A stretch of 50,520 bases of DNA. Origin: an uncultured Clostridiaceae bacterium (GTDB taxonomy: Bacteria > Bacillota > Clostridia > TANB77 > CAG-508). The stretch lies in the NCBI GenBank assembly GCA_958402495.1, contig CATXTS010000002.1, positions 1-50,520 on the forward strand. Direction: 5' to 3'. The notes beneath the pieces were generated by a model. It was not told the DNA's origin, did not search any database, and saw nothing but the letters and a program-made list of their open reading frames with translations. Shown here piece by piece: positions 1 through 50,520 of the stretch. Numbering within the stretch: position 1 is the first letter of the stretch; the number at the start of each line of letters is the position of its first letter. The position numbers and the translations under genes were made by a program.

Positions 1-1018
1 CATAATTACTTTTTAGAATATCTAAGAACACAGAAGCAATAGAAGGGTCAAATTGACTACCAGAGCATCTTTCTATTTCAGAAATAACCGTTTCTATTGG
101 AAGGGCATCACGATAGGTTCTTTTAGAAGTCATGGCATCAAAAGTATCCGCTACAGCAGCAATCCTTGCTAAATAGGGAATATCTTCTCCTTTTAATTTA
201 CTAGGATAGCCATTACCATCATATCTTTCATGATGATGCATAACAATAGGAATAATATCTTTAAAAATAGTGGCATTATTTAAAATGTGTGTACCAATTG
301 CTGGGTGATTTTTAATTTGAGAATATTCATCATCAGAAAGTTTAGCCTCTTTTAATAAAATACTATCTGGAATACCAATTTTACCAATATCATGAAATAG
401 ACCACCAATACGTAGTGTTTTTATATCTTCTTCATTTAGACCTAGATATTCGCCAATTAGAACAGAATAAGCAGAAACACGGTCTGAATGTCCTCTGGTA
501 TATGGGTCTTTTGCTTCAACAGTATAACGTAGAGTTTCAATACTTTCTAAATAAGCCTTCTCTAACTTTTCATAAGTATCAGAAAGTTCTTCATTAATTC
601 GTTTGATTTCATTCATTTGTTCAATAGATTTTATACCAGATTCCACCAATAGTAATAGTTGGTCAAATTTATCACTCTTCTCACAATAACCTTGAATATC
701 TAATCTACGAATAGTTTCTAATGGTGGAGCTAAATCTTTATGACCAGTTAATAATAAAATATATAAATCTTTATTAAATTTTCTAATTTCTTCAACAACA
801 TCATCACCATGAATAGGAGACATCATAAAGTCTAGAATCATCATATCAAAATGTTCATTTTTGACACGTTCAATTGCCTCTGTAGGGTCAGTCACACCAG
901 TAAAATCATAACCAGAACGCTTTAAAAAGATAGATAATGAGTCGATAATACCAATTTCATCATCAACAGCTATGATTTTATATCCATTAGAAGTTACACT
1001 TTGAATCCCTTTTCTCAT
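1..1018 (-). CDS. Response regulator with REC receiver and HD-GYP phosphohydrolase domain (probable c-di-GMP phosphodiesterase). The C-terminus runs off the window.
   Basis: Absent from the ORF track because the window edge truncates it. Hand translation of the minus strand from ATG 1018-1016 gives MRKGIQSVTSNGYKIIAVDDE...MMILDFMMSP (receiver). Further on it gives KTLRIGGLFHDIGKIGIPDS (HD motif, nt ~361-420) and MHHHERYDGNGYP (GYP motif, nt ~205-240). An RBS GGTAGGTGA lies upstream. Confidence 0.85.
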   Translation of the reverse strand, partial: MRKGIQSVTSNGYKIIAVDDEIGIIDSLSIFLKRSGYDFTGVTDPTEAIERVKNEHFDMMILDFMMSPIHGDDVVEEIRKFNKDLYILLLTGHKDLAPPLETIRRLDIQGYCEKSDKFDQLLLLVESGIKSIEQMNEIKRINEELSDTYEKLEKAYLESIETLRYTVEAKDPYTRGHSDRVSAYSVLIGEYLGLNEEDIKTLRIGGLFHDIGKIGIPDSILLKEAKLSDDEYSQIKNHPAIGTHILNNATIFKDIIPIVMHHHERYDGNGYPSKLKGEDIPYLARIAAVADTFDAMTSKRTYRDALPIETVISEIERCSGSQFDPSIASVFLDILKSNY

Positions 1019-1043
1019 AATTTCACCTACCTAAATTACTAGT

Positions 1044-1071
1044 ATTATACTATATTAACAGAAAAAAGCAA
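1044..1071 (-). promoter_or_regulatory. Putative sigma-A promoter for the HD-GYP regulator
   Basis: Minus strand reads TTGCTT (1071-1066), 16 nt, TATAAT (1049-1044). It sits about 25 nt upstream of the ATG, downstream of the kinase hairpin. Confidence 0.4.
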
Positions 1072-1111
1072 GGTATAAAGTAAAAAAATGTCGAAACGTA
1101 AGAAAAGGCAT

Positions 1112-1156
1112 ACAAATAGAAATAAAAATACTTACCTATAAAAAAGTAAGTATTTT
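1112..1156 (-). terminator. Hairpin plus U-rich tail after the histidine kinase
   Basis: An 11-bp stem (1125-1135 pairs with 1146-1156) with a 10-nt loop. On the minus strand it is followed by TTATTTCTATTT. Confidence 0.45.
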
Positions 1157-1164
1157 ATAAAAAG

Positions 1165-3183
1165 TTATAAAGGTAAAATAATATGGAAGGAAGTGCCTAC
1201 GCCTTTTTGTGTTTCAAAAGTAATATTACCATTAAAGTGAGCACGAATATTTGAATAAGACATAAATAAACCAAGACCAGTACCATTTTTCCCTTTTGTT
1301 GTAATCATTTCTTTAAATAATTTCTTTTCTACTTCATCAGGAAGACCACCTGCATAATCACGAATAGTAATGATGATATTTGTATTCTCTTGTACAATGA
1401 TTAAATCTATATTTTGATCTTTTTGACCATTATAAGCTTGAATACTATTAGAAATCATATTATTAATAACTTGTACTAAACTATTAACATTTCCTTTTAA
1501 AGTAACATCTGGTTCTATTTGTAAATCCATTACTAAATTAACTAATGCGTTTTTTAGCTCATGTCTCATTAATATATCTATTCGTTTTACAAGTTCTTCA
1601 ATTGAAAAGGTATAGGCTTGCTCATCAGATAAAGTAACAGCCTGTCCTTTAACAGCAGTAATAACATCAGACATATATTCCGTGTAAGATTTTATCTTTT
1701 CTATCCAAGTAGACATATCTTTTGCAATTTCATGATGGTCTTGATTAGTTACCTCTGCATCTCCTATAGAAGCATTATATTCTTTAACCAAATCATTTAA
1801 TCCCTCTACTGCACCTGCAATAGACATGATAGGTGTCTTTAAGTTATGGGCAATACCACCAATTAATTGTCCTAAAGAAGCAAGACGCTCCTTTTCCATT
1901 AATTTATCCTGGTTATCTTGGATTTGATTTAAATGTTGTGTATTTAAATCCTGAAGCTGATTAAGCAAACTAACTAAATCACCAATTTCATCATTAGAAG
2001 TAACAGGAAGTTTAGGATTACTTGTATCTGTATCACTTTGAATAATATGTAATAGTTCATCATTTACATTATTAATATCTTTATTTAAAGAAGTTACTAC
2101 ATAAATAATAATTATTAAATTAAAGATAAATAATAATAAAGAAATAATTAAAAATAATAAAAAGCTAGAAAAAGAGGCTATCTCGTAATAAATTCCTACG
2201 GTATAAACTTCACCATTATATTCTATTTTTTCAATAACTGCTTGTGAGTCCACGGTATAAGCTTCATATACCATATTACCATGAGAGGCAGATAAATCAT
2301 GCATATATTTTACAAAAAAGTGACTTAACTCTTGACCATTACTAGTTTGAATAGAACCATCTGGATTTTCTATAAAACAAAAAACCATAGAATCTTCAAT
2401 ATAGTAAGGAGAAAGAAGAGTATCCATTTCTTTAATAGTTGGATTAGAAGATATATTGGTAATTTCCGTATGTAAAGAAGTATAGTAATAATTTTTTAGT
2501 AGAGAACCTTTCTCAAGAGTTAAACGATAGTACCCCACTAAAGATAAAATTAAAGCAACTACTAGTACACCAGGAAACAGTTGAAATATTAATTTGTATT
2601 TCAAAGAAAATGGTTTAGTCTCTTCTTTACTAATATATCTAGAAGTATATTTTAAAAGCGGATACAATGTATTTTTAGAAACAATTAAAAACAAAGAGGC
2701 TATCAATGTAGAGAAACTAAAAATAATGGTTCCCATTTTAAATAATAAAATAGCAGGATGGCTACCAGTTAACATTAAGATAGCCAATACAATGATGGTT
2801 GGAAAAATCTCCATAGAAATATATAATTTATAAGAAAAGGTTAAGGCTTTTTTTCTTACCATTAAAATAGTTCCTAAATCTGAACTTTTATGTTTCCACC
2901 ATTTATCTATTTTTCTTAAAGCAATTTTTAAATATGTTACAAAAAATACACTAATTCCTAGAACTACTAACAAAAATTGATAAACATAATATAAAATGGA
3001 TACTTCTTTATCAAATGTTGTATTAATAGTATCAGGCGGATAATTTAATAATATAGGTATAACGTTGTATAATAAAAAGGAAAAAGCAAAAAATATAATT
3101 AGAAAATAAATCACTAATTGATTAGAGATAGATAATTTTCTAAAATTATTTTGTAAAGTTTTAAACAAATTTGATTTCACCAC
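1165..3183 (-). CDS. Multi-pass membrane sensor histidine kinase (HisKA + HATPase_c)
   Basis: 672-aa ORF with many N-terminal hydrophobic segments. H-box GGIAHNLKTPIMSI and ATP-lid GKNGTGLGLFMS are present. The GTG start directly abuts the NRPS stop codon. Confidence 0.9.
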   Translation of the reverse strand: MVKSNLFKTLQNNFRKLSISNQLVIYFLIIFFAFSFLLYNVIPILLNYPPDTINTTFDKEVSILYYVYQFLLVVLGISVFFVTYLKIALRKIDKWWKHKSSDLGTILMVRKKALTFSYKLYISMEIFPTIIVLAILMLTGSHPAILLFKMGTIIFSFSTLIASLFLIVSKNTLYPLLKYTSRYISKEETKPFSLKYKLIFQLFPGVLVVALILSLVGYYRLTLEKGSLLKNYYYTSLHTEITNISSNPTIKEMDTLLSPYYIEDSMVFCFIENPDGSIQTSNGQELSHFFVKYMHDLSASHGNMVYEAYTVDSQAVIEKIEYNGEVYTVGIYYEIASFSSFLLFLIISLLLFIFNLIIIIYVVTSLNKDINNVNDELLHIIQSDTDTSNPKLPVTSNDEIGDLVSLLNQLQDLNTQHLNQIQDNQDKLMEKERLASLGQLIGGIAHNLKTPIMSIAGAVEGLNDLVKEYNASIGDAEVTNQDHHEIAKDMSTWIEKIKSYTEYMSDVITAVKGQAVTLSDEQAYTFSIEELVKRIDILMRHELKNALVNLVMDLQIEPDVTLKGNVNSLVQVINNMISNSIQAYNGQKDQNIDLIIVQENTNIIITIRDYAGGLPDEVEKKLFKEMITTKGKNGTGLGLFMSYSNIRAHFNGNITFETQKGVGTSFHIILPL

Positions 3184-6100
3184 CTATCCTTTATCACCAA
3201 AAAAATGAACTAATTTCATATAATTAAATAATTTTTCAACATAATCTATATTTAAATCAGGCCAATGAAAACCTAATTTATTCAAATAATGACAAGTCAA
3301 GGTATTATCTGTTTGAATAATGTGATTATAAATAAAATCATCATTTTTGGTAAAGTCATTAATAATTCCCTTGATTTTTGATTGTTGAGAAACATTGGCA
3401 GAAAATTCTTTTACAGTTTCTATAAAATCTTCCGGTGATAATATAGAAATATTATAATGTAATTGCTTCATATAATCAAGTAAAGTAGAAACTTTTATGA
3501 AGTGAGGATTATATATATGAAAAATTTTATTATAGCAAGGGGTTGACCATATAATTTTACAGATAGCCTGTGCAGAAAAATCTACTGGAGAAAATTCTAA
3601 AGTATTTTCTAAAAGAGAGGAGGAAATACAACCCATTTCTAAAATAGATTTTAATCTTAGGTAAATAGAATTTTCTTCTATATTTTTTTGAAAAACACCA
3701 TCAGAATACCTACCTGTTAAGTCACCAATTCTATAGATAGAAGCTTGCAATCCATCAGACATAGCTGAAAGTACTAAAGATTCAGCTATAAGTTTACTTT
3801 TTGAATAAACATTATCATCAAAAGATTGACCAGAAAAAAAAGTATGTTCATCAAAAATAGAATTGGAATTATTTTGTTCAATTAAATAATTACCGGAGAT
3901 AGTCATTGTTGAAATATAATGTAACGGTAAAGAAAATTGATTACAAAGTTGTATTATATTTTTAGTACCTTGAATATTCGTTCTTTGAAAATCTGAATAA
4001 TTTCCATAATGCTTTACATTGGCAGCACAGTGAATGACGGCATTTACATTATTCTTAATAAAAGATAAATTAGTGGAATCTAAACCAATCATTTCCTCGT
4101 TAATATCTGATTCAATACAAATAACATATTTTTGAATAAGCGTATCGTAACGATTAGAAAAATAGAAATGAAATTTATCAAGTAGCCTTTCTGTAATAGA
4201 AATATTTTCTTTTTTTCTAACAGCACAATAAATTTTTTTTATGAGCAAAGGATGGTCTAATAGTTGCGCTAGAATATGAATCCCTAAGAAACCAGTTGCG
4301 CCAGTAATTAAAAAAGTTAAAGATTCAGTAGTAGGAAAAGCCTCGTAATTTCTAGAAAGATTCTTAGCAAAAGTATCCAAAGAAAGAAACTTTTCAATAT
4401 CTAAATTAGTTTGCAATTCGTTTTCAGATAATAGATGGTCATATAATTGTCTAACAGTAGGATATTTATAAAAGTCATAAACCTTTAAATTTAAATTATA
4501 TTGGAAAAGATCTGTTAGAATATTGATAATAGCTAAAGAATCAGCTCCAAAATCAAAAATGTTATTATCGATTCCGAAGTTAGAAAGATTTAATTTCTTT
4601 TTTATAGAAGAAATAATTTCCTCTTCTATAAGATTACGTGGTAATGTATAAATCTCATCTACAGTCATAGGTGTAATTTGATAATAACCTAAAGCTTTTC
4701 TATCTATTTTCCCATTAGGAGTATAAGGCAAACTATCTAATATAGTATAGGTGCTAGGAACCATATAATTTGGCAAGCAAGAAGTTAAATATTGTCTAAG
4801 TTCCTTTAGATTAATAGTCATAGTACAAGAAAGGAAAGCATTTAAGCAAACGGTATAATTATCAGACTTTATAATAACTGCTGATTTTATGTTGGCTGTA
4901 GGACAAAATCGATTAATCGTATTTTCAATTTCATCTAATTCAATGCGGAGACCATGGATTTTTACTTGATTATCACTTCTACCTTTACAAATTATGGAAC
5001 CATTTGATAACCAAAAGCCAATATCGCCAGTTTTATATAAAGTAGAGTTTGGTAAATAAGGATTTATTAGATAACGTTCTTTTGTAATGGAATCTTTATA
5101 TAAATAACCTCTTCCAACACCATCACCTGCAATATAAATTTCACCATATGTTTTAGGAGGTAATAAAGAAAGATTCTTATCTAGTATATAAATTTGTGTA
5201 TTATCAATTGGTTCTCCAATAGTAATCGTATCTAAATTTGATACATCTTTTACAGTAGAAAAAATAGTTGTCTCAGAGGGACCATATCCATTATAAACTA
5301 TACAATCAGGTGCAATAGATTTAATTTTGTCCACTAAAGATTTTGGAAGTTGCTCACCAGCTAGCATTATATACTTTAAGTTTTGAAAACCGTTAATACT
5401 TTGATTCTCTAAGTGAAAACGCATAATAGAAGGTGTAGATTGTATAATTTCAATTTGATTTTCTAAAAGAAGCCTTTCTAATTTTATAGTAATTTTTTGT
5501 TGAGATTCATTTGTTAAAAACAATTTAAGTCCACTACACAAAGAAACAATCGTCTCAAATATAAAAATATCAAAGGATACTGTAGTAATAGAAATGATAG
5601 AGTGTGGTATACCATCTTTTAAATATGCAATTTTATTTTTCATAGAAGAGACAAAATTAGACAAATTTTTATGAGTTAGCATAACACCCTTTGGATTACC
5701 TGTAGAACCAGAGGTATAAATGATATAAGAAAGGTCATCTGGCTGTGAAATAGAAGAAAGATTATCTATATTTACATTTGTATAAATAAAACGATTTTTT
5801 AAATCAGCAAAAATAATCTCTCCATTAAAACAAAAGTGATGGATTTTTTCTTCTAAATCTTCTTGTGACAATAATATTTTACTTTTACTATCGGTAAGCA
5901 TGTAACGAATTCTATCATCTGGGTATTCTGGATCAATAGGAATATAAGATGCTCCAGATTTCAAAACAGCTAAAATGCAAATAATCATTTCAAAACTACG
6001 ATGTGTCATAATAGCAATAATATCATTATTCTTAATATTTTTATTTCTTAAATAATAAGCTAAATGATTAGCCTTATCATTTAATTGCTCATATGTAAAT

Positions 6101-7542
6101 TGTTGATTTTCAAAAACAAGTGCAATGTGATTAGGGTTTTTAGCCACTTGTTCCTCAAAAAAATCTACAATCGTCTTATGTTTATCATAAACCAGTTGTG
6201 TATCGTTAAAATCATATAATAATTTTTGCTTTTCTTCAGGTGTAACAATCTCTATATCTTGAATGCATAAATTATCAGAAGAAAGAATTTGCTCAATCAT
6301 ATATAGAATTCTAGCATGTATATCTGTAATATCCTCTTTAGAATATTTAGATAAACGATAATCATAAGCAATATTTAAAGAACCCTCATCATTCATATCA
6401 AATAAATGAATTTGCATAGAATCTGCTACAAAATCATTAAAAGTCCATCTGACTTCGTAATCTACGCCAGCGGTATTCTTATTAGTTCTCGTATTTTGAT
6501 AAGAAATTAAAATATCATATAAGTTGGGTTGAGAGGGATTTTTAGCACGAATATGCTCTAGAATATTTTGATATGGATATTTCTGATGGCGAAACATAGC
6601 CAAGGCATCCATAGCAATTGTTTTAATAAAGTCAGAAAAAGAAGATTCGTTATGAATACAAAAACGAAAAGGAACGGTACTAATAAACATACCAGGCGTA
6701 TTTTTTTCTGTATAAGTGGTTCTATTTAAAATAGGAGTGCCTAAAACAAAATCGTCTAATTGAGAAACACGACCAATATAAATAGCATATACAGCCATAA
6801 AAAAATTAAAAATAGATACTTTATTTTGGGCGCAAAAAGTCTGTATACGTTCTAACTGTGAACATGGCATTACAAATAATTCTCTGCTGGCTATACAAGA
6901 ATCATTTGTGGATGCGTGTACAGAGGGAATCACACCTATTTCTGGTATAGTTTCAAACATAGTATCCCAATAGGCTTTATCTTTTTCAAATCTTTCACTA
7001 GAAAGATATTCTTTTTCAGCATCAATATAAGAAAGATAAGAGGTAGCTGCAACAGGATTGTCTTTTTTTTGTAATAGAGCCGTATAAATATTGATAACTT
7101 TGCTAGCAAGAAGACCAGCTGTACAAGCGTCAGAAATTAAATGATGGGCAGTAATAACAAAGCCACCATGACCATTTGAAAATTGAAACATTTTGAAACA
7201 AAATAATAAATTATCTATTAAAGAAATAGGGGCACTTACCATGTCCTTTTCTAATTTTTTTAAATCTTCATCTGTGTTTAAAGACACAATACTAATAGGA
7301 AAATTAGAAACAGAGGAAATGTATTGTTGTACATTTCCGGCATTATCAAATGTAAGTTTTAAACGAAAACTATCGTTATCTTTCACAAAGGTTTCGATAG
7401 CTTTTTTTAGTAAATCAAAATCAACTACTTCATGTAGCAAAACTGTACCACAAATGTGATTGATAGCGGTATCTTTATAAAATTGTTCCGTAAGCCAAAT
7501 AGATTGTTGAGGATTGGTTAAATCATAATATTTTCTTTCCAT
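3184..7542 (-). CDS. Single-module non-ribosomal peptide synthetase, domain order C-A-T-R (terminal thioester reductase)
   Basis: 1452-aa ORF. C domain: HHLISDA (aa ~133). A domain: YTSGSTGNPKG (aa ~610), NGYGPSETT, YKTGD, GRSDNQVKIHGLRIEL, PNGKIDRKAL. T domain: FGADSLA (aa ~997). R domain: ITGATGFLG (aa ~1077) and YSKSK. Confidence 0.95.
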   Translation of the reverse strand: MERKYYDLTNPQQSIWLTEQFYKDTAINHICGTVLLHEVVDFDLLKKAIETFVKDNDSFRLKLTFDNAGNVQQYISSVSNFPISIVSLNTDEDLKKLEKDMVSAPISLIDNLLFCFKMFQFSNGHGGFVITAHHLISDACTAGLLASKVINIYTALLQKKDNPVAATSYLSYIDAEKEYLSSERFEKDKAYWDTMFETIPEIGVIPSVHASTNDSCIASRELFVMPCSQLERIQTFCAQNKVSIFNFFMAVYAIYIGRVSQLDDFVLGTPILNRTTYTEKNTPGMFISTVPFRFCIHNESSFSDFIKTIAMDALAMFRHQKYPYQNILEHIRAKNPSQPNLYDILISYQNTRTNKNTAGVDYEVRWTFNDFVADSMQIHLFDMNDEGSLNIAYDYRLSKYSKEDITDIHARILYMIEQILSSDNLCIQDIEIVTPEEKQKLLYDFNDTQLVYDKHKTIVDFFEEQVAKNPNHIALVFENQQFTYEQLNDKANHLAYYLRNKNIKNNDIIAIMTHRSFEMIICILAVLKSGASYIPIDPEYPDDRIRYMLTDSKSKILLSQEDLEEKIHHFCFNGEIIFADLKNRFIYTNVNIDNLSSISQPDDLSYIIYTSGSTGNPKGVMLTHKNLSNFVSSMKNKIAYLKDGIPHSIISITTVSFDIFIFETIVSLCSGLKLFLTNESQQKITIKLERLLLENQIEIIQSTPSIMRFHLENQSINGFQNLKYIMLAGEQLPKSLVDKIKSIAPDCIVYNGYGPSETTIFSTVKDVSNLDTITIGEPIDNTQIYILDKNLSLLPPKTYGEIYIAGDGVGRGYLYKDSITKERYLINPYLPNSTLYKTGDIGFWLSNGSIICKGRSDNQVKIHGLRIELDEIENTINRFCPTANIKSAVIIKSDNYTVCLNAFLSCTMTINLKELRQYLTSCLPNYMVPSTYTILDSLPYTPNGKIDRKALGYYQITPMTVDEIYTLPRNLIEEEIISSIKKKLNLSNFGIDNNIFDFGADSLAIINILTDLFQYNLNLKVYDFYKYPTVRQLYDHLLSENELQTNLDIEKFLSLDTFAKNLSRNYEAFPTTESLTFLITGATGFLGIHILAQLLDHPLLIKKIYCAVRKKENISITERLLDKFHFYFSNRYDTLIQKYVICIESDINEEMIGLDSTNLSFIKNNVNAVIHCAANVKHYGNYSDFQRTNIQGTKNIIQLCNQFSLPLHYISTMTISGNYLIEQNNSNSIFDEHTFFSGQSFDDNVYSKSKLIAESLVLSAMSDGLQASIYRIGDLTGRYSDGVFQKNIEENSIYLRLKSILEMGCISSSLLENTLEFSPVDFSAQAICKIIWSTPCYNKIFHIYNPHFIKVSTLLDYMKQLHYNISILSPEDFIETVKEFSANVSQQSKIKGIINDFTKNDDFIYNHIIQTDNTLTCHYLNKLGFHWPDLNIDYVEKLFNYMKLVHFFGDKG

Positions 7543-7784
7543 AAATATGTTCTCCTATGTTATCCATTTTTATAAAAAGATTATATAACAAAACACCAAA
7601 AAAGCAACAATTTGTTTTATGATTTGTGAAAAAAATAAATAAAAAAACAAAGAATAATAAAAAACGACAAAATACAATCAATTAAGAAAAAAGTAAATAT
7701 CTAAAAAAATAAAGGCAGAATGATTAAAACAAAAATAATTGGAAAAAATATGAATAGTAAAAAAGAAAGGGAGGAACTGACAAA

Positions 7785-8942
7785 GTGTCGGGAAAAAATA
7801 TGTATCGATATAAAAAAGCGAGCAAACAAAAATTAAAAAATATAATGACCATATTAGCCATTGTGGTATTAACTTCTATTTTAAGTATTCTATTATATAA
7901 GCTATATGAAGGAATTGATGTACATACATATAACCAACAGACAAGTCAATTAAATAGTCAAGCAATTAAAATAACACAAACCGTAGAAAATGTAAAAGAA
8001 CAAAGCAAACAAATAGCAGATGTAGTAGAAGAAGTAACCTCTTGTGTCGTAGGTATTTCCAAAATAAAAAATGCCGGAAATACGATATTTTTAAGAGACG
8101 GGACTACACAGCTAGGACTAGGAACGGGTATGATTGTATCTGAAAATGGTTATATTTTATCTAATGAACATGTGACAGGTGCCAAATATAGTAATTGCTA
8201 TGTAACTTTAGAAAATGGAAGAACATATACAGCCAGTGTAGTGTGGTCTGATTCTAATATTGATTTATCTATCTGCAAAATCAATATTAAAAATTTACCA
8301 TATGCAAAACTAGGCGATTCTGACAATGTAAGAGTAGGAGAGATAGTATATGCTATAGGCAATCCAATTGGTTTTGAATTTCAAAGAACAGTAACTTCTG
8401 GCATTATTAGTGCTACAAGTAGAACCGTAAGAATTGATGAAAATGAGAAAAGTACCTATATGGAAGATTTAATTCAAACAGATGCTACCATCAACCCAGG
8501 AAATAGTGGAGGACCATTAATAAATCCGGATGGTAATGTAATAGGAATTACCTCTGTAAAAATTACTTCCGCAGAAGGGATAGGATTTGCTGTACCAATT
8601 AATGTAGTAAAACCAATTATCGAAAGATATTTAAAAGAAGGGAAATTTGAAGAGGCTAGTTTAGGTATTTTTGCTTATGATAAAGAAGTAATTCCATATC
8701 TAGATGAAAAAATTGAATTTAATAAAGGTATCTATGTAGCACAAATTTCTTTAGATTCACCAGCAGCTAAGACAAACTTAAAAGTAGGAGACGTCATTAC
8801 TAAAATTGACAATTTAGAATTAACTAAAATGTGTGATTTAAGATGTTATATTTATACAAAATCACCAGGAGAAGAAGTGACACTTACCGTTTATAAAAAC
8901 GGAAAAGAACAAACCATAAAAGTTACTTTAGGAATGAAATAA
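7785..8942 (+). CDS. HtrA/DegP-type trypsin-like serine protease with N-terminal TM anchor and C-terminal PDZ domain
   Basis: 385 aa. Contains an SNEHV (His) region, the catalytic-Ser motif GNSGGPL, and a PDZ-like C-terminus (GIYVAQISLDSPAAKTNLKVGDVI). RBS GGGAGG precedes the GTG; an alternative ATG lies at 7800. Confidence 0.88.
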   Translation: MSGKNMYRYKKASKQKLKNIMTILAIVVLTSILSILLYKLYEGIDVHTYNQQTSQLNSQAIKITQTVENVKEQSKQIADVVEEVTSCVVGISKIKNAGNTIFLRDGTTQLGLGTGMIVSENGYILSNEHVTGAKYSNCYVTLENGRTYTASVVWSDSNIDLSICKINIKNLPYAKLGDSDNVRVGEIVYAIGNPIGFEFQRTVTSGIISATSRTVRIDENEKSTYMEDLIQTDATINPGNSGGPLINPDGNVIGITSVKITSAEGIGFAVPINVVKPIIERYLKEGKFEEASLGIFAYDKEVIPYLDEKIEFNKGIYVAQISLDSPAAKTNLKVGDVITKIDNLELTKMCDLRCYIYTKSPGEEVTLTVYKNGKEQTIKVTLGMK

Positions 8943-8954
8943 GAGGAGGATATT

Positions 8955-10448
8955 ATGAATCAATCATATTGGATTGCATCAGGGATAGAAAAGCAACAAG
9001 CCTATCCTAAATTAGAAAAAAATATAGAAAGCGAAGTTTGCATTATAGGTGGTGGACTAACAGGATTAACTTGTGCATATTATTTAACAAAAAAAGGTTT
9101 CAAAGTAAGCGTTATAGAAAAGAATAAAATTGGGAATCATACTAGTGGAAATAGTACTGCTAAAATTACTAGTCAACATGGTTTATTTTATGATTATTTA
9201 ATTCAATCCGTAGGAAAAGAGCAGGCTAGACAATATTTATATGCTAATGAACAAGCTATTCAAAATATAGAAGATATTATAAAAAACGAAAATATAGATT
9301 GTGCATTTAAAAGAGAAGATGCTTATGTATTTACACAAGAAGAAACAGAAGTAGAAAAAATAAAAAAAGAAGTAAAAGCAGTTAATAGTCTTGGATTTCA
9401 CAGTGAATTTGTAAAAGAAATTGCTTTACCAATAGAAATACAAGGTGCTATTCGATTTCCTAATCAAGCACAATTTAATCCCTATTTATATATATTAGGA
9501 CTGGCTAATAAAATAGTGGAAAATGGAGGCAATATTTATGAAGATACAAAAGTAATCGATGTTAAAAAACAAGGGGAAGATTATGAGATATTGACCGAAA
9601 AAGCAAAGATAAATAGTCACTATGTAATTATAGCAAGTCACTATCCTTTTTTGACAGTACCAGGTTTTTACTTCATGAAAATGTATCAGGAAACCTCTTA
9701 TATAATTGCAATAGAAGATAAAAACGCTATAGACTTTGAAGGCATGTATATTAATGCAGAGAAACCGACATTATCTGTAAGAAAAGCTGAAAATGGACTG
9801 ATTTTAATAGGAGGTAGCAACCATAAGACTGGCGAAAGAATAAATTTAAAGGATGCCTATCAGAATCTAGAAAATAGGGCTAAAAATATATTTCCAGGTG
9901 CAATTGTGAAATATAAATGGAATACAGAAGATTGTATTTCTTTAGATAAAATTCCCTATATAGGAGAATTTTCAAAAATGATGCCTAATGTGTATGTTGC
10001 AACTGGTTATAAAAAATGGGGAATGACAACTTCTAATGTGGCAGCCAATATAATTGTAGATAAGATAACCGAAAAAGAAAATGTTTATGAAGAAGTTTTT
10101 AAATCTACTAGATTAAAGCCTATTAAAAATTATCAAGAATTGACAAATATGACAAAAGAAGTTACCCAATCATTTTTATTAGAAAAATTGAAAAAACCAG
10201 AAGCCTATGTTAAAAATATGCATAAAGAAGAAGGAAAAATAATAGAAATAGATGGGCAAAAAGTGGGTGCTTATTGCGACCAAGAAGGAAAATTTCATTT
10301 TGTAAAACCAGTTTGTACACATTTAGGATGTGAACTTACTTGGAATAATCTTGATAAAACTTGGGATTGTCCATGTCATGGTTCACGTTTTGATTATGAT
10401 GGTAAATCCATTTATGACCCATCTATTAAAAATTTAGAAAAATTATAA
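8955..10448 (+). CDS. FAD-dependent oxidoreductase fused to a C-terminal Rieske [2Fe-2S] domain
   Basis: N-terminal dinucleotide fold VCIIGGGLTGLTCAYYL. C-terminal Rieske motif CTHLGC...CPCHGS. RBS GAGGAGG. Confidence 0.85.
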   Translation: MNQSYWIASGIEKQQAYPKLEKNIESEVCIIGGGLTGLTCAYYLTKKGFKVSVIEKNKIGNHTSGNSTAKITSQHGLFYDYLIQSVGKEQARQYLYANEQAIQNIEDIIKNENIDCAFKREDAYVFTQEETEVEKIKKEVKAVNSLGFHSEFVKEIALPIEIQGAIRFPNQAQFNPYLYILGLANKIVENGGNIYEDTKVIDVKKQGEDYEILTEKAKINSHYVIIASHYPFLTVPGFYFMKMYQETSYIIAIEDKNAIDFEGMYINAEKPTLSVRKAENGLILIGGSNHKTGERINLKDAYQNLENRAKNIFPGAIVKYKWNTEDCISLDKIPYIGEFSKMMPNVYVATGYKKWGMTTSNVAANIIVDKITEKENVYEEVFKSTRLKPIKNYQELTNMTKEVTQSFLLEKLKKPEAYVKNMHKEEGKIIEIDGQKVGAYCDQEGKFHFVKPVCTHLGCELTWNNLDKTWDCPCHGSRFDYDGKSIYDPSIKNLEKL

Positions 10449-10472
10449 AAAGGTAAAGGAGGATATATAGTA

Positions 10473-10850
10473 ATGTATTATAAAATCCTATATCAAGATG
10501 ATAAAGAAATAATGCACTTAGATGTAAGTCCTAAAGACTTAATTCCAATGCTTTTAGAAATTAGAAGGAACTTTCCCATCATTCAATTACAAGATAATGA
10601 GGAAAAGGAGTATGATATTGCAGAAATTCTTGAAAAAGAGAAAGATAAATTAAAAAAAGAACTAAGTGATAAATCAAAAGATGAGATTATTTATGCTATG
10701 CAAAAAAAATTAACAGAATTAATTAAAGAAGACTTAATTTATGAAATGGACTTTAGTAAAATTATGACAGAAATAAGAAGACAAAAAGATAGGATTGAAA
10801 AAATAGAGGATTTTAGAGATAAAGTAATTCATATTTATATAAATATATAA
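10473..10850 (+). CDS. Hypothetical Lys/Glu-rich protein (125 aa)
   Basis: ORF with a strong RBS (AAAGGAGG) 25 nt after the preceding gene. No recognisable motif. Confidence 0.55.
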   Translation: MYYKILYQDDKEIMHLDVSPKDLIPMLLEIRRNFPIIQLQDNEEKEYDIAEILEKEKDKLKKELSDKSKDEIIYAMQKKLTELIKEDLIYEMDFSKIMTEIRRQKDRIEKIEDFRDKVIHIYINI

Positions 10851-10858
10851 AAAAGAAA

Positions 10859-10890
10859 AACGGAAGATGGTTTGTACCACCTTCCGTTTC
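10859..10890. terminator. Bidirectional hairpin terminator between convergent genes
   Basis: CGGAAGATGG (10861-10870) pairs with CCACCTTCCG (10878-10887). An A-run lies upstream and T-rich sequence downstream. On the minus strand the single mismatch becomes a G-U pair and TTCTTTTTT follows. Confidence 0.6.
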
Positions 10891-10913
10891 ACATGTCCTA
10901 AATAAGCGACATG

Positions 10914-11057
10914 TTAATGAGGAAAAGAACGAGGCCCCTTCCCCCTGCGAAAAGACTCAGAATTGTAAAAATCAGTTCTAAACTGATTTCTATTTGATTT
11001 TTCTGATTCTCCTTCATAGTTTTTTGGTTCGCTTGGAAAAATAATTTCCGTATTCAT
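10914..11057 (-). CDS. Small hypothetical protein (47 aa)
   Basis: Below the ORF-track cutoff. Hand translation: MNTEIIFPSEPKNYEGESEKSNRNQFRTDFYNSESFRRGKGPRSFPH. A strong RBS (AAAGGAGGAAAAGTCCA) precedes the ATG, and the terminator at 10859-10890 lies immediately downstream. Confidence 0.4.
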   Translation of the reverse strand: MNTEIIFPSEPKNYEGESEKSNRNQFRTDFYNSESFRRGKGPRSFPH

Positions 11058-11600
11058 TGGACTTTTCCTCCTTTGTATGTTTTATAGAAAAATTATAACA
11101 TAATTTACATAAAAAATCAAATGCTTTTAGAGATAAACTCAAAAGTTATTTAAAGTTCCATTACTATTTACAGCTTATACTTTTCTTATTTATTATACAC
11201 TTTAAAGAATTCATGTTATAAAAAGGAAACTAAAAATAGCATGTTTGCAGGATTTTTAATAAGTAATTTTTTTGCTAAAATTTTATAACCCTTATATATT
11301 TTTTATTTGAAAGGGAGTCGTAAATTGTAACAAAGTTTCGTATATTTACAATTATAGATAAATCTAGTTATGGAAAGAAAATAATATTTGTCATCAATAA
11401 GAAATATTATCTTGTAGAAAATTAAATATATTTTGAACTTATTAAACATCTCATCTTTTTATTATAAACATATTAAATATAGATAAAAGAAAGTAATAAT
11501 GATTATTTTAAAAAAATTTAAAAAAGTATTGACAAATAGAAATGTTTTATTAAACTGTTAATAACAAAATGAAAATATCAAAAAAGAAAGGAGTGGTTGT

Positions 11601-12503
11601 ATGGAATTAAAACCGAACAGAGATAATATTTGTGGAAGAAGTTATCACTTGCTAAATGCGAAGCTAACCAATGATTGTAATGGAAGGTGTGAATTTTGCA
11701 TAGCGTCCGGTACCTATAAGGCGCCAAAAACGTCTTTAGACAAAATGATAGAGACAACAATTGCTTTAAATCAATTTCAAGATGTCGATGTCTTAGGAGG
11801 AGAACCAACATTATATAAAGATTTATATCCTTTTTTGGAAGCGATTAGACCTAAAAAATCTGGAAAAATAACTATAATAACAAATGGAAGCAATATAGAT
11901 GTTCTTATAAAATGTAAGAAATTTTTAGACACAATAATTATGAGTATACATCATTATGATTTAAATAAAAATAAAGATATTGTAGGAATCCTTGTTGACG
12001 AAAATAAATTAAAACAACTAAACAAGGAAAAAGGAGATACAGAAACTATTTTAGCTTGTGTTATATGTAAAGAAAATTTAAGCACGATAGAGGATATTAG
12101 AATTTTAGCAAAACAAGCTAAAGAATGGGGATTTGATGCGATTAAGTTAATGGAAGTAGTAACAATGAATGAAGAATATAAGGGATTTACTGATTTACAA
12201 GATTTACTGTTACCATATGGAATCCATCAAAAAAATCCTACATTAAGAGGATGCTTATTTGAATTAGATGAATTAGGAAATCATTTGGGAATAAAAACAT
12301 ATATAAAATTATGCTGTCCTTTTAATAATATATATAAGGCAAAAGATTATGGAGTACCAAACAATATTGAATATCAGCATGATTATATAAATGTTATCCA
12401 TCCAGATGGTACAGTTACAGACAGTTGGGTATATACATCATATGAAAACCAAGTTTTAAACGGAAAGGATGTGTATATAAATTATGAAAAAGAGAAGCTG
12501 TAA
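11601..12503 (+). CDS. Radical SAM enzyme, small (300 aa), paralogue A
   Basis: CNGRCEFC (CxxxCxxC) at aa 26-33, plus GGEPTLYK and ITNGSN. RBS AAAGGAG lies 7 nt upstream. Collinear similarity to the next ORF runs along the whole length. Confidence 0.85.
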   Translation: MELKPNRDNICGRSYHLLNAKLTNDCNGRCEFCIASGTYKAPKTSLDKMIETTIALNQFQDVDVLGGEPTLYKDLYPFLEAIRPKKSGKITIITNGSNIDVLIKCKKFLDTIIMSIHHYDLNKNKDIVGILVDENKLKQLNKEKGDTETILACVICKENLSTIEDIRILAKQAKEWGFDAIKLMEVVTMNEEYKGFTDLQDLLLPYGIHQKNPTLRGCLFELDELGNHLGIKTYIKLCCPFNNIYKAKDYGVPNNIEYQHDYINVIHPDGTVTDSWVYTSYENQVLNGKDVYINYEKEKL

Positions 12504-13338
12504 AAATTATTGCATGGGTGTAATGGGTCCTAGACTAGTCATAAAAGTAAATAATAGTTGCAACGGAAAATGCTTTTTCTGTGTGGGACGTGATAATAAA
12601 CCATTACCTACGGTAGATGTAAAGGTATTAATTAAAAAAGCCATTGAATTAGAAAATTATCCAAATGTTTTAATTTTAGGTGGAGAGCCAACATTATATA
12701 AAAATCTACAGGAACTGGTTAAAGGAATAGCACCATATAAAAAGAAAATTACAATAACTACAAATGGAAGCAACTTATCTTGCTTATTACCAATCGTGCA
12801 ATATTTAGATAAAATAATTGTTAGTATTATGCACTATGATAAAGAAAAGAATAAAGATATTGTAGGTGTTAATATTGAAGATGATGGAAAACTAATTAAA
12901 GAATTTGCTAAGATAAATCCGAAATTAAAACTTCGAGTAAATTGTGTTATGTTAAAAAGCGGAATCTCAACAATAGAAGATATGAAAAAAATAGCTACAT
13001 ATGTAAAACAATTAGGATTTAACTCATTAAGATTTTCAGAAGTTACTAGCCCTAAATTATATGATGAAGAATTTATAAATATATCCTATTTATTAAAAGA
13101 TTATGGCATACACCAAAAAGATACTGTTACACATGGATGTTATTTAGAGCCACCCATTTTGGAAGAACTTTTCGGAATAAAAACAATACTCAATTTATCT
13201 TGTATATTAAAAGCTCCTACAAAAATATATAAAATGCAATTAACAGAAGAGGAAATGTTAGAAGAAATTGAACCCATGAAAAATGTAGATAGCCTAATTT
13301 TACATCAAAATGGAATCGTATATAAAGATTTTCAATAA
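12484..13338 (+). CDS. Radical SAM enzyme, small (284 aa), paralogue B
   Basis: CNGKCFFC at aa 26-33, plus GGEPTLYK and TTNGSN. It shares the blocks HYD..NKDIVG, STIED and YGIHQK with paralogue A. The 12484 start places the cluster at the same position as in A and overlaps A by 20 nt. Confidence 0.85.
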   Translation: MKKRSCKNYCMGVMGPRLVIKVNNSCNGKCFFCVGRDNKPLPTVDVKVLIKKAIELENYPNVLILGGEPTLYKNLQELVKGIAPYKKKITITTNGSNLSCLLPIVQYLDKIIVSIMHYDKEKNKDIVGVNIEDDGKLIKEFAKINPKLKLRVNCVMLKSGISTIEDMKKIATYVKQLGFNSLRFSEVTSPKLYDEEFINISYLLKDYGIHQKDTVTHGCYLEPPILEELFGIKTILNLSCILKAPTKIYKMQLTEEEMLEEIEPMKNVDSLILHQNGIVYKDFQ

Positions 13339-13351
13339 AGGAGAATGTCCT

Positions 13352-13525
13352 ATGAATTATATGTATTTAATAAAGAAAATAACAGAGTCTGTGAATGTAG
13401 ATAATGAAGAGGTATCGACTATAAGAAAAGTAGCATCCGAAGGTAATTTTATTTTTAACAAAGAACAATATGAAGAACAAATAAACAAATATCAGGATGG
13501 AAAATTAAAAGATTTATATTGTTAA
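13352..13525 (+). CDS. Small acidic protein (57 aa) ending ...KLKDLYC. It may be a partner or a substrate of the radical SAM pair.
   Basis: The ORF-track ORF 13310-13525 is trimmed to the ATG that has an RBS (AAAGGAGA, 7 nt, ATG). Sequence: MNYMYLIKKITESVNVDNEEVSTIRKVASEGNFIFNKEQYEEQINKYQDGKLKDLYC. Confidence 0.5.
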   Translation: MNYMYLIKKITESVNVDNEEVSTIRKVASEGNFIFNKEQYEEQINKYQDGKLKDLYC

Positions 13526-13614
13526 GACTTAAAGTAAAAGAAAAATCATAATGAAAATAGATATTATGATAAGAATATAAACTAGTTAAGAAAGTATACT
13601 GAATAGCCATAAAA

Positions 13615-13644
13615 ATATACAAGGTAGTTAATTACCTTGTATAT
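13615..13644 (-). terminator. Hairpin terminator downstream of tRNA-Pro (may also stop the radical SAM operon)
   Basis: Perfect 12-bp stem: ATATACAAGGTA (13615-13626) pairs with TACCTTGTATAT (13633-13644). On the minus strand TTTTTATGG follows. Confidence 0.55.
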
Positions 13645-13689
13645 TACTTATTGAATATATCCATATAATTGCTTTTTCGCAACCTTGCA

Positions 13690-13765
13690 TGGTCGAGGTG
13701 ACAGGAATCGAACCTGCGACCTCATGGTCCCAAACCACGCGCGCTACCAACTGCGCTACACCTCG
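13690..13765 (-). tRNA. tRNA-Pro (anticodon UGG)
   Basis: The reverse complement folds as a cloverleaf: CGAGGTG TA GCGC AGTTGGTA GCGC G CGTGG TTTGGGA CCATG AGGTC GCAGG TTCGATT CCTGT CACCTCG A CCA. Confidence 0.9.
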
Positions 13766-13843
13766 ATAATTCATAATGCTTATATATAATAGCATATTAT
13801 TTTTATAAATTCAAGACTTTTTTAAGATTTTTTCAAAATTCTA

Positions 13844-13872
13844 TTGAAATTCAACTCTATTCAATGTATAAT
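13844..13872 (+). promoter_or_regulatory. Sigma-A promoter of the (now split) host tRNA-Arg gene
   Basis: TTGAAA (13844-13849), 17 nt, TATAAT (13867-13872). The tRNA 5' end lies 17 nt downstream. Confidence 0.6.
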
Positions 13873-13889
13873 AAATAACATAGTAAAAT

Positions 13890-13928
<39 letters not shown>

Positions 13929-13946
13929 ACGCACACCCATAGTTTT

Positions 13947-13961
13947 ATAAATATTGATATT
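13947..13961 (+). repeat. 15-mer ATAAATATTGATATT, copy 1 (candidate recombinase arm-type site)
   Basis: Exact copies occur at 25344-25358 (direct) and 25491-25505 (inverted). All three lie just inside the island ends. Confidence 0.7.
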
Positions 13962-14045
13962 TAGGGTTTTCAAGAGATAGTATGAAAAGTTTTCCCCTGA
14001 AAATCCCCTTAAATATAAATTTCATACCAAAAGCCATATTATTAT

Positions 14046-14122
14046 GTGCCTGTAGTTTAGCTGGATAGAATGGCAGGCTACGAACTTGCAGATCGGGGGT
14101 TCGAATCCCTCCAGGCACACCA
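14046..14122 (+). tRNA. Island-borne complete tRNA-Arg (anticodon ACG)
   Basis: GTGCCTG TA GTTT AGCTGGATA GAAT G GCAGG CTACGAA CTTGC AGATC GGGGG TTCGAAT CCCTC CAGGCAC A CCA. The stems differ from the split host copy by compensatory changes, while the T-arm is identical. Confidence 0.9.
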
Positions 14123-14130
14123 TTTGGTAA

Positions 14131-14172
14131 AACATAGTTCTCAAGCTAGTTTGAGAACTATGTTCTTTTTTT
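14131..14172 (+). terminator. Intrinsic terminator after the island tRNA-Arg, overlapping the integrase 3' end
   Basis: Perfect 14-bp stem: AACATAGTTCTCAA (14131-14144) pairs with TTGAGAACTATGTT (14151-14164). CTTTTTTT follows. Confidence 0.75.
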
Positions 14173-15562
14173 GAGGCTTTTTCTTTAAAAAGTATCGCTT
14201 TACTTGTGTAGACTTACTTTCAGCATTTTTTGTTTTCCCCTGAAATTCCTCAAAATTTACTCTTTCAAACTCCTTTTTCTTTCGTTCTTCTGATACATGA
14301 ATATAGTAAAAATCTGTTGTTTCAAATTCGGCATGTCCCATTAATTCTCGTAAAACCTCTTTATCCATACCTTTTTCACTCATTAAAGTTGCAAAAGAAT
14401 GTCTAAAACCATAAATTGTCATGTGTTCTAATTTATATTTCTTTATAAATTCTGTAATCTTTTTAGTTAATCTTTCTGGAACATAAGGTGTTCCAATAGT
14501 ATTTAAAAACACATATTGCTCATTATCCCATTCCTCACCATATTGTAGATTATTCATTTTTTCTCTTTTTAAGTTAAGTAGCATTTCTTTTAATCTTGGA
14601 GTCATTGGAATATTACGATAACTTTCTGTGGTTTTTAAATCTCCATCGGTCATTATATGTCCTGTAATATTCATTTCATCATCATATAATGTAATGTCTT
14701 TATAAGCATTTTCTACTCTGATTTTGTTTTGATTAAAGTGTACCGATTTCCATTTCAAACCACAACCTTCTTCTGGTCGCATACCTGTTTGAAGTAAGGT
14801 AGCAAAAAGTAGTGCAAATGGTCTTTTATCTTTTTCACATACATCAAGCCATACTCTTTGTCTATCTTCTGTTAAATAACATACCTTTGCTACCTTTGCT
14901 CTTTTCTTCTTTTGAAATTTTAAATCAAAATTAGGTACTTCTTTTATTAATCCTTTTTTATCTTTAGCATAAGCTAAGACTGCTCTAATAAGCAAGAATA
15001 AATCTTTTGCTAGTCTAGGTGTTTGTTGCCTTTTCTCATTTATATAGTTTTCTACCATTTCTTTACTGATTTCGCTAACATGATAATTTTTAAAATCAAT
15101 CATTACATGATTTTTAATTGTGTTTATGTAAGTTTCAACAGTTTTTAAACTAATCGTTTTATTTGTGCTAGGATTTACTTGTTTCTTTTTCCAATTAAGC
15201 CATTCCTTTGCTATATTTGGAAACAAAGTATAATCATCTGCTAACAATTCTATTTTCCTTTTTTCTTTTTCTTCATTAAATTCAGTAAACTTATTTAATT
15301 CTGATGAACACTCTTCTGTAAATACTTTGACATTAGGATTTGTACTATTTTTTTGAATATCAAAATATATATCAGTAATTAGTTCTCCTAATCTTTTTCT
15401 TGCTTCTTTTTCTGTTCTTGCTGTCCTTGATAATCTTGGATTTCTATCAACTCCTTCCATTATTGAATTAAGGGCTAACGTTACTCTTGCCTCATAGCTA
15501 TTTCCTTTTTTCCTTATTGTAACTGTTCCTTTTGGTGCTCTTTGTCTATTTATCTTTTTCAT
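14141..15562 (-). CDS. int: Tyrosine recombinase / phage-type integrase
   Basis: C-terminal catalytic region: TGMRPEE (Arg), GFRHSFATL (His-x-x-Arg), GHAEFETTDFYYIH (His/Tyr). Start is set at the ATG preceded by GGAAGGAG; the track ORF extends 5 codons further to a TTG. Confidence 0.9.
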   Translation of the reverse strand: MKKINRQRAPKGTVTIRKKGNSYEARVTLALNSIMEGVDRNPRLSRTARTEKEARKRLGELITDIYFDIQKNSTNPNVKVFTEECSSELNKFTEFNEEKEKRKIELLADDYTLFPNIAKEWLNWKKKQVNPSTNKTISLKTVETYINTIKNHVMIDFKNYHVSEISKEMVENYINEKRQQTPRLAKDLFLLIRAVLAYAKDKKGLIKEVPNFDLKFQKKKRAKVAKVCYLTEDRQRVWLDVCEKDKRPFALLFATLLQTGMRPEEGCGLKWKSVHFNQNKIRVENAYKDITLYDDEMNITGHIMTDGDLKTTESYRNIPMTPRLKEMLLNLKREKMNNLQYGEEWDNEQYVFLNTIGTPYVPERLTKKITEFIKKYKLEHMTIYGFRHSFATLMSEKGMDKEVLRELMGHAEFETTDFYYIHVSEERKKKEFERVNFEEFQGKTKNAESKSTQVKRYFLKKKPQKKNIVLKLA

Positions 15563-15666
15563 GATAACTCCTTCCAAAATATAAATAGTTTAAAAGGGCT
15601 CGAAACTTAATATCAAGATATATCTTATCACGTTTAAAACAAGAAATCAGCCCTTTTTTCTAGTTA

Positions 15667-15876
15667 TTAATATTCATAGTCATCATACTGTCCAGAATTC
15701 TCTGCAAACCATTTTGGTAGCATTTCTTTATTAACAATTATTTTTCTTTTAAATTTAACTGCTGGAAATCCATCTAATTTAACTAATTCCAACATTAAAT
15801 TTCTTCCGATTCCTAACATTTTTCTTGCTTCATCTATTGATATTCCTATTCTTTCATCTTCTTCATTATTTGACAT
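15667..15876 (-). CDS. xis: Excisionase-type helix-turn-helix DNA-binding protein
   Basis: 69 aa, adjacent to int. Typical Xis/MerR-like HTH: ISIDEARKMLGIGRNLMLELVKLDGFPAVKFKRKIIV. Start moved to the second ATG, 7 nt after AGGAGGT. Confidence 0.75.
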   Translation of the reverse strand: MSNNEEDERIGISIDEARKMLGIGRNLMLELVKLDGFPAVKFKRKIIVNKEMLPKWFAENSGQYDDYEY

Positions 15877-15950
15877 ACACATTACCTCCTTTGTAAAAAT
15901 AGTAAGAGTAAAATTTATCCTTCTACTAGATAAGTTCCAAAAGCACCTTT

Positions 15951-16140
15951 AAAATGTAACGATTTTTGAAAAATTTTTTAAAATTTTCTATAAAATTCAC
16001 TCTTCAATATGTAAATGCCAGGCAGATATCAAAAAGGTATAATTTTGAAAAGATTTTTTTAATTTTTCTCTCCTATAAGATAAATGCCACCATTTTATAA
16101 AAAAGTGGTAAATTTCAAAAATTTTTTTAAACTTTTTGAA
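15951..16140. repeat. Three degenerate tandem units of about 70-80 bp between xis and the cargo operon
   Basis: ATTTTTGAAAAATTTTTTAAAATTTTCT (15962-15989), AATTTTGAAAAGATTTTTTTAATTTTTCT (16041-16069), AATTTCAAAAATTTTTTTAAACTTTTTG (16111-16138). TAAATGCCA occurs at 16012 and 16081. Confidence 0.5.
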
Positions 16141-16209
16141 GAATTATTAAATTAAAGTAAAATACTAGAATTAGATTTGGCTATTTCTATATATTTTGTA
16201 AAGAAAATA

Positions 16210-16218
16210 TGTTATAAT
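16210..16218 (+). promoter_or_regulatory. Extended -10 promoter element (TGtTATAAT) for the deaminase operon
   Basis: TGTTATAAT lies 29 nt upstream of ATG 16247. No good -35 element is present. Confidence 0.4.
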
Positions 16219-16246
16219 TCAATCAAATTTATAGGAGGTAACCAAG

Positions 16247-17092
16247 ATGACTGATGAACAATATATTGATATTGCAATAGATATATCTTCAAAGGCTAAA
16301 TATCCTTATGGTGCTATTGTAGTAAAAAATGGGAAGATTATTGGTAGAAGTGATGATAAGACTTTAATGGAAACAAGTATGTATTCTCATGCAGAACTAG
16401 AGGCAATAGAAAGCGCATCAAAGAATAAAAATCTTTATGGAGATTTAAAAGGTGCAACAATATATGTATCTTGTGAACCTTGTATGATGTGTATGGGAGC
16501 AATACTATACGAAAAGTTTTCAAAAATCGTTTATGCAGCAACACTACAAGATAGTAATGATAATTATTGTCCAGAGATGATTACTAATATAGATGAGTTA
16601 ACAAAATACGGAAATACTAAAATTGAAATAATAAAAGAATTACATAGAGAAAAGGCAGTAGAAATTTTGAAACAACACAAAGATAAAATTAAAAATAGAA
16701 TTTTAATTACAGGTGCTGTATTATCATCAAATGAGGCTTCAACTCAAACATATAATAAAATTACATCAATAATAGATAAGCATAAATTTTTAATTTCTAG
16801 CCCAATAGATACTATGAATTTTAAAGGTAATGACTATGAAAGATATGAGAGAGCAATGGATTTGTTAAGAGATACCAAAAAAATTATTGCAGAAATGAGT
16901 ACTACATCAACAGGTCAAGGTATGGAATTACAAGAAGCGACTAATCTACATATTCCAATATTGGTTATTGCTAAAAATGGTAGTAAAATATCGGGGCTAG
17001 TTAAGGGATGTAAAAATATAAAGGATATCATATTTTATGATAACATAGAAAGTATACAAGAAAAAATTAAAACATTTATTGAGGAGGAATAA
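16247..17092 (+). CDS. Fusion of a CMP/dCMP-type zinc deaminase domain with a nucleoside 2-deoxyribosyltransferase / DNPH1(Rcl)-like domain
   Basis: N-terminal HAELEAI ... CEPCMMCMGA (zinc-binding H-A-E / C-x-x-C). C-terminal ILITGAVLSS ... STGQGMELQEA matches the DNPH1/NDT catalytic-Glu block (S-x-G-x-G-x-E-L-x-x-A). Confidence 0.75.
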   Translation: MTDEQYIDIAIDISSKAKYPYGAIVVKNGKIIGRSDDKTLMETSMYSHAELEAIESASKNKNLYGDLKGATIYVSCEPCMMCMGAILYEKFSKIVYAATLQDSNDNYCPEMITNIDELTKYGNTKIEIIKELHREKAVEILKQHKDKIKNRILITGAVLSSNEASTQTYNKITSIIDKHKFLISSPIDTMNFKGNDYERYERAMDLLRDTKKIIAEMSTTSTGQGMELQEATNLHIPILVIAKNGSKISGLVKGCKNIKDIIFYDNIESIQEKIKTFIEEE

Positions 17093-17093
17093 T

Positions 17094-17645
17094 ATGAGTA
17101 ATTATTTGTTAATACATGGAAGTTTTGGAAGTCCTTTTGTAAATTGGTTTCCATATTTAAGAAATGAAATAGAAAAAAGAGAATTAGTAGTCTATACTCT
17201 GGATTTTCCCACAGGAGTAGGTTATCAAAATTATAGTAATTGGGAAAAAGTATTAGAAAGTTATGTAAGTGCTGGAATAGTAAATGAAAATACTATTATT
17301 TTTGCTCATTCTATTGCTCCAATATTTGTTTGCCATTTTTTAGTTAGTCACAATATTAAAGTAAAAAGATTAGTATTTGTATGTGGATTTAATAATTATT
17401 TAGGAATTAACGAAGAATATGACAATGTAAATGAAACCATGTATTTTGATAATTTAGAAGATGTAAAAAAATTAGCACAAGAGATTATTTGTTTTTATTC
17501 CAAAAATGATCCCTATGTGAAATATGAAGTTGAAAAAGAATTTGCAGACACAATAGCAACAAAGCAAATAGTAATTGATGATGGAGGACACTTGAATTCT
17601 GAAAGTGGATATACAGAATTTAAAGAATTATTAGAATTCATATAA
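17094..17645 (+). CDS. Alpha/beta serine hydrolase, YdeN/RBBP9-like
   Basis: LLIHGSFGSP near the N-terminus and the nucleophile elbow FAHSIAP; about 183 aa. Start set at the ATG after GAGGAGG, 1 nt after the upstream stop. Confidence 0.7.
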   Translation: MSNYLLIHGSFGSPFVNWFPYLRNEIEKRELVVYTLDFPTGVGYQNYSNWEKVLESYVSAGIVNENTIIFAHSIAPIFVCHFLVSHNIKVKRLVFVCGFNNYLGINEEYDNVNETMYFDNLEDVKKLAQEIICFYSKNDPYVKYEVEKEFADTIATKQIVIDDGGHLNSESGYTEFKELLEFI

Positions 17646-17661
17646 AGATATTGGAGGAAAT

Positions 17662-18228
17662 ATGAAAATTTTAATTTTAAGTTTCAGTAGTAATCAAGTA
17701 AATGAAGATAGTTTTATTCCTAATAAAATTGGTTTAACTTTTTCTTGTGTAGAAGAATGTGAAAAAGAATTAAAAAAATTAGGAAAAGAAGTAGAACATA
17801 TCTGTATAAATAAAAAGAATATAAAGAAATGCCTAGCTTGTGGAAAAAGAGGTTGGGGAATTTGTTTAGAGAAACATAAATGTATTCAAAAAGATGATTT
17901 TAATGAGATTTATGAATATATGAATAATTTTAATGCCTACATATTTATTACTCCAGTTTATTTTTGGGAAATGAGCGAATCTGCAAAAACATTCTTTGAT
18001 AGACTAAAAAGATGTGATGCTTTTAACGATAATTCTAAAATCAAAGGAAAGAAAGTTATTTGTATCGCTTGTGCAGGTGGAAGTGGAAATGGAACAGAAG
18101 AAACATTAAAATCTTTTGATATATTAAACCACTTCTTAAAGACAGAAATAGTTGGAAGAATACCAGTTACTAAAGTTACTTTTGAAAGTCAAAAAGAAAA
18201 AATTAGAAAAACGGTAAATTCTTTATAA
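17662..18228 (+). CDS. Flavodoxin-fold (NADPH-dependent FMN reductase / iron-sulfur flavoprotein-like) protein
   Basis: 188 aa. Contains CLACGKRGWGIC, then FITPVYFWEMSESAKTFFDR, which is typical of the FMN_red fold. RBS GGAGG. Confidence 0.6.
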   Translation: MKILILSFSSNQVNEDSFIPNKIGLTFSCVEECEKELKKLGKEVEHICINKKNIKKCLACGKRGWGICLEKHKCIQKDDFNEIYEYMNNFNAYIFITPVYFWEMSESAKTFFDRLKRCDAFNDNSKIKGKKVICIACAGGSGNGTEETLKSFDILNHFLKTEIVGRIPVTKVTFESQKEKIRKTVNSL

Positions 18229-18326
18229 TGTAGTAATTAAAAAATTGGCAATTACATATACTTCATTAAAACTATGTATATGATTGCCAATATAAACTAT
18301 AATATACTTTCTATTTTTACTTATAA

Positions 18327-18635
18327 TTAACACATTCTAATATCAAATTTATTGCGTCTGAAAATCCGTATTTTATAGAATTTTTCATTTTCATAAAATC
18401 CAATAATATTTATTTTGTCAATATAACTGTCTAAACTATTTCTGACACCTTCTAATTCTTCTTGTGTATGTGGCAAATCTTCTATTATGCAAAATAGCTT
18501 TTCATAACTATCATTATCCTTAGTTAAAGTTGCAATCCTTTCCTTGTCCTTTTCCGTTAAAGAATATAAATTCTCTTCTCTACATTCAAATAGTGTGTTT
18601 AAAACAGTTTCTTTTTTTACTTTTTCCTCTGACAT
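18327..18635 (-). CDS. Hypothetical protein (102 aa)
   Basis: ORF with a GGAGGTAG RBS 5 nt before ATG 18635. No motif recognised. Confidence 0.5.
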   Translation of the reverse strand: MSEEKVKKETVLNTLFECREENLYSLTEKDKERIATLTKDNDSYEKLFCIIEDLPHTQEELEGVRNSLDSYIDKINIIGFYENEKFYKIRIFRRNKFDIRMC

Positions 18636-18719
18636 ATTTACTACCTCCAATATTAATTTGATAGTAGTATAACGTGCTCAATTCAATTTGTCAGCCTATT
18701 TTTATGATTTTTTAAATAT

Positions 18720-19604
18720 TTAATTTTGTGCAAGTGATAATTTAATTTGATTATTAGAAAAGATAGATTTTTCTATAATTTCTATAGCCTTAATTGCATC
18801 ATTAAAACTTACATTTTTTGCATACTCATGTTTTTGAGAATAATCTAGCCATAATCTATTTAAAAACGGATTATTCTTTAATGTTTTGATTGTTTCTTTT
18901 ATATTTCGCAGTTCAATTATACTATTTCTAGCCGAAAAAGTTCTAATAATAGCTTCTGATAAAATTTCTTTATCTATGCTATTCCATTTATAATTAATGA
19001 AAAAGTACAAATCGTAGTAATCTTTCATTCTGCTATTTGTTACTTTTCTTTCTAATATTGATTGTAACTTTTCAGCAATAATTGTTTCTTGATTATAAGA
19101 TAAAATGTCTATGTATGAATTATCAAATAATTTTTTATATTTATATTCAATAGCTCTAGGAGTAATAACATCTCCAGTTGATACATCCATATGAAATTGT
19201 ACTTTTATATTTTCATACGTAGCAATTATTTTAAATTGATAACCACCATAATATTCTTCTTGTTTTATATCTTCAACTTTCTCTATTTTAAATGTCACAC
19301 TATCTCCAATATCCATATTTAAAACTTCTTTAAGTATTTTAGATAATTCTTCTTTGTCTAAATTAATTCCAGTTACATTTGTATCAATATCCATTGTTGT
19401 TCTTAAATTAATTCCCATAATAGAAGATAGTAATAAACCACCTTTTATAATAAAATTTTCTTTATATTTAGATTTAGATAATCTTTCTAATATTCTTTCA
19501 AACATATAATTTTGTAGTACTTGCTGAATTGAAATGTTATTTTCTTTTGCTATATTTTTAGCTTGGTCTTTTAAAGACTTTGCATTTTTTATCATATAAT
19601 CCAC
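18720..19604 (-). CDS. abiEii: AbiEii/AbiGii-family nucleotidyltransferase toxin (type IV TA / abortive infection)
   Basis: 294 aa. N-terminus is typical of DUF1814 (NYMFERILERLSKS...FIIKGG...RTTMDIDT). Overlaps the upstream AbiEi-like gene by 13 nt. Confidence 0.8.
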   Translation of the reverse strand: MDYMIKNAKSLKDQAKNIAKENNISIQQVLQNYMFERILERLSKSKYKENFIIKGGLLLSSIMGINLRTTMDIDTNVTGINLDKEELSKILKEVLNMDIGDSVTFKIEKVEDIKQEEYYGGYQFKIIATYENIKVQFHMDVSTGDVITPRAIEYKYKKLFDNSYIDILSYNQETIIAEKLQSILERKVTNSRMKDYYDLYFFINYKWNSIDKEILSEAIIRTFSARNSIIELRNIKETIKTLKNNPFLNRLWLDYSQKHEYAKNVSFNDAIKAIEIIEKSIFSNNQIKLSLAQN

Positions 19605-20179
19605 TCCATTACCGTTTCTAATTGTTTAGTACATTTTAACTTTTCAGCATATTTATATATTTTATTTATATCTACTTTATTGCTTGTAATAATGTTTCTG
19701 ATAAATTTATTGCTTTGTTCCTTATCTATGCCAGTGTTTCGCCCTTTAATAATATCGCATATCGTTCTTTCAATATTGTAAGCTTTCACATTAAATCCAT
19801 GTGGAGTTTTTACTGTAATAGCTCCCATATTAAGTAGTTCTTTTTTTATATAATGAACTCTAATATTAGATGGAAATCTTTGTTTATTATATCCACTATA
19901 TACTGTTACATCTATTTTATCGGGAGTTCTTTCAGTTTCTCCCAAAAAGTAGATTGCTGTATTGTAAGAAAAAATAGCATTACTATTTTTCATCTGAAAT
20001 ATATAGAATTCATCTTCTATCATGTCACTTGCCATATAGATTCCTTTTTGTACTTTTTCAATAATACCACTTTCTACAAATTGTTTTATATGTACTCTAG
20101 GAATACCGATTTCTTCAATTTGCTTTGTTCTAATTATTCCATTATTTTGTTCTAGAAGTTTTTTTATTTTTTCTTCCAT
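19592..20179 (-). CDS. abiEi: AbiEi-family antitoxin / transcriptional regulator
   Basis: 195 aa. N-terminal winged-helix NNGIIRTKQIEEIGIPRVHIKQFVESGIIEKVQKGIY is typical of AbiEi_4. Paired with AbiEii. Confidence 0.8.
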   Translation of the reverse strand: MEEKIKKLLEQNNGIIRTKQIEEIGIPRVHIKQFVESGIIEKVQKGIYMASDMIEDEFYIFQMKNSNAIFSYNTAIYFLGETERTPDKIDVTVYSGYNKQRFPSNIRVHYIKKELLNMGAITVKTPHGFNVKAYNIERTICDIIKGRNTGIDKEQSNKFIRNIITSNKVDINKIYKYAEKLKCTKQLETVMEWII

Positions 20180-20246
20180 AATCTCACCTCTTTACAATAG
20201 TACTTATATTATATCATTTTTAAGTATTATTGTAAAGTAGACATTA

Positions 20247-20729
20247 TTATTTCTTTTGATTTGCGTACTGTAATCTTTCAGTTACAAATTTTAATTGCTT
20301 CCTGTACGATAAGATAAATAGAACTGTTAATGCTAAAAATAATAAACTAATTTTATAGAATATGTTATTTATAAAACTATAATATATCTCTAATATTGTT
20401 AAACATAAAAATACTGATATATAAGTCCTATACTGATTTGCTTCTCTTTGTAATAATTCAACTTTATTATCTGTTTTACTACAATTTATGTATTGACTAT
20501 ATTTTACACAAGTTATTATTTTAAATTTTTCTAATATTGGTTTTATTATTATAGATCCTACCCTACTTAATACTAAACCAATAAAGTAATACTCAATGAT
20601 GGCTATTATTATATTATCATTAAAAAAGTTGTTTTGCATGATTTCTGTGAATATTGTTCCAAATATGATTCCAGGTAATAGATAGTTTATAAAATGATAA
20701 ACTTCCATTTTCTCAATTATTTTTTCCAT
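20247..20729 (-). CDS. Small integral membrane protein (about 4 TM), third gene of the MBL operon
   Basis: 160 aa. Hydrophobic segments: FINYLLPGIIFGTIF, IIIAIIEYYFIGLVL, YISVFLCLTILEIYY, ISLLFLALTVLFILS. Overlaps the upstream gene by 17 nt. Confidence 0.6.
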   Translation of the reverse strand: MEKIIEKMEVYHFINYLLPGIIFGTIFTEIMQNNFFNDNIIIAIIEYYFIGLVLSRVGSIIIKPILEKFKIITCVKYSQYINCSKTDNKVELLQREANQYRTYISVFLCLTILEIYYSFINNIFYKISLLFLALTVLFILSYRKQLKFVTERLQYANQKK

Positions 20730-21186
20730 TTATTTTCATCCTTTCGAGAGAATTATCTAGCATTGTATATATATCTTCTTTTCTATTTCTATATAACATA
20801 ATTTCTTCATCTGTAATATCAAAACCAAATCCAATTTCTTTTCCTTTACAATAATTTACTTTTGTAGAATTGTTAGGAAGATAAATGTTCTTATCATGTA
20901 TATTTTTTAGTTGTTTAATTTTTTTAGTATTACATGAAATAATAATAATATCTTTTTCTGGCAATGTAACTATATTTTGTATAATATAGTTACTAGTTAA
21001 AGGATCATGACCAATTATCATTAAAATATTGGGTTGATGAGTGGGAATACTATTTAATACAGTTATATCTCTATCAGAATTTTTGTTATCTTTTAGAGTA
21101 TATATATGAAACAGTTCATATATATACTCTATTCTAGCAATAACTTCTTCGTTAGATACATTATTTTTACAAATTAAATATCTCAT
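20713..21186 (-). CDS. Hypothetical cytoplasmic protein (157 aa), middle gene of the MBL operon
   Basis: The ORF overlaps the MBL gene stop by 4 nt (ATGA). No motif recognised. Confidence 0.6.
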   Translation of the reverse strand: MRYLICKNNVSNEEVIARIEYIYELFHIYTLKDNKNSDRDITVLNSIPTHQPNILMIIGHDPLTSNYIIQNIVTLPEKDIIIISCNTKKIKQLKNIHDKNIYLPNNSTKVNYCKGKEIGFGFDITDEEIMLYRNRKEDIYTMLDNSLERMKINGKNN

Positions 21187-22049
21187 ATTCCTAGATTTCC
21201 TGTAACTGTTCTATTTTGTGAAATTATGTTTTCATCTAATGTTAATAGTCCTTTTTCTTTAGTATTCATTACCCTATAACCTTTTGTATTTAGTTTGTCT
21301 GATCCTCCATTTGAATTGCCAGTATTATCTGAAATTATATATTGCTTATCTAAATCTTTCTTAGTTTCATTAAATATCCTTTCACCTATATCTGCATTTC
21401 CATGATGAGGCAATTGTATTATTTTAAAATCCCCTAAATTCTCTGTCATTACAGATTCGAATGATGAATCTCCTGTTAGTAATATTTTTTTATTATCCAA
21501 TGTAATTTCTAAATGAATGCTTGTTGCATTTGTAATTGTTGAACTATCTATAGTATCTCCTTCTGTAGAATCTAATCCTTTTGCTGCCGCATCTAATATA
21601 TAATCCTTACCTGGTCCTGATATTTTAATTCCATCTGATATTTCTATATGTTCAAAAGCATCCTTTAAATTATTTCCAGATAATTGAGCTATGTTGTCAT
21701 ATGTATCTAATAGTTGTCTTTTTAAAGATTCTCTATTTTTCCTTCCATCATCAATAATATCCAAAAGTTTATCTACATATTTTAATAGCAATACAGTAGT
21801 TATTTCTGATGTTTTACCTTTTTCTACTAGTATAGGAATCCCCTTAAAATGATCATCGTCATTGTGTGATAATATTACTTTTACATTTGAATAATTGTGT
21901 TCTTTCATATAGCTAATTACCCAATTGGCATAATCTTCACATCCACAATCATATATTACTAGCTCTTTATTGTTATCTATTACAAAGCAATCTCCATTAT
22001 TTTTACTCTCATCTTCACATTCTTGCGAACTTAAAACATAAATTTTCAT
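21183..22049 (-). CDS. Metallo-beta-lactamase-fold hydrolase (ComEC/Rec2-like subtype; possible nuclease)
   Basis: 288 aa. Contains VILSHNDDDHFKG (H-x-D-x-D-H variant of HxHxDH), LLTGDS and QLPHHGN. Confidence 0.8.
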   Translation of the reverse strand: MKIYVLSSQECEDESKNNGDCFVIDNNKELVIYDCGCEDYANWVISYMKEHNYSNVKVILSHNDDDHFKGIPILVEKGKTSEITTVLLLKYVDKLLDIIDDGRKNRESLKRQLLDTYDNIAQLSGNNLKDAFEHIEISDGIKISGPGKDYILDAAAKGLDSTEGDTIDSSTITNATSIHLEITLDNKKILLTGDSSFESVMTENLGDFKIIQLPHHGNADIGERIFNETKKDLDKQYIISDNTGNSNGGSDKLNTKGYRVMNTKEKGLLTLDENIISQNRTVTGNLGI

Positions 22050-22077
22050 TCAAATTCTTCCTTTCTCTTAAAAACTT

Positions 22078-22115
22078 AAAAAAAATTGGTTTAAAACATA
22101 TTTGTTTTAGACCAA
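22078..22115 (-). terminator. Terminator-like hairpin plus U8, only about 29 nt upstream of the MBL start codon
   Basis: Minus strand: TTGGTCTAAAAC-AAATAT-GTTTTAAACCAA (11 of 12 bp paired), followed by TTTTTTTT. Confidence 0.5.
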
Positions 22116-22215
22116 CTATTCTAGTTTTTCAATTTTTGTTTTTAAAAACATATTGGTCTCCTTTCTAGAAACCAATACAAAAGTTCGCTACTTTACAAAT
22201 GTAACTATTTGTTCT

Positions 22216-22259
22216 ATAATAAGTATGTATAAATTCTTGGCGGAATTCATACTTATTAT
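22216..22259. promoter_or_regulatory. Long composite stem-loop in the ATPase-MBL spacer
   Basis: Perfect 12-bp arms: ATAATAAGTATG (22216-22227) pairs with CATACTTATTAT (22248-22259). An inner AATTC/GAATT stem is nested inside. Confidence 0.4.
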
Positions 22260-22308
22260 GAGCCATCTTTTGTATGGTTCTTTTTTTGTTTCTTTAACGA
22301 CTAACTTT

Positions 22309-23628
22309 TTAAAAGTCATTTAAATTATTTTTAAAGTTGCTTAAAAATAAATCTATTTGCTCTCTATCTGGGTGGCATGAAATTTTTCTATGTTTATATA
22401 GATTAGATACAGATGCATCTCCTTTTACTCTATTACCATCAATTTGCAAATTAATTAATTTATTAACTTGAATATTATCACTCTCACAGTCTATTATAAA
22501 TATTGTATCTTGTTTAAAAATTTTTTTATTATTTTGATTTACAATATCAAAGATTTCAGGGCTTAATGTAGTAAAAATAATTTGTGCATTTTGATTTGGC
22601 ATTTCACTAAATAATTTTATAATTAGTTCCACTAAATCCTTATGTAAGTTTTGTTCTATTTCATCTATTGCTAATACACCATTTTTATCTATTATTTCAT
22701 TTACATATCTTATTAAATTTAAAAATCTTTCTGTTCCTGTTGATAACATATTTCTAGTAATTTTACTTCCATCCTTTAGTATAAACACTAACTCTTCATA
22801 TTTACTATCAGTATCTATCATAACATCTTTTATTTTAGGATCTACAACTCTTACTAATGTTCTTAAAGAATCAGGAGATTTTTTAAACCAATCTATATAT
22901 TTTAGTTCTTTATAATTATAATCTTCACTTGTGTCAATAGTTGCAGAGTTCTTTATATAATGCTTGACAAATGTTTTACAATAATTATATTTCTCCTCTA
23001 ATTCACTTTTTCTGTCTATATCTATATCTGTTATATTTTTAAAATATCTATTAATATAATATACTTGTCCTTCTTTGGCATCATCTATTGCAATAATAGG
23101 AGTTGGCTTTTCCTTATATTTTTTTCTAAAACCTAAATATTCATTTTTTATTTTTTTACTTATACCGTTAAAAAATATTTTATATGTATAGTATCCAGTC
23201 AATTCTTTTGTTTCAGCTACTATATACATTTCTATTTCTAATTTTGTATCTTCATTTTTTCTTCTAAGGTTTTGAACTGTAATATTAGTTCCAGCATTTA
23301 TACTATCAAGCATTTCTATAATTTTTTTTCTATCATCAAAATTATTATCTTTTTCTAGTAATTCTTTTATGCTGTCCATCTTGTCATTTATATCAAATTG
23401 TATTATAGGTGATACTAAAAGCTGTCCAATCATATTTATTGCCCTTAATATGCTTGTCTTTCCACTAGCATTTCCTCCTATTATACCTATTAGCTTATTA
23501 ATATAAATTCCTTCTTCTATTTTTATTACAGAATTCAATGTATCTTTATTTCTACTTTGGGAAATAAAATCAAGCATTATTGGTTCTGATATACCTAAAA
23601 AATTATCAATAAAAATTTTAGTAAACAT
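22309..23628 (-). CDS. ABC/SMC-like AAA ATPase (AAA_15/AAA_21 type) typical of defence systems
   Basis: 439 aa. Walker A GGNASGKTS, signature-like LSTGTERF, Walker B VLAIDEIEQNLH. Confidence 0.85.
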   Translation of the reverse strand: MFTKIFIDNFLGISEPIMLDFISQSRNKDTLNSVIKIEEGIYINKLIGIIGGNASGKTSILRAINMIGQLLVSPIIQFDINDKMDSIKELLEKDNNFDDRKKIIEMLDSINAGTNITVQNLRRKNEDTKLEIEMYIVAETKELTGYYTYKIFFNGISKKIKNEYLGFRKKYKEKPTPIIAIDDAKEGQVYYINRYFKNITDIDIDRKSELEEKYNYCKTFVKHYIKNSATIDTSEDYNYKELKYIDWFKKSPDSLRTLVRVVDPKIKDVMIDTDSKYEELVFILKDGSKITRNMLSTGTERFLNLIRYVNEIIDKNGVLAIDEIEQNLHKDLVELIIKLFSEMPNQNAQIIFTTLSPEIFDIVNQNNKKIFKQDTIFIIDCESDNIQVNKLINLQIDGNRVKGDASVSNLYKHRKISCHPDREQIDLFLSNFKNNLNDF

Positions 23629-23652
23629 ACAATTACTCCTTCTAATGCCTAT

Positions 23653-23682
23653 ACTATATCATATTTTTTTATAGCATGTCAA
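23653..23682 (-). promoter_or_regulatory. Putative promoter of the ATPase gene
   Basis: Minus strand: TTGACA (23682-23677), 18 nt, TATAGT (23658-23653). It lies 25 nt upstream of the ATG region. Confidence 0.5.
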
Positions 23683-23683
23683 T

Positions 23684-23730
23684 AGTTATTACGATTTTTC
23701 TAATAAGCTATTAGAAAAATCGTAATAACT
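23684..23730. repeat. Perfect 22-bp inverted repeat (3-nt spacer) abutting the ATPase -35 box
   Basis: AGTTATTACGATTTTTCTAATA-AGC-TATTAGAAAAATCGTAATAACT. Partial arm copies (TTATTAGAAAAA, ATCGTATTAGAAAAC) occur at ~23779-23814. Confidence 0.85.
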
Positions 23731-23881
23731 GTTTAACAATACACTTATATTATGCTATTTTTTATAATATTTATTGTGTTATTAGAAAAACATAGATTAA
23801 TCGTATTAGAAAACATCATAAGGCTAGGCTTTTTCTATGTATATCTCTGTAAATTGTGCAAAAACTTTCTGCACAATTTAA

Positions 23882-24550
23882 TTATTGTATGTATTTCCAT
23901 AAATATTTATCTGTTCTTAATAGTTTTGATTCAAACTTTGTTAAAAATACATCATAAGGATAACCAGCTTCAATATATTTTTCTGTAAGTTCCATTTTAT
24001 ATTCTTCTAATAGTTCTAAATATTTTTGTTTAAAGCAATTTTTACAAAGCCATTCTATACCTTCTTTAGATATTTTTGCTTTTCCATTTTCATAATATTT
24101 ATAACGACTATCTGTCGCTTTATTCATCTTTATAATATTATTTTTTATAGTGCCAGAAACTTTGTTAAAATAATTTGGTAATTCATATACAAACATATCA
24201 TTATTCCAAAATTTTTTCGGAGTAACTTTTAATAGTTCTTCATATTGTTCTATTCTCATAGTAAAGAAATCTATATCAGCATCTATCATGTTTTTTTCTG
24301 TTTGGAAATAAACATCAGTTAGCCAATAAAATCCTTCAGCTAAAATATAATTTGTTCTGTCAATTAATTTATTCTGTTTCCATCTACAAGTTGAATGTTT
24401 CTTGATTATAAATTGAACTGCTCTTTGTAAATCTATATATGTTATTTCTTTACCAGTTTTAGTTTTTAATTCTAATAATTTTAATTTGTTTAAAGCACTA
24501 TCATAAGACATAAAAATTTTTTCTGTTTCTTTTACTGAATCAGTAATCAT
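23882..24550 (-). CDS. Hypothetical protein (222 aa), island maintenance or regulatory region
   Basis: ORF with AAGGAGGTAATA before the ATG. No motif recognised. Confidence 0.6.
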   Translation of the reverse strand: MITDSVKETEKIFMSYDSALNKLKLLELKTKTGKEITYIDLQRAVQFIIKKHSTCRWKQNKLIDRTNYILAEGFYWLTDVYFQTEKNMIDADIDFFTMRIEQYEELLKVTPKKFWNNDMFVYELPNYFNKVSGTIKNNIIKMNKATDSRYKYYENGKAKISKEGIEWLCKNCFKQKYLELLEEYKMELTEKYIEAGYPYDVFLTKFESKLLRTDKYLWKYIQ

Positions 24551-24572
24551 TATTACCTCCTTAATATTTAAG

Positions 24573-24713
24573 TTTTAATGTTTGCAAAGCTCAACATTAA
24601 AAGTTTATAGCAAAATTTATTTTGCTCGAATGTTAAGGCATTTTTTTACGCTTTAACATTCGCAAGAATGGTGTTTTGACACCTGTAATCGCTTGTTAGG
24701 GAAAAATCCCTAA
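24573..24713. promoter_or_regulatory. Cluster of at least 5 consecutive stem-loops, including two inverted-repeat pairs built on TTAACATT
   Basis: Paired segments: 24573-24582 with 24593-24602 (10 bp); 24609-24615 with 24620-24626 (7 bp); 24627-24639 with 24650-24662 (13 bp, one G-T); 24670-24674 with 24679-24683; 24696-24701 with 24708-24713. Confidence 0.45.
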
Positions 24714-24897
24714 AACCCTTTTTGCTCTCCGAGGGAATATTTTTTTATCAATATTTTTAAAAAACTTCTCAAAAATTTATTTTTTATATTGAAAATTCTC
24801 TAACTTTTTTATTTGCGTGTGTGTTATTATTTATTATTTTTCTTTATTATTATTTGTGTAAATTTTTTTAACATACTGTACTTAATATTTTCAATAC

Positions 24898-25248
24898 CTA
24901 GATGTTCAAATTATCGACTACTGAATTTTTCAATACTTTCATTAGATTTATTTCATTAATTTTGTAATAAGTTTTAGGAGGAATATCTATATATTTTATT
25001 TCTAAAATACTAGCACTTGCTAATATATTTGTTGCATTTCTTTGTTTATATGGTGTTAATTTCGTACTACTTTCTATGCTATCTTTTGTTGCAAAAAAGA
25101 AACCATTTTTTAACTGATTTCTTTTCTTAAAATAATTATATCTACCATATAATTCTCCTAACATAATAGCAGAATTGATTCCAAATTTATTTATAATATT
25201 TCTATTTGCAATAATAAAATTTGATTGAATTATATTTGTATTTTCCAT
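24898..25248 (-). CDS. Hypothetical small protein (116 aa), possibly winged-helix DNA-binding
   Basis: First ORF inside the right end of the island. No firm motif. Confidence 0.5.
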   Translation of the reverse strand: MENTNIIQSNFIIANRNIINKFGINSAIMLGELYGRYNYFKKRNQLKNGFFFATKDSIESSTKLTPYKQRNATNILASASILEIKYIDIPPKTYYKINEINLMKVLKNSVVDNLNI

Positions 25249-25343
25249 TGCTTAAACACTCCTTTATTACCTTTCTAAGCACTATATTTGGGCTATTTAT
25301 TTTTTTCCCTGGACATAAAAAATATTTCCCCTTAACTTTCAAG

Positions 25344-25358
25344 ATAAATATTGATATT
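25344..25358 (+). repeat. 15-mer ATAAATATTGATATT, copy 2
   Basis: Exact direct copy of 13947-13961. It is flanked by two AAAAATATTT(T)CCCCTTA repeats (~25317-25334 and ~25377-25395). Confidence 0.7.
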
Positions 25359-25490
25359 AAGTTTTTCCCCCGAAGTGAAAAATATTTTCCCCTTATTTCC
25401 CCTTAAATGAGAAATTTTAATAAACTATTTTTATTTTTCTTAAATTTTTTTAATTCATTGTAAATACTTTACAAAAACTTGTAACTTAGT

Positions 25491-25505
25491 AATATCAATA
25501 TTTAT
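25491..25505 (-). repeat. 15-mer ATAAATATTGATATT, copy 3 (inverted)
   Basis: AATATCAATATTTAT is the exact reverse complement of the 15-mer. It lies 55 nt from attR. Confidence 0.7.
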
Positions 25506-25559
25506 ATGGTATAATGTTAGAAAATAAAATGTTTCAAAAGATGGAAATTTTTAATTGGC

Positions 25560-25611
<52 letters not shown>

Positions 25612-25640
25612 AAAATTTTATTAATATATGAAATAGAAAT

Positions 25641-25676
25641 AAAAAAGGAACAGTCAAATTTCGACTGTTCCTTTTG
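25641..25676. terminator. Bidirectional hairpin terminator (copy 1 of a repeated hairpin)
   Basis: A5-AGGAACAGTC-AAATTTC-GACTGTTCCT-TTT. A near-identical sequence recurs at 28906-28939. Confidence 0.65.
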
Positions 25677-25705
25677 GTAAATACAAAGTCGTTATTAGAA
25701 AACGA

Positions 25706-27745
25706 CTATTTCAAATGAAAATAAAAACCATATTCTTGATAAAGAGTGTCGCCAATTTTTGCTTGCTTTGTCTTTACGATTTGACCTCCGAGTTTTTGAT
25801 AAAACTGAATAGCGCTTTTATTATCACTAAGACACCATACTATCATATTCTTTTTTCCTAGAGAAGCCAACTGTTTACAAGTTTCAAAAAAGAGGCTAGT
25901 TCCAATGCCCTTTCTAATTTCAGTGGGCTTAACATAAAGGCTAACTAACTCAGAATCAAATTCGTCCATATTACAAATGGTATTAAAACAAGCGTATCCA
26001 AGTACTTCTTCTCCTCTTACCGCTACAAAAACCAAATCTTTATATTCATCAAAGCTCGCCTGATACCGCTGCGTTTGTTCTTCATAGTTTAAAGAATTAA
26101 GATAAGAAGAAGAGATAATTGTATCATAGGCATTCTTCCAACCATCTACTTTTATTTTAGCCATCTGTTCTTGGTCCTGATATAAATTCTTACGAACAAT
26201 ATAATCATCTTTAGCTTCCAGAAGAACAAGTGCTTTACGCATAAGGAAAAGAGCATTTACCAACTTTGCATCTTCGAGTGCAAAAGAAATACGACCAATG
26301 AGTTCCTCCTTATAGGGCCAAGAAATAGATTTCCCAATCAAAAAACGGACTCTACATTCTGTATAAAAGAACTTAAGTAAATCTTCCTCTGTTCGAATGG
26401 TCATGCCTTTATACTTCATGCCTTTGAGATTAGAAAAATCCAGGATTGCAAAGAATCCAGATTCTGGCTCTAAATTTTCAGGAAAGTCAACCATGGCTAT
26501 ACCTTCTAATGCTTCTTTTGCATCAGAATCTCCTAAAATATTAGTTACTGTTTTTATGATTCTACTTCTAAATATAGGATTGACAGAATCAATTCCAGTT
26601 ACAAGCGCTTTAAGTAAGTTAAATTTATATAAATAAAGATTTCTTAACTCACTAAAATAGGAATCATAAATCTGGTATCTTTGATTAGTAGCATTAAAAG
26701 CACCGCCAAGAGCTTTCCCGATGATATCAGGAGAAGAATCCATTTCTTGAAAGATTCTATTGACAAGCTCTCTTATAATGATTTCATCAGCAACTACAAA
26801 ACCAGCCCGTAAGGAAGCCATGGAATAACTCTTGGAAAGCCCAAAAAGAGAAATAGTATTTCGAAACATTCCAGGAATTGTAGAAATTGGCAGGGCAATA
26901 TTATCCTTATCATAGGAAATATCTCGATAAACAAGATCATCGATTACGAAGACACCACGCTTTTTACATACTGTAGCAATTTCAGATAAAAGAGAATACT
27001 TTTTTCTTCCCATTACCTTTCCGGTAGGGTTGTTAGGATTTGCATTTAAAAAAGCAACAACTCTGGGAACATATCCTCTCCGGCGATTGTACACTTGCTG
27101 TAAACTTTCATTAATTTGGTCAATACGATTGGCAAGTTTAGAAGGATTTACAAGAAAGTGGTCTTCTTTTTCAAGATTCAGAACTTCTACTTCTGCACCC
27201 GCTCTTTCTGTCCGAATGGTAAAAAGACCATAGCTAGGGCCCGTTACCAAGACAACGTCTCCAGGATTAGAAATCAAGTTAATAATCTCATTAAAAAGAA
27301 CCGATGTAGAAACAGAAAAGGTAATATTATGAACACAAAGTCCTTTTTCATCAATATCCTTGAAAGAATAAGGTTCTGTATTAATAAAACCTTCTCTTTC
27401 TACATAATCGAGCAATTGTTGCCGAATTCTGTCATCTCCTTCTGTGTATGGGTAGCGATACAGTAAATCCTTTTGTAAAGAAGATATCATAGCAGAAACT
27501 GAAGGTGGAAAAGGTCTAAATTCCACAGGATTTCCACTGCTGAGGTCTATATCCGGTATTTGAGCAATGTTTTCATCACGAAGTGCATAGCCGTAATAGT
27601 CAATTGCATCAGCAATTTCTTGCACAGTTGGATTAAATCGCTCTCTATCAGGTCTTGTACCAATATTTGGTAGCCCGAATCTCCTTTCTCTTAAATATGG
27701 TTTTTCTCTTAGCAACCGGTCGATTGCATTTGATTTTGGTAACAT
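25706..27745 (-). CDS. Class I/II PLP-dependent aminotransferase fused to a C-terminal GNAT N-acetyltransferase domain
   Basis: 679 aa. PLP-Lys region LFGLSKSYSMASLRAGF. C-terminal GNAT block LVSLYVKPTEIRKGIGTSLF. GC is visibly higher than the flanks, which produces many antisense shadow ORFs. Confidence 0.8.
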   Translation of the reverse strand: MLPKSNAIDRLLREKPYLRERRFGLPNIGTRPDRERFNPTVQEIADAIDYYGYALRDENIAQIPDIDLSSGNPVEFRPFPPSVSAMISSLQKDLLYRYPYTEGDDRIRQQLLDYVEREGFINTEPYSFKDIDEKGLCVHNITFSVSTSVLFNEIINLISNPGDVVLVTGPSYGLFTIRTERAGAEVEVLNLEKEDHFLVNPSKLANRIDQINESLQQVYNRRRGYVPRVVAFLNANPNNPTGKVMGRKKYSLLSEIATVCKKRGVFVIDDLVYRDISYDKDNIALPISTIPGMFRNTISLFGLSKSYSMASLRAGFVVADEIIIRELVNRIFQEMDSSPDIIGKALGGAFNATNQRYQIYDSYFSELRNLYLYKFNLLKALVTGIDSVNPIFRSRIIKTVTNILGDSDAKEALEGIAMVDFPENLEPESGFFAILDFSNLKGMKYKGMTIRTEEDLLKFFYTECRVRFLIGKSISWPYKEELIGRISFALEDAKLVNALFLMRKALVLLEAKDDYIVRKNLYQDQEQMAKIKVDGWKNAYDTIISSSYLNSLNYEEQTQRYQASFDEYKDLVFVAVRGEEVLGYACFNTICNMDEFDSELVSLYVKPTEIRKGIGTSLFFETCKQLASLGKKNMIVWCLSDNKSAIQFYQKLGGQIVKTKQAKIGDTLYQEYGFYFHLK

Positions 27746-27963
27746 TTGTTTTACCTCCTATTATTAGTAATTAGTTTACATTATAACATGAAAAGTTAAC
27801 AAAGTAAATGTTATGTAAATAAAAAATAACCACTTCAAAAAACTAAGAATAAGGAAAAGTTTATATGGAATTAAATATACATTGCCAATAGCGGAAGAAA
27901 AAATAAAAAGGATAGTACTGCTTTTAAAACTTACTCTTTATAACAGATAAAGAAAGTAATATT

Positions 27964-27992
27964 TTGACAATTTTATGTAAATATAATATAAT
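27964..27992 (+). promoter_or_regulatory. Consensus sigma-A promoter upstream of the high-GC orphan gene
   Basis: TTGACA (27964-27969), 17 nt, TATAAT (27987-27992). RBS AAGGAGG precedes ATG 28077. Confidence 0.65.
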
Positions 27993-28076
27993 ATAAATGT
28001 AACCATTTTATAAATGATTCTCATGTTAGCATTAACTTCATGAAAATCAACAACAAATAATTTTAAGGAGGAAAAA

Positions 28077-28799
28077 ATGGCTAACAACATTACAATGGAT
28101 TCTTTAAAGGAGCAAGCTGTTCGGGTTTATTCTGGTATGATTGTCGTTTACCCGCAGTTTTCACGAGAGGAAACTCTCAACGTCTCGAGACGGATGCGGA
28201 AGTTCAACGGTTGCTATGCAACCAATAACTCAACGGTCGCATTTGTATCCGATAACGAAGTCTTCGTTACTCCATACACCCGTCTCGTAATAAGTTCCCT
28301 TTGCTCTGCTGGGTTCCATCAGGATTATTTCGATGTTCCATTCAGCAATTGGGATTATCCCAAGGATGAACAGCTTAAGTGGAACACTCTTCGAGAAAAG
28401 GCTAGACAGTCATATAGGGAAGAATTTGTTGAGGATTGTATTTCTTATTGTGATGAACATCACATTGGAACTATCAGCGAAGCAACTCTTCGGAATTGCT
28501 TTGAAATCCCTGAAACAGGAATCCCCGTAAAGCATCATTACTTCGAGACTTGCTATTTTCCTATTATTAATTATTGCTTCGACAGCAATGCTGTAAACAA
28601 TATTGGTAGGTTTTGTACCAATAATGGCAAAGTGGTGTTTGTCTACAGAAACGGAAAAACCTATGTAGCCAAAAGCCGAATTGCCGATGAGTTGCGTGCA
28701 GCGGGTTATAAGAAATCCCATCTGTTTGTTCCACTCTCAAACGGCGAGCAGATTCAGGACCCTGTCCTGGAAGCACGCTGGGAATCCATAGGAAAGTAA
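28077..28799 (+). CDS. Hypothetical protein (240 aa) with an internal duplication; compositionally foreign (about 45% GC by eye)
   Basis: Strong RBS. Two homologous halves: CYATNNSTVAFVSDNEVFV...AGFHQDYFDVPFSN...LKW and FCTNNGKVVFVYRNGKTYV...AGYKKSHLFVPLSN...ARW. Three antisense shadow ORFs betray the GC jump. Confidence 0.7.
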   Translation: MANNITMDSLKEQAVRVYSGMIVVYPQFSREETLNVSRRMRKFNGCYATNNSTVAFVSDNEVFVTPYTRLVISSLCSAGFHQDYFDVPFSNWDYPKDEQLKWNTLREKARQSYREEFVEDCISYCDEHHIGTISEATLRNCFEIPETGIPVKHHYFETCYFPIINYCFDSNAVNNIGRFCTNNGKVVFVYRNGKTYVAKSRIADELRAAGYKKSHLFVPLSNGEQIQDPVLEARWESIGK

Positions 28800-28841
28800 A
28801 GATTGTTGTTCCAATACAAGCATTGGGCGTATTGGTGCATT

Positions 28842-28870
28842 AGAGTCAGCTTCGGCTGGCTCTTTTGTTT
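28842..28870 (+). terminator. GC-rich intrinsic terminator of the high-GC gene
   Basis: AGAGTCAGC-TTCG-GCTGGCTCT, followed by TTTGTTT. Confidence 0.65.
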
Positions 28871-28905
28871 CCACTAAATTACTTAATTTTTAAATGTAAT
28901 ACAAG

Positions 28906-28939
28906 AAAAAGGAACAGTTCAATTTGTCTGTTCCTTTTA
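28906..28939. terminator. Bidirectional hairpin (copy 2 of the repeated hairpin), downstream of the VanW gene
   Basis: A5-AGGAACAG-TTCAATTTGT-CTGTTCCT-TTT. The flanks and stem are nearly identical to 25641-25676. Confidence 0.55.
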
Positions 28940-28964
28940 ATAAAGTTAGCTTTTTAAGATATAT

Positions 28965-30932
28965 CTATTTTGTTCCAACCGCCACAATCTTGTTGTGAGG
29001 ATTATAAGTATCTTTAGAAAGAAGCGTCTTGGAAACAACCGTACCATTTTTCTTTAAAATCTTATAAGTTTGTGTTTTACAACCATTAGAACCATTTTGA
29101 ATTACTTTTGTTTTTCCTTTAGCTAAACTACTGTCATTTTGATAAACCGTCTTAAAAGCAATACTTTGAATAACAGAAGATTGTATTTCTACTTCATAAT
29201 CGTCGCTCGTTTTTAAACCAAAAATCTGAAAATAAATCTTACCGCCAGAACCAGAACAAACAATTTTAATAGGGTAATTTCTATTATTTTTAAACTTAAA
29301 ATCTGGTCCACCCCATGAAACAGTAGCATCTCTTCCAGCTTTTACATAGCCTGGATTAAAACCGTGATTGGTCCTTTCTACAATATCTAAATTCGCATAA
29401 AGAACAGCATTATATAAAGTAGAAGAAACTTGACAAATACCACCACCAATACCAGTAGTAACTTCACCATTAGAATAGACAGCCGCTGATTTAAATCCAG
29501 CAGCAGCGGTTCTTTTACCAACTACCTGATTATAAGAAAAAGTTTCACCTGGCATCATAACTGTACCATTAATTTTAGAAGAAGCTAAGCGAATATTCGT
29601 ACTTCTATTAGCATTGCTAGTACTATAAGTTGTAGAAAAGCTAGCTAATAAATCTGGAAAAGCCTCTGTACCAATTTGATTAGTCGTCACTTTAGGAGAC
29701 AAAACTTTTAGAGGAATGGTATAAGATTCTTTATCTTCTGCTAACATAGCAATTGCCTCTTCTATAGAAATAGCAAAATCAACGCCATTTACATGAGGAT
29801 GTACAACATAAGGATTTGTCGTATAATAGGCATCTTGAGCAGCCTTATAAATTTCAGAGTGAATAGTATGTATATCTATGGTTTTGGCTGTTTTTGAAAC
29901 AACAGGAATGGTAATAGAAGTGGTACAATCCAAATTATTTAAACAATAAATCATTTGCTCTTTTAATTCGAAACTATTAATTTCTACACCATCTATTCCC
30001 TTAGTAATAACCAATTGATTACCATCGACATAATAGCTAGGTTCTATCATACGGTCAGGTAAGTTGGTTTCAATTTCTTTTATCAAAGAATCTAAAGTTT
30101 CATCACTATAAGAAAAATTAGGACCAATATCTGTTTTAGAGAAAAGAGCTGCTAAAATAGTAAAATTATTTTCAAAAATGTTGCCATCTCTACCGATTTT
30201 ATAAGCTAAGTCAACCGCTTTTACAGCATCAAAAGTAACATCAAACTGTTGAGCAAAAAAAGTTGTCTCGTATTCACCATGTTTTAAAGTAATTGGTTTT
30301 TCCAATTTTTCTTGAATAGCAGAAGTAACTTTTTCAATTGCTTCCTCTTTAGTCAAATTAGAAACATCTATACCATTAATAGAAATACCAGAAGTTATGG
30401 TATTGGTCTGTATATGACATAAAGCAAAGATAGTAGACAACAAAAGAAGTAGTAACAATAAAAAGAGCGTTACTAATAAAATAATCCAAACTTTTCTATG
30501 AGATTTTGTTTCTTTTACCATTGTATAAGAAGAAGCCGTTGTATCTAAAGAAGAATGAGAAGATAGTTCCGAAGAAGTAGTATCTTCTACTTTCTCAGGA
30601 ATATCTAGGTTACGAATACTTTTAACATCATTCTCTTGAGATATAGCCTCTTTATTATAAATAACCGTTTTTACTTCATCCATTGCCTCACAAGTCGCAT
30701 TAGTAATATCCTTCATATCCCTAGAAACAATAGTTGTAACACTTTCTTCTCCTACTTCCTCATTTCTAATTTCCGGCTTAACTATTGAAACTTCCTCTGA
30801 TTTAGGTTTTATTTCTAAATCAATAGGAGGTTTAGCTAAAATAGAAGAAGTATTAGTTTCTTTTGAAACTAATGGAGAAGCAATATTTGGTTCTATAGTA
30901 TTTAATTTTTTATTCTTTTTCTTTTTGCTCAT
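28965..30932 (-). CDS. VanW-family protein with N-terminal TM anchor and C-terminal G5 domain
   Basis: TM segment VWIILLVTLFLLLLLLLLSTIF. VanW core GGGICQVSSTLYNA. G5-like C-terminus KGKTKVIQNGSNGCKTQTYKI. Start set at the ATG after GGAGA. Confidence 0.85.
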   Translation of the reverse strand: MSKKKKNKKLNTIEPNIASPLVSKETNTSSILAKPPIDLEIKPKSEEVSIVKPEIRNEEVGEESVTTIVSRDMKDITNATCEAMDEVKTVIYNKEAISQENDVKSIRNLDIPEKVEDTTSSELSSHSSLDTTASSYTMVKETKSHRKVWIILLVTLFLLLLLLLLSTIFALCHIQTNTITSGISINGIDVSNLTKEEAIEKVTSAIQEKLEKPITLKHGEYETTFFAQQFDVTFDAVKAVDLAYKIGRDGNIFENNFTILAALFSKTDIGPNFSYSDETLDSLIKEIETNLPDRMIEPSYYVDGNQLVITKGIDGVEINSFELKEQMIYCLNNLDCTTSITIPVVSKTAKTIDIHTIHSEIYKAAQDAYYTTNPYVVHPHVNGVDFAISIEEAIAMLAEDKESYTIPLKVLSPKVTTNQIGTEAFPDLLASFSTTYSTSNANRSTNIRLASSKINGTVMMPGETFSYNQVVGKRTAAAGFKSAAVYSNGEVTTGIGGGICQVSSTLYNAVLYANLDIVERTNHGFNPGYVKAGRDATVSWGGPDFKFKNNRNYPIKIVCSGSGGKIYFQIFGLKTSDDYEVEIQSSVIQSIAFKTVYQNDSSLAKGKTKVIQNGSNGCKTQTYKILKKNGTVVSKTLLSKDTYNPHNKIVAVGTK

Positions 30933-31247
30933 AATAATCTCCAACATTTATTTTTAATCTGTATTTTTTCTACAAAAAAATACAATATTCTCTATAATAT
31001 ATTAAACAATAAAGTAACTTAAATGTAAAGAATATTTTTATATTTATATGAAATTGTTGAAAGAGATATGTTTATCTAAAAATAAAAATCGAAAAACAAA
31101 GGAACTTTTAAATAAAAAATCAAATTACCTAATAATATCCAAAAAATTGTGTAGAATACTAAAGAGTAAATTTCTTTACTTCTAAAAATTTACATGATAT
31201 AATGACCAAAACAAAAGAGCCAAGTAGGCAAAAGAAAGGATGATAAG

Positions 31248-32651
31248 ATGACACAGTCAGAAGAATTAAAAGAAAAACTTTTTAGAAAGACCAAAAGTGG
31301 TTGGCAAGGCATGACCGAGGAAAAGAGACAAGAGATATTTGGTTATTGCAAGCAATATATGACATTTTTAAATGAGTCAAAAACAGAAAGAGAAATTGTA
31401 AAGTCTTCTATTAAAATGGCAGAAGAAAAAGGATTTAGAGATATAGCACAAGTGGAAAGTTTACACGCAGGAGATAAAGTATACTATAACAATAGAGGAA
31501 AGAGCTTATATTTAGCAATAATAGGGCAAGAAGATATACAAAAAGGAATGCATATTATTGGAGCACATGGAGATTCTCCAAGATTAGACTTAAAACCAAA
31601 TCCTCTATATGAAGATGGTGGTTTTGCCTTTTTTAAAACACACTATTATGGAGGTATTAAAAAATACCAATGGACAACGATTCCTTTAGCAATTCATGGA
31701 GTAATTGTTAAACCAGATGGAGAAAAAATAGAAATTTGTATAGGAGAAAGTGAAGAAGACCCTATTTTCACCATTACAGATTTATTACCACATTTAGCAC
31801 AAGAGCAAATGGAAAAGAAATTAAAAGATGGAATTAATGGAGAAAGTTTAGACTTACTAATTGGCAGTATCCCGTATCAAGGAGAAAATATAGCAGAAGG
31901 TGTTAAATTAAATATACTTTCTATATTAAATGAAAAATATGGTATTACAGAAGTGGACTTTGTTAGTTCAGAAATAGAATTAGTACCAGCCTTTCGTGCT
32001 AGAACATTAGGATTTGACCATAGTATGGTAGCAGGATATGGACAAGATGATAAAGTGTGTGTATACACGGCTTTAACGGCTTTATTAGAAATAGAAAGGC
32101 CAAAAACAACTGCAGTTTGTATTATTTCAGATAAAGAGGAAATTGGAAGTGAAGGAAATACGGGTATGGAATCTCATGTATTTGACACTTTCTTATCAGA
32201 GATATTAAATAAATTAGGTGTAAATAGACCAAATTTATTAGAATCTGTTTTCTGCAATTCTGCAATGTTATCAGCCGATGTAGATGCCGCCTATGATCCA
32301 CTTTATGCCAACGTTTATGAGAAAAATAACGCAGGTTACTTGGGAAGAGGCATTGGACTAAATAAATATACAGGAGCAAAGGGAAAATCTGGTGCTTCAG
32401 ATGCAAATGCAGAGTTTGTAGCAAAAATTCGCCATATATTTGAAGAGGCAAATGTACAATATGAAGTGGTAGAATTAGGAAAAGTAGATGTAGGCGGTGG
32501 AGGTACAATAGCATACATTCTAGCAAATAAAGGCGTAGATGTTATAGATTGTGGTGTGCCTGTACTATCGATGCATGCACCATATGAAGTAACTAGTAAA
32601 TTAGATATCTATGAAGCTTATAGAGGATATCAGGCGTTCTGGAAAGCATAA
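31248..32651 (+). CDS. M18-family aminopeptidase (aspartyl aminopeptidase-like)
   Basis: 467 aa. Contains HIIGAHGDSPRLDLKPNP, GYGQDDKVC and LSMHAPYE, which are characteristic of M18/M42-type metallopeptidases. Confidence 0.88.
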   Translation: MTQSEELKEKLFRKTKSGWQGMTEEKRQEIFGYCKQYMTFLNESKTEREIVKSSIKMAEEKGFRDIAQVESLHAGDKVYYNNRGKSLYLAIIGQEDIQKGMHIIGAHGDSPRLDLKPNPLYEDGGFAFFKTHYYGGIKKYQWTTIPLAIHGVIVKPDGEKIEICIGESEEDPIFTITDLLPHLAQEQMEKKLKDGINGESLDLLIGSIPYQGENIAEGVKLNILSILNEKYGITEVDFVSSEIELVPAFRARTLGFDHSMVAGYGQDDKVCVYTALTALLEIERPKTTAVCIISDKEEIGSEGNTGMESHVFDTFLSEILNKLGVNRPNLLESVFCNSAMLSADVDAAYDPLYANVYEKNNAGYLGRGIGLNKYTGAKGKSGASDANAEFVAKIRHIFEEANVQYEVVELGKVDVGGGGTIAYILANKGVDVIDCGVPVLSMHAPYEVTSKLDIYEAYRGYQAFWKA

Positions 32652-32964
32652 TAGATAAAAGAAAAGGTAACTATTTTTTAAATGGTTACTTTTTGTTTAT
32701 AATATAAAAAATTAATTTTTCATGAGTTTTTATATATAAAATAGTATATGCTTTTTGACTAACTTTTTATAAGTTCTTAAATACTATTAAATGTTGATTT
32801 TACAAGTGTTGGAATCATCTCTGTTTTATGAAGATGTTCATATATACTGTTATAAATTCTTATATTTTTATGTTTAAAAGTAGTAAAATCGTAGTAAACT
32901 TCTTACTTTAAATAAGTAATAATATTTTCGTGGCAAGTGGCAAAGCCACGATTGTCCACGAAAC

Positions 32965-33040
32965 TATAAGGATAGTATTACCCTTATAGTGTAGCACGTA
33001 GCATGTAGCAATTTTCATAAGATATGATATAATGTATGTA
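32965..33040 (+). promoter_or_regulatory. Repeated promoter/operator module P1 (upstream of the NUDIX gene)
   Basis: TATAAGG-ATAGTATTAC-CCTTATA palindrome, three GTAGCA heptads, then the extended -10 TGATATAAT. Near-identical to 33716-33784. Confidence 0.55.
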
Positions 33041-33075
33041 ATAAGTAAATAGTATAATTGATTAGGAGGATAATT

Positions 33076-33522
33076 ATGATAATTATTGCTGGATGTATAA
33101 TAGTAAAAGAAAATAAAATTTTAATGGTAAAAGAAGCAAAAAAGAAATGTTATGGTCAGTGGAATTTTCCAGCAGGTCATGTGGAAGAAAACGAGCTAAT
33201 AGCAAATGCCGCAATAAGAGAGGCATACGAAGAAACTGGATGCAAAGTAAAACTTAAAGGGGTTTTACCAATAACCACAGTGATGTTAAAAGAAGGTGAA
33301 ACAGCAGTTATAGTAAAATTTACAGCTGACATTGTGGAAGAAAATATAAAATTTGATACAAAAGAAATATTAGATGTTAAATGGCTAGATATAAAAAAAG
33401 TGAAAGATATGACAGAAAAAGAATTAAGAGGATATGATACTGCTATTCAGGATATTAAGAATTTTGAGAATGGTAAAATATATCCTTTAGAAATTTTTGA
33501 TACTACCATGTATTTAAGATAA
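33076..33522 (+). CDS. NUDIX hydrolase
   Basis: Nudix box GHVEENELIANAAIREAYEETG. Start at the ATG after TAGGAGGA. Confidence 0.85.
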   Translation: MIIIAGCIIVKENKILMVKEAKKKCYGQWNFPAGHVEENELIANAAIREAYEETGCKVKLKGVLPITTVMLKEGETAVIVKFTADIVEENIKFDTKEILDVKWLDIKKVKDMTEKELRGYDTAIQDIKNFENGKIYPLEIFDTTMYLR

Positions 33523-33715
33523 AAATTATGATAATAAATTACAAATTAATTTAACTATTATCAATTAAAAGTTATATTATTGGAATTTTATCAAAAAGTA
33601 GTAAAATAGTAGTAAACTGAACTAGAAATTTTGTAAATAGCCCTTTAAATATAGGCTTATTGAATACATTTAACTATTTTAAACAAAAATAGTATATGCT
33701 TTTTCATTAACTTTT

Positions 33716-33784
33716 TATAAGGATAGTATTACCCTTATAGTGTAGCATGTAGCAATTTTCATAAAATATGATATAATGCATGTA
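33716..33784 (+). promoter_or_regulatory. Repeated promoter/operator module P2 (upstream of the S51 peptidase gene)
   Basis: Same palindrome and TGATATAAT as P1, but with only two GTAGCA heptads. Confidence 0.55.
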
Positions 33785-33806
33785 GAATTTGAAAGGACGA
33801 TTAAAA

Positions 33807-34403
33807 ATGAAAATATTATTATCAAGTAATATGAAAATTATAAAAAAATATGTAAAAGAGAATGCAAAGATTGGGTTTATTCCTACAGCTTCTGAATTAG
33901 ATAATAATAGATGGTATATGGAAGAAAGCAGAAACAATCTAAAAGAAATGAATTTTAATGTTATTGATATTGAAATCTCTAGAGAAAGTAAAGAAGAAAT
34001 TTTAAATAAATTCAATGATATAGATGCAATATTTGTTGCAGGTGGTAATTGTTTTTATTTATTGCAACAATTAAAGAAAAAGGATATATTACAAGATTTA
34101 ATAGATTTTGCAAATAATAAAATTTATATTGGGTCTAGTGCAGGGGCTTGTATTGCTTGCCCTTCTATTGATTATGCTGAGAAATTAGATAATAAAAAAG
34201 AAGCTTCTTTACTAAATAATTATAATGGGATGAATTTAATTGATGGTTATATACTACCTCATTATAATAGTAAAGAAAAATATACTAAATTAGCTAATGA
34301 AATTATAGAAGAACATCCAAATCTGAATTTTATAACATTAACTAATCAAGAAGCAATTATAGTTAATAATAGAAATGATTACACTTTAGTGAATACTGAT
34401 TAA
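33807..34403 (+). CDS. Peptidase S51 (dipeptidase E-like)
   Basis: IGFIPTAS, FVAGGNCFYLLQQLKK and the nucleophile region YIGSSAGACIACP. Start at the ATG after AAAGGA. Confidence 0.8.
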   Translation: MKILLSSNMKIIKKYVKENAKIGFIPTASELDNNRWYMEESRNNLKEMNFNVIDIEISRESKEEILNKFNDIDAIFVAGGNCFYLLQQLKKKDILQDLIDFANNKIYIGSSAGACIACPSIDYAEKLDNKKEASLLNNYNGMNLIDGYILPHYNSKEKYTKLANEIIEEHPNLNFITLTNQEAIIVNNRNDYTLVNTD

Positions 34404-34455
34404 AAGATATAACAACTTATATTAATAAATAACTGTTTTAGAGGAGAATGAAAAT

Positions 34456-34782
34456 ATGTATAAAAAAATAACAGAAAAAGAAAAGATTACAAGAAGGATT
34501 ACTAATATGCATTCATCAGATAATTATTTAACAAAAGAAACTACAGAAAATATTAGTTTGGCAATAAACAGATTAAATGGTAGATTAAAATTATTAAAAA
34601 CGGTTAACGAAAGAGTTTTCTATTTTATAAATGCGAATGTGGATTTTATAATTGATGGAGAAAAGGTACATATTGAAGATAAGGATGTATTATACTTATC
34701 TAAGGATACAAGTTACTCTGCTATTGGTGTGTTTGAGGCAATTGTTATTAATTCACCTGCTTTTGGTGTTATTAAAGAATAA
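34456..34782 (+). CDS. Hypothetical small protein, possibly cupin-fold
   Basis: 108 aa, RBS GAGGAGAA. Beta-rich C-terminal half (VFYFINANVDFIIDGEKVHIEDKDVLYL). The fold guess is weak. Confidence 0.45.
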   Translation: MYKKITEKEKITRRITNMHSSDNYLTKETTENISLAINRLNGRLKLLKTVNERVFYFINANVDFIIDGEKVHIEDKDVLYLSKDTSYSAIGVFEAIVINSPAFGVIKE

Positions 34783-34981
34783 TATAAAAATTTAATTTAT
34801 AAGAAAGTTGATAAAGTACAAGTTATTTAAATTATTATCAAATAGAAGCTATATCATTGGAGCTTTATGAAAAGTAACTTGACTAGAAATTTTGTAAAAA
34901 TCTCTTTAAATAAAAGCTTTTTGAAGACAATTAACTATTTTATATATAAAAATGATACAAAATAGTCAAAAATATAAAAAT

Positions 34982-35009
34982 AAAAAAGTAGCTAAATAGC
35001 TACTTTTTT
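34982..35009. terminator. Bidirectional hairpin downstream of tRNA-Arg(UCU)
   Basis: Perfect 10-bp stem: AAAAGTAGCT-AAAT-AGCTACTTTT. Confidence 0.6.
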
Positions 35010-35010
35010 A

Positions 35011-35087
35011 TGGTGATCCAGGAGGGATTCGAACCCCCGACCCACGGATTAGAAATCCGTTGCTCTATCCAACTGAGCTACTGAACC
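35011..35087 (-). tRNA. tRNA-Arg (anticodon UCU)
   Basis: Reverse complement: GGTTCAG TA GCTC AGTTGGATA GAGC A ACGGA TTTCTAA TCCGT GGGTC GGGGG TTCGAAT CCCTC CTGGATC A CCA. Confidence 0.9.
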
Positions 35088-35272
35088 AGTTCATGCATGA
35101 AGTATAATAACATGCTTTTAAGAAAATGTCAATAAAAGTATGAAAAAAATTCAAAACTTTACGAAAAAATTTCAAAAACTTTATATCTAAAACAATGAAA
35201 AATAGAAAATAAAAAGAAGACTAGATAAAAATTTAAAAATAGTATACAATGTAAAAACGAAATGGAGGAACT

Positions 35273-36013
35273 ATGGAAAAAGTAATGGAAATAAAAGAAA
35301 GACCTAAAATAAAAATAAGTATGTGGATATGGTACTTTTTTATCTTTAGTATAATAGGATTACTAACGGAAACCATCTATGGTTATGTAACAACCGGTAT
35401 TTTAGAAAGCAGGCAAGGTTTGATATGGGGACCCTTTTGTCCAATTTATGGCATTGGTGCTACTATATTTATTATTGCTTTAGCACGATATAAAAAACAT
35501 CCTATAAAATTATTTATAGCAGGTGCCTTATTAGGAGCAGTTGTAGAATATATATTAAGTTATGCTCTAGAAGCGGTATATGGAAATCGTTTTTGGGATT
35601 ATACTTATACCAACTTCCATATCAATGGCAGAATTTGTGTAACCTACAGCTTCTTTTGGGGTATTTTAGCAGTGGTATTAATAAAATGGGTACAGCCATG
35701 GATGGATAAAATGATTGAGAAAATAAAACCATCTATAAATTTAGGAATAGAAATAGGCATCTGTATATTTATTATTATAGATGCAATAGCAACTGTATGG
35801 GCGGTACAGACATATACCAATAGAGCCTATAGAGCGTATGCACAACAAAAAGGATTACAAGCAGAGATAGTAGAGTGGATGAAACCAATAGAAGAGATGG
35901 GAGAAAAATGGTTTCCGAATGATTTAATGGCAAAGACTTTTCCAAATATTAGAATATATGACGAAAACAAAAATCAAATGTGGGCAAGAGAAGTACTAAG
36001 TGAGGCTAATTAG
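35273..36013 (+). CDS. Polytopic membrane protein (putative ABC-transporter type IV / PF06541-like)
   Basis: 246 aa, at least 5 TM segments, WGPFCPIYGIGA motif. RBS GGAGGAA. Confidence 0.65.
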   Translation: MEKVMEIKERPKIKISMWIWYFFIFSIIGLLTETIYGYVTTGILESRQGLIWGPFCPIYGIGATIFIIALARYKKHPIKLFIAGALLGAVVEYILSYALEAVYGNRFWDYTYTNFHINGRICVTYSFFWGILAVVLIKWVQPWMDKMIEKIKPSINLGIEIGICIFIIIDAIATVWAVQTYTNRAYRAYAQQKGLQAEIVEWMKPIEEMGEKWFPNDLMAKTFPNIRIYDENKNQMWAREVLSEAN

Positions 36014-36093
36014 CCTCATTTTTTTCTGCATAATCCGAATAAATTTACAAAAGAATGTTTCCATGTTATAATAAAATAATAAAGGAGAAAGAA

Positions 36094-37923
36094 ATGGGTT
36101 TTAAAGAGTTTTTTAAGAGAATAAGAAATAAAGATAGAGGAAAATTAGAAAAACAAGCTTTAGATGAAGAAAACCAAATAGATTGGATGACTTTTGAAGC
36201 CTCCTATCATAAAGAGATTGAAGAGGCAAAAGCAAAAATAGCAAAGATTCAAGAAGCACCACAAGAAGATATAGAAAAATTAAATGTATTAATAAATAAT
36301 TTTGAAAAAAGTGTAATTAATATACAGTCCAATGTAACAATATCTTATCAGACAGAACCAGAATTATCCTTACCAAAGGAAAGTATAGAGTCTCAATATG
36401 CTAAATTTATTTTACAATTCAACGAACTTTTTGCTATTGCAGAGCAAAAGCATTTCAGAAAAGTAACAGAGAAATTTAGTAAAAGATTAGAAAAAAGTTT
36501 ATTTCCTGAAAAACTAGAACGAAAAATGATGGCAATAGCATTAGATGATGAAATTATAGAAGAATTAGAAAAGTATGAGGAATTATTAGAAAAAAGAAAA
36601 GAAGATTTAACAGGAAATGCATTAGGCGAATATATGAAGCAAATGGAAGAAATCGAATACAGATTAAGTCTAATCAAAGGAATTAGTCAAAAAAGCAAAG
36701 GAAAAGAGCAAACACAGAAAATAGAGATTCCAAAGCAAGCACAAGAAATTTATGTAAGACTTTTTATGAAAGATATAGTAGAACTAGAAGATAAGCTAAA
36801 AAGGTTGCAAGCAGAATGCGAAGAAATGCAACTATCTATGGAATTATTGCAACCATTACAAGAGACAATAGAAGATTTAAAAGTAAAAAAACATGTAAAT
36901 AGTATAGAAGATAATAATGCGGACATTGTAAAAGATGAAATGTTATGGGAATATATGATTAATGCCTTTTATAATATGCAAAAAACTATTTTAACAATGG
37001 AAAAATACCAGAAACAAAAGCAAGATTTTGTAAGACTAAATGCGCTAACGCAAGAAGAGGTAAGAAAATATATAAAAGAATTGGATGATAGAAAATTCGA
37101 TGTTACAACTAGTTATAAAGATATTCGAAACTTTGAAGACCAACTTTTGCAGGCAAAAGGTCTAGTAAATGATAAGAATTTAATGAGGACAGAAGATATA
37201 GAAACGGTTAGAATTAGAAAAAACGAATGGTATCGAATCAGAAAAAATGCAGAAGAAAAAGGAATTCATTATAGCATTTATCCAGAAGTAGATGAAAATC
37301 AACAAGCAGATAGTTATGTATCTGTATCTAAAAAAGAAGCAGACGACTTATTAAAAGATATTCCATTACCAAAAGATTTAATACAACTAGGTCAAACAGC
37401 CATAGAAGGAATTTATACAAAAGAATTAATCCAATATATATTGGATACAAAACCGAAGTTACAGGAGGATATTTGTGTTCAACCAATAAAACAAGAGGAA
37501 GACGAAGAAGAAAAATATATACTTTACGTACGTGAGGGTGGAAAAAAGCAAGGAAAGAAAGTAAGAGAAAAAATAGAAGAAGCTATAAAAGAATTAGAAC
37601 AACAAGAATTACTAGACGACTATAAATTTTATATAGAATTTTCTTATTTAGTACCAATGACTAATATTATAAAAGTGCTACAAAGAAATCACATAGAATA
37701 TTATATTCCACCATTAGATGAGCAAACAAAAAAACAAGAAAATCATGTGAAGATATATATAGATAGAGAATTTTTAAAACCATATGAAAAAAAAGTAAAA
37801 GAACAATTAAGTCAAGTAGAAGAAGCACCTATTTTAACGAAAGCAAAGAAAATTGACCTAAGAGATTGGATTCTAGAAGGTAGTAGAGTACAGTTTTTAG
37901 AAAAGAAAGAAAAACAAAAATAA
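36094..37923 (+). CDS. Large Glu/Lys-rich coiled-coil protein, function unknown
   Basis: Long ORF. Start set at the ATG after AAAGGAGAAAGAA. Composition is strongly charged and helical throughout. Confidence 0.65.
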   Translation: MGFKEFFKRIRNKDRGKLEKQALDEENQIDWMTFEASYHKEIEEAKAKIAKIQEAPQEDIEKLNVLINNFEKSVINIQSNVTISYQTEPELSLPKESIESQYAKFILQFNELFAIAEQKHFRKVTEKFSKRLEKSLFPEKLERKMMAIALDDEIIEELEKYEELLEKRKEDLTGNALGEYMKQMEEIEYRLSLIKGISQKSKGKEQTQKIEIPKQAQEIYVRLFMKDIVELEDKLKRLQAECEEMQLSMELLQPLQETIEDLKVKKHVNSIEDNNADIVKDEMLWEYMINAFYNMQKTILTMEKYQKQKQDFVRLNALTQEEVRKYIKELDDRKFDVTTSYKDIRNFEDQLLQAKGLVNDKNLMRTEDIETVRIRKNEWYRIRKNAEEKGIHYSIYPEVDENQQADSYVSVSKKEADDLLKDIPLPKDLIQLGQTAIEGIYTKELIQYILDTKPKLQEDICVQPIKQEEDEEEKYILYVREGGKKQGKKVREKIEEAIKELEQQELLDDYKFYIEFSYLVPMTNIIKVLQRNHIEYYIPPLDEQTKKQENHVKIYIDREFLKPYEKKVKEQLSQVEEAPILTKAKKIDLRDWILEGSRVQFLEKKEKQK

Positions 37924-37965
37924 TAAAAGAAAGATAGAAAAATAAAACATAGCAAAAGCTATGTT

Positions 37966-38256
37966 TTATTTTGGTAAGACAATCTTACTATCTTTTTTAC
38001 GAGGTCTATATAAAGTAATTTTATTACCAACCGTTTGTACAACCATAGAGTCTGTTTTGGAAGCTAATTCTTCTGCTAAATTACGAACACTATCTGGTGC
38101 CGTTTCTAAAACAGAAATTTTAATTAATTCTCGTGCTTCTAAAACATCTGAAATTTGTGCTACAAAGATATCTGTAATACCTGCTTTCCCAATTTGAAAA
38201 ATAGCTTCCAAATGATTAGCAAGACCTCTCAAATAAGCACGTTGTTTACTAGTCAT
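37966..38256 (-). CDS. yhbY: YhbY-like CRM-domain RNA-binding protein (ribosome assembly)
   Basis: 96 aa. MTSKQRAYLRGLANHLEAIFQIGKAGITD... is the canonical YhbY N-terminus. Confidence 0.85.
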   Translation of the reverse strand: MTSKQRAYLRGLANHLEAIFQIGKAGITDIFVAQISDVLEARELIKISVLETAPDSVRNLAEELASKTDSMVVQTVGNKITLYRPRKKDSKIVLPK

Positions 38257-38307
38257 ATTTTTAATTCCTTTCCATTTTAAAATAAAGACAATTCTATTTT
38301 AACATAT

Positions 38308-39441
38308 TTAAAGATTTTCTCCAAGAGCTAAATGACAAATTGTTTTAGTAGCCTCTTTTTTGGCAATACGCATAGCAAATTCATGCATATCTTGTAAGGT
38401 TTGTTCATTGGTTATCAAACTAGATAAAACCGTAGTAGGATTATCATTAGGTTTTAACCAAATAGCAGCACCTGATTTTTCTAAAAAAGTAGCATTTTCT
38501 TCTTCTTGACCAGGAAGTGGATTGATAATTAGCATAGGTAATCCACATGCTAAACTTTCACTAGAAGTCAGTCCTCCAGGTTTCGTAATTACTAAATCAG
38601 AAATAGACATAAGCTCAGGAACTTGCGTAGTATAGGAAAGCACTTTTATACTATCTTCTTTATGATATTCAGAAACCACTTGTAAAAAGGCTTCTTTCAT
38701 TTTTTCATTTTTACCAGCAATAGCAATTACTTGAATATCAGAAAAAGAAGAAGCTAATGCTTGTAAAATAGCAACGGTTTTTTCTTTCCCTAAACCAAAT
38801 TCACCACCACCAAAAAAGAGAATGGTCTTCTTTAGTGGATTTAATGAAAACTCTTTGCATAAGCTAACACGGTCAAATTGCTCAGAAAAACATTTGGAAA
38901 TAGGAATTCCTGTAACATGAATTTTTGAGCTAGCAACACCTTGTTTTACCATTTCTTCTTTCATATCTGTATTAGAAACAAAGAAATAATCAACAAAAGC
39001 ATGCCCCACTAACCACTGCTCATGAGAAGCAAAATCCGTCATCACCGTAGCTAAAGTACAATGGGTTCTTTGTTTTTTCTTTAAATAACTAGTCATTTGC
39101 GAACCAAAAGGATGAGTAGAAATAACCACATCAGGCTCAAAAGCTTTAAATAATTTAGCAATTTTAATAGCCATAATCTTATTAGAAGTACTACTTACCT
39201 TAGCTAGCATACCATGGCTAGATTTGTCATATACTTTTTCCCATGCCCAAGGAGCTTTCTTAGCCATTTGTCTATAGGCAGCAGTCGTAACAGAATTTAA
39301 AGCTTTATTAATATATTCTACACAATCTATCATTTCAATTTCTAAATTGGTATAGTGCTCTTCTAAATATTGTTTTATGGACTTAGCAGCCGATAAATGA
39401 CCACCACCATAAGTCGCGTAAAAAATTAAAATCTTTTTCAT
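38308..39441 (-). CDS. GT28-family glycosyltransferase (MGDG synthase / UgtP-like diacylglycerol glycosyltransferase)
   Basis: MKKILIFYATYGGGH N-terminus and a MurG-like C-terminal half (KPGGLTSSESLACGLPMLI). Start at ATG 39441 after GGGGGA. Confidence 0.8.
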   Translation of the reverse strand: MKKILIFYATYGGGHLSAAKSIKQYLEEHYTNLEIEMIDCVEYINKALNSVTTAAYRQMAKKAPWAWEKVYDKSSHGMLAKVSSTSNKIMAIKIAKLFKAFEPDVVISTHPFGSQMTSYLKKKQRTHCTLATVMTDFASHEQWLVGHAFVDYFFVSNTDMKEEMVKQGVASSKIHVTGIPISKCFSEQFDRVSLCKEFSLNPLKKTILFFGGGEFGLGKEKTVAILQALASSFSDIQVIAIAGKNEKMKEAFLQVVSEYHKEDSIKVLSYTTQVPELMSISDLVITKPGGLTSSESLACGLPMLIINPLPGQEEENATFLEKSGAAIWLKPNDNPTTVLSSLITNEQTLQDMHEFAMRIAKKEATKTICHLALGENL

Positions 39442-39607
39442 AAAATCCCCCAATTTCTCTCTTGAGAAAATATATTGATTGCGCTTATTTTATCATAAAA
39501 TTTAACAAAATTCAAAAAATTAAGAAAATAATCATAAAAAGAGAATAAAAATTTGAAAAAAATACAAAATACAAGTAAAGCTTATCAAATAGCAAAGGAG
39601 GATTATT

Positions 39608-40090
39608 TTGAAAAAATTAGTAAAAACCAGTATTATTTTTTCGTGTATAGGCATTAGCATAGTTATGCTTCTACTAGCATTTCAAGCTTTTTCAAAACAA
39701 AGCAGTGTAAAAGCTGCATCAAAATCAAATTCTAGTTCAGATTTACAACTAATGGCAAGAGCTATTAACGGAGAAGCAAGAGGAGAACCTTATGAAGGAC
39801 AAGTAGCAGTAGGTGCCGTTATCTTAAATAGAGTAAAAAGTTCACAGTTCCCCAATACAATAGCAGGCGTCATTTATCAATCTGGAGCTTTTACAGCAGT
39901 GGCAGATGGACAAATTAATGTACCCATAAAAGAAGGCTCGACTGTCTTAAAAGCAGCACAAGACGCTTTAAGTGGTTGGGATCCATCAGGAGGAGCCATC
40001 TATTACTTTAATCCATCAACGGCAACAAATAAATGGATATGGTCTAGGCCATTAATTAAAACCATAGGAAAACATAGATTTTGTAAATAA
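39608..40090 (+). CDS. sleB: Spore cortex-lytic cell wall hydrolase SleB (catalytic domain)
   Basis: Signal/TM segment, then ARAINGEARGEPYEGQVAVGAVILNRV (Hydrolase_2 family). Followed by ypeB. Confidence 0.85.
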   Translation: MKKLVKTSIIFSCIGISIVMLLLAFQAFSKQSSVKAASKSNSSSDLQLMARAINGEARGEPYEGQVAVGAVILNRVKSSQFPNTIAGVIYQSGAFTAVADGQINVPIKEGSTVLKAAQDALSGWDPSGGAIYYFNPSTATNKWIWSRPLIKTIGKHRFCK

Positions 40091-40133
40091 AATATAAAAG
40101 TCCAAAAAGAATTTGGAAAAGGAGATTTAAAAA

Positions 40134-41543
40134 ATGGGAAAAATAAAAGAAAAGGTATATGATTGGAAAAATCGATTAAAGGATAGGCATATGCTTACTT
40201 TAGTGGTTACACTAGTAGCCGTAATAGCTATTATGGGAATCTATGTCTATAAAAGAGAAAGAGATTATAGACAAGTATCAGAAAATAACTATAATATGGC
40301 ATTTTTTGAACTAGTCGATTACGTACAAAATGTAGAGACCTATTTAGCAAAGTCATTAATTTCTAGTACACCTGAACATGGAGCAGAAACGCTAACACAT
40401 GTCTGGAGAGAAGCAAACTTAGCACAAAGTTATCTAACTAGACTACCAATTGGTTCAGAAGAATTAGCCAATACCTCTAGATTTTTAAACCAAGTAAGTG
40501 ATTATAGTTTTAGTCTTTCCAGAAAAAACATCTATAATGAATCTTTAACAGAAGAAGATTTTAATAATTTAAAAGAACTACACGACTATAGTGTAGAATT
40601 AGAAAACACATTAAATCAATTATCCGCAGATATGAATGATGGTAGAATTAAATGGGGAGAATTAACGAGTAAAGGAAGTAGTGTATTTGCAACACAAGTT
40701 AGCAATATTTCCAAAGATAGCTTTAGTAATCTAGAAGAAAACTTCCATGAATATGCAGGTTTAATCTATGATGGTGCTTTCTCAGAGCATTTAACTTCAA
40801 CAAACAGAAAAGGACTTACAGGAGAAAATATTGAAGAAGAACAAGCTAAGCAAATTGCTATTCAATTTATAGGACAAGACAAAATAAAAGAAATTACCTC
40901 TAATGGAATTTCAGAAAATACGAATATGCCATCTTATGACTTTAGTGTAAAAATAAATGGAGACCAAGATAAGGAAAATAATGCAACCATTTCTATTACA
41001 CAAAAAGGTGGACATGTGGTCTTTATGAACTATAATCGAGAAGTAGATGCCGAAACCATATCACAAGAAAGAGCAGATGAAATTGGAAAAAATTTCTTAG
41101 CACAAAAAGAATTTCCCAATATGAAAGAAACCTATTATTTAAAACAAGATGGTATCGTAACCATTAATTATGCTTCTTACCAAGATTCATCAAATGGACA
41201 AGTAACCATGTATCCCGATTTAATAAAGTTAAAAATAGCATTAGACAATGGCGAAATTTTAGGAATTGAAACAAGCGGCTATTTAAATAACCATGAACAA
41301 AGAAGCTTGCCAGAGGTAGCCATTACAAAGGAACAAGCTAAACAAAATTTAAATAAAAATTTAGAAATTGGAAGTGAAGCATTAGCGGTTATTCCTACAC
41401 AGTTCCAAACAGAAATCTTATGTTGGGAATTCAAAGGAAAAGTAGATGGAACAGAATTTTTAGTATATATTAATGCCCAAACAGGAAAAGAAGAAGATAT
41501 TTTAGTAATCAAAAATACACCAAATGGAACCTTAACTATGTAA
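40134..41543 (+). CDS. ypeB: Germination protein YpeB (PepSY domains)
   Basis: 469 aa with an N-terminal TM segment. The position after sleB and the C-terminal PepSY-like repeats support the call. Confidence 0.82.
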   Translation: MGKIKEKVYDWKNRLKDRHMLTLVVTLVAVIAIMGIYVYKRERDYRQVSENNYNMAFFELVDYVQNVETYLAKSLISSTPEHGAETLTHVWREANLAQSYLTRLPIGSEELANTSRFLNQVSDYSFSLSRKNIYNESLTEEDFNNLKELHDYSVELENTLNQLSADMNDGRIKWGELTSKGSSVFATQVSNISKDSFSNLEENFHEYAGLIYDGAFSEHLTSTNRKGLTGENIEEEQAKQIAIQFIGQDKIKEITSNGISENTNMPSYDFSVKINGDQDKENNATISITQKGGHVVFMNYNREVDAETISQERADEIGKNFLAQKEFPNMKETYYLKQDGIVTINYASYQDSSNGQVTMYPDLIKLKIALDNGEILGIETSGYLNNHEQRSLPEVAITKEQAKQNLNKNLEIGSEALAVIPTQFQTEILCWEFKGKVDGTEFLVYINAQTGKEEDILVIKNTPNGTLTM

Positions 41544-41695
41544 TAAAGAAAAAATAAACAAACAAGGAGGAACCTTCCAACATAGATTTCGAATTTTTAG
41601 CCATAATAGTAGTAGAAAAACAAAATCAATTTATGAGATGTTAAAATAAAAACATCAAAATAAAAGAAAAGGTTTTTCGCTAGGAGGTAAATACT

Positions 41696-41872
41696 ATGTC
41701 TTCAAATAAGCATAATATTATGTCTGAAAATCTAAAAGAAGAAATCGCCAAAGAATTAGGCGTATATGAAACCGTAAAACAAGACGGTGGATGGGGAAAT
41801 GTCTCTTCAAAAACTTGTGGCAATATCGTATCAAAAGCAATAGAAATCGCCAATAGAAGTGTAGAAAAATAG
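41696..41872 (+). CDS. Alpha/beta-type small acid-soluble spore protein
   Basis: Below the ORF-track cutoff. Hand translation: MSSNKHNIMSENLKEEIAKELGVYETVKQDGGWGNVSSKTCGNIVSKAIEIANRSVEK, with the two conserved SASP blocks. RBS TAGGAGG. Confidence 0.85.
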   Translation: MSSNKHNIMSENLKEEIAKELGVYETVKQDGGWGNVSSKTCGNIVSKAIEIANRSVEK

Positions 41873-41903
41873 TTAAATTAGAATAATAAAAAAGCAAGTA
41901 AGC

Positions 41904-41940
41904 AAAAGTAATGTAAAATCTTTACATTACTTTTGTTTTT
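41904..41940 (+). terminator. Intrinsic terminator after the SASP gene
   Basis: Perfect 14-bp stem: AAAAGTAATGTAAA-ATC-TTTACATTACTTTT, followed by GTTTTT. Confidence 0.75.
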
Positions 41941-42062
41941 ACTACAAAATAACAAAATATCCAGATTTGCAAAAAAAGAAAATATCGCATATAATCTTAA
42001 AAAATAAAATAGGTATATATTTTATAAAAGAAACATATAAGTAAGCAAACGGAGGAAATCAT

Positions 42063-43481
42063 ATGACATCTCAAACCAACAAACAATTAACTGTAAAATC
42101 TATTTTAGAAGTAACCAAAGGAAAATTAATAGTAGGGCAAGAAGAAAGCATTTGCGAAAATTTCTCAAAAGATACCAGACAACTTCAAAAAGGAGACATT
42201 TATCTGGGCATCAAAGGAGAAACCATGAATGGTAGTATCTTTTGGAAACAAGCACTAGAAAAAGGTGCCAAAGGAGTTATTATACAGGACGTAGAAATAA
42301 CCAAGGAAGAAATACAAAATTATCCAGAAGCTTTTATCCTACAAGTAAAAGATGTCGTTCTTGCGATGGGACAAATAGCCAGTCTAAAAAGAAGCTTATA
42401 CCATATACCGGTTATTGCTATTACAGGTAGTGTGGGAAAGACGAGTACAAAAGATATCGTTGCTAATGTAATAGCACAAAAGTATAAAACATTAAAAACA
42501 CAAGGAAATTATAATAACCAAATAGGTCTACCCCTAACCATATTGGGATTAAAACAAGAAGAAGCCTTAGTGGTAGAAATGGGAATGAACCATTTTGGAG
42601 AAATTCGTTATTTAACAAACATAGCTAGACCTAATGTAGTAGCCATTACCAACATAGGAACAGCCCATATCGGTATATTAGGTTCTAGAGAAAACATTTT
42701 AAAAGCAAAATTAGAAATATTAGAAGGTATGCAAGAAGGTGGAACAGTCGTTATAAATAATGATAATGACTTATTACATGAATGGTATGAAAACAATAAA
42801 GAACAATATCATATTGTAACATATGGTATAAAAGAAACCAGTGATTATATGGCAACCAAAATCATAGCAGAGGAAGAAAGAAGTACATATCAACTACATA
42901 CAAAGATGCAACAATCACAAGAAATAGTAGTACCCGTTGGTGGAAATCATTTTGTACAAAATAGTTTATGTGCCATTGCTATAGGAGAATGTTTTCATAT
43001 TCCTATAGAAGCTATAAAAGAAGGGATATCTAAATTTGAACTAACTAAAAAAAGAATGGATATCAGTAAAATAGAAAAGAATATAACCATTATCAATGAT
43101 TGTTATAATGCCAATTTAGATTCTATGAAAGCAGCTATCGATTATTTGGGAAATTTACAGGGAAAAAGAAGAATCGCCGTATTAGGAGATATGTTAGAAT
43201 TAGGAGAATTCTCTGAAGCACTACATAGAGAAGTAGGAAAAGAAATTGCTAAAGAACAGATTGATAAGCTTATTTTAGTAGGAAAAGAAGCAATTTACAT
43301 AGGCAAACAAGCAAAACAAGAAGGTATGGAACAAGAAAATATTATACTTTGTCAAACAAATGAAGAAGCGGCACAAATCATTAATCAAATGAAAAAAGAA
43401 AACGATGTCATTTTATTAAAAGCATCCAATGGTATGCACTTCGAAGAAATTATCCACAAGATAACCACAAAATGTGTATAA
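42063..43481 (+). CDS. murF: UDP-N-acetylmuramoyl-tripeptide--D-alanyl-D-alanine ligase
   Basis: 472 aa. Mur ligase P-loop ITGSVGKTSTKD. Located upstream of ddl. Confidence 0.9.
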   Translation: MTSQTNKQLTVKSILEVTKGKLIVGQEESICENFSKDTRQLQKGDIYLGIKGETMNGSIFWKQALEKGAKGVIIQDVEITKEEIQNYPEAFILQVKDVVLAMGQIASLKRSLYHIPVIAITGSVGKTSTKDIVANVIAQKYKTLKTQGNYNNQIGLPLTILGLKQEEALVVEMGMNHFGEIRYLTNIARPNVVAITNIGTAHIGILGSRENILKAKLEILEGMQEGGTVVINNDNDLLHEWYENNKEQYHIVTYGIKETSDYMATKIIAEEERSTYQLHTKMQQSQEIVVPVGGNHFVQNSLCAIAIGECFHIPIEAIKEGISKFELTKKRMDISKIEKNITIINDCYNANLDSMKAAIDYLGNLQGKRRIAVLGDMLELGEFSEALHREVGKEIAKEQIDKLILVGKEAIYIGKQAKQEGMEQENIILCQTNEEAAQIINQMKKENDVILLKASNGMHFEEIIHKITTKCV

Positions 43482-43517
43482 CAGATTCAATTTTTGAAAG
43501 AAGTGAGGACAAAAAAT

Positions 43518-44570
43518 ATGAAAAAAATAAAATTAGCTGTCATATTTGGAGGAATGTCTACAGAACATGAAGTATCTATTGTATCTGGCATTTCCGTTTT
43601 AAAAAATTTAAATAAAGAGAAATATGAAATTTTTCCTACATACATAGACAAAGAAGGCACTTGGTATACCTATAATGAACCAATTGAACAGATAAAAGAA
43701 AAACAAGTAGGCGATAGTATTGAAAATATAGAACCAATCAAAGACGTCATGACCTATTTAAAACAAATGGATTGTTTATTTCCAGTATTACATGGATTAT
43801 ATGGAGAAGATGGCACCATACAAGGGCTGTTTGAGTTACTAAAAATACCTTATGTAGGTTGCAGAGTATTAGCTTCTAGTGTGGCTATGGATAAAGTCTA
43901 TACGAAAATTATTTTTGAAAAAGCAGGGTTAAAACAAGCACCTTATGTATATATCAGAGCCTACAAAGAACACTATGCCTTCATAAATGAAAATTTCTGC
44001 GAAGAAAAAAAGAGTATAGATGAAATCATACAGATAGTAGAAGAAAAAATAAACTACCCTATATTTGTAAAACCTTCAAACTCTGGTTCTTCAGTCGGCA
44101 TAAAAAAAGCAAAAAATAAAGAAGAACTAAAAGAAGCCATTATTTATGCAGCACAATATGATGATAAAATTTTAATAGAACAAGGAATTAATGCAAGAGA
44201 AGTAGAATGTGCAGTACTGGGAAATGAAGAGGTAAAAGCATCTTGCGTAGGAGAAATCTTATCAGCCGAAGAATTTTATAGTTTCGATTCTAAATATAAA
44301 AACACACAATCTCTTACCGTTATACCAGCAGATTTACCAAATAAAATAAGTGAAGAAATTAGAAAACAAGCTATAAAAGCATTTAAGGCAATAGATGGAA
44401 AAGGACTATCTAGAGTAGACTTCTTCGTAGAAAAAACAACCAATCAAATCATCATTAATGAAATTAATACATTGCCAGGGTTTACCAATATCAGCATGTA
44501 TCCAAAACTATTTGAAGCATCTGGTATCAGTTATTCAAAGTTATTAGATTCTCTAATAGAACTAGCTTAA
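43518..44570 (+). CDS. ddl: D-alanine--D-alanine ligase
   Basis: KIKLAVIFGGMSTEHEVSIVSG N-terminus and the ATP-grasp C-terminus (EINTLPGFT). Start at the ATG after GTGAGGA. Confidence 0.9.
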   Translation: MKKIKLAVIFGGMSTEHEVSIVSGISVLKNLNKEKYEIFPTYIDKEGTWYTYNEPIEQIKEKQVGDSIENIEPIKDVMTYLKQMDCLFPVLHGLYGEDGTIQGLFELLKIPYVGCRVLASSVAMDKVYTKIIFEKAGLKQAPYVYIRAYKEHYAFINENFCEEKKSIDEIIQIVEEKINYPIFVKPSNSGSSVGIKKAKNKEELKEAIIYAAQYDDKILIEQGINAREVECAVLGNEEVKASCVGEILSAEEFYSFDSKYKNTQSLTVIPADLPNKISEEIRKQAIKAFKAIDGKGLSRVDFFVEKTTNQIIINEINTLPGFTNISMYPKLFEASGISYSKLLDSLIELA

Positions 44571-44571
44571 T

Positions 44572-44612
44572 GCCAAAAGGGACGTTCCTTTTTGGCAATT
44601 TCTTTTTCTTTA
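44572..44612 (+). terminator. Imperfect hairpin plus T-rich tract after ddl
   Basis: GCCAAAAGGGACGTTCCTTTTTGGC, followed by AATTTCTTTTTC. Confidence 0.4.
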
Positions 44613-44686
44613 AATCTGAAAAAAACCTTTAATTCTAAAAATAAGTATGATATAATAAGCACACCATGAACTTGGGAGGATGTCAA

Positions 44687-45592
44687 ATGATTTTTAAAGA
44701 TTATTATAAAATATTAGAGTTAGAAAATAATAAAGTAACGATAGAGGAAATAAAAATAGCTTTTAGAGAACAAGCTAAAAAGTATCATCCAGATGTAAAC
44801 ACGGATAAAAAAGCAGAGGAAAGATTCAAAGATATTAATGAAGCTTATCGTGTATTATCAGACAATACCAGTAAAAGAAAATATGATAGAATTTGGTATT
44901 CTCATGTAGGTAAAAAGAAAGCAAAACAAGAGCAATCAAGGGAAGAAAGGGCTGACTTTTTAGGAATCCTTTTTGGACATGTAACTCCAGAAGAAAAAGA
45001 AGAAAATAAGGATAACAAGAGGAAAAAGATACCTGCAAAAGGGGAAAATATAGAAACAGAGATACAAGTATCTATAGAAGAGGCTTTCTATGGTTTAAAT
45101 AAGAAAATATCCTTAAGGGCAGTTGATGGAAAAATGAAAACTTTTTCAGTAAAAGTACCTGCTGGTATTCGTAATGGAGAAAAAATTAGGCTGATTGGAC
45201 AAGGAAAACCGGGAGAAAATGGCGGGAAAAATGGAGACCTTTTTATTAAAATTCATATCGAGAACAATAAAAAATATAGATTAGAAGGTTATGATATGTA
45301 TACCGATTTATTGTTGACGCCATGGGAAGCAGCTTTGGGTACTAGAGTAGCAGTACAAGCTATTGATGACCAAGCAACCGTGTTTGTACCACAAGGTATT
45401 GGTAGTGGAGAAAAAGTAAGAATTCCTAGCAAAGGCTATAAAGATGGGAAAGGTGGAAGAGGAGATTTGGTGGCAGAAGTTAAAATTGTTGTACCAAAAA
45501 ATCCAACACAAAAGGAATTAGAAATATTTAAACAATTAAAAGAAATATCAAAATTTGAACCAAGAATGGAAAATGTTAACATAAAAGAGTAA
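44687..45592 (+). CDS. DnaJ-class co-chaperone without a zinc finger (CbpA-like)
   Basis: J domain DYYKILE...KKYHPDVN (HPD). C-terminal DnaJ_C repeats are present and there are no CxxCxGxG motifs. Start at the ATG after GGGAGGA. Confidence 0.8.
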   Translation: MIFKDYYKILELENNKVTIEEIKIAFREQAKKYHPDVNTDKKAEERFKDINEAYRVLSDNTSKRKYDRIWYSHVGKKKAKQEQSREERADFLGILFGHVTPEEKEENKDNKRKKIPAKGENIETEIQVSIEEAFYGLNKKISLRAVDGKMKTFSVKVPAGIRNGEKIRLIGQGKPGENGGKNGDLFIKIHIENNKKYRLEGYDMYTDLLLTPWEAALGTRVAVQAIDDQATVFVPQGIGSGEKVRIPSKGYKDGKGGRGDLVAEVKIVVPKNPTQKELEIFKQLKEISKFEPRMENVNIKE

Positions 45593-45598
45593 AAAGTG

Positions 45599-45627
45599 TT
45601 GACAAGCCATAATCTACAAGGTATAAT
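45599..45627 (+). promoter_or_regulatory. Perfect consensus sigma-A promoter for the orphan VirD4 operon
   Basis: TTGACA (45599-45604), 17 nt, TATAAT (45622-45627). Confidence 0.65.
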
Positions 45628-45696
45628 ATTAGTTAGTGAGTAATAACAAAAGACAAACTATGAGAATTTTTGGTTCATAGAAAAAGGGGTGTAGAA

Positions 45697-46221
45697 ATGG
45701 AGAACATACAAGGAAAGCACTTTAGTATAACAGATCCTGAAGGTGTAAATACAGTAATTTATAGAATCAATAAAACAGCAAAAGAGTATTTAGATGAATA
45801 CCCTAAATATACTGTTGAAAGATTAATTTCTGCAGAAGAACTGAAGGGTAACCTAAAAAAGAGAACTTTTTTTATAGATGAACCAGAATATGATGAGCAA
45901 CTAGTCATTTTATCTTTTGGAAAAGAAAAAGTAGTTGTCAATATGGGGCTACTAGAAGATGACAAAATAAAGATTGCTAAAAGACCCGTACCAATTAAGT
46001 TTGATACTTTATATTCTGAAAAAGAAACAGAATATAAAGATGTAAAATATACACCAAATCTAAAGAGACCAATAACGATTATTGATCCAGAAACTACAGA
46101 AGAAATAAAACCAGTTCTTTATTATGATAAAGTAACGGATGAGGTAAAAGGAAAATGTAAATTAAAACCTTATAAGTCTTATTTTGCTTTTGAAGTAAGA
46201 GACCAAAAAGAGGATAACTAG
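45697..46221 (+). CDS. Hypothetical protein (174 aa)
   Basis: ORF with AAGGGGTG before the ATG. No motif recognised. Confidence 0.55.
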   Translation: MENIQGKHFSITDPEGVNTVIYRINKTAKEYLDEYPKYTVERLISAEELKGNLKKRTFFIDEPEYDEQLVILSFGKEKVVVNMGLLEDDKIKIAKRPVPIKFDTLYSEKETEYKDVKYTPNLKRPITIIDPETTEEIKPVLYYDKVTDEVKGKCKLKPYKSYFAFEVRDQKEDN

Positions 46222-46238
46222 AAAGGGGAATTTAAAAG

Positions 46239-46538
46239 ATGAATCAGCCAAATGTGGGTTCAACAAAACAGAGTGAAATTTCAGTAGTTACAGCGGTACC
46301 AATGTTAGAATTTAAGGAAAGAGAAGAGCAGAAAATACAAATAGCCGAAGAGAGAAGTAAAGAGATAAATTCTAATCTTTTTGGAGAATTTATTTTTATG
46401 GGTGGAGTAAAAAATAGTAGTTTAGATGAATTAATTGAAGAGGGGGTTTTCTGTAAAGAAGATAAGGCAGAATTAATAAAAAATAAAAATAAACGTCCAA
46501 ATGTAAAAGCAAAAATTAAAGAGGAAGAACAGCGTTAG
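46239..46538 (+). CDS. Hypothetical protein (99 aa)
   Basis: ORF with RBS AAAGGGGAA. No motif recognised. Confidence 0.5.
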   Translation: MNQPNVGSTKQSEISVVTAVPMLEFKEREEQKIQIAEERSKEINSNLFGEFIFMGGVKNSSLDELIEEGVFCKEDKAELIKNKNKRPNVKAKIKEEEQR

Positions 46539-46576
46539 AGAATAAACAAGTAAAACCAAAGAAAAGGTGGAAAGCC

Positions 46577-48608
46577 ATGGAAAAATTAAAAAAAGTCATT
46601 GCACAAAGCAAGGTGTTCTTAATAACAATAGCAGTACTATGGGTTGTATTAGCCATAGTACTTGTTTCGCCTATAGCCTATAGTATAAAAGAAGCAACCA
46701 ATGCAATGGGCGTGTTTAATATAAATATCTTTTTTGAAAAGGTAATACCAGCCATAACGAGTTTTACAACAATAGGAAAAATGTTTTCAGCAACTTATTT
46801 TGAAACATTTACCACCTGTTTAGGAAATTTTAGCATTATATTTATTTTTTGTTCAATCATTGGTTTTATTAAATCGAAGCCAAAGGGAGAATATCACAAT
46901 ATAGAACATGGCTCTAGTGATTGGAGTGAACATGGAGAACAATATAAGATATTAAGCAAAAATAAAGGTATTATTTTAGCAGAGGAAAACTATTTACCAG
47001 TAGATAAACGAGGAAATATCAATACACTAATTGTTGGACGGTTCTGGTTCTGGTAAATCAGCATCCTATTCTAAACCAAATGCTTATCAAATGCTAGGTT
47101 CATATGTCTTTACAGACCCAAAAGGGGAACTATATGATGATACAGCAGGATATTTAAAAGCACATGGGTATGACATAAAAGTATTAAATTTAGTAAATCC
47201 AGCTAATAGTGATGGATATAACCCTTTAATGCACGTATCTAGTGAGCTAGACGTAGATGTTATTGCCAATACAGTTGTAAAGGGACAAAAAGCAGAATCT
47301 TCTTCAGAGCCATACTGGGATGACATGGCAGAAATGCTATTAAAAGCTTTAATTTACTATCTAATTGCAACTAGACCAGAAGAAGAACAAAACTTAGCAA
47401 GTTGTTCAGAACTAGTAAGAGCAGCTAATAGTAATGGAGGAAGCAATTTATTAACAGAATTAATTAATCAATTGCCATATGATCATCCTGCTAGAATGTA
47501 CTATAAATCAATTGAAATTGCACCAGAAAAGACATATGGTTCTATTTTAAGTTCTTTACAATCTAAGCTAGGAAAATTTGATTCTAAAGACATTGCAGAA
47601 GTAACATCAACAGATACCATTAATTTTGAAGATATAGGAAGTAAAAAAACAGCAGTCTATGTTATTTCATCAGATACACACACTGCCTATGATTTCTTAC
47701 TAACTATTTTCTTCTCTCAAATGATACAACAATTATATAATTATGCAGATTTAAATGGTGGAAGATTAAAAATGCCTGTATTCTTCATACTAGATGAGTT
47801 TGCAAACATTGGTAGGATACCAGACTTTGATAAAAAAATCTCTACATCAAGAAGTAGAGGAATCCAATTTAGTGTTATTTTACAAAACTTAGACCAATTA
47901 GAAGCTGTATATGAAAAATCCTATGAGACGATTATGGGTAACTGTGATACACACGTATTCTTAGGAAGTAACTCTTTTAAGACAGTAGAATATTTTTCTA
48001 AATCTTTAGGAGAAAAAACGATATTTAGAGATAGTCATTCTATTAATAGAGACAAAAAAGCACACAAACAAGGTATGAGTGATTCTGAACAAGTCATGGG
48101 AAGAGCACTCATGACACCAGATGAATTAAGAAGAATGGATAATGATTTATGTATTATCTATGAAAAAGGAATTAAACCTGTAAAAGCACGAAAATATTAC
48201 TATTTTGAACATCAAAAAATGCTAAGAGAATTGCAAGCCAATAAAATGGACCACAATCACTTTGATGCGGGAAATAGAGGTGTTTGGAGGAAATATAATC
48301 CATATAACCCTTATGTTCCAGAAGGTGAGAAAAAAGTAGAAGATTTAAAAGTAGAATCTTTAGACGACTTATTTGATGACGAAAGAGTTACAGTCAGTAC
48401 AAAGCCAGAACCTGTAAAAGCAGCAAAAGAAAGTAAAGAGTCAAAGCAATCCAAAGAAAATATGGTACTAGAAGGAAAAGAAACAGAGGCACCAATGCTA
48501 CCACTAGAAGATAATACAGAAGACATTTTTTCACCTGACATACAAAAAGAGTTGGAAGCAAAATTCGATGAATTATTTGGACCAATAGAAGATAATAATG
48601 ATAATTGA
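46577..48608 (+). pseudogene. VirD4/TraG-type type IV coupling protein (conjugative ATPase), frameshifted within the Walker A motif
   Basis: ORF 46577-47056 encodes the 2-TM N-terminal part and ends ...NTLIVGRFWFW*. The +1 frame continues (L)DGSGSGKSASY... with Walker B VFFILDEFANIG. Removing the C at 47039 would restore LIVGGSGSGKS. Confidence 0.8.
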
Positions 48609-48616
48609 TAAAAAAG

Positions 48617-48645
48617 TAGCCATTAGAAAACTAATGGTTATTTTT
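48617..48645 (+). terminator. Intrinsic terminator after the VirD4-like gene
   Basis: Stem 48617-48626 pairs with 48631-48640 (core CCATTAG/CTAATGG). TTTTT follows. Confidence 0.6.
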
Positions 48646-48678
48646 AAAAAAAGAAACAAAACAAATGTTTTAGAATTA

Positions 48679-48707
48679 TTGACTTTTCTAAGAAATACCG
48701 TTATAAT
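48679..48707 (+). promoter_or_regulatory. Near-consensus sigma-A promoter of sbcDC
   Basis: TTGACT (48679-48684), 17 nt, TATAAT (48702-48707). Confidence 0.65.
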
Positions 48708-48737
48708 GCAAAAGAGAAAAAAGGAGGCTAAAATAAA

Positions 48738-49811
48738 ATGAAATTTGTACATATAGCAGATATGCATTTTGACACCCCATTTACCCTACTAAGTAATAAA
48801 GCAGAATTAGGAGAGATAAGAAGATTAGAACAAAGAAAAGCTTTTAAAAAAATGATAGAATATATTAAAAAAAACCAAATTCCATATCTATGGATTGCAG
48901 GGGACTTATATGACCAAGAGTATATAAGAGAAAGTACGATAGAGTATATAAACGGATTATTTAAAGAAATACCCAACACACGTATTTTTATAACACCAGG
49001 GAATCATGACCCCTATTTAAAAAATTCTTATTATGCAACTTATCCATGGAATGAAAATGTTAAAATATTTACAAATCATGTAGAAAAAATAGAGACACCA
49101 GAAGCAGATATTTATGGATTTGGTTTTGATGATTTTTACTGTTATCAATCAGAAGTAGAAAATATCCAAATAGAAAATCCAGAAAAAATCAATATTCTTA
49201 TTACACATGCCAGTTTAGATGCTAGTTTTAATGAAGATAAAAATTATCATGCAATTTCCAGTAAAAATTTAAAAGCCTTAGGATTTGATTATATAGCATT
49301 AGGTCATATCCATAAAAGAAATTTATCGCTAGAAAATCAAAACATGCTATATCCAGGTTCTACCATTTCTCTAGGCTTTGATGAATTAGGAAAACATGGT
49401 ATGTTGATAGGAGAGGTAACAAAAGAAAAGGTAGAAGTAGAATTTATACCATTAGATGAAAAAGAATTTGTAGAACAGCCATTAGAAGTAGATAATTATA
49501 AAACCATAGAAGAATTAGTAGAAGCAATGAACGTGATACCAATAGAAGAAAATAAATTTTATAAAATAAAATTAATAGGTAAAAGAAATTTTGAAATTCC
49601 ACTATCCAAAATAGAGAAAATGATAGAACAAAAAAATATTCTTAAAATAAAGGACGAAACTACTTTAGGATATTGCTTAGAAGATATGGCAAATGATGTA
49701 ACTTTAAAAGGTATTTTCATAAGAGAAATGCAAAAAAAATTACAAGAAGATACACAAAACAAAGAAATAATAGAAAAAGCTATCGAAATAGGGATAGAAA
49801 TATTATCATAA
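48738..49811 (+). CDS. sbcD: SbcD/Mre11-type metallophosphoesterase DNA repair exonuclease
   Basis: MKFVHIADMHFD, AGDLYD, GNHD and GHIH motifs. Confidence 0.85.
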   Translation: MKFVHIADMHFDTPFTLLSNKAELGEIRRLEQRKAFKKMIEYIKKNQIPYLWIAGDLYDQEYIRESTIEYINGLFKEIPNTRIFITPGNHDPYLKNSYYATYPWNENVKIFTNHVEKIETPEADIYGFGFDDFYCYQSEVENIQIENPEKINILITHASLDASFNEDKNYHAISSKNLKALGFDYIALGHIHKRNLSLENQNMLYPGSTISLGFDELGKHGMLIGEVTKEKVEVEFIPLDEKEFVEQPLEVDNYKTIEELVEAMNVIPIEENKFYKIKLIGKRNFEIPLSKIEKMIEQKNILKIKDETTLGYCLEDMANDVTLKGIFIREMQKKLQEDTQNKEIIEKAIEIGIEILS

Positions 49812-49827
49812 GAAAAGAGGTGCTATT

Positions 49828-50520
49828 TTGAAAATAAAACAATTAAAAATAAATGCATTTGGAAATTTAAAAAATAAAGATATTGTTTTATCAAATCATA
49901 TCAATATTATACAAGGAAAAAATGAGAGTGGAAAATCTACTTTATTACAATATATCATTAGTATGTTTTATGGAATTTCCAAAAATAAAAGAGGAAAAGA
50001 ATATACCGACTATGAAAAATATTTACCTTGGAATGATGCAGCATTTTCAGGAAAATTAGAATATATATTAGATAATGGAGAACAATATGAAATTTTTAGA
50101 GACTTTTATAAAAAGAATCCCCAAATTTATAATGCCAATTTAGAAGAAATATCTAAAGAATATAATGTCAATAAGACAAGTGGAAATGAATTCTTTTTTG
50201 AACAAACCCATATAGAAGAATCTATGTTTTTATCTACATTAGTTAGTAAACAAGAAGAAGTACGAATAGACAGACAAACGCAAAATATTTTAGTTCAAAA
50301 AATAGCAAACCTTGCGGGAACAGGAGATGACAGCGTCTCCTATAAAAAGGCCATAGAAAAATTAAATAAAAAACAAGTAGAAGAAATCGGTAGTAATCGT
50401 TCACAAGGACGACCAATTAATAAAGTGCAAGAAGAATTAAAAAAAGCACAATTAGAAAAAGAAGAGTTGGTTTGCTATAAAGACAAACAATATATAATAG
50501 AAAAAAGGCAACAAGAATTA
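49828..50520 (+). CDS. sbcC: SbcC/Rad50-type AAA ATPase, N-terminal part (continues beyond the window)
   Basis: TTG start after AAAGAGGTG. Sequence (M)KIKQLKINAFGNLKNKDIVL...IIQGKNESGKST (Walker A). The frame stays open to the window end. Confidence 0.8.
   Translation, partial: MKIKQLKINAFGNLKNKDIVLSNHINIIQGKNESGKSTLLQYIISMFYGISKNKRGKEYTDYEKYLPWNDAAFSGKLEYILDNGEQYEIFRDFYKKNPQIYNANLEEISKEYNVNKTSGNEFFFEQTHIEESMFLSTLVSKQEEVRIDRQTQNILVQKIANLAGTGDDSVSYKKAIEKLNKKQVEEIGSNRSQGRPINKVQEELKKAQLEKEELVCYKDKQYIIEKRQQEL

Follow-up and report, generated by a model that had tools for sequence, protein, structure and literature searches.

An unassigned pair of radical SAM proteins and a small protein resembling a detached enzyme tail in a Clostridiaceae bacterium

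Radical SAM enzymes without an assigned function are common. A stretch of 50,520 nucleotides from an uncultured Clostridiaceae bacterium, analysed as a whole and called the window here, raises the question of what two such proteins encoded in tandem may do together with a very small protein that ends in Tyr-Cys. Subunit A (11601..12503, forward strand, 300 aa) and subunit B (12484..13338, forward strand, 284 aa) have reading frames that share 20 nt, and gene C (13352..13525, forward strand), preceded by its own ribosome-binding site AAAGGAG at 13337-13343, encodes an acidic 57-aa protein. An earlier note on this DNA had described two paralogous ORFs with this overlap and a small ORF with its own RBS and the end ...KLKDLYC, and these points hold: A and B are 41% identical across 224 aa (E = 2e-50), which places their paralogy well past chance, and the start of C, ATG 13352, is also the start kept in relatives. 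An alternative in-frame ATG at 13310 lies inside B and is unused by the 57-aa homologues. On its upstream side, A is separated by an intergenic spacer from a conserved, divergent 47-aa ORF (10914-11057, reverse strand). Downstream of C, a hairpin with a 12-bp stem and a 6-nt loop (13615..13644) was read from the sequence, and a tRNA-Pro gene runs convergent to the cassette; the hairpin is possibly a terminator for both, a weak call because it was missed by the terminator scan for want of a T-run. An integrase island sits at the tRNA downstream of the trio. Within the window no transporter, protease, kinase or regulator stands beside A, B and C, as the earlier note had also remarked, and the three genes form a self-contained cassette. 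The enzyme family to which it belongs is uncharacterised and carried largely by phages.

Both proteins carry CxxxCxxC at residues 26-33 (CNGRCEFC in A, CNGKCFFC in B), just as first described. A Pfam search returned PF04055 for A and B, Fer4_12 in addition for A, and no other domain, and the reported lack of a SPASM or twitch tail in both is borne out by Pfam and NCBIfam profiles. The three further cysteines noticed between the paralogues prove to be real and family-wide, and they are joined by a fourth, Cys11 of A or Cys10 of B, in the motif N-x-C-G. B possesses the ancestral extra cysteines at 10, 152, 219 and 240 and stops exactly at the end of the catalytic core (...VYKDFQ); A has further cysteines at 11, 153, 218, 238 and 239 and no Cys-bearing tail. 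All A-type (23/23) and B-type (10/10) sequences keep C11, C218 and C239. The 38 distant homologues share C218 and C239 without exception, and 37 of them have C11, the other one being gapped there, which brings C11 to 70/71 sequences overall. C153 occurs in all B-type and all distant sequences, yet in just 7/23 of the A-type, while C238 has been gained in the A family (21/23). The four extra cysteines conserved in B and the distant homologues suggest an auxiliary cluster. Read from these patterns, A would be a derived partner in which one auxiliary-cluster cysteine is often lost, and B the ancestral-like one.

A and B lie outside every curated family. Neither gives a full-length match to a characterised family, and the highest NCBIfam scores, 45-55 bits, fall well short of the respective cut-offs (180-325). 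Membership of the viperin or pVip group was taken to mean a full-length match reaching the curated cut-off of NF038283, 180 bits; A scores 45.6 and B 46.1 bits, matched at profile positions ~4-193 of 281, and the PADLOC pVip models match both proteins at about 55 bits (E = 1e-15). The MoaA models TIGR02666, TIGR02668 and NF001199 give 38-55 bits against cut-offs of 231-325, with the N-terminal ~200 profile positions alone aligned. Maturase models (MftC, PqqE, SkfB, SCIFF and others) range from 16 to 51 bits against 265-650, those of MftC and PqqE reaching 21-23 bits against 265-381. HxsC (TIGR03977) scores 34.3 and 24.7 bits against 267.9, and no HxS-repeat ORF occurs near A-B in the window. 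The activase models PflA and NrdG (TIGR02493, TIGR02495) reach 31-38 bits against 131-232, no Gly_radical protein occurs near the pair in the window, and some homologues are annotated in their sources as organic radical or PFL activating enzymes. The AF2 models are confident (pLDDT 91.9 for A, 94 for B), and their resemblance to SuiB, viperin and MoaA does not go beyond TM 0.5-0.65: in Foldseek searches against the PDB these three are the best matches of A (TM <= 0.64), B reaches TM <= 0.65, and PFL-AE is also among the structural matches. The nearest neighbours in sequence and structure include the RiPP maturases SuiB, SkfB and YydG/EpeE. We propose a clade near MoaA, viperin and peptide-modifying radical SAM enzymes, yet outside all of them. 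This tail-Cys clade is defined here by CxxxCxxC, cysteines equivalent to 11, 153, 218 and 239, and a C-terminal tail, encoded in cis or in trans, with a cysteine among its final three residues. B and C together carry all of these features, and A has the clade cysteines without a tail. Pfam subfamilies, NCBIfam, PHROGs and the PDB do not include the clade.

The tail is where C enters the argument. Homologues of C share a conserved N-terminus, MNYMYL(I/M)KKI, and the C-terminus KDLYC, the terminal Tyr-Cys being invariant among them. Clustering at 50% identity gives five groups: four have full-length representatives of 57 aa that end in KDLYC, and the remaining one, P0242 (70 aa), is a frameshifted variant. 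In the phage-like locus L014, a 55-aa ORF ending in KYYC occupies the position of C. Wherever B stops at the core (B1 type, as in the window), C comes next without exception and ends in KDLYC or KYYC. Where C is missing, B (B2 type) bears a 12-residue extension ending in RGAC, without a downstream ORF, and this end, D(L/I)AN(D/E)RGAC, is invariant in 17/17 genome loci and 14/14 metagenome loci. Distant homologues encoded by a single gene end in C-x-Y in 64 of 83 cases, usually as GGCxY, and their C-terminal extension has a median of ~60 aa, compared with 57 aa for C. The terminal motif thus varies between forms, CxY in single-gene proteins, YC in C and AC in B2. Because B ends in a cysteine when C is absent and most of the distant homologues end in C-x-Y, the C-terminus appears to matter, and C looks like a tail module split off from the enzyme. 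Statistical proof of homology was not obtained: hhalign of C against the single-gene extensions gave a sole weak match (P = 0.02, probability 2%), collinear and at a SHOCT-like segment. As the tail mostly lies within the enzyme polypeptide, a tethered catalytic element or intramolecular substrate is likelier than a free precursor peptide. Literature searches returned no paper joining radical SAM with SHOCT and nothing relevant on phage radical SAM proteins with a C-terminal CxY.

The distribution of relatives bears on both the partnership and the substrate. The A-B tandem occurs in nearly all of about 55 related loci and is kept in 19/19 species-level genomes, in metagenome loci and in L001-L014; such strict conservation, usually with overlapping genes, fits a heteromer. 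Synteny of the whole A-B-C trio extends to relatives with as little as 46% identity, the small ORF being conserved next to the pair there. Single-gene homologues are found mostly on viral contigs, in unrelated phage neighbourhoods. An all-against-all BLAST of the neighbours detected no conserved partner gene near them, and the functions that Pfam assigned to 10 neighbours of viral homologues, among them RtcB, terminase, sugar enzymes and a methylase, are unrelated. A single gene without a conserved partner argues for a ubiquitous substrate over a dedicated partner peptide. GenBank phages yielded weak matches only, in Lak megaphages and Dulem virus 40, and the tandem Fe-S genes of the latter were ruled out as close relatives. 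The cassette moves between contexts, Mob_Pre-linked loci among them. L014, the only locus with nrdD, has the trio flanked by that gene and an nrdG-like one. In L004 a prophage with lysis genes stands beside B; since it integrated at the tRNA downstream of B, like the integrase island of the window, it is not evidence for carriage of the pair as prophage cargo. Seven loci (L001-L004, L054, L062 and L076) encode a Tad8-family protein upstream of A-B. That of L001 was considered as an equivalent YC-terminal partner and rejected as a chance resemblance, its YC being YR in L003 and L004 and the protein being confined to a minority of loci; C itself is not Tad8, with no match to PF25189.

Two further neighbours indicate a metabolic setting. 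A divergent NrtR gene (Nudix + NrtR_WHD) lies immediately upstream of A in 7 genome and 11 metagenome loci, 18 in total, with differing outer flanks, many of these loci being closely related and hence not fully independent. This NrtR is an ADP-ribose-type regulator. In 2 loci pncB is immediately upstream of A-B and co-directional. The 50-kb window holds neither an NrtR nor a pncB gene, and the link seen in relatives was not visible to the earlier note. This pairing suggests, on genomic context, a hitherto unrecognised radical step tied to NAD or ADP-ribose metabolism; a literature search found no paper joining NrtR with radical SAM.

In the window, the link to NrtR would run through the promoter. 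The earlier note had singled out the long non-coding stretch 11058-11600 upstream of A as a leader. The stretch is real, yet no conserved regulatory leader: it is ordinary intergenic DNA between the 47-aa ORF and A, the same spacer measures just ~226 nt in close relatives, and the excess is a strain-specific AT-rich insertion of ~320 nt (11160..11490) that is absent from the 95%-identical L006 and L045 and lies outside the system. The insertion has no repeat elsewhere in the window and contains no remnant of an NrtR, SDR or PncB gene. A riboswitch or leader RNA was rejected on account of the insertion, the lack of conservation and the lack of any Rfam match in 11058-11600, even at E <= 1. The conserved promoter stands just ~45-70 nt before the ATG of A. 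A promoter scan and conservation place a sigma-70-type promoter (TTGACA, 16 nt, TAAACT) at 11529..11556 on the forward strand, and the block TTGACAAAT...GTTAATAACAAAA precedes A in NrtR-linked relatives, in L005-7 and in L045; C-bearing loci outside the window lineage are without this promoter. At -10/+1 lies a perfect 11-bp palindrome, TGTTAATAACA (11556..11566), a candidate repressor operator that recurs nowhere else in the window as an exact copy. Of the 10 exact copies across related loci totalling 629 kb, nine stand at the A promoter, and in NrtR-linked loci the palindrome is embedded in an inverted repeat, TTGTTTTTAA-N7-TTAATAACAA. The published NrtR operator is a 21-bp palindrome with the core GT-N7-AC (PMC2330246), which TGTTAATAACA does not fit. 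The window promoter and palindrome are the same as in the NrtR-linked loci, and NrtR may bind the candidate operator and control the cassette in this genome as well.

Taken together, the explanation we favour, tentatively and at somewhat less than an even chance, is that A and B form one two-subunit radical SAM enzyme of an uncharacterised clade, which was duplicated and had its tail split off as C, the tail acting as a catalytic accessory on a nucleotide substrate linked to NAD or ADP-ribose. The ancestor would have been a single polypeptide, found mostly on viral contigs, with the SAM cluster motif and four more conserved cysteines that probably hold an auxiliary [4Fe-4S] cluster; the catalytic core would be followed by a short SHOCT-like helix, a variable linker and the extreme C-terminus G-G-C-x-Y. 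In gut Clostridia, gene duplication would have produced A and B, leaving one Cys-bearing tail per A-B pair, either fused to B (...RGAC) or split off as C (...KDLYC), as in the window. C could dock on the A-B complex via its conserved N-terminal helix, and its terminal Tyr-Cys could swing into the active site, where, in the reading we prefer, it would serve as a hydrogen-atom donor, a radical relay, or a cluster ligand or gate. The enzyme would turn over a small nucleotide-type substrate of NAD or ADP-ribose metabolism and be expressed from the promoter with the palindromic operator, which relatives pair with a divergent NrtR-type regulator. The heteromer, the gene fission, the role of the tail and the substrate class are all things that we infer.

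A different use of the same tail, somewhat unlikely on balance, would be as the substrate: A-B would radically modify the Tyr-Cys end of C, or their own tail in fused forms, by a cross-link, an oxidative decarboxylation or a Cys-to-formylglycine-type reaction, yielding a cofactor or signal derived from a peptide, as with MftC acting on MftA. The invariant residues at the very end of the chain would be well explained, as would the conserved ends and variable middle of C, which recall a leader-plus-core layout. The maturases SkfB, YydG/EpeE and SuiB are among the closest solved relatives by sequence and fold, and a long variable tether would allow the tail to reach the active site. Against these points stand the low scores of the MftC and PqqE models, the lack of a conserved neighbour in phage loci, and the absence of SPASM, RRE, peptidase and exporter across about 55 pair loci; furthermore, with the tail fused to the enzyme in most members, each enzyme molecule would give one product. 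The earlier note had suggested a heteromer working on the C-terminus of the small protein, by analogy with precursors such as MftA and PqqA. This idea is supported in part. The tandem does fit a heteromer, and the Cys-bearing ends of B2 and of the distant homologues do stress the C-terminus, but the analogy with an exported or released precursor is not supported, as no locus contains a SPASM, RRE, peptidase or transporter and the tail is mostly part of the enzyme.

Viral contigs are abundant in the family, and the pair could instead make a modified nucleotide (e.g. a ddh-nucleotide) for phage-host conflict, in the manner of viperin, with C incidental or regulatory. This we consider quite improbable. 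The PADLOC pVip matches, the viperins among the top structural matches, the mobility of the cassette and the Tad8-family type II Thoeris inhibitor upstream in seven loci speak for it. However, the NCBIfam viperin model stays far below its cut-off, the matches span just the generic N-terminal two-thirds of the fold, viperins possess neither auxiliary-cluster cysteines nor a Cys tail, the pair adjoins NrtR and pncB instead of lying in defence islands, and the L004 prophage reflects mere integration at an adjacent tRNA. Papers that combine radical SAM with Thoeris describe unrelated systems, Ophion and HXS. Very improbable indeed is a pair of activases that install a glycyl or thiyl radical on a partner, C being a small radical-bearing "spare part". 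Activating-enzyme annotations of some homologues, PFL-AE among the structural matches and the position of the L014 trio between nrdD and an nrdG-like gene are outweighed by the poor PflA and NrdG scores, by the lack of a glycyl-radical enzyme around A-B, both in the window and in some 50 other loci, by the own NrdG that L014 already has, and by a C tail without the Gly-radical motif RVxG[FY].

The favoured two-subunit enzyme with a catalytic tail can be extended to a new enzyme class, an extension we regard as unlikely, in which the tethered C-terminus of the enzyme itself is the working part, here a detachable 57-aa protein, either donating Cys/Tyr in a sacrificial or recyclable manner or giving rise to a peptide-derived cofactor, and feeding NAD or ADP-ribose homeostasis. 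Such a reading would explain NrtR control in gut Clostridia and the single-gene form in many phages, possibly directed against NAD-depleting immunity. NAD and ADP-ribose metabolism is central to the conflict between phages and bacteria, and the clade is abundant both on viral contigs and in gut Clostridia; its members are probably misannotated as MoaA or viperin by automated tools. It is more tractable than most unassigned radical SAM enzymes owing to a clear and testable signature: a flexible tail, in cis or in trans, that bears a cysteine at its extreme C-terminus (C-x-Y, Y-C or A-C). The natural split form, B + C, opens the role of the tail to mixing experiments. If the tail is a substrate, the cassette would be a minimal, self-contained peptide-modification unit.

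Several known systems share parts of this arrangement. Like MftC/MftA and PqqE/PqqA, it ties a radical SAM enzyme to a small gene product with conserved, reactive C-terminal residues, MftA ending in ...CGVY; unlike them, the window system lacks a SPASM domain, an RRE chaperone such as MftB or PqqD, a peptidase and any tailoring genes further downstream, and most members of the tail-Cys family have the tail fused to the enzyme. Viperins and pVips, too, are small radical SAM enzymes that stand alone; they are similar in size to A and B, often occur in mobile and viral settings, and have models and structures that match the A/B core. They differ in having no auxiliary-cluster cysteines, paired paralogue or Cys tail. 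In the His-Xaa-Ser system two radical SAM proteins, HxsB and HxsC, are encoded together with a small target protein, whereas here the HxsC scores are low and no HxS-repeat protein, HxsA or HxsD is present. That system was recently shown to be anti-phage (PMC13128918). MoaA provides the best NCBIfam matches of B, at 51-55 bits, and is the structure most similar over the full length (TMq 0.64); it likewise has two [4Fe-4S] sites, the second from cysteines outside the SAM motif, and a nucleotide substrate. Its auxiliary cysteines form a C-terminal CxxCx13C and its tail ends in Gly-Gly, whereas in the present clade one auxiliary cysteine is N-terminal and three come later, the tail ends in Cys or Tyr, no molybdopterin genes are nearby, and the alignment, far from the MoaA cut-offs, is confined to the N-terminal two-thirds. 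In LipA, the serine of an RSSY motif ligates the auxiliary cluster. The auxiliary cluster of MoaA binds GTP, and its disordered C-terminal tail is thought to aid catalysis (10.1101/2020.01.16.909697). LipA is a two-cluster radical SAM enzyme as well, and its conserved RSSY, near the extreme C-terminus, is described as controlling substrate binding and reactivity (PMC13232139). Sequence relationship and lipoyl or octanoyl carrier context are lacking here, and the likeness to the terminal C-x-Y tail is a functional analogy only; if the tail of the present clade is a catalytic arm, it would widen the theme, set by MoaA and LipA, of C-terminal tails that gate radical chemistry.

The cassette consists of two paralogous radical SAM proteins, A (11601-12503, +; 300 aa) and B (12484-13338, +; 284 aa), and a small protein of 57 aa, C (13352-13525, +), that ends in ...KLKDLYC. 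The ORF list confirms the 20-nt overlap between A and B, and the two proteins share 41% identity across 224 residues (E = 2e-50) with CxxxCxxC at residues 26-33 of each, so the ORFs, overlap, paralogy and cysteine motif described in an earlier note are borne out. Pfam recognizes the generic Radical_SAM domain alone in both, with Fer4_12 in addition in A. The start of C retained by its homologues is the ATG at 13352, preceded by AAAGGAG; an in-frame ATG at 13310 was rejected as it lies inside B and is not used by homologues. It is well supported that these three genes make up a self-contained cassette, in which a small protein accompanies two radical SAM subunits that are paralogues.

Metagenome-assembled genomes (MAGs) of gut Clostridia commonly encode homologues of A and B. 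The A-B tandem is present in all 19 species-representative genomes recovered, in those metagenome loci whose length takes in both genes, and in loci found by exact protein look-up; the synteny of all three genes, proposed earlier as a check, holds in relatives. Flanking genes vary by lineage, and the cassette is therefore autonomous and mobile. In three loci from Bacilli MAGs, the pair has upstream of it a gene of the Mob_Pre family or related fragments; Pfam identified the gene in one (L057), and its cluster-mates stand upstream in the others (L059, L063). On a phage-like contig (L014, 3228-8399), the trio is inserted with nrdD, the gene for anaerobic ribonucleotide reductase, on one side and an nrdG-like activase gene on the other; the pair there is 48% and 46% identical, and the small ORF after it encodes 55 aa ending in KYYC.

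Downstream of the trio lie a tRNA-Pro gene (13690-13765, -), a truncated tRNA-like 5' fragment (13881-13940) and an intact tRNA-Arg(ACG) gene (14046-14122) that adjoins a 478-aa tyrosine-type integrase (14141-15577). An integrated element of ~11.5 kb (14123-25603) begins here, its far end marked by a 39-nt partial copy of tRNA-Arg (25565-25603). Close relatives lack this element or have another in its place. In close relatives a 679-aa gene (25706-27745 in the window) directly follows the trio, and the integrated island is therefore unrelated to it. Elsewhere in the window, positions 32962-33010 (+) match the Rfam ssNA-helicase RNA motif (RF03070) at 49.8 bits, above the gathering score, and a 1452-aa ORF (3184-7542, -) corresponds in two relatives (L006, L007) to an NRPS-like protein that has a single module and condensation, AMP-binding, PP-binding and reductase domains.

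The 540-nt AT-rich stretch upstream of A (11058-11600), regarded earlier as a leader, is the spacer between A and a divergent, conserved 47-aa ORF (10914-11057, -). Preceded by a strong RBS and followed by a terminator hairpin (10857-10890), this ORF is a called gene in three related loci (L005-L007) and has no Pfam match. The same spacer measures only ~226 nt in 95%-identical relatives. The additional AT-rich segment of ~320 nt in the window has no Rfam match, no second copy in the window and no gene remnant, and the leader as a feature does not hold up: only the gene-proximal promoter is conserved. It comprises a -35 box (TTGACA, 11529), a -10 box (TAAACT, ending at 11556) and, directly after it, a perfect 11-bp palindrome, TGTTAATAACA (11556-11566), whose exact sequence is essentially confined to the promoter position. 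In three other loci, fragments of a short-chain dehydrogenase gene (adh_short) stand just before A (L001 5752-5871, L003 3090-3209 and L008 3966-4608, all on the minus strand). These loci otherwise differ; no intact copy was seen among them, and the window holds no remnant.

Neighbor clustering over 26 loci carrying the pair returned one recurrent family, proteins of 275-318 aa with Nudix and NrtR winged-helix domains, i.e. NrtR-type regulators. The gene is divergent and directly upstream of A in L049, L051, L053, L058, L060 and L061, and is a pseudogene in L048; L056 encodes a 40%-identical paralogue, and an independent metagenome sample yielded 11 further NrtR-linked loci. In L055 and L056, pncB (nicotinate phosphoribosyltransferase) lies directly upstream and co-directional. 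NrtR regulators sense ADP-ribose and mostly control NAD synthesis and salvage, but in some cases pentose use or ADP-ribosylation (PMC2330246). The NrtR-linked loci carry an inverted-repeat element, TTGTTTTTAA-N7-TTAATAACAA, and share with the window lineage a promoter block, TTGACAAAT...TTGTTTTTAA-N7-TTAATAACAAAA. Control of the window cassette by NrtR is nonetheless hypothetical, since the 11-bp palindrome does not fit the published NrtR core GT-N7-AC and the 50-kb window has no NrtR gene. In two loci (L087 5001-6724, L088 5075-6676), A and B beside NrtR look broken or decayed, with tblastn returning several interrupted segments, which suggests pseudogenization in some lineages. Seven related loci (L001-L004, L054, L062, L076), a minority, have a Tad8-family protein encoded upstream of A and B; phages use Tad8 to inhibit type II Thoeris (PMC13243611). 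In these chromosomal loci of gut Clostridia the protein, at 5260-5685 in L001, has 141 aa and two Tad8 (PF25189) domains in tandem, and its gene lies ~300 nt before the pair.

The presence of C depends on the type of B. In the window type, B stops exactly at the end of the catalytic core (...VYKDFQ in the alignment) and C always follows. The commoner type, of 288-290 aa, has no downstream ORF and instead ~12 extra residues with the invariant end D(L/I)AN(D/E)RGAC (in 17/17 loci from genomes and 14/14 from metagenomes). Relatives of C are few: searched exhaustively, 1.84 billion representatives gave five clusters at 50% identity. Four are represented by full-length proteins of 57 aa, with identity down to 40%, that start M(N/K)Y(M/I)(Y/L)LMKKI and end KDLYC, while the variant representing the fifth, P0242 of 70 aa, is frameshifted; the copies in two further loci (L067, L086) have the same conserved ends. 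Conservation of the terminal Tyr-Cys, another check proposed at the outset, is thus confirmed, and strong constraint on it is well supported. At ~30% identity, the homologues are encoded by stand-alone genes (300-365 aa), most of which sit on viral contigs or in surroundings that look phage-like. In 64 of 83 the protein terminates in C-x-Y, as a rule G-G-C-(Q/V/H)-Y, after a SHOCT-like helix (PF22746 in several) and a variable linker. Their post-core extension has a median length of ~60 aa compared to the 57 aa of C, and hhalign of the C family against these extensions gives a single, collinear match on the SHOCT-like segment, albeit a weak one (P = 0.02). Because of this tail rule, the similar length and the collinear match, C may be the detached C-terminal module of an ancestral enzyme. 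There is good support for the constraint falling on the terminal Cys-bearing tail, whether fused or separate.

Cysteine columns scored in a 71-sequence alignment (A numbering) point to a second conserved feature. C11, C218 and C239 occur in all A-type and B-type sequences; among distant homologues, C218 and C239 are present in 38/38 and C11 in 37/38, with a gap in the remaining one. C153 is found in all B-type and distant sequences, but just 7 of the 23 A-type ones have it, the window's A included; C238 has been gained in 21 of 23 A-family members. This pattern suggests that four conserved cysteines beyond the SAM motif form an auxiliary [4Fe-4S] site, probably kept in B and remodelled in A. 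B, which retains both this putative site and a tail, be it in cis or in trans, looks ancestral-like, and A derived.

The earlier note could assign neither enzyme to MoaA, QueE, SPL, viperin or PqqE from motifs alone, and database searches likewise place them in no known family. NCBIfam gives only weak partial matches to viperin, MoaA, tungsten-cofactor maturase, peptide maturases and activases, all below cut-off (16-55 bits against 131-650); PADLOC pVip models score ~55 bits, and PHROGs returns generic radical SAM families only. Run against PDB sequences, the family profile picks up SkfB, YydG and viperins, at E-values of 1e-8 at best. Confident AF2 models (pLDDT 91.9 for A, 94 for B) have SuiB, BlsE, viperin and MoaA as their nearest Foldseek matches, at TM 0.5-0.65 and <= 22% identity, and a viral structure library added nothing further. 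Such weak family, profile and fold matches place A and B in an uncharacterized branch of the radical SAM superfamily.

A and B would form a heteromer with a second cluster in each subunit, on which C could dock to bring its terminus to the active site. What the tail does there can be read in two ways. The earlier note, pointing to peptide maturation by MftC and PqqE, had proposed a heteromeric enzyme that acts on the C-terminus of the small protein or uses it as a carrier or chaperone; synteny, the conserved Tyr-Cys and the lack of a family fit support this interpretation in part, while the RiPP analogy is not established. The tail may itself be the substrate, a reading held less probable, as the tail is mostly fused to the enzyme, processing or export genes stand beside the pair in none of the loci examined, and in bacteria the genes are part of a metabolic regulon. 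These same observations lead us to favor, tentatively and at somewhat less than even chances, a tail that would serve catalysis as an accessory (donor or relay of H atoms, ligand or gate) in the turnover of a small nucleotide-type substrate tied to NAD or ADP-ribose. MoaA offers a precedent, with a functional, disordered C-terminal tail beside its substrate-binding auxiliary cluster (10.1101/2020.01.16.909697). Viperin-like antiviral chemistry is improbable, and an activase function very improbable.

Taken together, an accessory tail remains the preferred reading for A, B and, where present, C, which are classified as a new subfamily of radical SAM enzymes, unusual in its split-tail architecture. 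A literature search found no description of the clade, its tail or its NrtR link. By the membership test for each, A and B fall outside MoaA, viperin, MftC/MftA and HxsBC, while resembling each of these systems in a different respect.

Follow-up and report, generated by a model that had tools for sequence, protein, structure and literature searches.

A deaminase fused to a DNPH1-fold domain on a tRNA-Arg island of an uncultured Clostridiaceae bacterium: a candidate nucleotide house-cleaning enzyme

What purpose is served by a single polypeptide in which a zinc-dependent deaminase is followed by a domain resembling DNPH1 and the nucleoside deoxyribosyltransferases (NDT)? The question is raised by a locus within a window of 50,520 nt (the whole stretch of DNA that was analysed) from an uncultured Clostridiaceae bacterium, in which the gene for this 281-aa protein opens an operon of three genes. 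A preliminary description had proposed a CMP/dCMP-type deaminase coupled to a DNPH1-like N-glycosidase, which could destroy deoxynucleotides needed by phages. Our analysis upholds the two-domain architecture and points to another purpose, since the fusion protein most likely serves the destruction of unwanted nucleotides rather than phage defence. More specifically, it may be a bifunctional enzyme that disposes of nucleotides in two steps ('house-cleaning'), a reading that we hold with as much conviction as doubt. The features of the locus are the following, in window positions.

14046-14122, tRNA-Arg gene
14076..14122, plus strand, left 47-nt direct repeat, 3' half of tRNA-Arg-ACG (repeat comparison)
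14141..15577, minus strand, tyrosine integrase of the island (Pfam Phage_integrase, 4.8e-25)
15667..15882, minus strand, HTH_17 excisionase-like gene, divergent from the operon (Pfam HTH_17, 3.9e-6)
16198..16239, plus strand, probable promoter as read from the sequence, TTGTAA ... extended -10 TGTTATAAT (16211-16219)
16234-16239, plus strand, Shine-Dalgarno AGGAGG of gene 1 (read from the sequence)
16247..16687, plus strand, gene 1, deaminase domain, residues 1-147 (Pfam, PDB profile search, Foldseek)
16688..17092, plus strand, gene 1, DNPH1-fold domain (C-domain), residues 148-281 plus stop codon (profile, hhalign, AlphaFold/Foldseek)
17094..17645, plus strand, gene 2, PF06821 (YdeN/RBBP9-type) serine hydrolase (Pfam Ser_hydrolase, 1.6e-17)
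17662..18228, plus strand, gene 3, NADPH-dependent FMN reductase-like flavoprotein (Pfam FMN_red, 1e-18)
18244..18291, plus strand, hairpin, probable terminator (minimum free energy -17.4 kcal/mol, z-score -3.7)
25565..25611, plus strand, right copy of the tRNA-Arg 3'-half repeat (repeat comparison)

The fusion protein is translated from an open reading frame of the plus strand (16247..17092) with no internal stop, and both of its domains are under purifying selection (dN/dS of 0.05-0.24 for the deaminase and 0.14-0.27 for the C-domain). Its TAA stop codon (17090-17092) is separated by a single T from an ATG at 17094, and a Shine-Dalgarno sequence for gene 2, GAGGAGG, is embedded in the final codons of gene 1. 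As judged from this junction, gene 2 is translationally coupled to gene 1. The start listed for gene 2 by the ORF lister is a TTG at 17079, but the ATG with its Shine-Dalgarno is the more plausible one. The promoter site is missing from the list of the consensus promoter scan. At the other end, the hairpin sits between the convergent end of the operon and a minus-strand gene (18327-18650); it has no U-run and the terminator scan gave no call there. The layout initially described as a three-gene cargo operon is thus real, as are its 1-nt gap and its island, but the arrangement is not conserved among relatives and is modular rather than fixed. The FMN_red gene directly follows the fusion gene at loci L032 and L027, and a PF06821 member is found close to it in 5 of 18 loci.

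The island spans ~11.5 kb between the two tRNA-Arg 3'-half repeats, whose copies (14076-14122 versus 25565-25611) are 85% identical. The integrase and the HTH_17 gene are located directly upstream of the operon, and the same int-xis pair lies ahead of a stand-alone deaminase gene at locus L045. In addition, the island holds AbiEi/AbiEii, a PDC-M48-like cassette and an AbiL-like ATPase. This cargo speaks for the idea that the protein protects against phages through depletion of a canonical or phage-specific modified deoxynucleotide pool during infection, an explanation that we rate as very unlikely in the light of the domains and loci examined below.

The N-terminal domain belongs to the CDA-fold superfamily. 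It reaches 64.1 bits against PF00383 (cut-off 25) and displays the motifs HAELEAI (residues 48-54) and CEPCMMC (residues 76-82), in which H48-A-E50 (16388-16396) and C76-E-P-C79 (16472-16483) provide the zinc and catalytic residues H48, E50, C76 and C79. Together with the Pfam matches (dCMP_cyt_deam_1, 1.2e-17; MafB19-deam, 2.9e-18) and the fold model, these motifs bear out the early recognition of a 281-aa ORF composed of a deaminase and a C-terminal domain. In a PDB profile search, the closest structures are those of TadA, guanine deaminase and guanosine deaminase (2e-18 to 2e-17), with TadA as the top single match, whereas dCMP deaminase structures score far weaker (2.5e-8 to 8.6e-6). The AlphaFold model of the domain likewise retrieves TadA, guanosine deaminase and guanine deaminase with Foldseek, and tRNA, free-base and nucleoside deaminases are matched about equally in the profile search. 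The former label 'CMP/dCMP-type' is therefore valid only at the Pfam superfamily level.

The domain is below all NCBIfam equivalog cut-offs, and three specific assignments were rejected: dCMP deaminase of the DCTD/ComEB/T4 Cd type (NCBIfam ComEB, 22.9 bits versus a cut-off of 219), housekeeping TadA (equivalog, 55.7 bits versus 150, with a separate TadA-like gene on contig C17) and anti-phage dCTP deaminase (NF041025, 23.4 bits versus 400, with a zinc-motif match of ~50-65 residues). The PADLOC dCTPase match is similarly confined to residues 35-87. Anti-phage dCTP deaminases (AvcD type) have the zinc-dependent CDA-fold core in common with the fusion protein, which is devoid of their N-terminal kinase-like domain and about half their size.

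Compared with B. subtilis GuaD (1wkq/1tiy), plant GSDA (7dbf) and TadA (2b3j, 7cph), the domain shares the CDA fold and the HAE and (S)CEPC motifs, and its D102 falls in the column of D114 of the B. subtilis guanine deaminase, within a YAAxxxD pattern common to both. It differs from them by an Asp (D37) in place of the usual substrate-binding Asn, by SMYSHAE instead of DPTAHAE, and by its association with other domains, as it is found fused to NDT-like or NUDIX domains (321 aa for the latter) or as a tandem duplication in which one copy is inactive through an E-to-Q change. A stand-alone form of ~146 aa exists as well, and the fusion clades constitute the deepest branches of the deaminase tree.

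For the C-domain, single-sequence comparison gives weak matches (Pfam PF05014, E 0.019, 15.6 bits versus a cut-off of 28.8; Rcl, E 0.005). Among 48 remoter relatives found with a C-domain profile, 38 match PF05014 (best 1.6e-15), and by transitive homology the C-domain would be a divergent member of this family. Its block STGQGMELQEA (residues 221-231) aligns column by column with SLGVGYELGRA of rat and human DNPH1 (profile-to-PDB search, E 2.2e-6; hhalign probability 90%, E 1.5e-6), which confirms the catalytic-Glu motif that had been proposed. In the AlphaFold prediction (pLDDT 86-89; pLDDT 86 and pTM 0.82 for the C-domain model), the top 44 Foldseek PDB matches of the C-domain are all DNPH1/Rcl structures (TM 0.66-0.79, probability 1.0), and this settles the fold of residues 148-281 as DNPH1/NDT, as had been anticipated.

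DNPH1 is a homodimer hydrolysing dNMPs, in which Ser128' is donated across the subunit interface and Tyr24, Asp80 and Glu104 form the 'core catalytic triad'. With an identity of just 15-20% to human and rat DNPH1/Rcl (PDB 8rpt, 8os9, 4fyh, 2klh), the C-domain keeps the S-x-G-x-G-x-E nucleophile motif (E227, 16925-16927, for E104), the phosphate-binding serines (S221, 16907-16909, for S98; S249, 16991-16993, for S128') and a hydrophobic base-stacking position (V158 for I29). The functions of Glu104 as nucleophile and of Ser98 and Ser128' in phosphate binding are documented for DNPH1 (PMC10603095). Across 40 fusion proteins and 43 stand-alone or fused domains, the nucleophile Glu and the two Ser never vary. 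In contrast, Tyr24 is replaced by L153 and Asp80 by A203, two residues that are themselves invariant in the fusion family; the Tyr24 equivalence is based on a MAFFT alignment and a one-residue extension of the hhalign block. The positions of Glu55/His56 correspond to P186 and a gap, close to which D188-T189 are found within a family-specific invariant SP(L/I)DT motif (D188, 16808-16810). The C-domain also departs from DNPH1 in being bacterial, mobile and fused to a deaminase.

Since the Tyr confers 2'-deoxy substrate specificity on DNPH1 and NDT (PMC10603095, PMC11204291), its loss argues against deoxyribose specificity of the C-domain. With Tyr24 and Asp80 replaced by invariant Leu and Ala, the proposed destruction of deoxynucleotides does not follow from the sequence, and the missing Tyr also weakens the anti-phage explanation. 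The MilB/BlsM/BcmB-type (hydroxymethyl-)CMP N-glycosidases belong to the same superfamily and fold (4ohr, TMq 0.77; 4jen, weak sequence match), although they rank under DNPH1 by both sequence and structure. MilB has Phe17 instead of the Tyr, which allows ribonucleotide binding (PMC10603095), and the C-domain family is likewise without Tyr and has an acidic residue near the base-recognition element. MilB-type CMP glycosidases are part of nucleoside-antibiotic pathways (PMC10603095), whereas a biosynthesis cluster of this kind is absent at the fusion locus.

A ribonucleotide substrate would also suit ordinary catabolism or salvage (PMC10603095, PMC11204291), in which a canonical NMP (e.g. GMP or CMP) is split into ribose 5-phosphate and a base that is then deaminated (guanine to xanthine or cytosine to uracil); the fusion would amount to a mobile PpnN/LOG-type nucleosidase combined with GuaD, useful in a small genome. 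The best alignment of the deaminase with guanine/guanosine deaminases, including YAAxxxD and D102, and the small size of the host genomes (1-1.9 Mb) agree with this proposal. We nevertheless consider it quite unlikely: the fusion is absent from 150 other sampled genomes of the family and from 5/5 sampled genomes of the same genus, and therefore is not core metabolism, while an unregulated nucleosidase acting on canonical NMPs would cost the cell and the partners MazG, NUDIX, Ogt and Tag evoke damage control rather than catabolism.

As two of the three triad residues of DNPH1 are absent, the C-domain could bind its ligand non-catalytically or perform other chemistry such as base exchange. This absence, the top rank of TadA and the score of MafB19-deam, as high as that of dCMP_cyt_deam_1, would accommodate a polynucleotide deaminase (tRNA/mRNA/DNA editing or a toxin-like mutator) whose DNPH1-like domain is a non-catalytic nucleotide-binding or dimerisation module, or else a counter-defence protein destroying immune signalling nucleotides. 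The 2H-phosphoesterase and the Apyc1-like MBL are known anti-defence folds, and both families occur among the neighbours of the fusion and its relatives. However, stand-alone C-domains of ~137 aa are widespread and retain the same invariant Glu, Ser and Asp, which argues for catalysis. The TadA equivalog score and the genome's own TadA-like gene, the lack of an immunity gene and the lack of a close homologue in the phage or plasmid records searched also speak against such functions, which seem to us highly improbable.

The C-domain family has few members and no name; most of them are stand-alone proteins, and the fusion partners of the others are informative. Among 1.84 billion representatives searched, the best-scoring relative is a MazG-C-domain fusion (P0242, 231 bits); MazG converts NTPs to NMPs, according to a passage of PMC10014863. 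Remoter NDT-like domains are fused to thymidylate kinase (P0290), to a PF06821 serine hydrolase (P0304) and, independently, to a true dCMP-type deaminase (P0341). The last fusion makes the former idea of DCTD and DNPH1 activities in one chain biologically sound, although the deaminase studied here is not of the DCTD/ComEB class. At locus L108, a NUDIX gene and a stand-alone gene for the C-domain overlap. In mammals, a DCTPP1-DCTD-DNPH1 route clears modified pyrimidine nucleotides. The pairwise fusions reported here (MazG with the C-domain, NUDIX with the deaminase, deaminase with the C-domain) obey the same logic of pyrophosphatase, deaminase and N-glycosidase, with the differences that the deaminase is not DCTD-type and the glycosidase domain has no deoxy-specifying Tyr.

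For the house-cleaning enzyme, we infer from these sequences the following catalytic steps, their order and the nature of the substrate. The C-domain would bind a nucleoside 5'-monophosphate via S221 and the S249 of the partner subunit and cleave the N-glycosidic bond with E227 as nucleophile, releasing the free base and (deoxy)ribose 5-phosphate. The Tyr to Leu and Asp to Ala replacements and the proximity of D188-T189 suggest that the active site is rewired and may admit ribonucleotides, with D188 acting as acid/base or recognising the exocyclic amine. The deaminase would strip the exocyclic amino group, most likely from the released base and possibly from the nucleotide before cleavage. As a net result, an unwanted amino-bearing nucleotide (damaged, modified or an analogue) would irreversibly leave the pool. 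In other genomes, the MazG or NUDIX partner would provide the monophosphate from the triphosphate. The co-expressed PF06821 hydrolase and FMN reductase probably handle the same class of small molecules, for example by acyl removal and base reduction. The DNPH1 fold with its retained Glu and serines, the fusions to nucleotide enzymes, the gene neighbourhoods, the purifying selection, the deep branching of the fusion clades and the separate TadA-like gene are on the side of this proposal. On the other side are the incomplete DNPH1 triad, the even match of the deaminase to enzymes of three substrate types, D37 in place of Asn, the mixed set of neighbours and the share of loci with defence-type genes (28-35%).

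The deaminase-C-domain fusion is rare (14 of ~185,000 species genomes), a sporadic accessory gene rather than a widespread housekeeping one, with a history of several gains or losses. It has spread horizontally, its copies being 81-93% identical in MAGs that bear the labels of different classes, and occupies both mobile islands and stable chromosomal sites. Several lineages hold it at fixed positions, e.g. adjoining serS or ogt-tag-NUDIX, where one lineage carries it after the ogt, tag and NUDIX genes. House-cleaning-type small enzymes are encoded within 6 kb at 13 of the 18 distinct fusion loci and at 45 of the 65 stand-alone-deaminase loci (the latter with NUDIX in 20/65 and Ser_hydrolase in 21/65 within the same distance), these counts being phylogenetically non-independent. 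Recognised defence-type genes are found within 6 kb at 5/18 and 23/65 loci, respectively, a lower bound since the clusters were hand-annotated on the basis of PADLOC and Pfam matches.

Defence is favoured by these last loci, and in several elements Gabija plus PDC-S02, ABC-3C, KAP NTPase or Schlafen-like genes are closely followed by a stand-alone deaminase. Yet loci with defence genes are a minority in both sets, several sites are stable and chromosomal, and any cargo in a variable hotspot is expected beside defence genes. Moreover, the dCTP deaminase matches cover the zinc motifs only, and the protein lacks sensor, regulatory and kinase-like domains, while an antitoxin is absent too. The defensive role first suggested thus draws on neighbours only, among which house-cleaning enzymes are the more frequent. 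If defence were nevertheless true, the protein would be smaller than every known nucleotide-depleting defence enzyme and free of any sensor domain; the evidence does not favour it.

The neighbour sets are also rich in GNATs, MBL hydrolases, glyoxalase-fold proteins, SDRs and methyltransferases, a mixture that suits xenobiotic detoxification as well as house-cleaning. The operon could confer resistance to a nucleoside- or nucleotide-type antimetabolite, or detoxify it, be it a competitor's antibiotic, a compound from the diet or an analogue used as a drug. In this scheme, an ester or aminoacyl group would be taken off by the hydrolase, the warhead would be broken down by the glycosidase and the deaminase, and its reduction would fall to the flavoprotein. 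All three enzyme classes are typical xenobiotic transformers, the horizontal spread at 81-93% identity resembles that of resistance genes, and MilB-type CMP glycosidases operate in nucleoside-antibiotic pathways (PMC10603095). Besides, a reference listed in PMC7730578 describes RBBP9, the human member of PF06821, as an esterase that activates valacyclovir. We regard this explanation as unlikely, since there is no linked transporter, regulator or biosynthetic cluster, the MazG, NUDIX and thymidylate-kinase fusions suggest the cell's own nucleotide pool rather than an imported drug, and in some lineages the gene has a fixed place in the chromosome.

Returning to house-cleaning, the proposal can be extended tentatively, in a form that is possible but doubtful. 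The SP(L/I)DT clade might represent an undescribed class of NMP N-glycosidases in which D188 replaces Tyr24/Asp80/Glu55, accepting both ribo- and deoxyribonucleotides and acting as the hub of a toolkit (MazG, NUDIX, deaminase, PF06821 and FMN reductase) that is passed horizontally between gut Bacillota with small genomes and clears a specific damaged or modified base. In a bolder form, mobile elements may deploy this toolkit against nucleotides made by phages or immune systems. Human cancer therapy has DNPH1 as a drug target, and the catalytic triad of this enzyme is regarded as essential; a clade that keeps the nucleophile and the phosphate clamp without the Tyr and Asp would reveal another route of glycosidic cleavage and the determinants of ribose versus deoxyribose recognition. 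The pairwise fusions between MazG/NUDIX, deaminase, N-glycosidase, PF06821 and thymidylate kinase domains suggest a bacterial pathway from non-canonical nucleotides to base and sugar phosphate, and give a first lead on what the PF06821 (RBBP9/YdeN) hydrolases, which are poorly understood, may do. As the genes travel on mobile elements among gut bacteria, they bear on the handling of modified nucleotides and nucleoside drugs. Finally, at loci L110/L111 the stand-alone C-domain gene belongs to a same-strand array with FMN_red, MazG, YfbR-like HD, AP endonuclease, GNAT and HAD genes, in which the FMN_red and C-domain genes overlap by 4 nt.

The first ORF of the operon encodes a member of an uncharacterised clade that is horizontally mobile and whose active site is unusual. 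The preliminary description had seen in it a deaminase and a DNPH1-like C-terminal domain within one reading frame, which we confirm: residues 1-147 form a zinc deaminase and residues 148-281 the C-domain. The layout of the operon and its surroundings is as follows.

Features of the operon and its island (window coordinates)
14076-14122 and 25565-25611: 47-nt repeat of the tRNA-Arg 3' half, marking the island ends
16211-16219: probable promoter of the fusion gene, extended -10 TGTTATAAT, read from the sequence; an AGGAGG ribosome-binding site is also present
16247-17092, + strand: fusion ORF, 281 residues
17090-17092: TAA stop of the fusion gene, followed after one base by the ATG (17094) of the PF06821 serine hydrolase gene
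17662-18228: NADPH-dependent FMN-reductase-like gene, third in the operon
18244-18291: hairpin 3' of the FMN-reductase-like gene

The Shine-Dalgarno of the hydrolase gene lies within the last Glu codons of the fusion gene. Together, the fusion, hydrolase and reductase genes come first in the cargo of a ~11.5-kb island, with a tyrosine integrase and an HTH_17 gene immediately upstream and AbiEii/AbiEi, a PDC-M48-like cassette and an AbiL-like ATPase downstream. A promoter/terminator scan of the AT-rich window DNA returned 27 sites against 26 expected and called no terminator, and Rfam revealed no riboswitch upstream of the operon that could name a ligand. An integron-like cassette array was considered and dropped, since gaps of only 1 and 16 nt between the genes leave no room for attC sites. 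Two copies of a 50-nt element starting TAAATGCCA and ending in an A/T run (16012-16061 and 16081-16130, 69 nt apart) occupy the int/xis-operon intergenic region, and a third, weaker copy (70% identity) is found at 25404-25453 near the right island end; these copies could be operators, or sites bound by a recombinase or excisionase. Unrelated to the fusion, an ssNA-helicase RNA (Rfam RF03070, 49.8 bits, above the gathering threshold) is encoded at 32962-33010 on the + strand.

The DNPH1/NDT fold predicted for the C-domain proved correct. A whole-protein Pfam scan gave no C-domain match at E <= 0.1, and the C-domain sequence alone yielded hints only (PF05014 at E 0.019, Rcl at E 0.005), so that it could be placed only with the help of a profile and a structure. 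Searching with this domain alone retrieved 194 relatives, mostly stand-alone proteins of ~130-145 aa, unnamed and almost all devoid of a Pfam match. A profile of 43 C-domain relatives (alignment A2) reached 2.2e-6 against rat Rcl and 3e-5 to 3e-4 against human DNPH1. As the top 50 Foldseek matches of the full-length model were almost only deaminases, the C-domain was modelled separately (pLDDT 86, pTM 0.82); its top 44 PDB matches were all DNPH1/Rcl (TM 0.66-0.79), followed by nucleoside 2'-deoxyribosyltransferase and MilB. An exhaustive profile search also brought up remoter relatives, which merge gradually into the canonical DNPH1-like sequences of bacteria; PF05014 was detected in 38 of the 48 tested.

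The active site was compared by hhalign against a human DNPH1 sequence whose numbering reproduces the published residues Y24, C26, I29, E55, H56, I76, D80, S98, E104 and S128; a MAFFT alignment with canonical bacterial homologues agrees. These are the residues named for DNPH1 (PMC10603095).

DNPH1 residues and their counterparts in the fusion
E104, nucleophile: E227, kept, invariant
S98, phosphate binding: S221, kept, invariant
S128', phosphate binding: S249, kept, invariant
I29, base stacking: V158, hydrophobic character retained
Tyr24, member of the catalytic triad that determines 2'-deoxy specificity: substituted by L153, an invariant Leu
Asp80, general acid: substituted by A203, an invariant Ala
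Glu55-His56, water activation/leaving-group stabilisation: SP(L/I)DT with invariant D188-T189, replaced

Since the phosphate clamp is kept, the substrate of the C-domain is probably a nucleoside 5'-monophosphate. The restriction of NDT and DNPH1 to 2'-deoxy substrates is due to a Tyr hydrogen-bonded to the Glu, and MilB, which has a ribonucleotide substrate, carries a Phe at that position (PMC10603095; PMC11204291). The substrate would then not necessarily be a deoxynucleotide. The acidic D188 is placed where MilB uses a Glu to read cytosine amine groups (PMC10603095) and appears to be the best candidate for the missing acid/base. Taken residue by residue, the C-domain is a rewired variant and not a DNPH1 orthologue.

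The deaminase half contains the zinc motifs H48-A-E50 and C76-E-P-C79 and matches Pfam dCMP_cyt_deam_1 and MafB19-deam. A profile built from 26 domain sequences was closest, to an almost equal degree, to TadA of S. aureus (2e-18), guanine deaminase of B. subtilis (9e-18) and plant guanosine deaminase (1.7e-17), whereas dCMP deaminases scored 2.5e-8 or worse; the AlphaFold model of the fusion (pLDDT 89.3) ranks the deaminase types in the same way. No NCBIfam equivalog cut-off was reached by this half, as judged from the bits obtained versus required for TadA (55.7/150), ComEB (22.9/219) and the anti-phage dCTP deaminase (23.4/400). The Asn that follows the second strand in TadA, GuaD and GSDA is an Asp in the fusion (D37, in an almost invariant GRSDD), while D102 aligns with GuaD D114 inside a common YAAxxxD pattern. 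Because no equivalog is reached and the host genome has a separate TadA-like gene, the deaminase half is a distinct, unnamed 'nucleoside deaminase'-type enzyme whose substrate the sequence does not reveal. The recurrence of PTPS and RibD_C genes in the neighbourhoods had suggested a RibD-like role in riboflavin/pterin metabolism as the main reading; it was rejected, with RibD at 34 bits for a cut-off of 156 and neighbours too variable. The analogy first drawn with a dCMP-type deaminase acting beside a deoxy-specific DNPH1 finds no support in these sequence and structure comparisons, the deaminase being nearer to TadA and the guanine/guanosine deaminases and Tyr24 being replaced by Leu.

TadA heads this ranking with its equivalog score far below the cut-off, and we regard polynucleotide editing or counter-defence by the fusion as very improbable. 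PHROGs returned no match for the C-domain, the serine hydrolase or the flavoprotein; phage and plasmid records contained none covering >=80% of the fusion, with matches to the deaminase domain only and at <45% identity, and BFVD offered only distant phage NDT and CMP-hydrolase folds (<=20% identity).

The most informative evidence on function comes from the partners of the C-domain. The best match of its profile among 1.84 billion representatives is a fusion of MazG to the C-domain (P0242), with the same SPLDT and STGQGMELQEA motifs. Upstream of pheST, a C-domain gene of the stand-alone type shares an overlap with a NUDIX gene; a second such gene has a 4-nt overlap with an FMN_red gene (L110/L111). 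Enzymes of the MazG and NUDIX types turn (non-canonical) NTPs into NMPs (PMC10014863, PMC3855555), which would place the C-domain immediately after them in a nucleotide-clearing sequence. The serine hydrolase and the FMN reductase, the operon partners in the window, also recur as C-domain partners independently of the deaminase. Remoter NDT-like domains are fused to a PF06821 serine hydrolase (P0304), a thymidylate kinase (P0290), a true dCMP-type deaminase (P0341) or an ACT domain (P0373); together with P0242, these NDT/DNPH1-like fusions form a set worth its own survey. The L110/L111 locus (1-8624) is a run of ~16 small same-strand genes, including peptidase S51, AKR, three FMN_red paralogues, GNAT, HAD, an NDT-like gene, DUF4186, ASCH, AP endonuclease, MazG and a YfbR-like HD nucleotidase, and looks like a 'house-cleaning array'. 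Arrays of similar content in shuffled order are found around the stand-alone deaminase of dozens of MAGs.

We propose that the C-domain would form a covalent E227 intermediate in cleaving the glycosidic bond of an NMP, and that the deaminase would strip the exocyclic amine from the base once it is released, or else from the nucleotide before cleavage. The net result would be the irreversible departure of an unwanted amino-bearing nucleotide from the pool. The order of the two steps is the weakest part of this proposal; cleavage first is favoured because a free base or a nucleoside is the substrate of the nearest characterised deaminases, and because D188 takes the place of the amine-reading Glu of MilB (PMC10603095). 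We give nucleotide house-cleaning by the fusion an even chance of being its role.

All ORFs of 105 loci were clustered and recurrent clusters annotated. Small house-cleaning-type enzymes lie within 6 kb (<=6 kb) in 13/18 fusion loci and 45/65 stand-alone-deaminase loci, counts that are phylogenetically non-independent. Antimetabolite detoxification by the fusion seems unlikely, and its use in plain nucleotide salvage somewhat less likely than that. An anti-phage role had been put forward from the island context. Defence-type genes occur at <=6 kb in 23 of the 65 stand-alone-deaminase loci and in five of the 18 fusion loci (again phylogenetically non-independent), and the dCTP deaminase model is far from matched; the suggestion finds no support in these comparisons, and we consider defence by the fusion improbable, below salvage and above editing.

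The fusion occupies three fixed chromosomal sites: DUF5684, fusion, peptidase M19 (2/4 loci) and serS in four species; M20 peptidase then fusion (then GNAT in two loci) in another four; and Ogt, Tag, NUDIX then fusion in one lineage. It is also found in same-strand arrays of small enzymes and in islands like that of the window. PF06821 hydrolase genes are near 5/18 distinct fusion loci and 21/65 stand-alone-deaminase loci, and NUDIX genes near 3/18 and 20/65, respectively. The three-gene cargo operon initially described is present in the window as such; however, the unit is modular, since in the related islands L032 and L027 the hydrolase is missing and the fusion is joined directly to the FMN reductase. 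At L032 (6001-7411), the fusion gene is cut short at 227-251 aa and the hydrolase gene deleted, with the FMN reductase directly after, so this cargo decays or is reshuffled. In L007, a tRNA-Arg copy (1278-1357, 89% identical to that of the island) directly precedes a fusion gene of 88% identity (1482-2327), with no integrase or excisionase gene between them; this locus may be related to the window's island but decayed, or organised in another way.

Both halves of the fusion are under purifying selection (dN/dS against ten homologues of 0.05-0.24 for the deaminase and 0.14-0.27 for the C-domain), which argues that both are functional. Full-length homologues form ~86 clusters at 90% identity, all unnamed, and our literature search found no paper on a deaminase-DNPH1 fusion or its clade. 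Counting one genome per species, we observed the fusion in 14 genomes, all uncultured gut MAGs labelled Bacilli, Clostridia or Mollicutes. Within the window's family, it was present in the window's genome only (1/151 sampled), and all 5 genomes sampled from that genus lacked it. Other forms of the deaminase domain are far commoner: a stand-alone protein of 146 aa with 81-93% identity across MAGs bearing very different labels, a 321-aa protein with NUDIX at its N-terminus, and a tandem pair with Gln replacing the catalytic Glu in the first copy. In these tandem proteins (P0088, P0089, P0090, P0102; ~300 aa), the first copy reads HAQ for HAE, hence the loss of the catalytic Glu, and the second is intact; the arrangement resembles the ADAT2/ADAT3 pseudo-heterodimer but is built into one chain.

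In the deaminase-domain tree, the deepest branches are all fusions and the stand-alone forms make up a shallow crown, inside which a few fusions, including that of the window, are scattered. Well-supported branches force at least three changes of state, and the fusion appears on this phylogeny to be old but unstable. Compared with a related island that carries the stand-alone deaminase, DNA similarity extends ~37 nt beyond the stop of that gene, into the C-domain sequence of the window. A split version, with the stand-alone deaminase adjoining a stand-alone C-domain gene, was found at 0/65 stand-alone-deaminase loci; in genomes G148 and G048, the two halves are on different contigs.

Several stand-alone-deaminase loci deserve mention for their neighbours. 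In L062, L064, L066 and L077, the gene comes immediately after Gabija (GajA and a split GajB) and, flank permitting, PDC-S02; in L070 and L080, it follows an ABC-3C system, itself downstream of a MobA/VirD2 relaxase. From this adjacency, mobilisable elements have one cargo hotspot that takes up both defence systems and the enzyme arrays led by the deaminase. At L046 (1812-3497), a DUF6602-PF06821 serine hydrolase fusion of 562 aa is directly upstream of the stand-alone deaminase. Directly downstream of it in four other loci, the ORF cluster c64 (~355 aa) combines a GNAT with a C-terminal part that is PF06821-like by eye, the Pfam match being in the GNAT half only. Finally, the NUDIX-deaminase fusion of L013 (8001-8966, 321 aa) is part of the cargo of a conjugative element, downstream of a TraG-like coupling protein, and is accompanied by PRTase-like, GNAT, HAD, ATP-grasp, 2-hydroxyacid dehydrogenase and GATase genes, a set that resembles a small nucleoside-like metabolite pathway.

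Follow-up and report, generated by a model that had tools for sequence, protein, structure and literature searches.

A mobile MBL, orphan-family and membrane protein cassette on a clostridial integrative island, a candidate three-gene branch of the PDC-M48 defence family

PDC-M48 is a two-gene phage-defence candidate, predicted via guilt-by-embedding by Payne et al. 2024 (10.1101/2024.01.29.577857). The pair corresponds to the cassette FAM_01875>>FAM_00178, with 63 occurrences, and it derives from genes located inside BREX, DISARM or type I RM systems; the 145 PDC systems are predictions by their authors' own account (10.1101/2024.01.29.577857). A literature search resulted in no paper carrying the name PDC-M48 in its main text. 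Avs-type MBLs were experimentally characterised as Zn-dependent dsDNA nucleases (Evans et al. 2025, PMC12642450), and the protease-activated MBL effector modules described so far include Avs1/2/4-MBL and HamMAB (PMC12642450), the latter appearing as Liu-DS5/HamMAB in PMC13069673. A further system, 6A-MBL, is outlined as Prok-E2_A, E1, JAB and MBL in two papers that cite van den Berg et al. 2024 for it (PMC13276650; 10.1101/2025.09.30.679545).

We analysed a three-gene locus within a window of 50,520 nucleotides. The genes and island boundaries are listed below with coordinates, strand and the evidence for each.

14093..14114, plus strand: attL, the 3' part of tRNA-Arg(acg), one copy of a 22-nt direct repeat (repeat comparison)
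20247..20729, minus strand: g3, membrane protein with four long helices, 160 aa (PADLOC PDC-M48A, 4.4e-45)
20713..21186, minus strand: g2, orphan-family alpha/beta protein, 157 aa (ORF overlapping g1)
21183..22049, minus strand: g1, MBL-fold metallo-hydrolase, 288 aa, putative nuclease effector (Pfam Lactamase_B, 2.3e-8)
22309..23628, minus strand: AbiLi-like ABC/AAA_21 ATPase, 439 aa (Pfam AAA_21, 1.4e-16; PADLOC AbiLi, 8.7e-36)
25582..25603, plus strand: attR, the second copy of the 22-nt repeat, TCGGGGGTTCGAATCCCTCCAG (repeat comparison)

The original prediction described three packed minus-strand ORFs, and reading the sequence recovered both of its junctions, an ATGA stop/start overlap between g1 and g2 at 21183-21186 and a 17-nt overlap between g2 and g3 at 20713-20729. 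At least eight independent genomic contexts, with protein identities of 39-93 %, share the order MBL, g2 and membrane gene and its tight junctions, which shows that g1, g2 and g3 are true genes, not ORFs that arose by chance. From the overlaps, a fixed stoichiometry of the three products can reasonably be inferred. The proposal that the trio is a defence-island module was also supported, as the trio behaves like a conserved mobile cassette in a defence-island context. Judged by their genomic contexts, the three genes travel together as one cassette, which fills the same slot that CBASS fills in a related element.

The island is an integrative element of 11.5 kb at tRNA-Arg, with the integrase gene abutting the tRNA gene and a lower GC content inside. 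On one side of the trio, PADLOC identified AbiEi (2.3e-61) and AbiEii (2.1e-95), and on the other side the AAA_21/AbiLi-like ATPase. These scores, together with the direct repeats, confirmed the predicted placement between an AbiEi/AbiEii pair and an ABC-type ATPase on an integrase-bearing island.

The co-occurrence of the genes was then assessed in 80 reference-genome loci of the membrane gene, from many phyla. An MBL gene abutted the membrane gene or lay at most 4 kb away in 76 of them; 58 loci had abutting membrane and MBL genes, seven had the order MBL, g2 and membrane gene, 11 had an MBL gene within 4 kb, and in four no MBL gene was detected, two of which end at a contig edge beside an E2-E1-JAB gene. 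In about 15 of the 80 loci, such as L062, a fused E2-E1-JAB gene lies between the genes for the PDC-M48A membrane protein and for a related MBL. The pair of membrane protein and MBL ranges over Bacteroidota, Proteobacteria, Clostridia, CPR bacteria and P2-like coliphages, with 233 relatives at one genome per species, and 45 of 5,426 complete E. coli genomes carry it; one canonical pair in an E. coli P2-like prophage lies at NZ_CP032515.1 1076893-1078503. In the P2-like phage, the two genes are convergent and occupy the defence hotspot, a site of anti-phage cargo (PMC9122126). The pair also resides on small conjugative C. perfringens plasmids, beside mob genes. Individual loci adjoin a methylase and MutH (L001), a type II RM system (L094), or HipA, SLFN and PLD (L092), and some pairs lie among housekeeping genes (L007, L008). 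A census of neighbours by Pfam, given as raw counts without a matched background control, contained many methylases, RT, TIR, Fic, ResIII, integrases and LexA/S24; the corresponding PADLOC top-25 lists were filled by redundant methyltransferase models and hence gave no information.

The MBL protein carries the metal motifs SHNDDDH (H62-x-D64-x-D66-H67) and LPHHG (H215-H216), plus N174 and D194. These motifs are invariant in 84 of 84 MBLs linked to the membrane gene or to g2, and the active site is intact. The motifs had been read as a ComEC/Rec2 nuclease-like subtype, and the profile searches agree with a ComEC/Avs1a-like lineage: the closest named matches in NCBIfam, Avs1a with 1.1e-10 and ComEC/Rec2 with 1.8e-6, stay well under the family cut-offs. 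Against the Avs1a equivalog NF041809, g1 reached 40.9 bits for a cut-off of 420, and against ComEC TIGR00361 it reached 26.4 bits for a cut-off of 190, with the alignment confined to residues 19-85; no Competence or DUF4131 domain was matched by Pfam in the proteins of the locus. The PADLOC scores were 2e-19 for PDC-M48B, 2.4e-13 for RTasMBL, 5.5e-12 for LmuA-MBL and 2.7e-7 for Avs1a. The best stretch against the PDC-M48B model (PDLC04676) covers only positions 14-130 of 357, whereas canonical MBLs match it at full length with 2.8e-180, 2.9e-153 and 6.4e-99. In an NJ tree, the g2-linked MBLs are monophyletic and g1 falls in a clade separate from canonical PDC-M48B. A comparison of segment lengths revealed no large zymogen-type insertion specific to the g2-linked MBLs, and the search of PDB sequences with g1 gave nothing but spurious low-complexity matches. 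These profiles and motifs place g1 among the MBL enzymes of ComEC/Avs1a-like lineage, its metal site being conserved throughout; its nuclease activity and substrate we infer from remote relatives.

The membrane protein had been described as a small protein with four hydrophobic helices, and the AF2 model (pLDDT 89.6) does contain four long hydrophobic helices. The model had no fold match in the PDB. The sequence belongs to a catalogued family: g3 matches PADLOC PDC-M48A (PDLC04670) with 4.4e-45 over positions 1-159 of 164, hence at full length, against 6e-66 to 1e-67 for canonical members, and it also matches phrog_11864 (3.6e-28). The family alignment showed invariant polar motifs, namely P19-G20, Y48-x2-G51-x3-S55-R56-x2-S59, N98-x2-R101, Y142-x-K144-Q145 and R152. 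At the third position after MBL and g2, two unrelated four-helix membrane families occur, both with a 2+2 helix topology.

The middle gene had been reported to hold no placeable motif, and it is a true orphan, since g2 had no match in Pfam, NCBIfam, PADLOC or PDB sequences, nor in the scan of IMG/VR. An exhaustive profile search resulted in 213 representatives, all standalone and of about 145-155 aa. In an alignment of 152 sequences, Cys85 is present in 152 of 152, and G59-H60, R18 and E128 are also kept. The g2 gene lies directly downstream of the MBL gene in 13 of 13 loci, down to 28 % identity, and always overlaps it and is translationally coupled to it. By gene linkage and phylogeny, g2 marks a Clostridia-specific MBL clade. 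The AF2 model is a confident alpha/beta structure (pLDDT 90.2, pTM 0.85), and Foldseek returned no significant fold match in the PDB or BFVD.

Several assignments of g2 were considered. The order of His then Cys, at the ends of consecutive strands, suggested a clan-CD (caspase-like) protease, and this remains a lead that is unsupported by Foldseek, Pfam and PDB sequences: the best E of any Foldseek match was 0.05, and the caspase-fold proteins came at noise level, PIGK with a TM of 0.35 and a probability of 0.09 and procaspase-8 at rank 42. A C-x5-R phosphatase was ruled out due to the lack of a conserved Arg/Lys at position +6. The H-17-E spacing suits clan CE, whose beta-hairpin, however, does not agree with the helix predicted between H60 and E77. 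The g2 HMM matches no MBL ORF, which excludes a domain split off the longer MBLs of 350-390 aa, and the weak match to Peptidase_U57 (YabG), at 0.0046 in a single one of 37 members, amounts to noise once multiple testing is considered. Since neither homology to any enzyme, proteases included, nor a significant fold match was detected for g2, a catalytic role is a conjecture.

Taken together, the trio is most likely a horizontally mobile, Clostridia-specific branch of a widespread pair of four-helix membrane protein and MBL, which protects against phage or foreign DNA. The MBL would be the effector, a metal-dependent nuclease, since the Avs-type MBLs are Zn-dependent dsDNA nucleases (PMC12642450). 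By analogy with KwaA of Kiwa and ZorAB of Zorya, g3 may act as an anchor or sensor at the membrane, the site of phage DNA entry. The middle protein, g2, may be a licensing factor that either restrains the nuclease before infection or activates it, acting on the MBL probably by thiol-dependent chemistry. We regard both of these specific roles as tentative, that of g2 as licensing factor and, equally, that of g3 as membrane anchor or sensor. A bolder version is doubtful: g2 would be a new enzyme family of novel alpha/beta fold with a Cys85/His60 (+Arg18/Glu128) site that covalently licenses a membrane MBL nuclease, a third gating route beside site-specific proteolysis (Avs, Hachiman) and ubiquitin-like conjugation (E2-E1-JAB), with PDC-M48A as the phage-entry sensor common to all three.

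The roles could be reversed, with g3 as the abortive-infection effector, acting by depolarisation or as a pore, and the MBL with g2 as a sensor or signal-processing hydrolase, for example on a nucleotide or phage-derived molecule. We consider this unlikely. MBL folds hydrolyse nucleotides and small molecules too, the helices of g3 hold strongly invariant polar residues, and the two unrelated families at the third position share their topology; small multi-pass membrane proteins act as effectors in many systems (PMC9122126). However, the nearest characterised MBLs, those of Avs type and ComEC, are DNA nucleases, in the DRT, Lamassu and Avs models of PADLOC, MBLs like g1 are grouped with effector genes, the convergent genes of the P2-like phage form no obvious enzyme-then-effector operon, and pore-forming features are not in evidence in g3. 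As an effector, g3 is no better supported than as a sensor or anchor.

Upstream of g1, a conserved leader separates the ATPase gene from the trio.

22050..22308, minus strand: leader of 259 nt between the ATPase gene and g1 (conserved in the window and in L012, L097, L001, L016, L004 and L098)
22149..22179, minus strand: leader hairpin 1, TATTGGTTTCT...AGACCAATA, sequestering the micro-ORF Shine-Dalgarno (13-bp stem)
22116..22151, minus strand: leader micro-ORF of 11 codons, MFLKTKIEKLE-stop, with a GGAG Shine-Dalgarno (read from the sequence)
22078..22115, minus strand: leader hairpin 2 followed by a U8 run, intrinsic-terminator-like (RNA folding, orthologues)

Hairpin 1 is supported by compensatory pairs (RNAalifold) and folds with -10 to -14 kcal/mol in five orthologues. 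The orthologous micro-ORFs encode MSKIKIEKLE-stop, MFLKIKFQKQE-stop and MFFKIFFPKLE-stop, and that of L098, taken by eye from the alignment, encodes MYYKILILLE-stop. Hairpin 2 with its U8 run begins 1 nt past the micro-ORF stop, and 28 nt separate its end from the start codon of g1; the hairpin folds with -12 to -18 kcal/mol in four of five orthologues, and its stem co-varies in L098. An alternative pairing of the 3' arm of hairpin 1 with the 5' arm of hairpin 2 reaches -9 to -11 kcal/mol. The search of leader and locus against Rfam gave no real family match. In L098, the cargo behind the leader is CBASS instead of the trio. Where the cassette lies behind the AbiLi-like ATPase, its transcription would be gated by a leader-peptide/terminator element. 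The conservation of this leader ahead of interchangeable cargos, either the trio or CBASS, suggests that the transcription of toxic immune operons in Clostridia is controlled through coupling to translation.

The original prediction allowed for a trio acting alone or for a system of four genes that includes the ATPase upstream. In the four-gene reading, the ATPase would be the sensor or motor, the MBL would replace the missing AbiLii nuclease, and g2 and g3 would be accessory. This arrangement resembles the designs of ABC-ATPase and nuclease in PARIS, Septu, Gabija and AbiL, and such an ATPase is upstream of the trio in about six of 11 independent g2-containing contexts. The window ATPase, which matches the AbiLi and AriA models, has no AbiLii ORF in the window and is followed by the non-coding leader, a spacer whose conservation could also speak for a joint unit; in addition, a second ABC-ATPase lineage, a genuine AbiLi/AbiLii pair, directly precedes the MBL, g2 and alternative membrane gene module in L093 and L094. 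Nevertheless, the trio occurs without any ATPase in at least four contexts (L005/6, L015, L017 and L090), canonical PDC-M48 pairs have none, the AbiLi of L093 is already paired with its own AbiLii, and a terminator-like hairpin separates the ATPase gene from g1. Moreover, in L098 a complete CBASS (NucC and cyclase) follows the same ATPase clade (64 % identity) and the same leader, so that the slot downstream of the ATPase is exchangeable. The four-gene system is therefore weakened and, in our estimate, distinctly unlikely, whereas the alternative of a self-sufficient trio stood: autonomy is supported by the trio without ATPase and by CBASS in its place behind the same ATPase and leader. The ATPase is probably not an obligate component, and, on balance, we favour a trio that functions autonomously in defence, as a PDC-M48 family module whose catalytic component is the MBL.

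It is very unlikely that the trio serves mobile-element maintenance, addiction or exclusion, or is a split ComEC-like device processing DNA for element transfer or uptake, as might be read from the ComEC-like motifs, the PGAP name 'ComEC/Rec2 family competence protein' of the E. coli homologue, and the pair's presence beside mob genes on conjugative plasmids and on integrative islands, because the ComEC channel and OB domains are absent and the match (26 bits against 190) spans some 65 residues, the cassette is interchangeable with CBASS and recurs near RM, RT, TIR and Abi genes, and the P2 hotspot is known for anti-phage cargo (PMC9122126).

The pair is widespread across phyla and is listed in the defence catalogue as a candidate only. 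It may be viewed as a platform for varied 'middle' regulators, which are none, an E2-E1-JAB enzyme, or g2. This view turns a bare prediction into testable hypotheses on how a dangerous nuclease is restrained at the membrane. Tractable models are at hand in the E. coli pair and in the g2 family, which is confidently folded by AF2, the predicted structure having no relative in the PDB or viral structure sets.

Regarding known systems, the resemblance to Lamassu is restricted to the match of g1 to the MBL region of the LmuA model, and LmuB is absent among the best 25 PADLOC matches of the ATPase. AbiL is represented by the AbiLi match of the ATPase, but the window lacks AbiLii and has the terminator-containing leader between ATPase and trio. 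With Kiwa and Zorya, the trio would share a small multi-pass membrane protein and a cytoplasmic DNA-targeting partner, as a functional analogy only; g3 had no match to KwaA at E <= 0.1, no KwaB, ZorAB or ZorCD was found in the window, and the membrane protein of L062 is the only PDC-M48A member with a weak KwaA match (3.4e-4). ComEC/Rec2 shares the MBL motifs SH-x-D/H-x-DH and HHG and an MBL nuclease tied to a membrane component, but the window has neither the competence channel domain nor the OB domain, and the 160-aa g3 is unrelated to ComEC.

The E2-E1-JAB enzyme of sister loci holds the 'middle' position that g2 has here, next to an MBL as in 6A-MBL; compared with 6A-MBL as outlined in the citing papers, the window has no ubiquitin-like machinery, Prok-E2_A, ThiF and JAB being absent. 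In the Avs and HamMAB modules, as here, a ComEC-like defence MBL stands next to a dedicated small partner; g1 matches the Avs1a, RTasMBL and LmuA-MBL models, and the logic of a nuclease licensed by an adjacent enzyme may be common by analogy. The differences are that the window lacks a trypsin-, caspase- or subtilisin-like protease, g2 matching no protease family as the adjacent protease of Avs1a-type modules would, and lacks a STAND or Hachiman sensor, that those systems have no membrane partner, and that the Avs1a score of g1 is ten-fold under the cut-off.

The closest relative is PDC-M48, with the same membrane family, an MBL of the same broad lineage and the same mobile/defence-island setting. 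The combination had been thought to match no named system, and mapping to one was to count against the idea; by that standard, the PADLOC matches of g3 to PDC-M48A and, distantly, of g1 to PDC-M48B cost the trio part of its novelty. PDC-M48 is defined by two adjacent genes, whereas the window has g2, for which PADLOC holds no model, between them, and its MBL belongs to a separate clade, scoring 2e-19 on PDC-M48B against about 1e-150 for canonical members. The pair was thus already catalogued, and what is new is the third gene, g2, together with the divergent MBL clade.

The three overlapping minus-strand genes of the original prediction were recovered at the same coordinates, and both junctions, ATGA at the first and 17 overlapping nt at the second, are visible in the sequence:

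22049-21183, minus strand: g1, MBL-fold (metallo-beta-lactamase-type) protein, 288 aa, Pfam Lactamase_B 2.3e-8
21186-20713, minus strand: g2, 157 aa
20729-20247, minus strand: g3, membrane protein, 160 aa, four long helices in the structure model

The prediction had called g1 an MBL, placed no motif in g2, and given g3 four hydrophobic helices. The domain match and the helix model agree with this, and g2 had zero matches in Pfam, NCBIfam, and PADLOC. The flanking genes were also as described: AbiEi (2.3e-61), AbiEii (2.1e-95), and an AAA_21/AbiLi-like ATPase (8.7e-36). However, the combination had been considered unmatched to named systems, and this did not hold, as PADLOC-DB has models for both outer genes: g3 matches PDC-M48A over its full length (4.4e-45), and g1 gives a weak, partial match to PDC-M48B (2e-19). 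Canonical MBLs match PDC-M48B at 1e-99 to 1e-180 over the full length; therefore, the window MBL is a divergent relative.

Payne et al. 2024 (10.1101/2024.01.29.577857) described PDC-M48 as one of 145 predicted "phage defence candidates" derived from genes embedded in BREX, DISARM, and type I RM, and as a two-family cassette (FAM_01875>>FAM_00178) seen 63 times. In our literature search, PDC-M48 was absent by name from main texts, and the P2/P4 hotspot cargo testing of Rousset et al. 2022 (PMC9122126) nowhere mentions an MBL. The proposal of a novel defence module was partly supported: the trio core is already catalogued, as a prediction, and what is new is a variant of it, the branch of three genes that includes the orphan Cys/His protein g2.

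A 38-sequence alignment of the membrane protein was used as the query in a scan of one genome per species. The scan found 233 relatives, and the best 80 of the 233 loci were analysed with custom HMMs. In these 80, the MBL gene abuts the membrane gene in 58 (46 TM>MBL, 12 MBL>TM), lies within 4 kb of it in 11, and takes the order MBL-g2-TM in seven, all Clostridia; no MBL was detected by HMM in four, two of which end at a contig edge. The hosts comprise Bacteroidota, Proteobacteria, Nitrospirota, CPR groups, Clostridia, and others. The canonical pair is carried by P2-like coliphages, in a hotspot directly after replication gene A with the genes convergent, by conjugative C. perfringens plasmids of 12-14 kb, and by 45 of 5,426 complete E. 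coli genomes. Examples are:

L095 (Peduovirus P2_4E6b), 29118-30706: canonical pair in a phage
NZ_CP032515.1, 1076893-1078503: canonical pair in an E. coli chromosome

In E. coli, PGAP annotation gives the MBL of the pair the probably misleading name "ComEC/Rec2 family competence protein".

For g2, a word-indexed search suggested about 30 clusters, and an exhaustive profile search then gave 213 representatives after clustering at 50 %, each a standalone protein about 145-155 aa long. C85 is invariant (152/152 sequences), and E128 (151/152), H60 and G59 (149/152), and R18 (148/152) are retained. The AF2 model is confident (pLDDT 90.2, pTM 0.85) and contains two successive strands, with a helix between them, that carry G59-H60 and C85 at their C-terminal ends. 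Foldseek against PDB and BFVD returned zero significant matches for the fold, and no recurrent match emerged when PDB sequences were searched with a profile or when 37 members were scanned permissively against Pfam.

In 13 of 13 g2 loci, down to 28 % identity, g2 lies immediately downstream of the MBL gene, usually overlapping it. The g2-linked MBLs form a single clade in the NJ tree; their segment lengths are rigid, and their C-terminal motif SDNTGxSNGGSD is specific to the clade. The third gene encodes a PDC-M48A protein in 10 loci, is absent from the degenerate locus L092, and encodes another membrane protein in two loci whose MBL-g2 pairs are distant ones:

L093, 7477-8145: alternative third-gene membrane protein
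L094, 7487-7900: alternative third-gene membrane protein, truncated

This protein has no PDC-M48A similarity by HMM, yet its helices are arranged as in PDC-M48A, 2+2 around a central soluble segment. As either protein may fill the third slot, the conserved unit is MBL + g2 + four-helix membrane protein.

In 84 TM- or g2-linked MBLs, the metal site shows essentially no variation in its motifs (H62-x-D/H64-x-D66-H67, N174, D194, and H215-H216); the active site of g1 is thus intact, and g1 is predicted to be an active hydrolase. Among named families, g1 comes closest to MBLs of defence systems (PADLOC RTasMBL, LmuA-MBL, and Avs1a; NCBIfam Avs1a) and to ComEC, with all scores well under the family thresholds. 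According to Evans et al. 2025 (PMC12642450), Avs-linked MBLs are zymogens cut twice by a neighbouring protease, and the cleaved forms are Zn-dependent dsDNA nucleases. HamMAB (PMC13069673) is another validated MBL + protease system. Because of these precedents, we infer, with no claim of family membership, that g1 may be a nuclease effector licensed by a dedicated neighbour. The analysis established the order and coupling of the genes, their conservation, the intact active site, and the mobility and exchangeability of the cassette. In the proposed mechanism, g1 would degrade nucleic acid, most likely DNA; g3 would tether or sense at the membrane, the site of phage DNA entry, by analogy with Kiwa and Zorya; and g2 would license the nuclease via its Cys/His site, in the slot of the E2-E1-JAB enzyme of sister systems. 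Reversed roles, with the TM protein as the effector, are unlikely. If g2 proves to be a novel type of nuclease-licensing enzyme, the finding would gain weight.

The original prediction also allowed a four-gene system with the upstream ATPase. In about 6 of 11 independent contexts, an ABC-type ATPase gene lies upstream of the MBL-g2 module. In L005/6, L015, L017, and L090, the trio has no ATPase at all. The preceding ATPases belong to two lineages with 26 % mutual identity, and that of L093 has its own AbiLii. In the window, the ATPase is followed by a 259-nt spacer that is conserved across loci:

22309-23628, minus strand: ATPase, Walker A GGNASGKTS and Walker B LAIDEIE intact
22050-22308, minus strand: leader (L001 6873-7141, L016 8421-8679, L012 1740-1998, L097 1848-2109, L098 6315-6562)

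No AbiLii partner for the window ATPase was found anywhere on the island; the ATPase may act as a regulator or as a defence system of one gene. The leader comprises, in order, an SD-sequestering hairpin, a micro-ORF of 10-11 codons ending K-L/Q-E-stop (MFLKTKIEKLE* in the window), and a terminator-like hairpin with a U-run, which begins 1-4 nt past the micro-ORF stop. Compensatory changes occur in both hairpins, which could plausibly also pair with each other in an alternative (2:3) structure; the leader has no Rfam family.

In the metagenome locus L098 (5001-8621), the place of the trio behind an ATPase of the same clade (64 % identity) and the same leader is taken by a complete CBASS operon, with NucC (DUF6602, 1.5e-66) and a CD-NTase cyclase (1.2e-87). 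Therefore, the ATPase and leader flank an exchangeable cargo slot, and the region behind an orphan AbiLi-like ATPase may be a hotspot of cargo exchange. As a cassette, the trio behaves autonomously and as the equivalent of CBASS; this strengthens the defence reading and, together with the ATPase-free loci, weakens that of a four-gene system, which is improbable. Since the leader also stands before CBASS, it resembles an attenuator, coupled to translation, that serves interchangeable toxic defence cargos.

The best promoter-like site upstream of the ATPase coincides in part with a near-perfect palindrome, which may be an operator and which Rfam picked up on both strands as symmetric, miRNA-like noise:

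23676-23739: palindrome
23682-23653: promoter-like site TTGACA-18-TATAGT with TG

The predicted integrase-bearing island was borne out. The integrase gene (14141-15577) adjoins tRNA-Arg(acg), and GC is 0.23-0.26 within the island versus 0.29-0.35 beyond it. The island is bounded by a 22-nt direct repeat of the tRNA 3' end:

14093-14114: first repeat copy
25582-25603: second repeat copy

The repeat and the GC contrast thus delimit an 11.5-kb integrative element that contains the integrase, the whole defence cluster (AbiE, trio, and ATPase), an HTH_17 excisionase-like gene, and a RepO-like gene. Additionally, the island carries a plus-strand three-gene cluster at 16247-18228, a possible nucleotide-targeting module for defence or detoxification:

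plus strand: MafB19/dCMP-type deaminase with C-terminal extension, 281 aa, weak PADLOC dCTP-deaminase match (3.1e-5)
plus strand: Ser_hydrolase, 188 aa
plus strand: FMN_red flavoprotein, 188 aa

Two further minus-strand ORFs, 23882-24550 (222 aa) and 18327-18650 (107 aa), had no match in any library.

A qualitative Pfam census of 128 immediate neighbours from 41 loci, with no matched control, was led by Peptidase_S24 and LexA; C5, N4, and N6 DNA methylases and Eco57I; ThiF and Prok-E2; phage integrases and transposases; AAA_15 and AAA_21; reverse transcriptases; and TIR, Fic, and ResIII. A non-immune mobile-element function is improbable. Of all immediate neighbours of TM-MBL pairs, LexA_DNA_bind/Peptidase_S24 repressors are the most frequent (5/128), a hint that the pair may be under SOS or RecA-dependent control. 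Individual loci agree with the census: RM adjoins L001 and L094; HipA, SLFN, and PLD adjoin L092; and a LexA-S24-C5-methylase fusion (L010 809-2389) adjoins L010.

In about 15 of the 80 best loci, the membrane gene adjoins a fusion of Prok-E2_A, ThiF (E1), and Prok-JAB of about 700-800 aa, which typically sits between the MBL (370-390 aa) and the TM gene:

L062, 6538-10504: MBL + E2-E1-JAB fusion + PDC-M48A membrane protein (also L028, L029, L031, L034, L056, L070, L078, L091, and others)

This architecture is probably the system named "6A-MBL", which is cited as a validated P. aeruginosa defence in passages of PMC13276650 and 10.1101/2025.09.30.679545. In that case, the system may contain the membrane protein as a component not yet recognised. 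In these sister systems, the fusion enzyme fills the slot that g2 holds in the trio.
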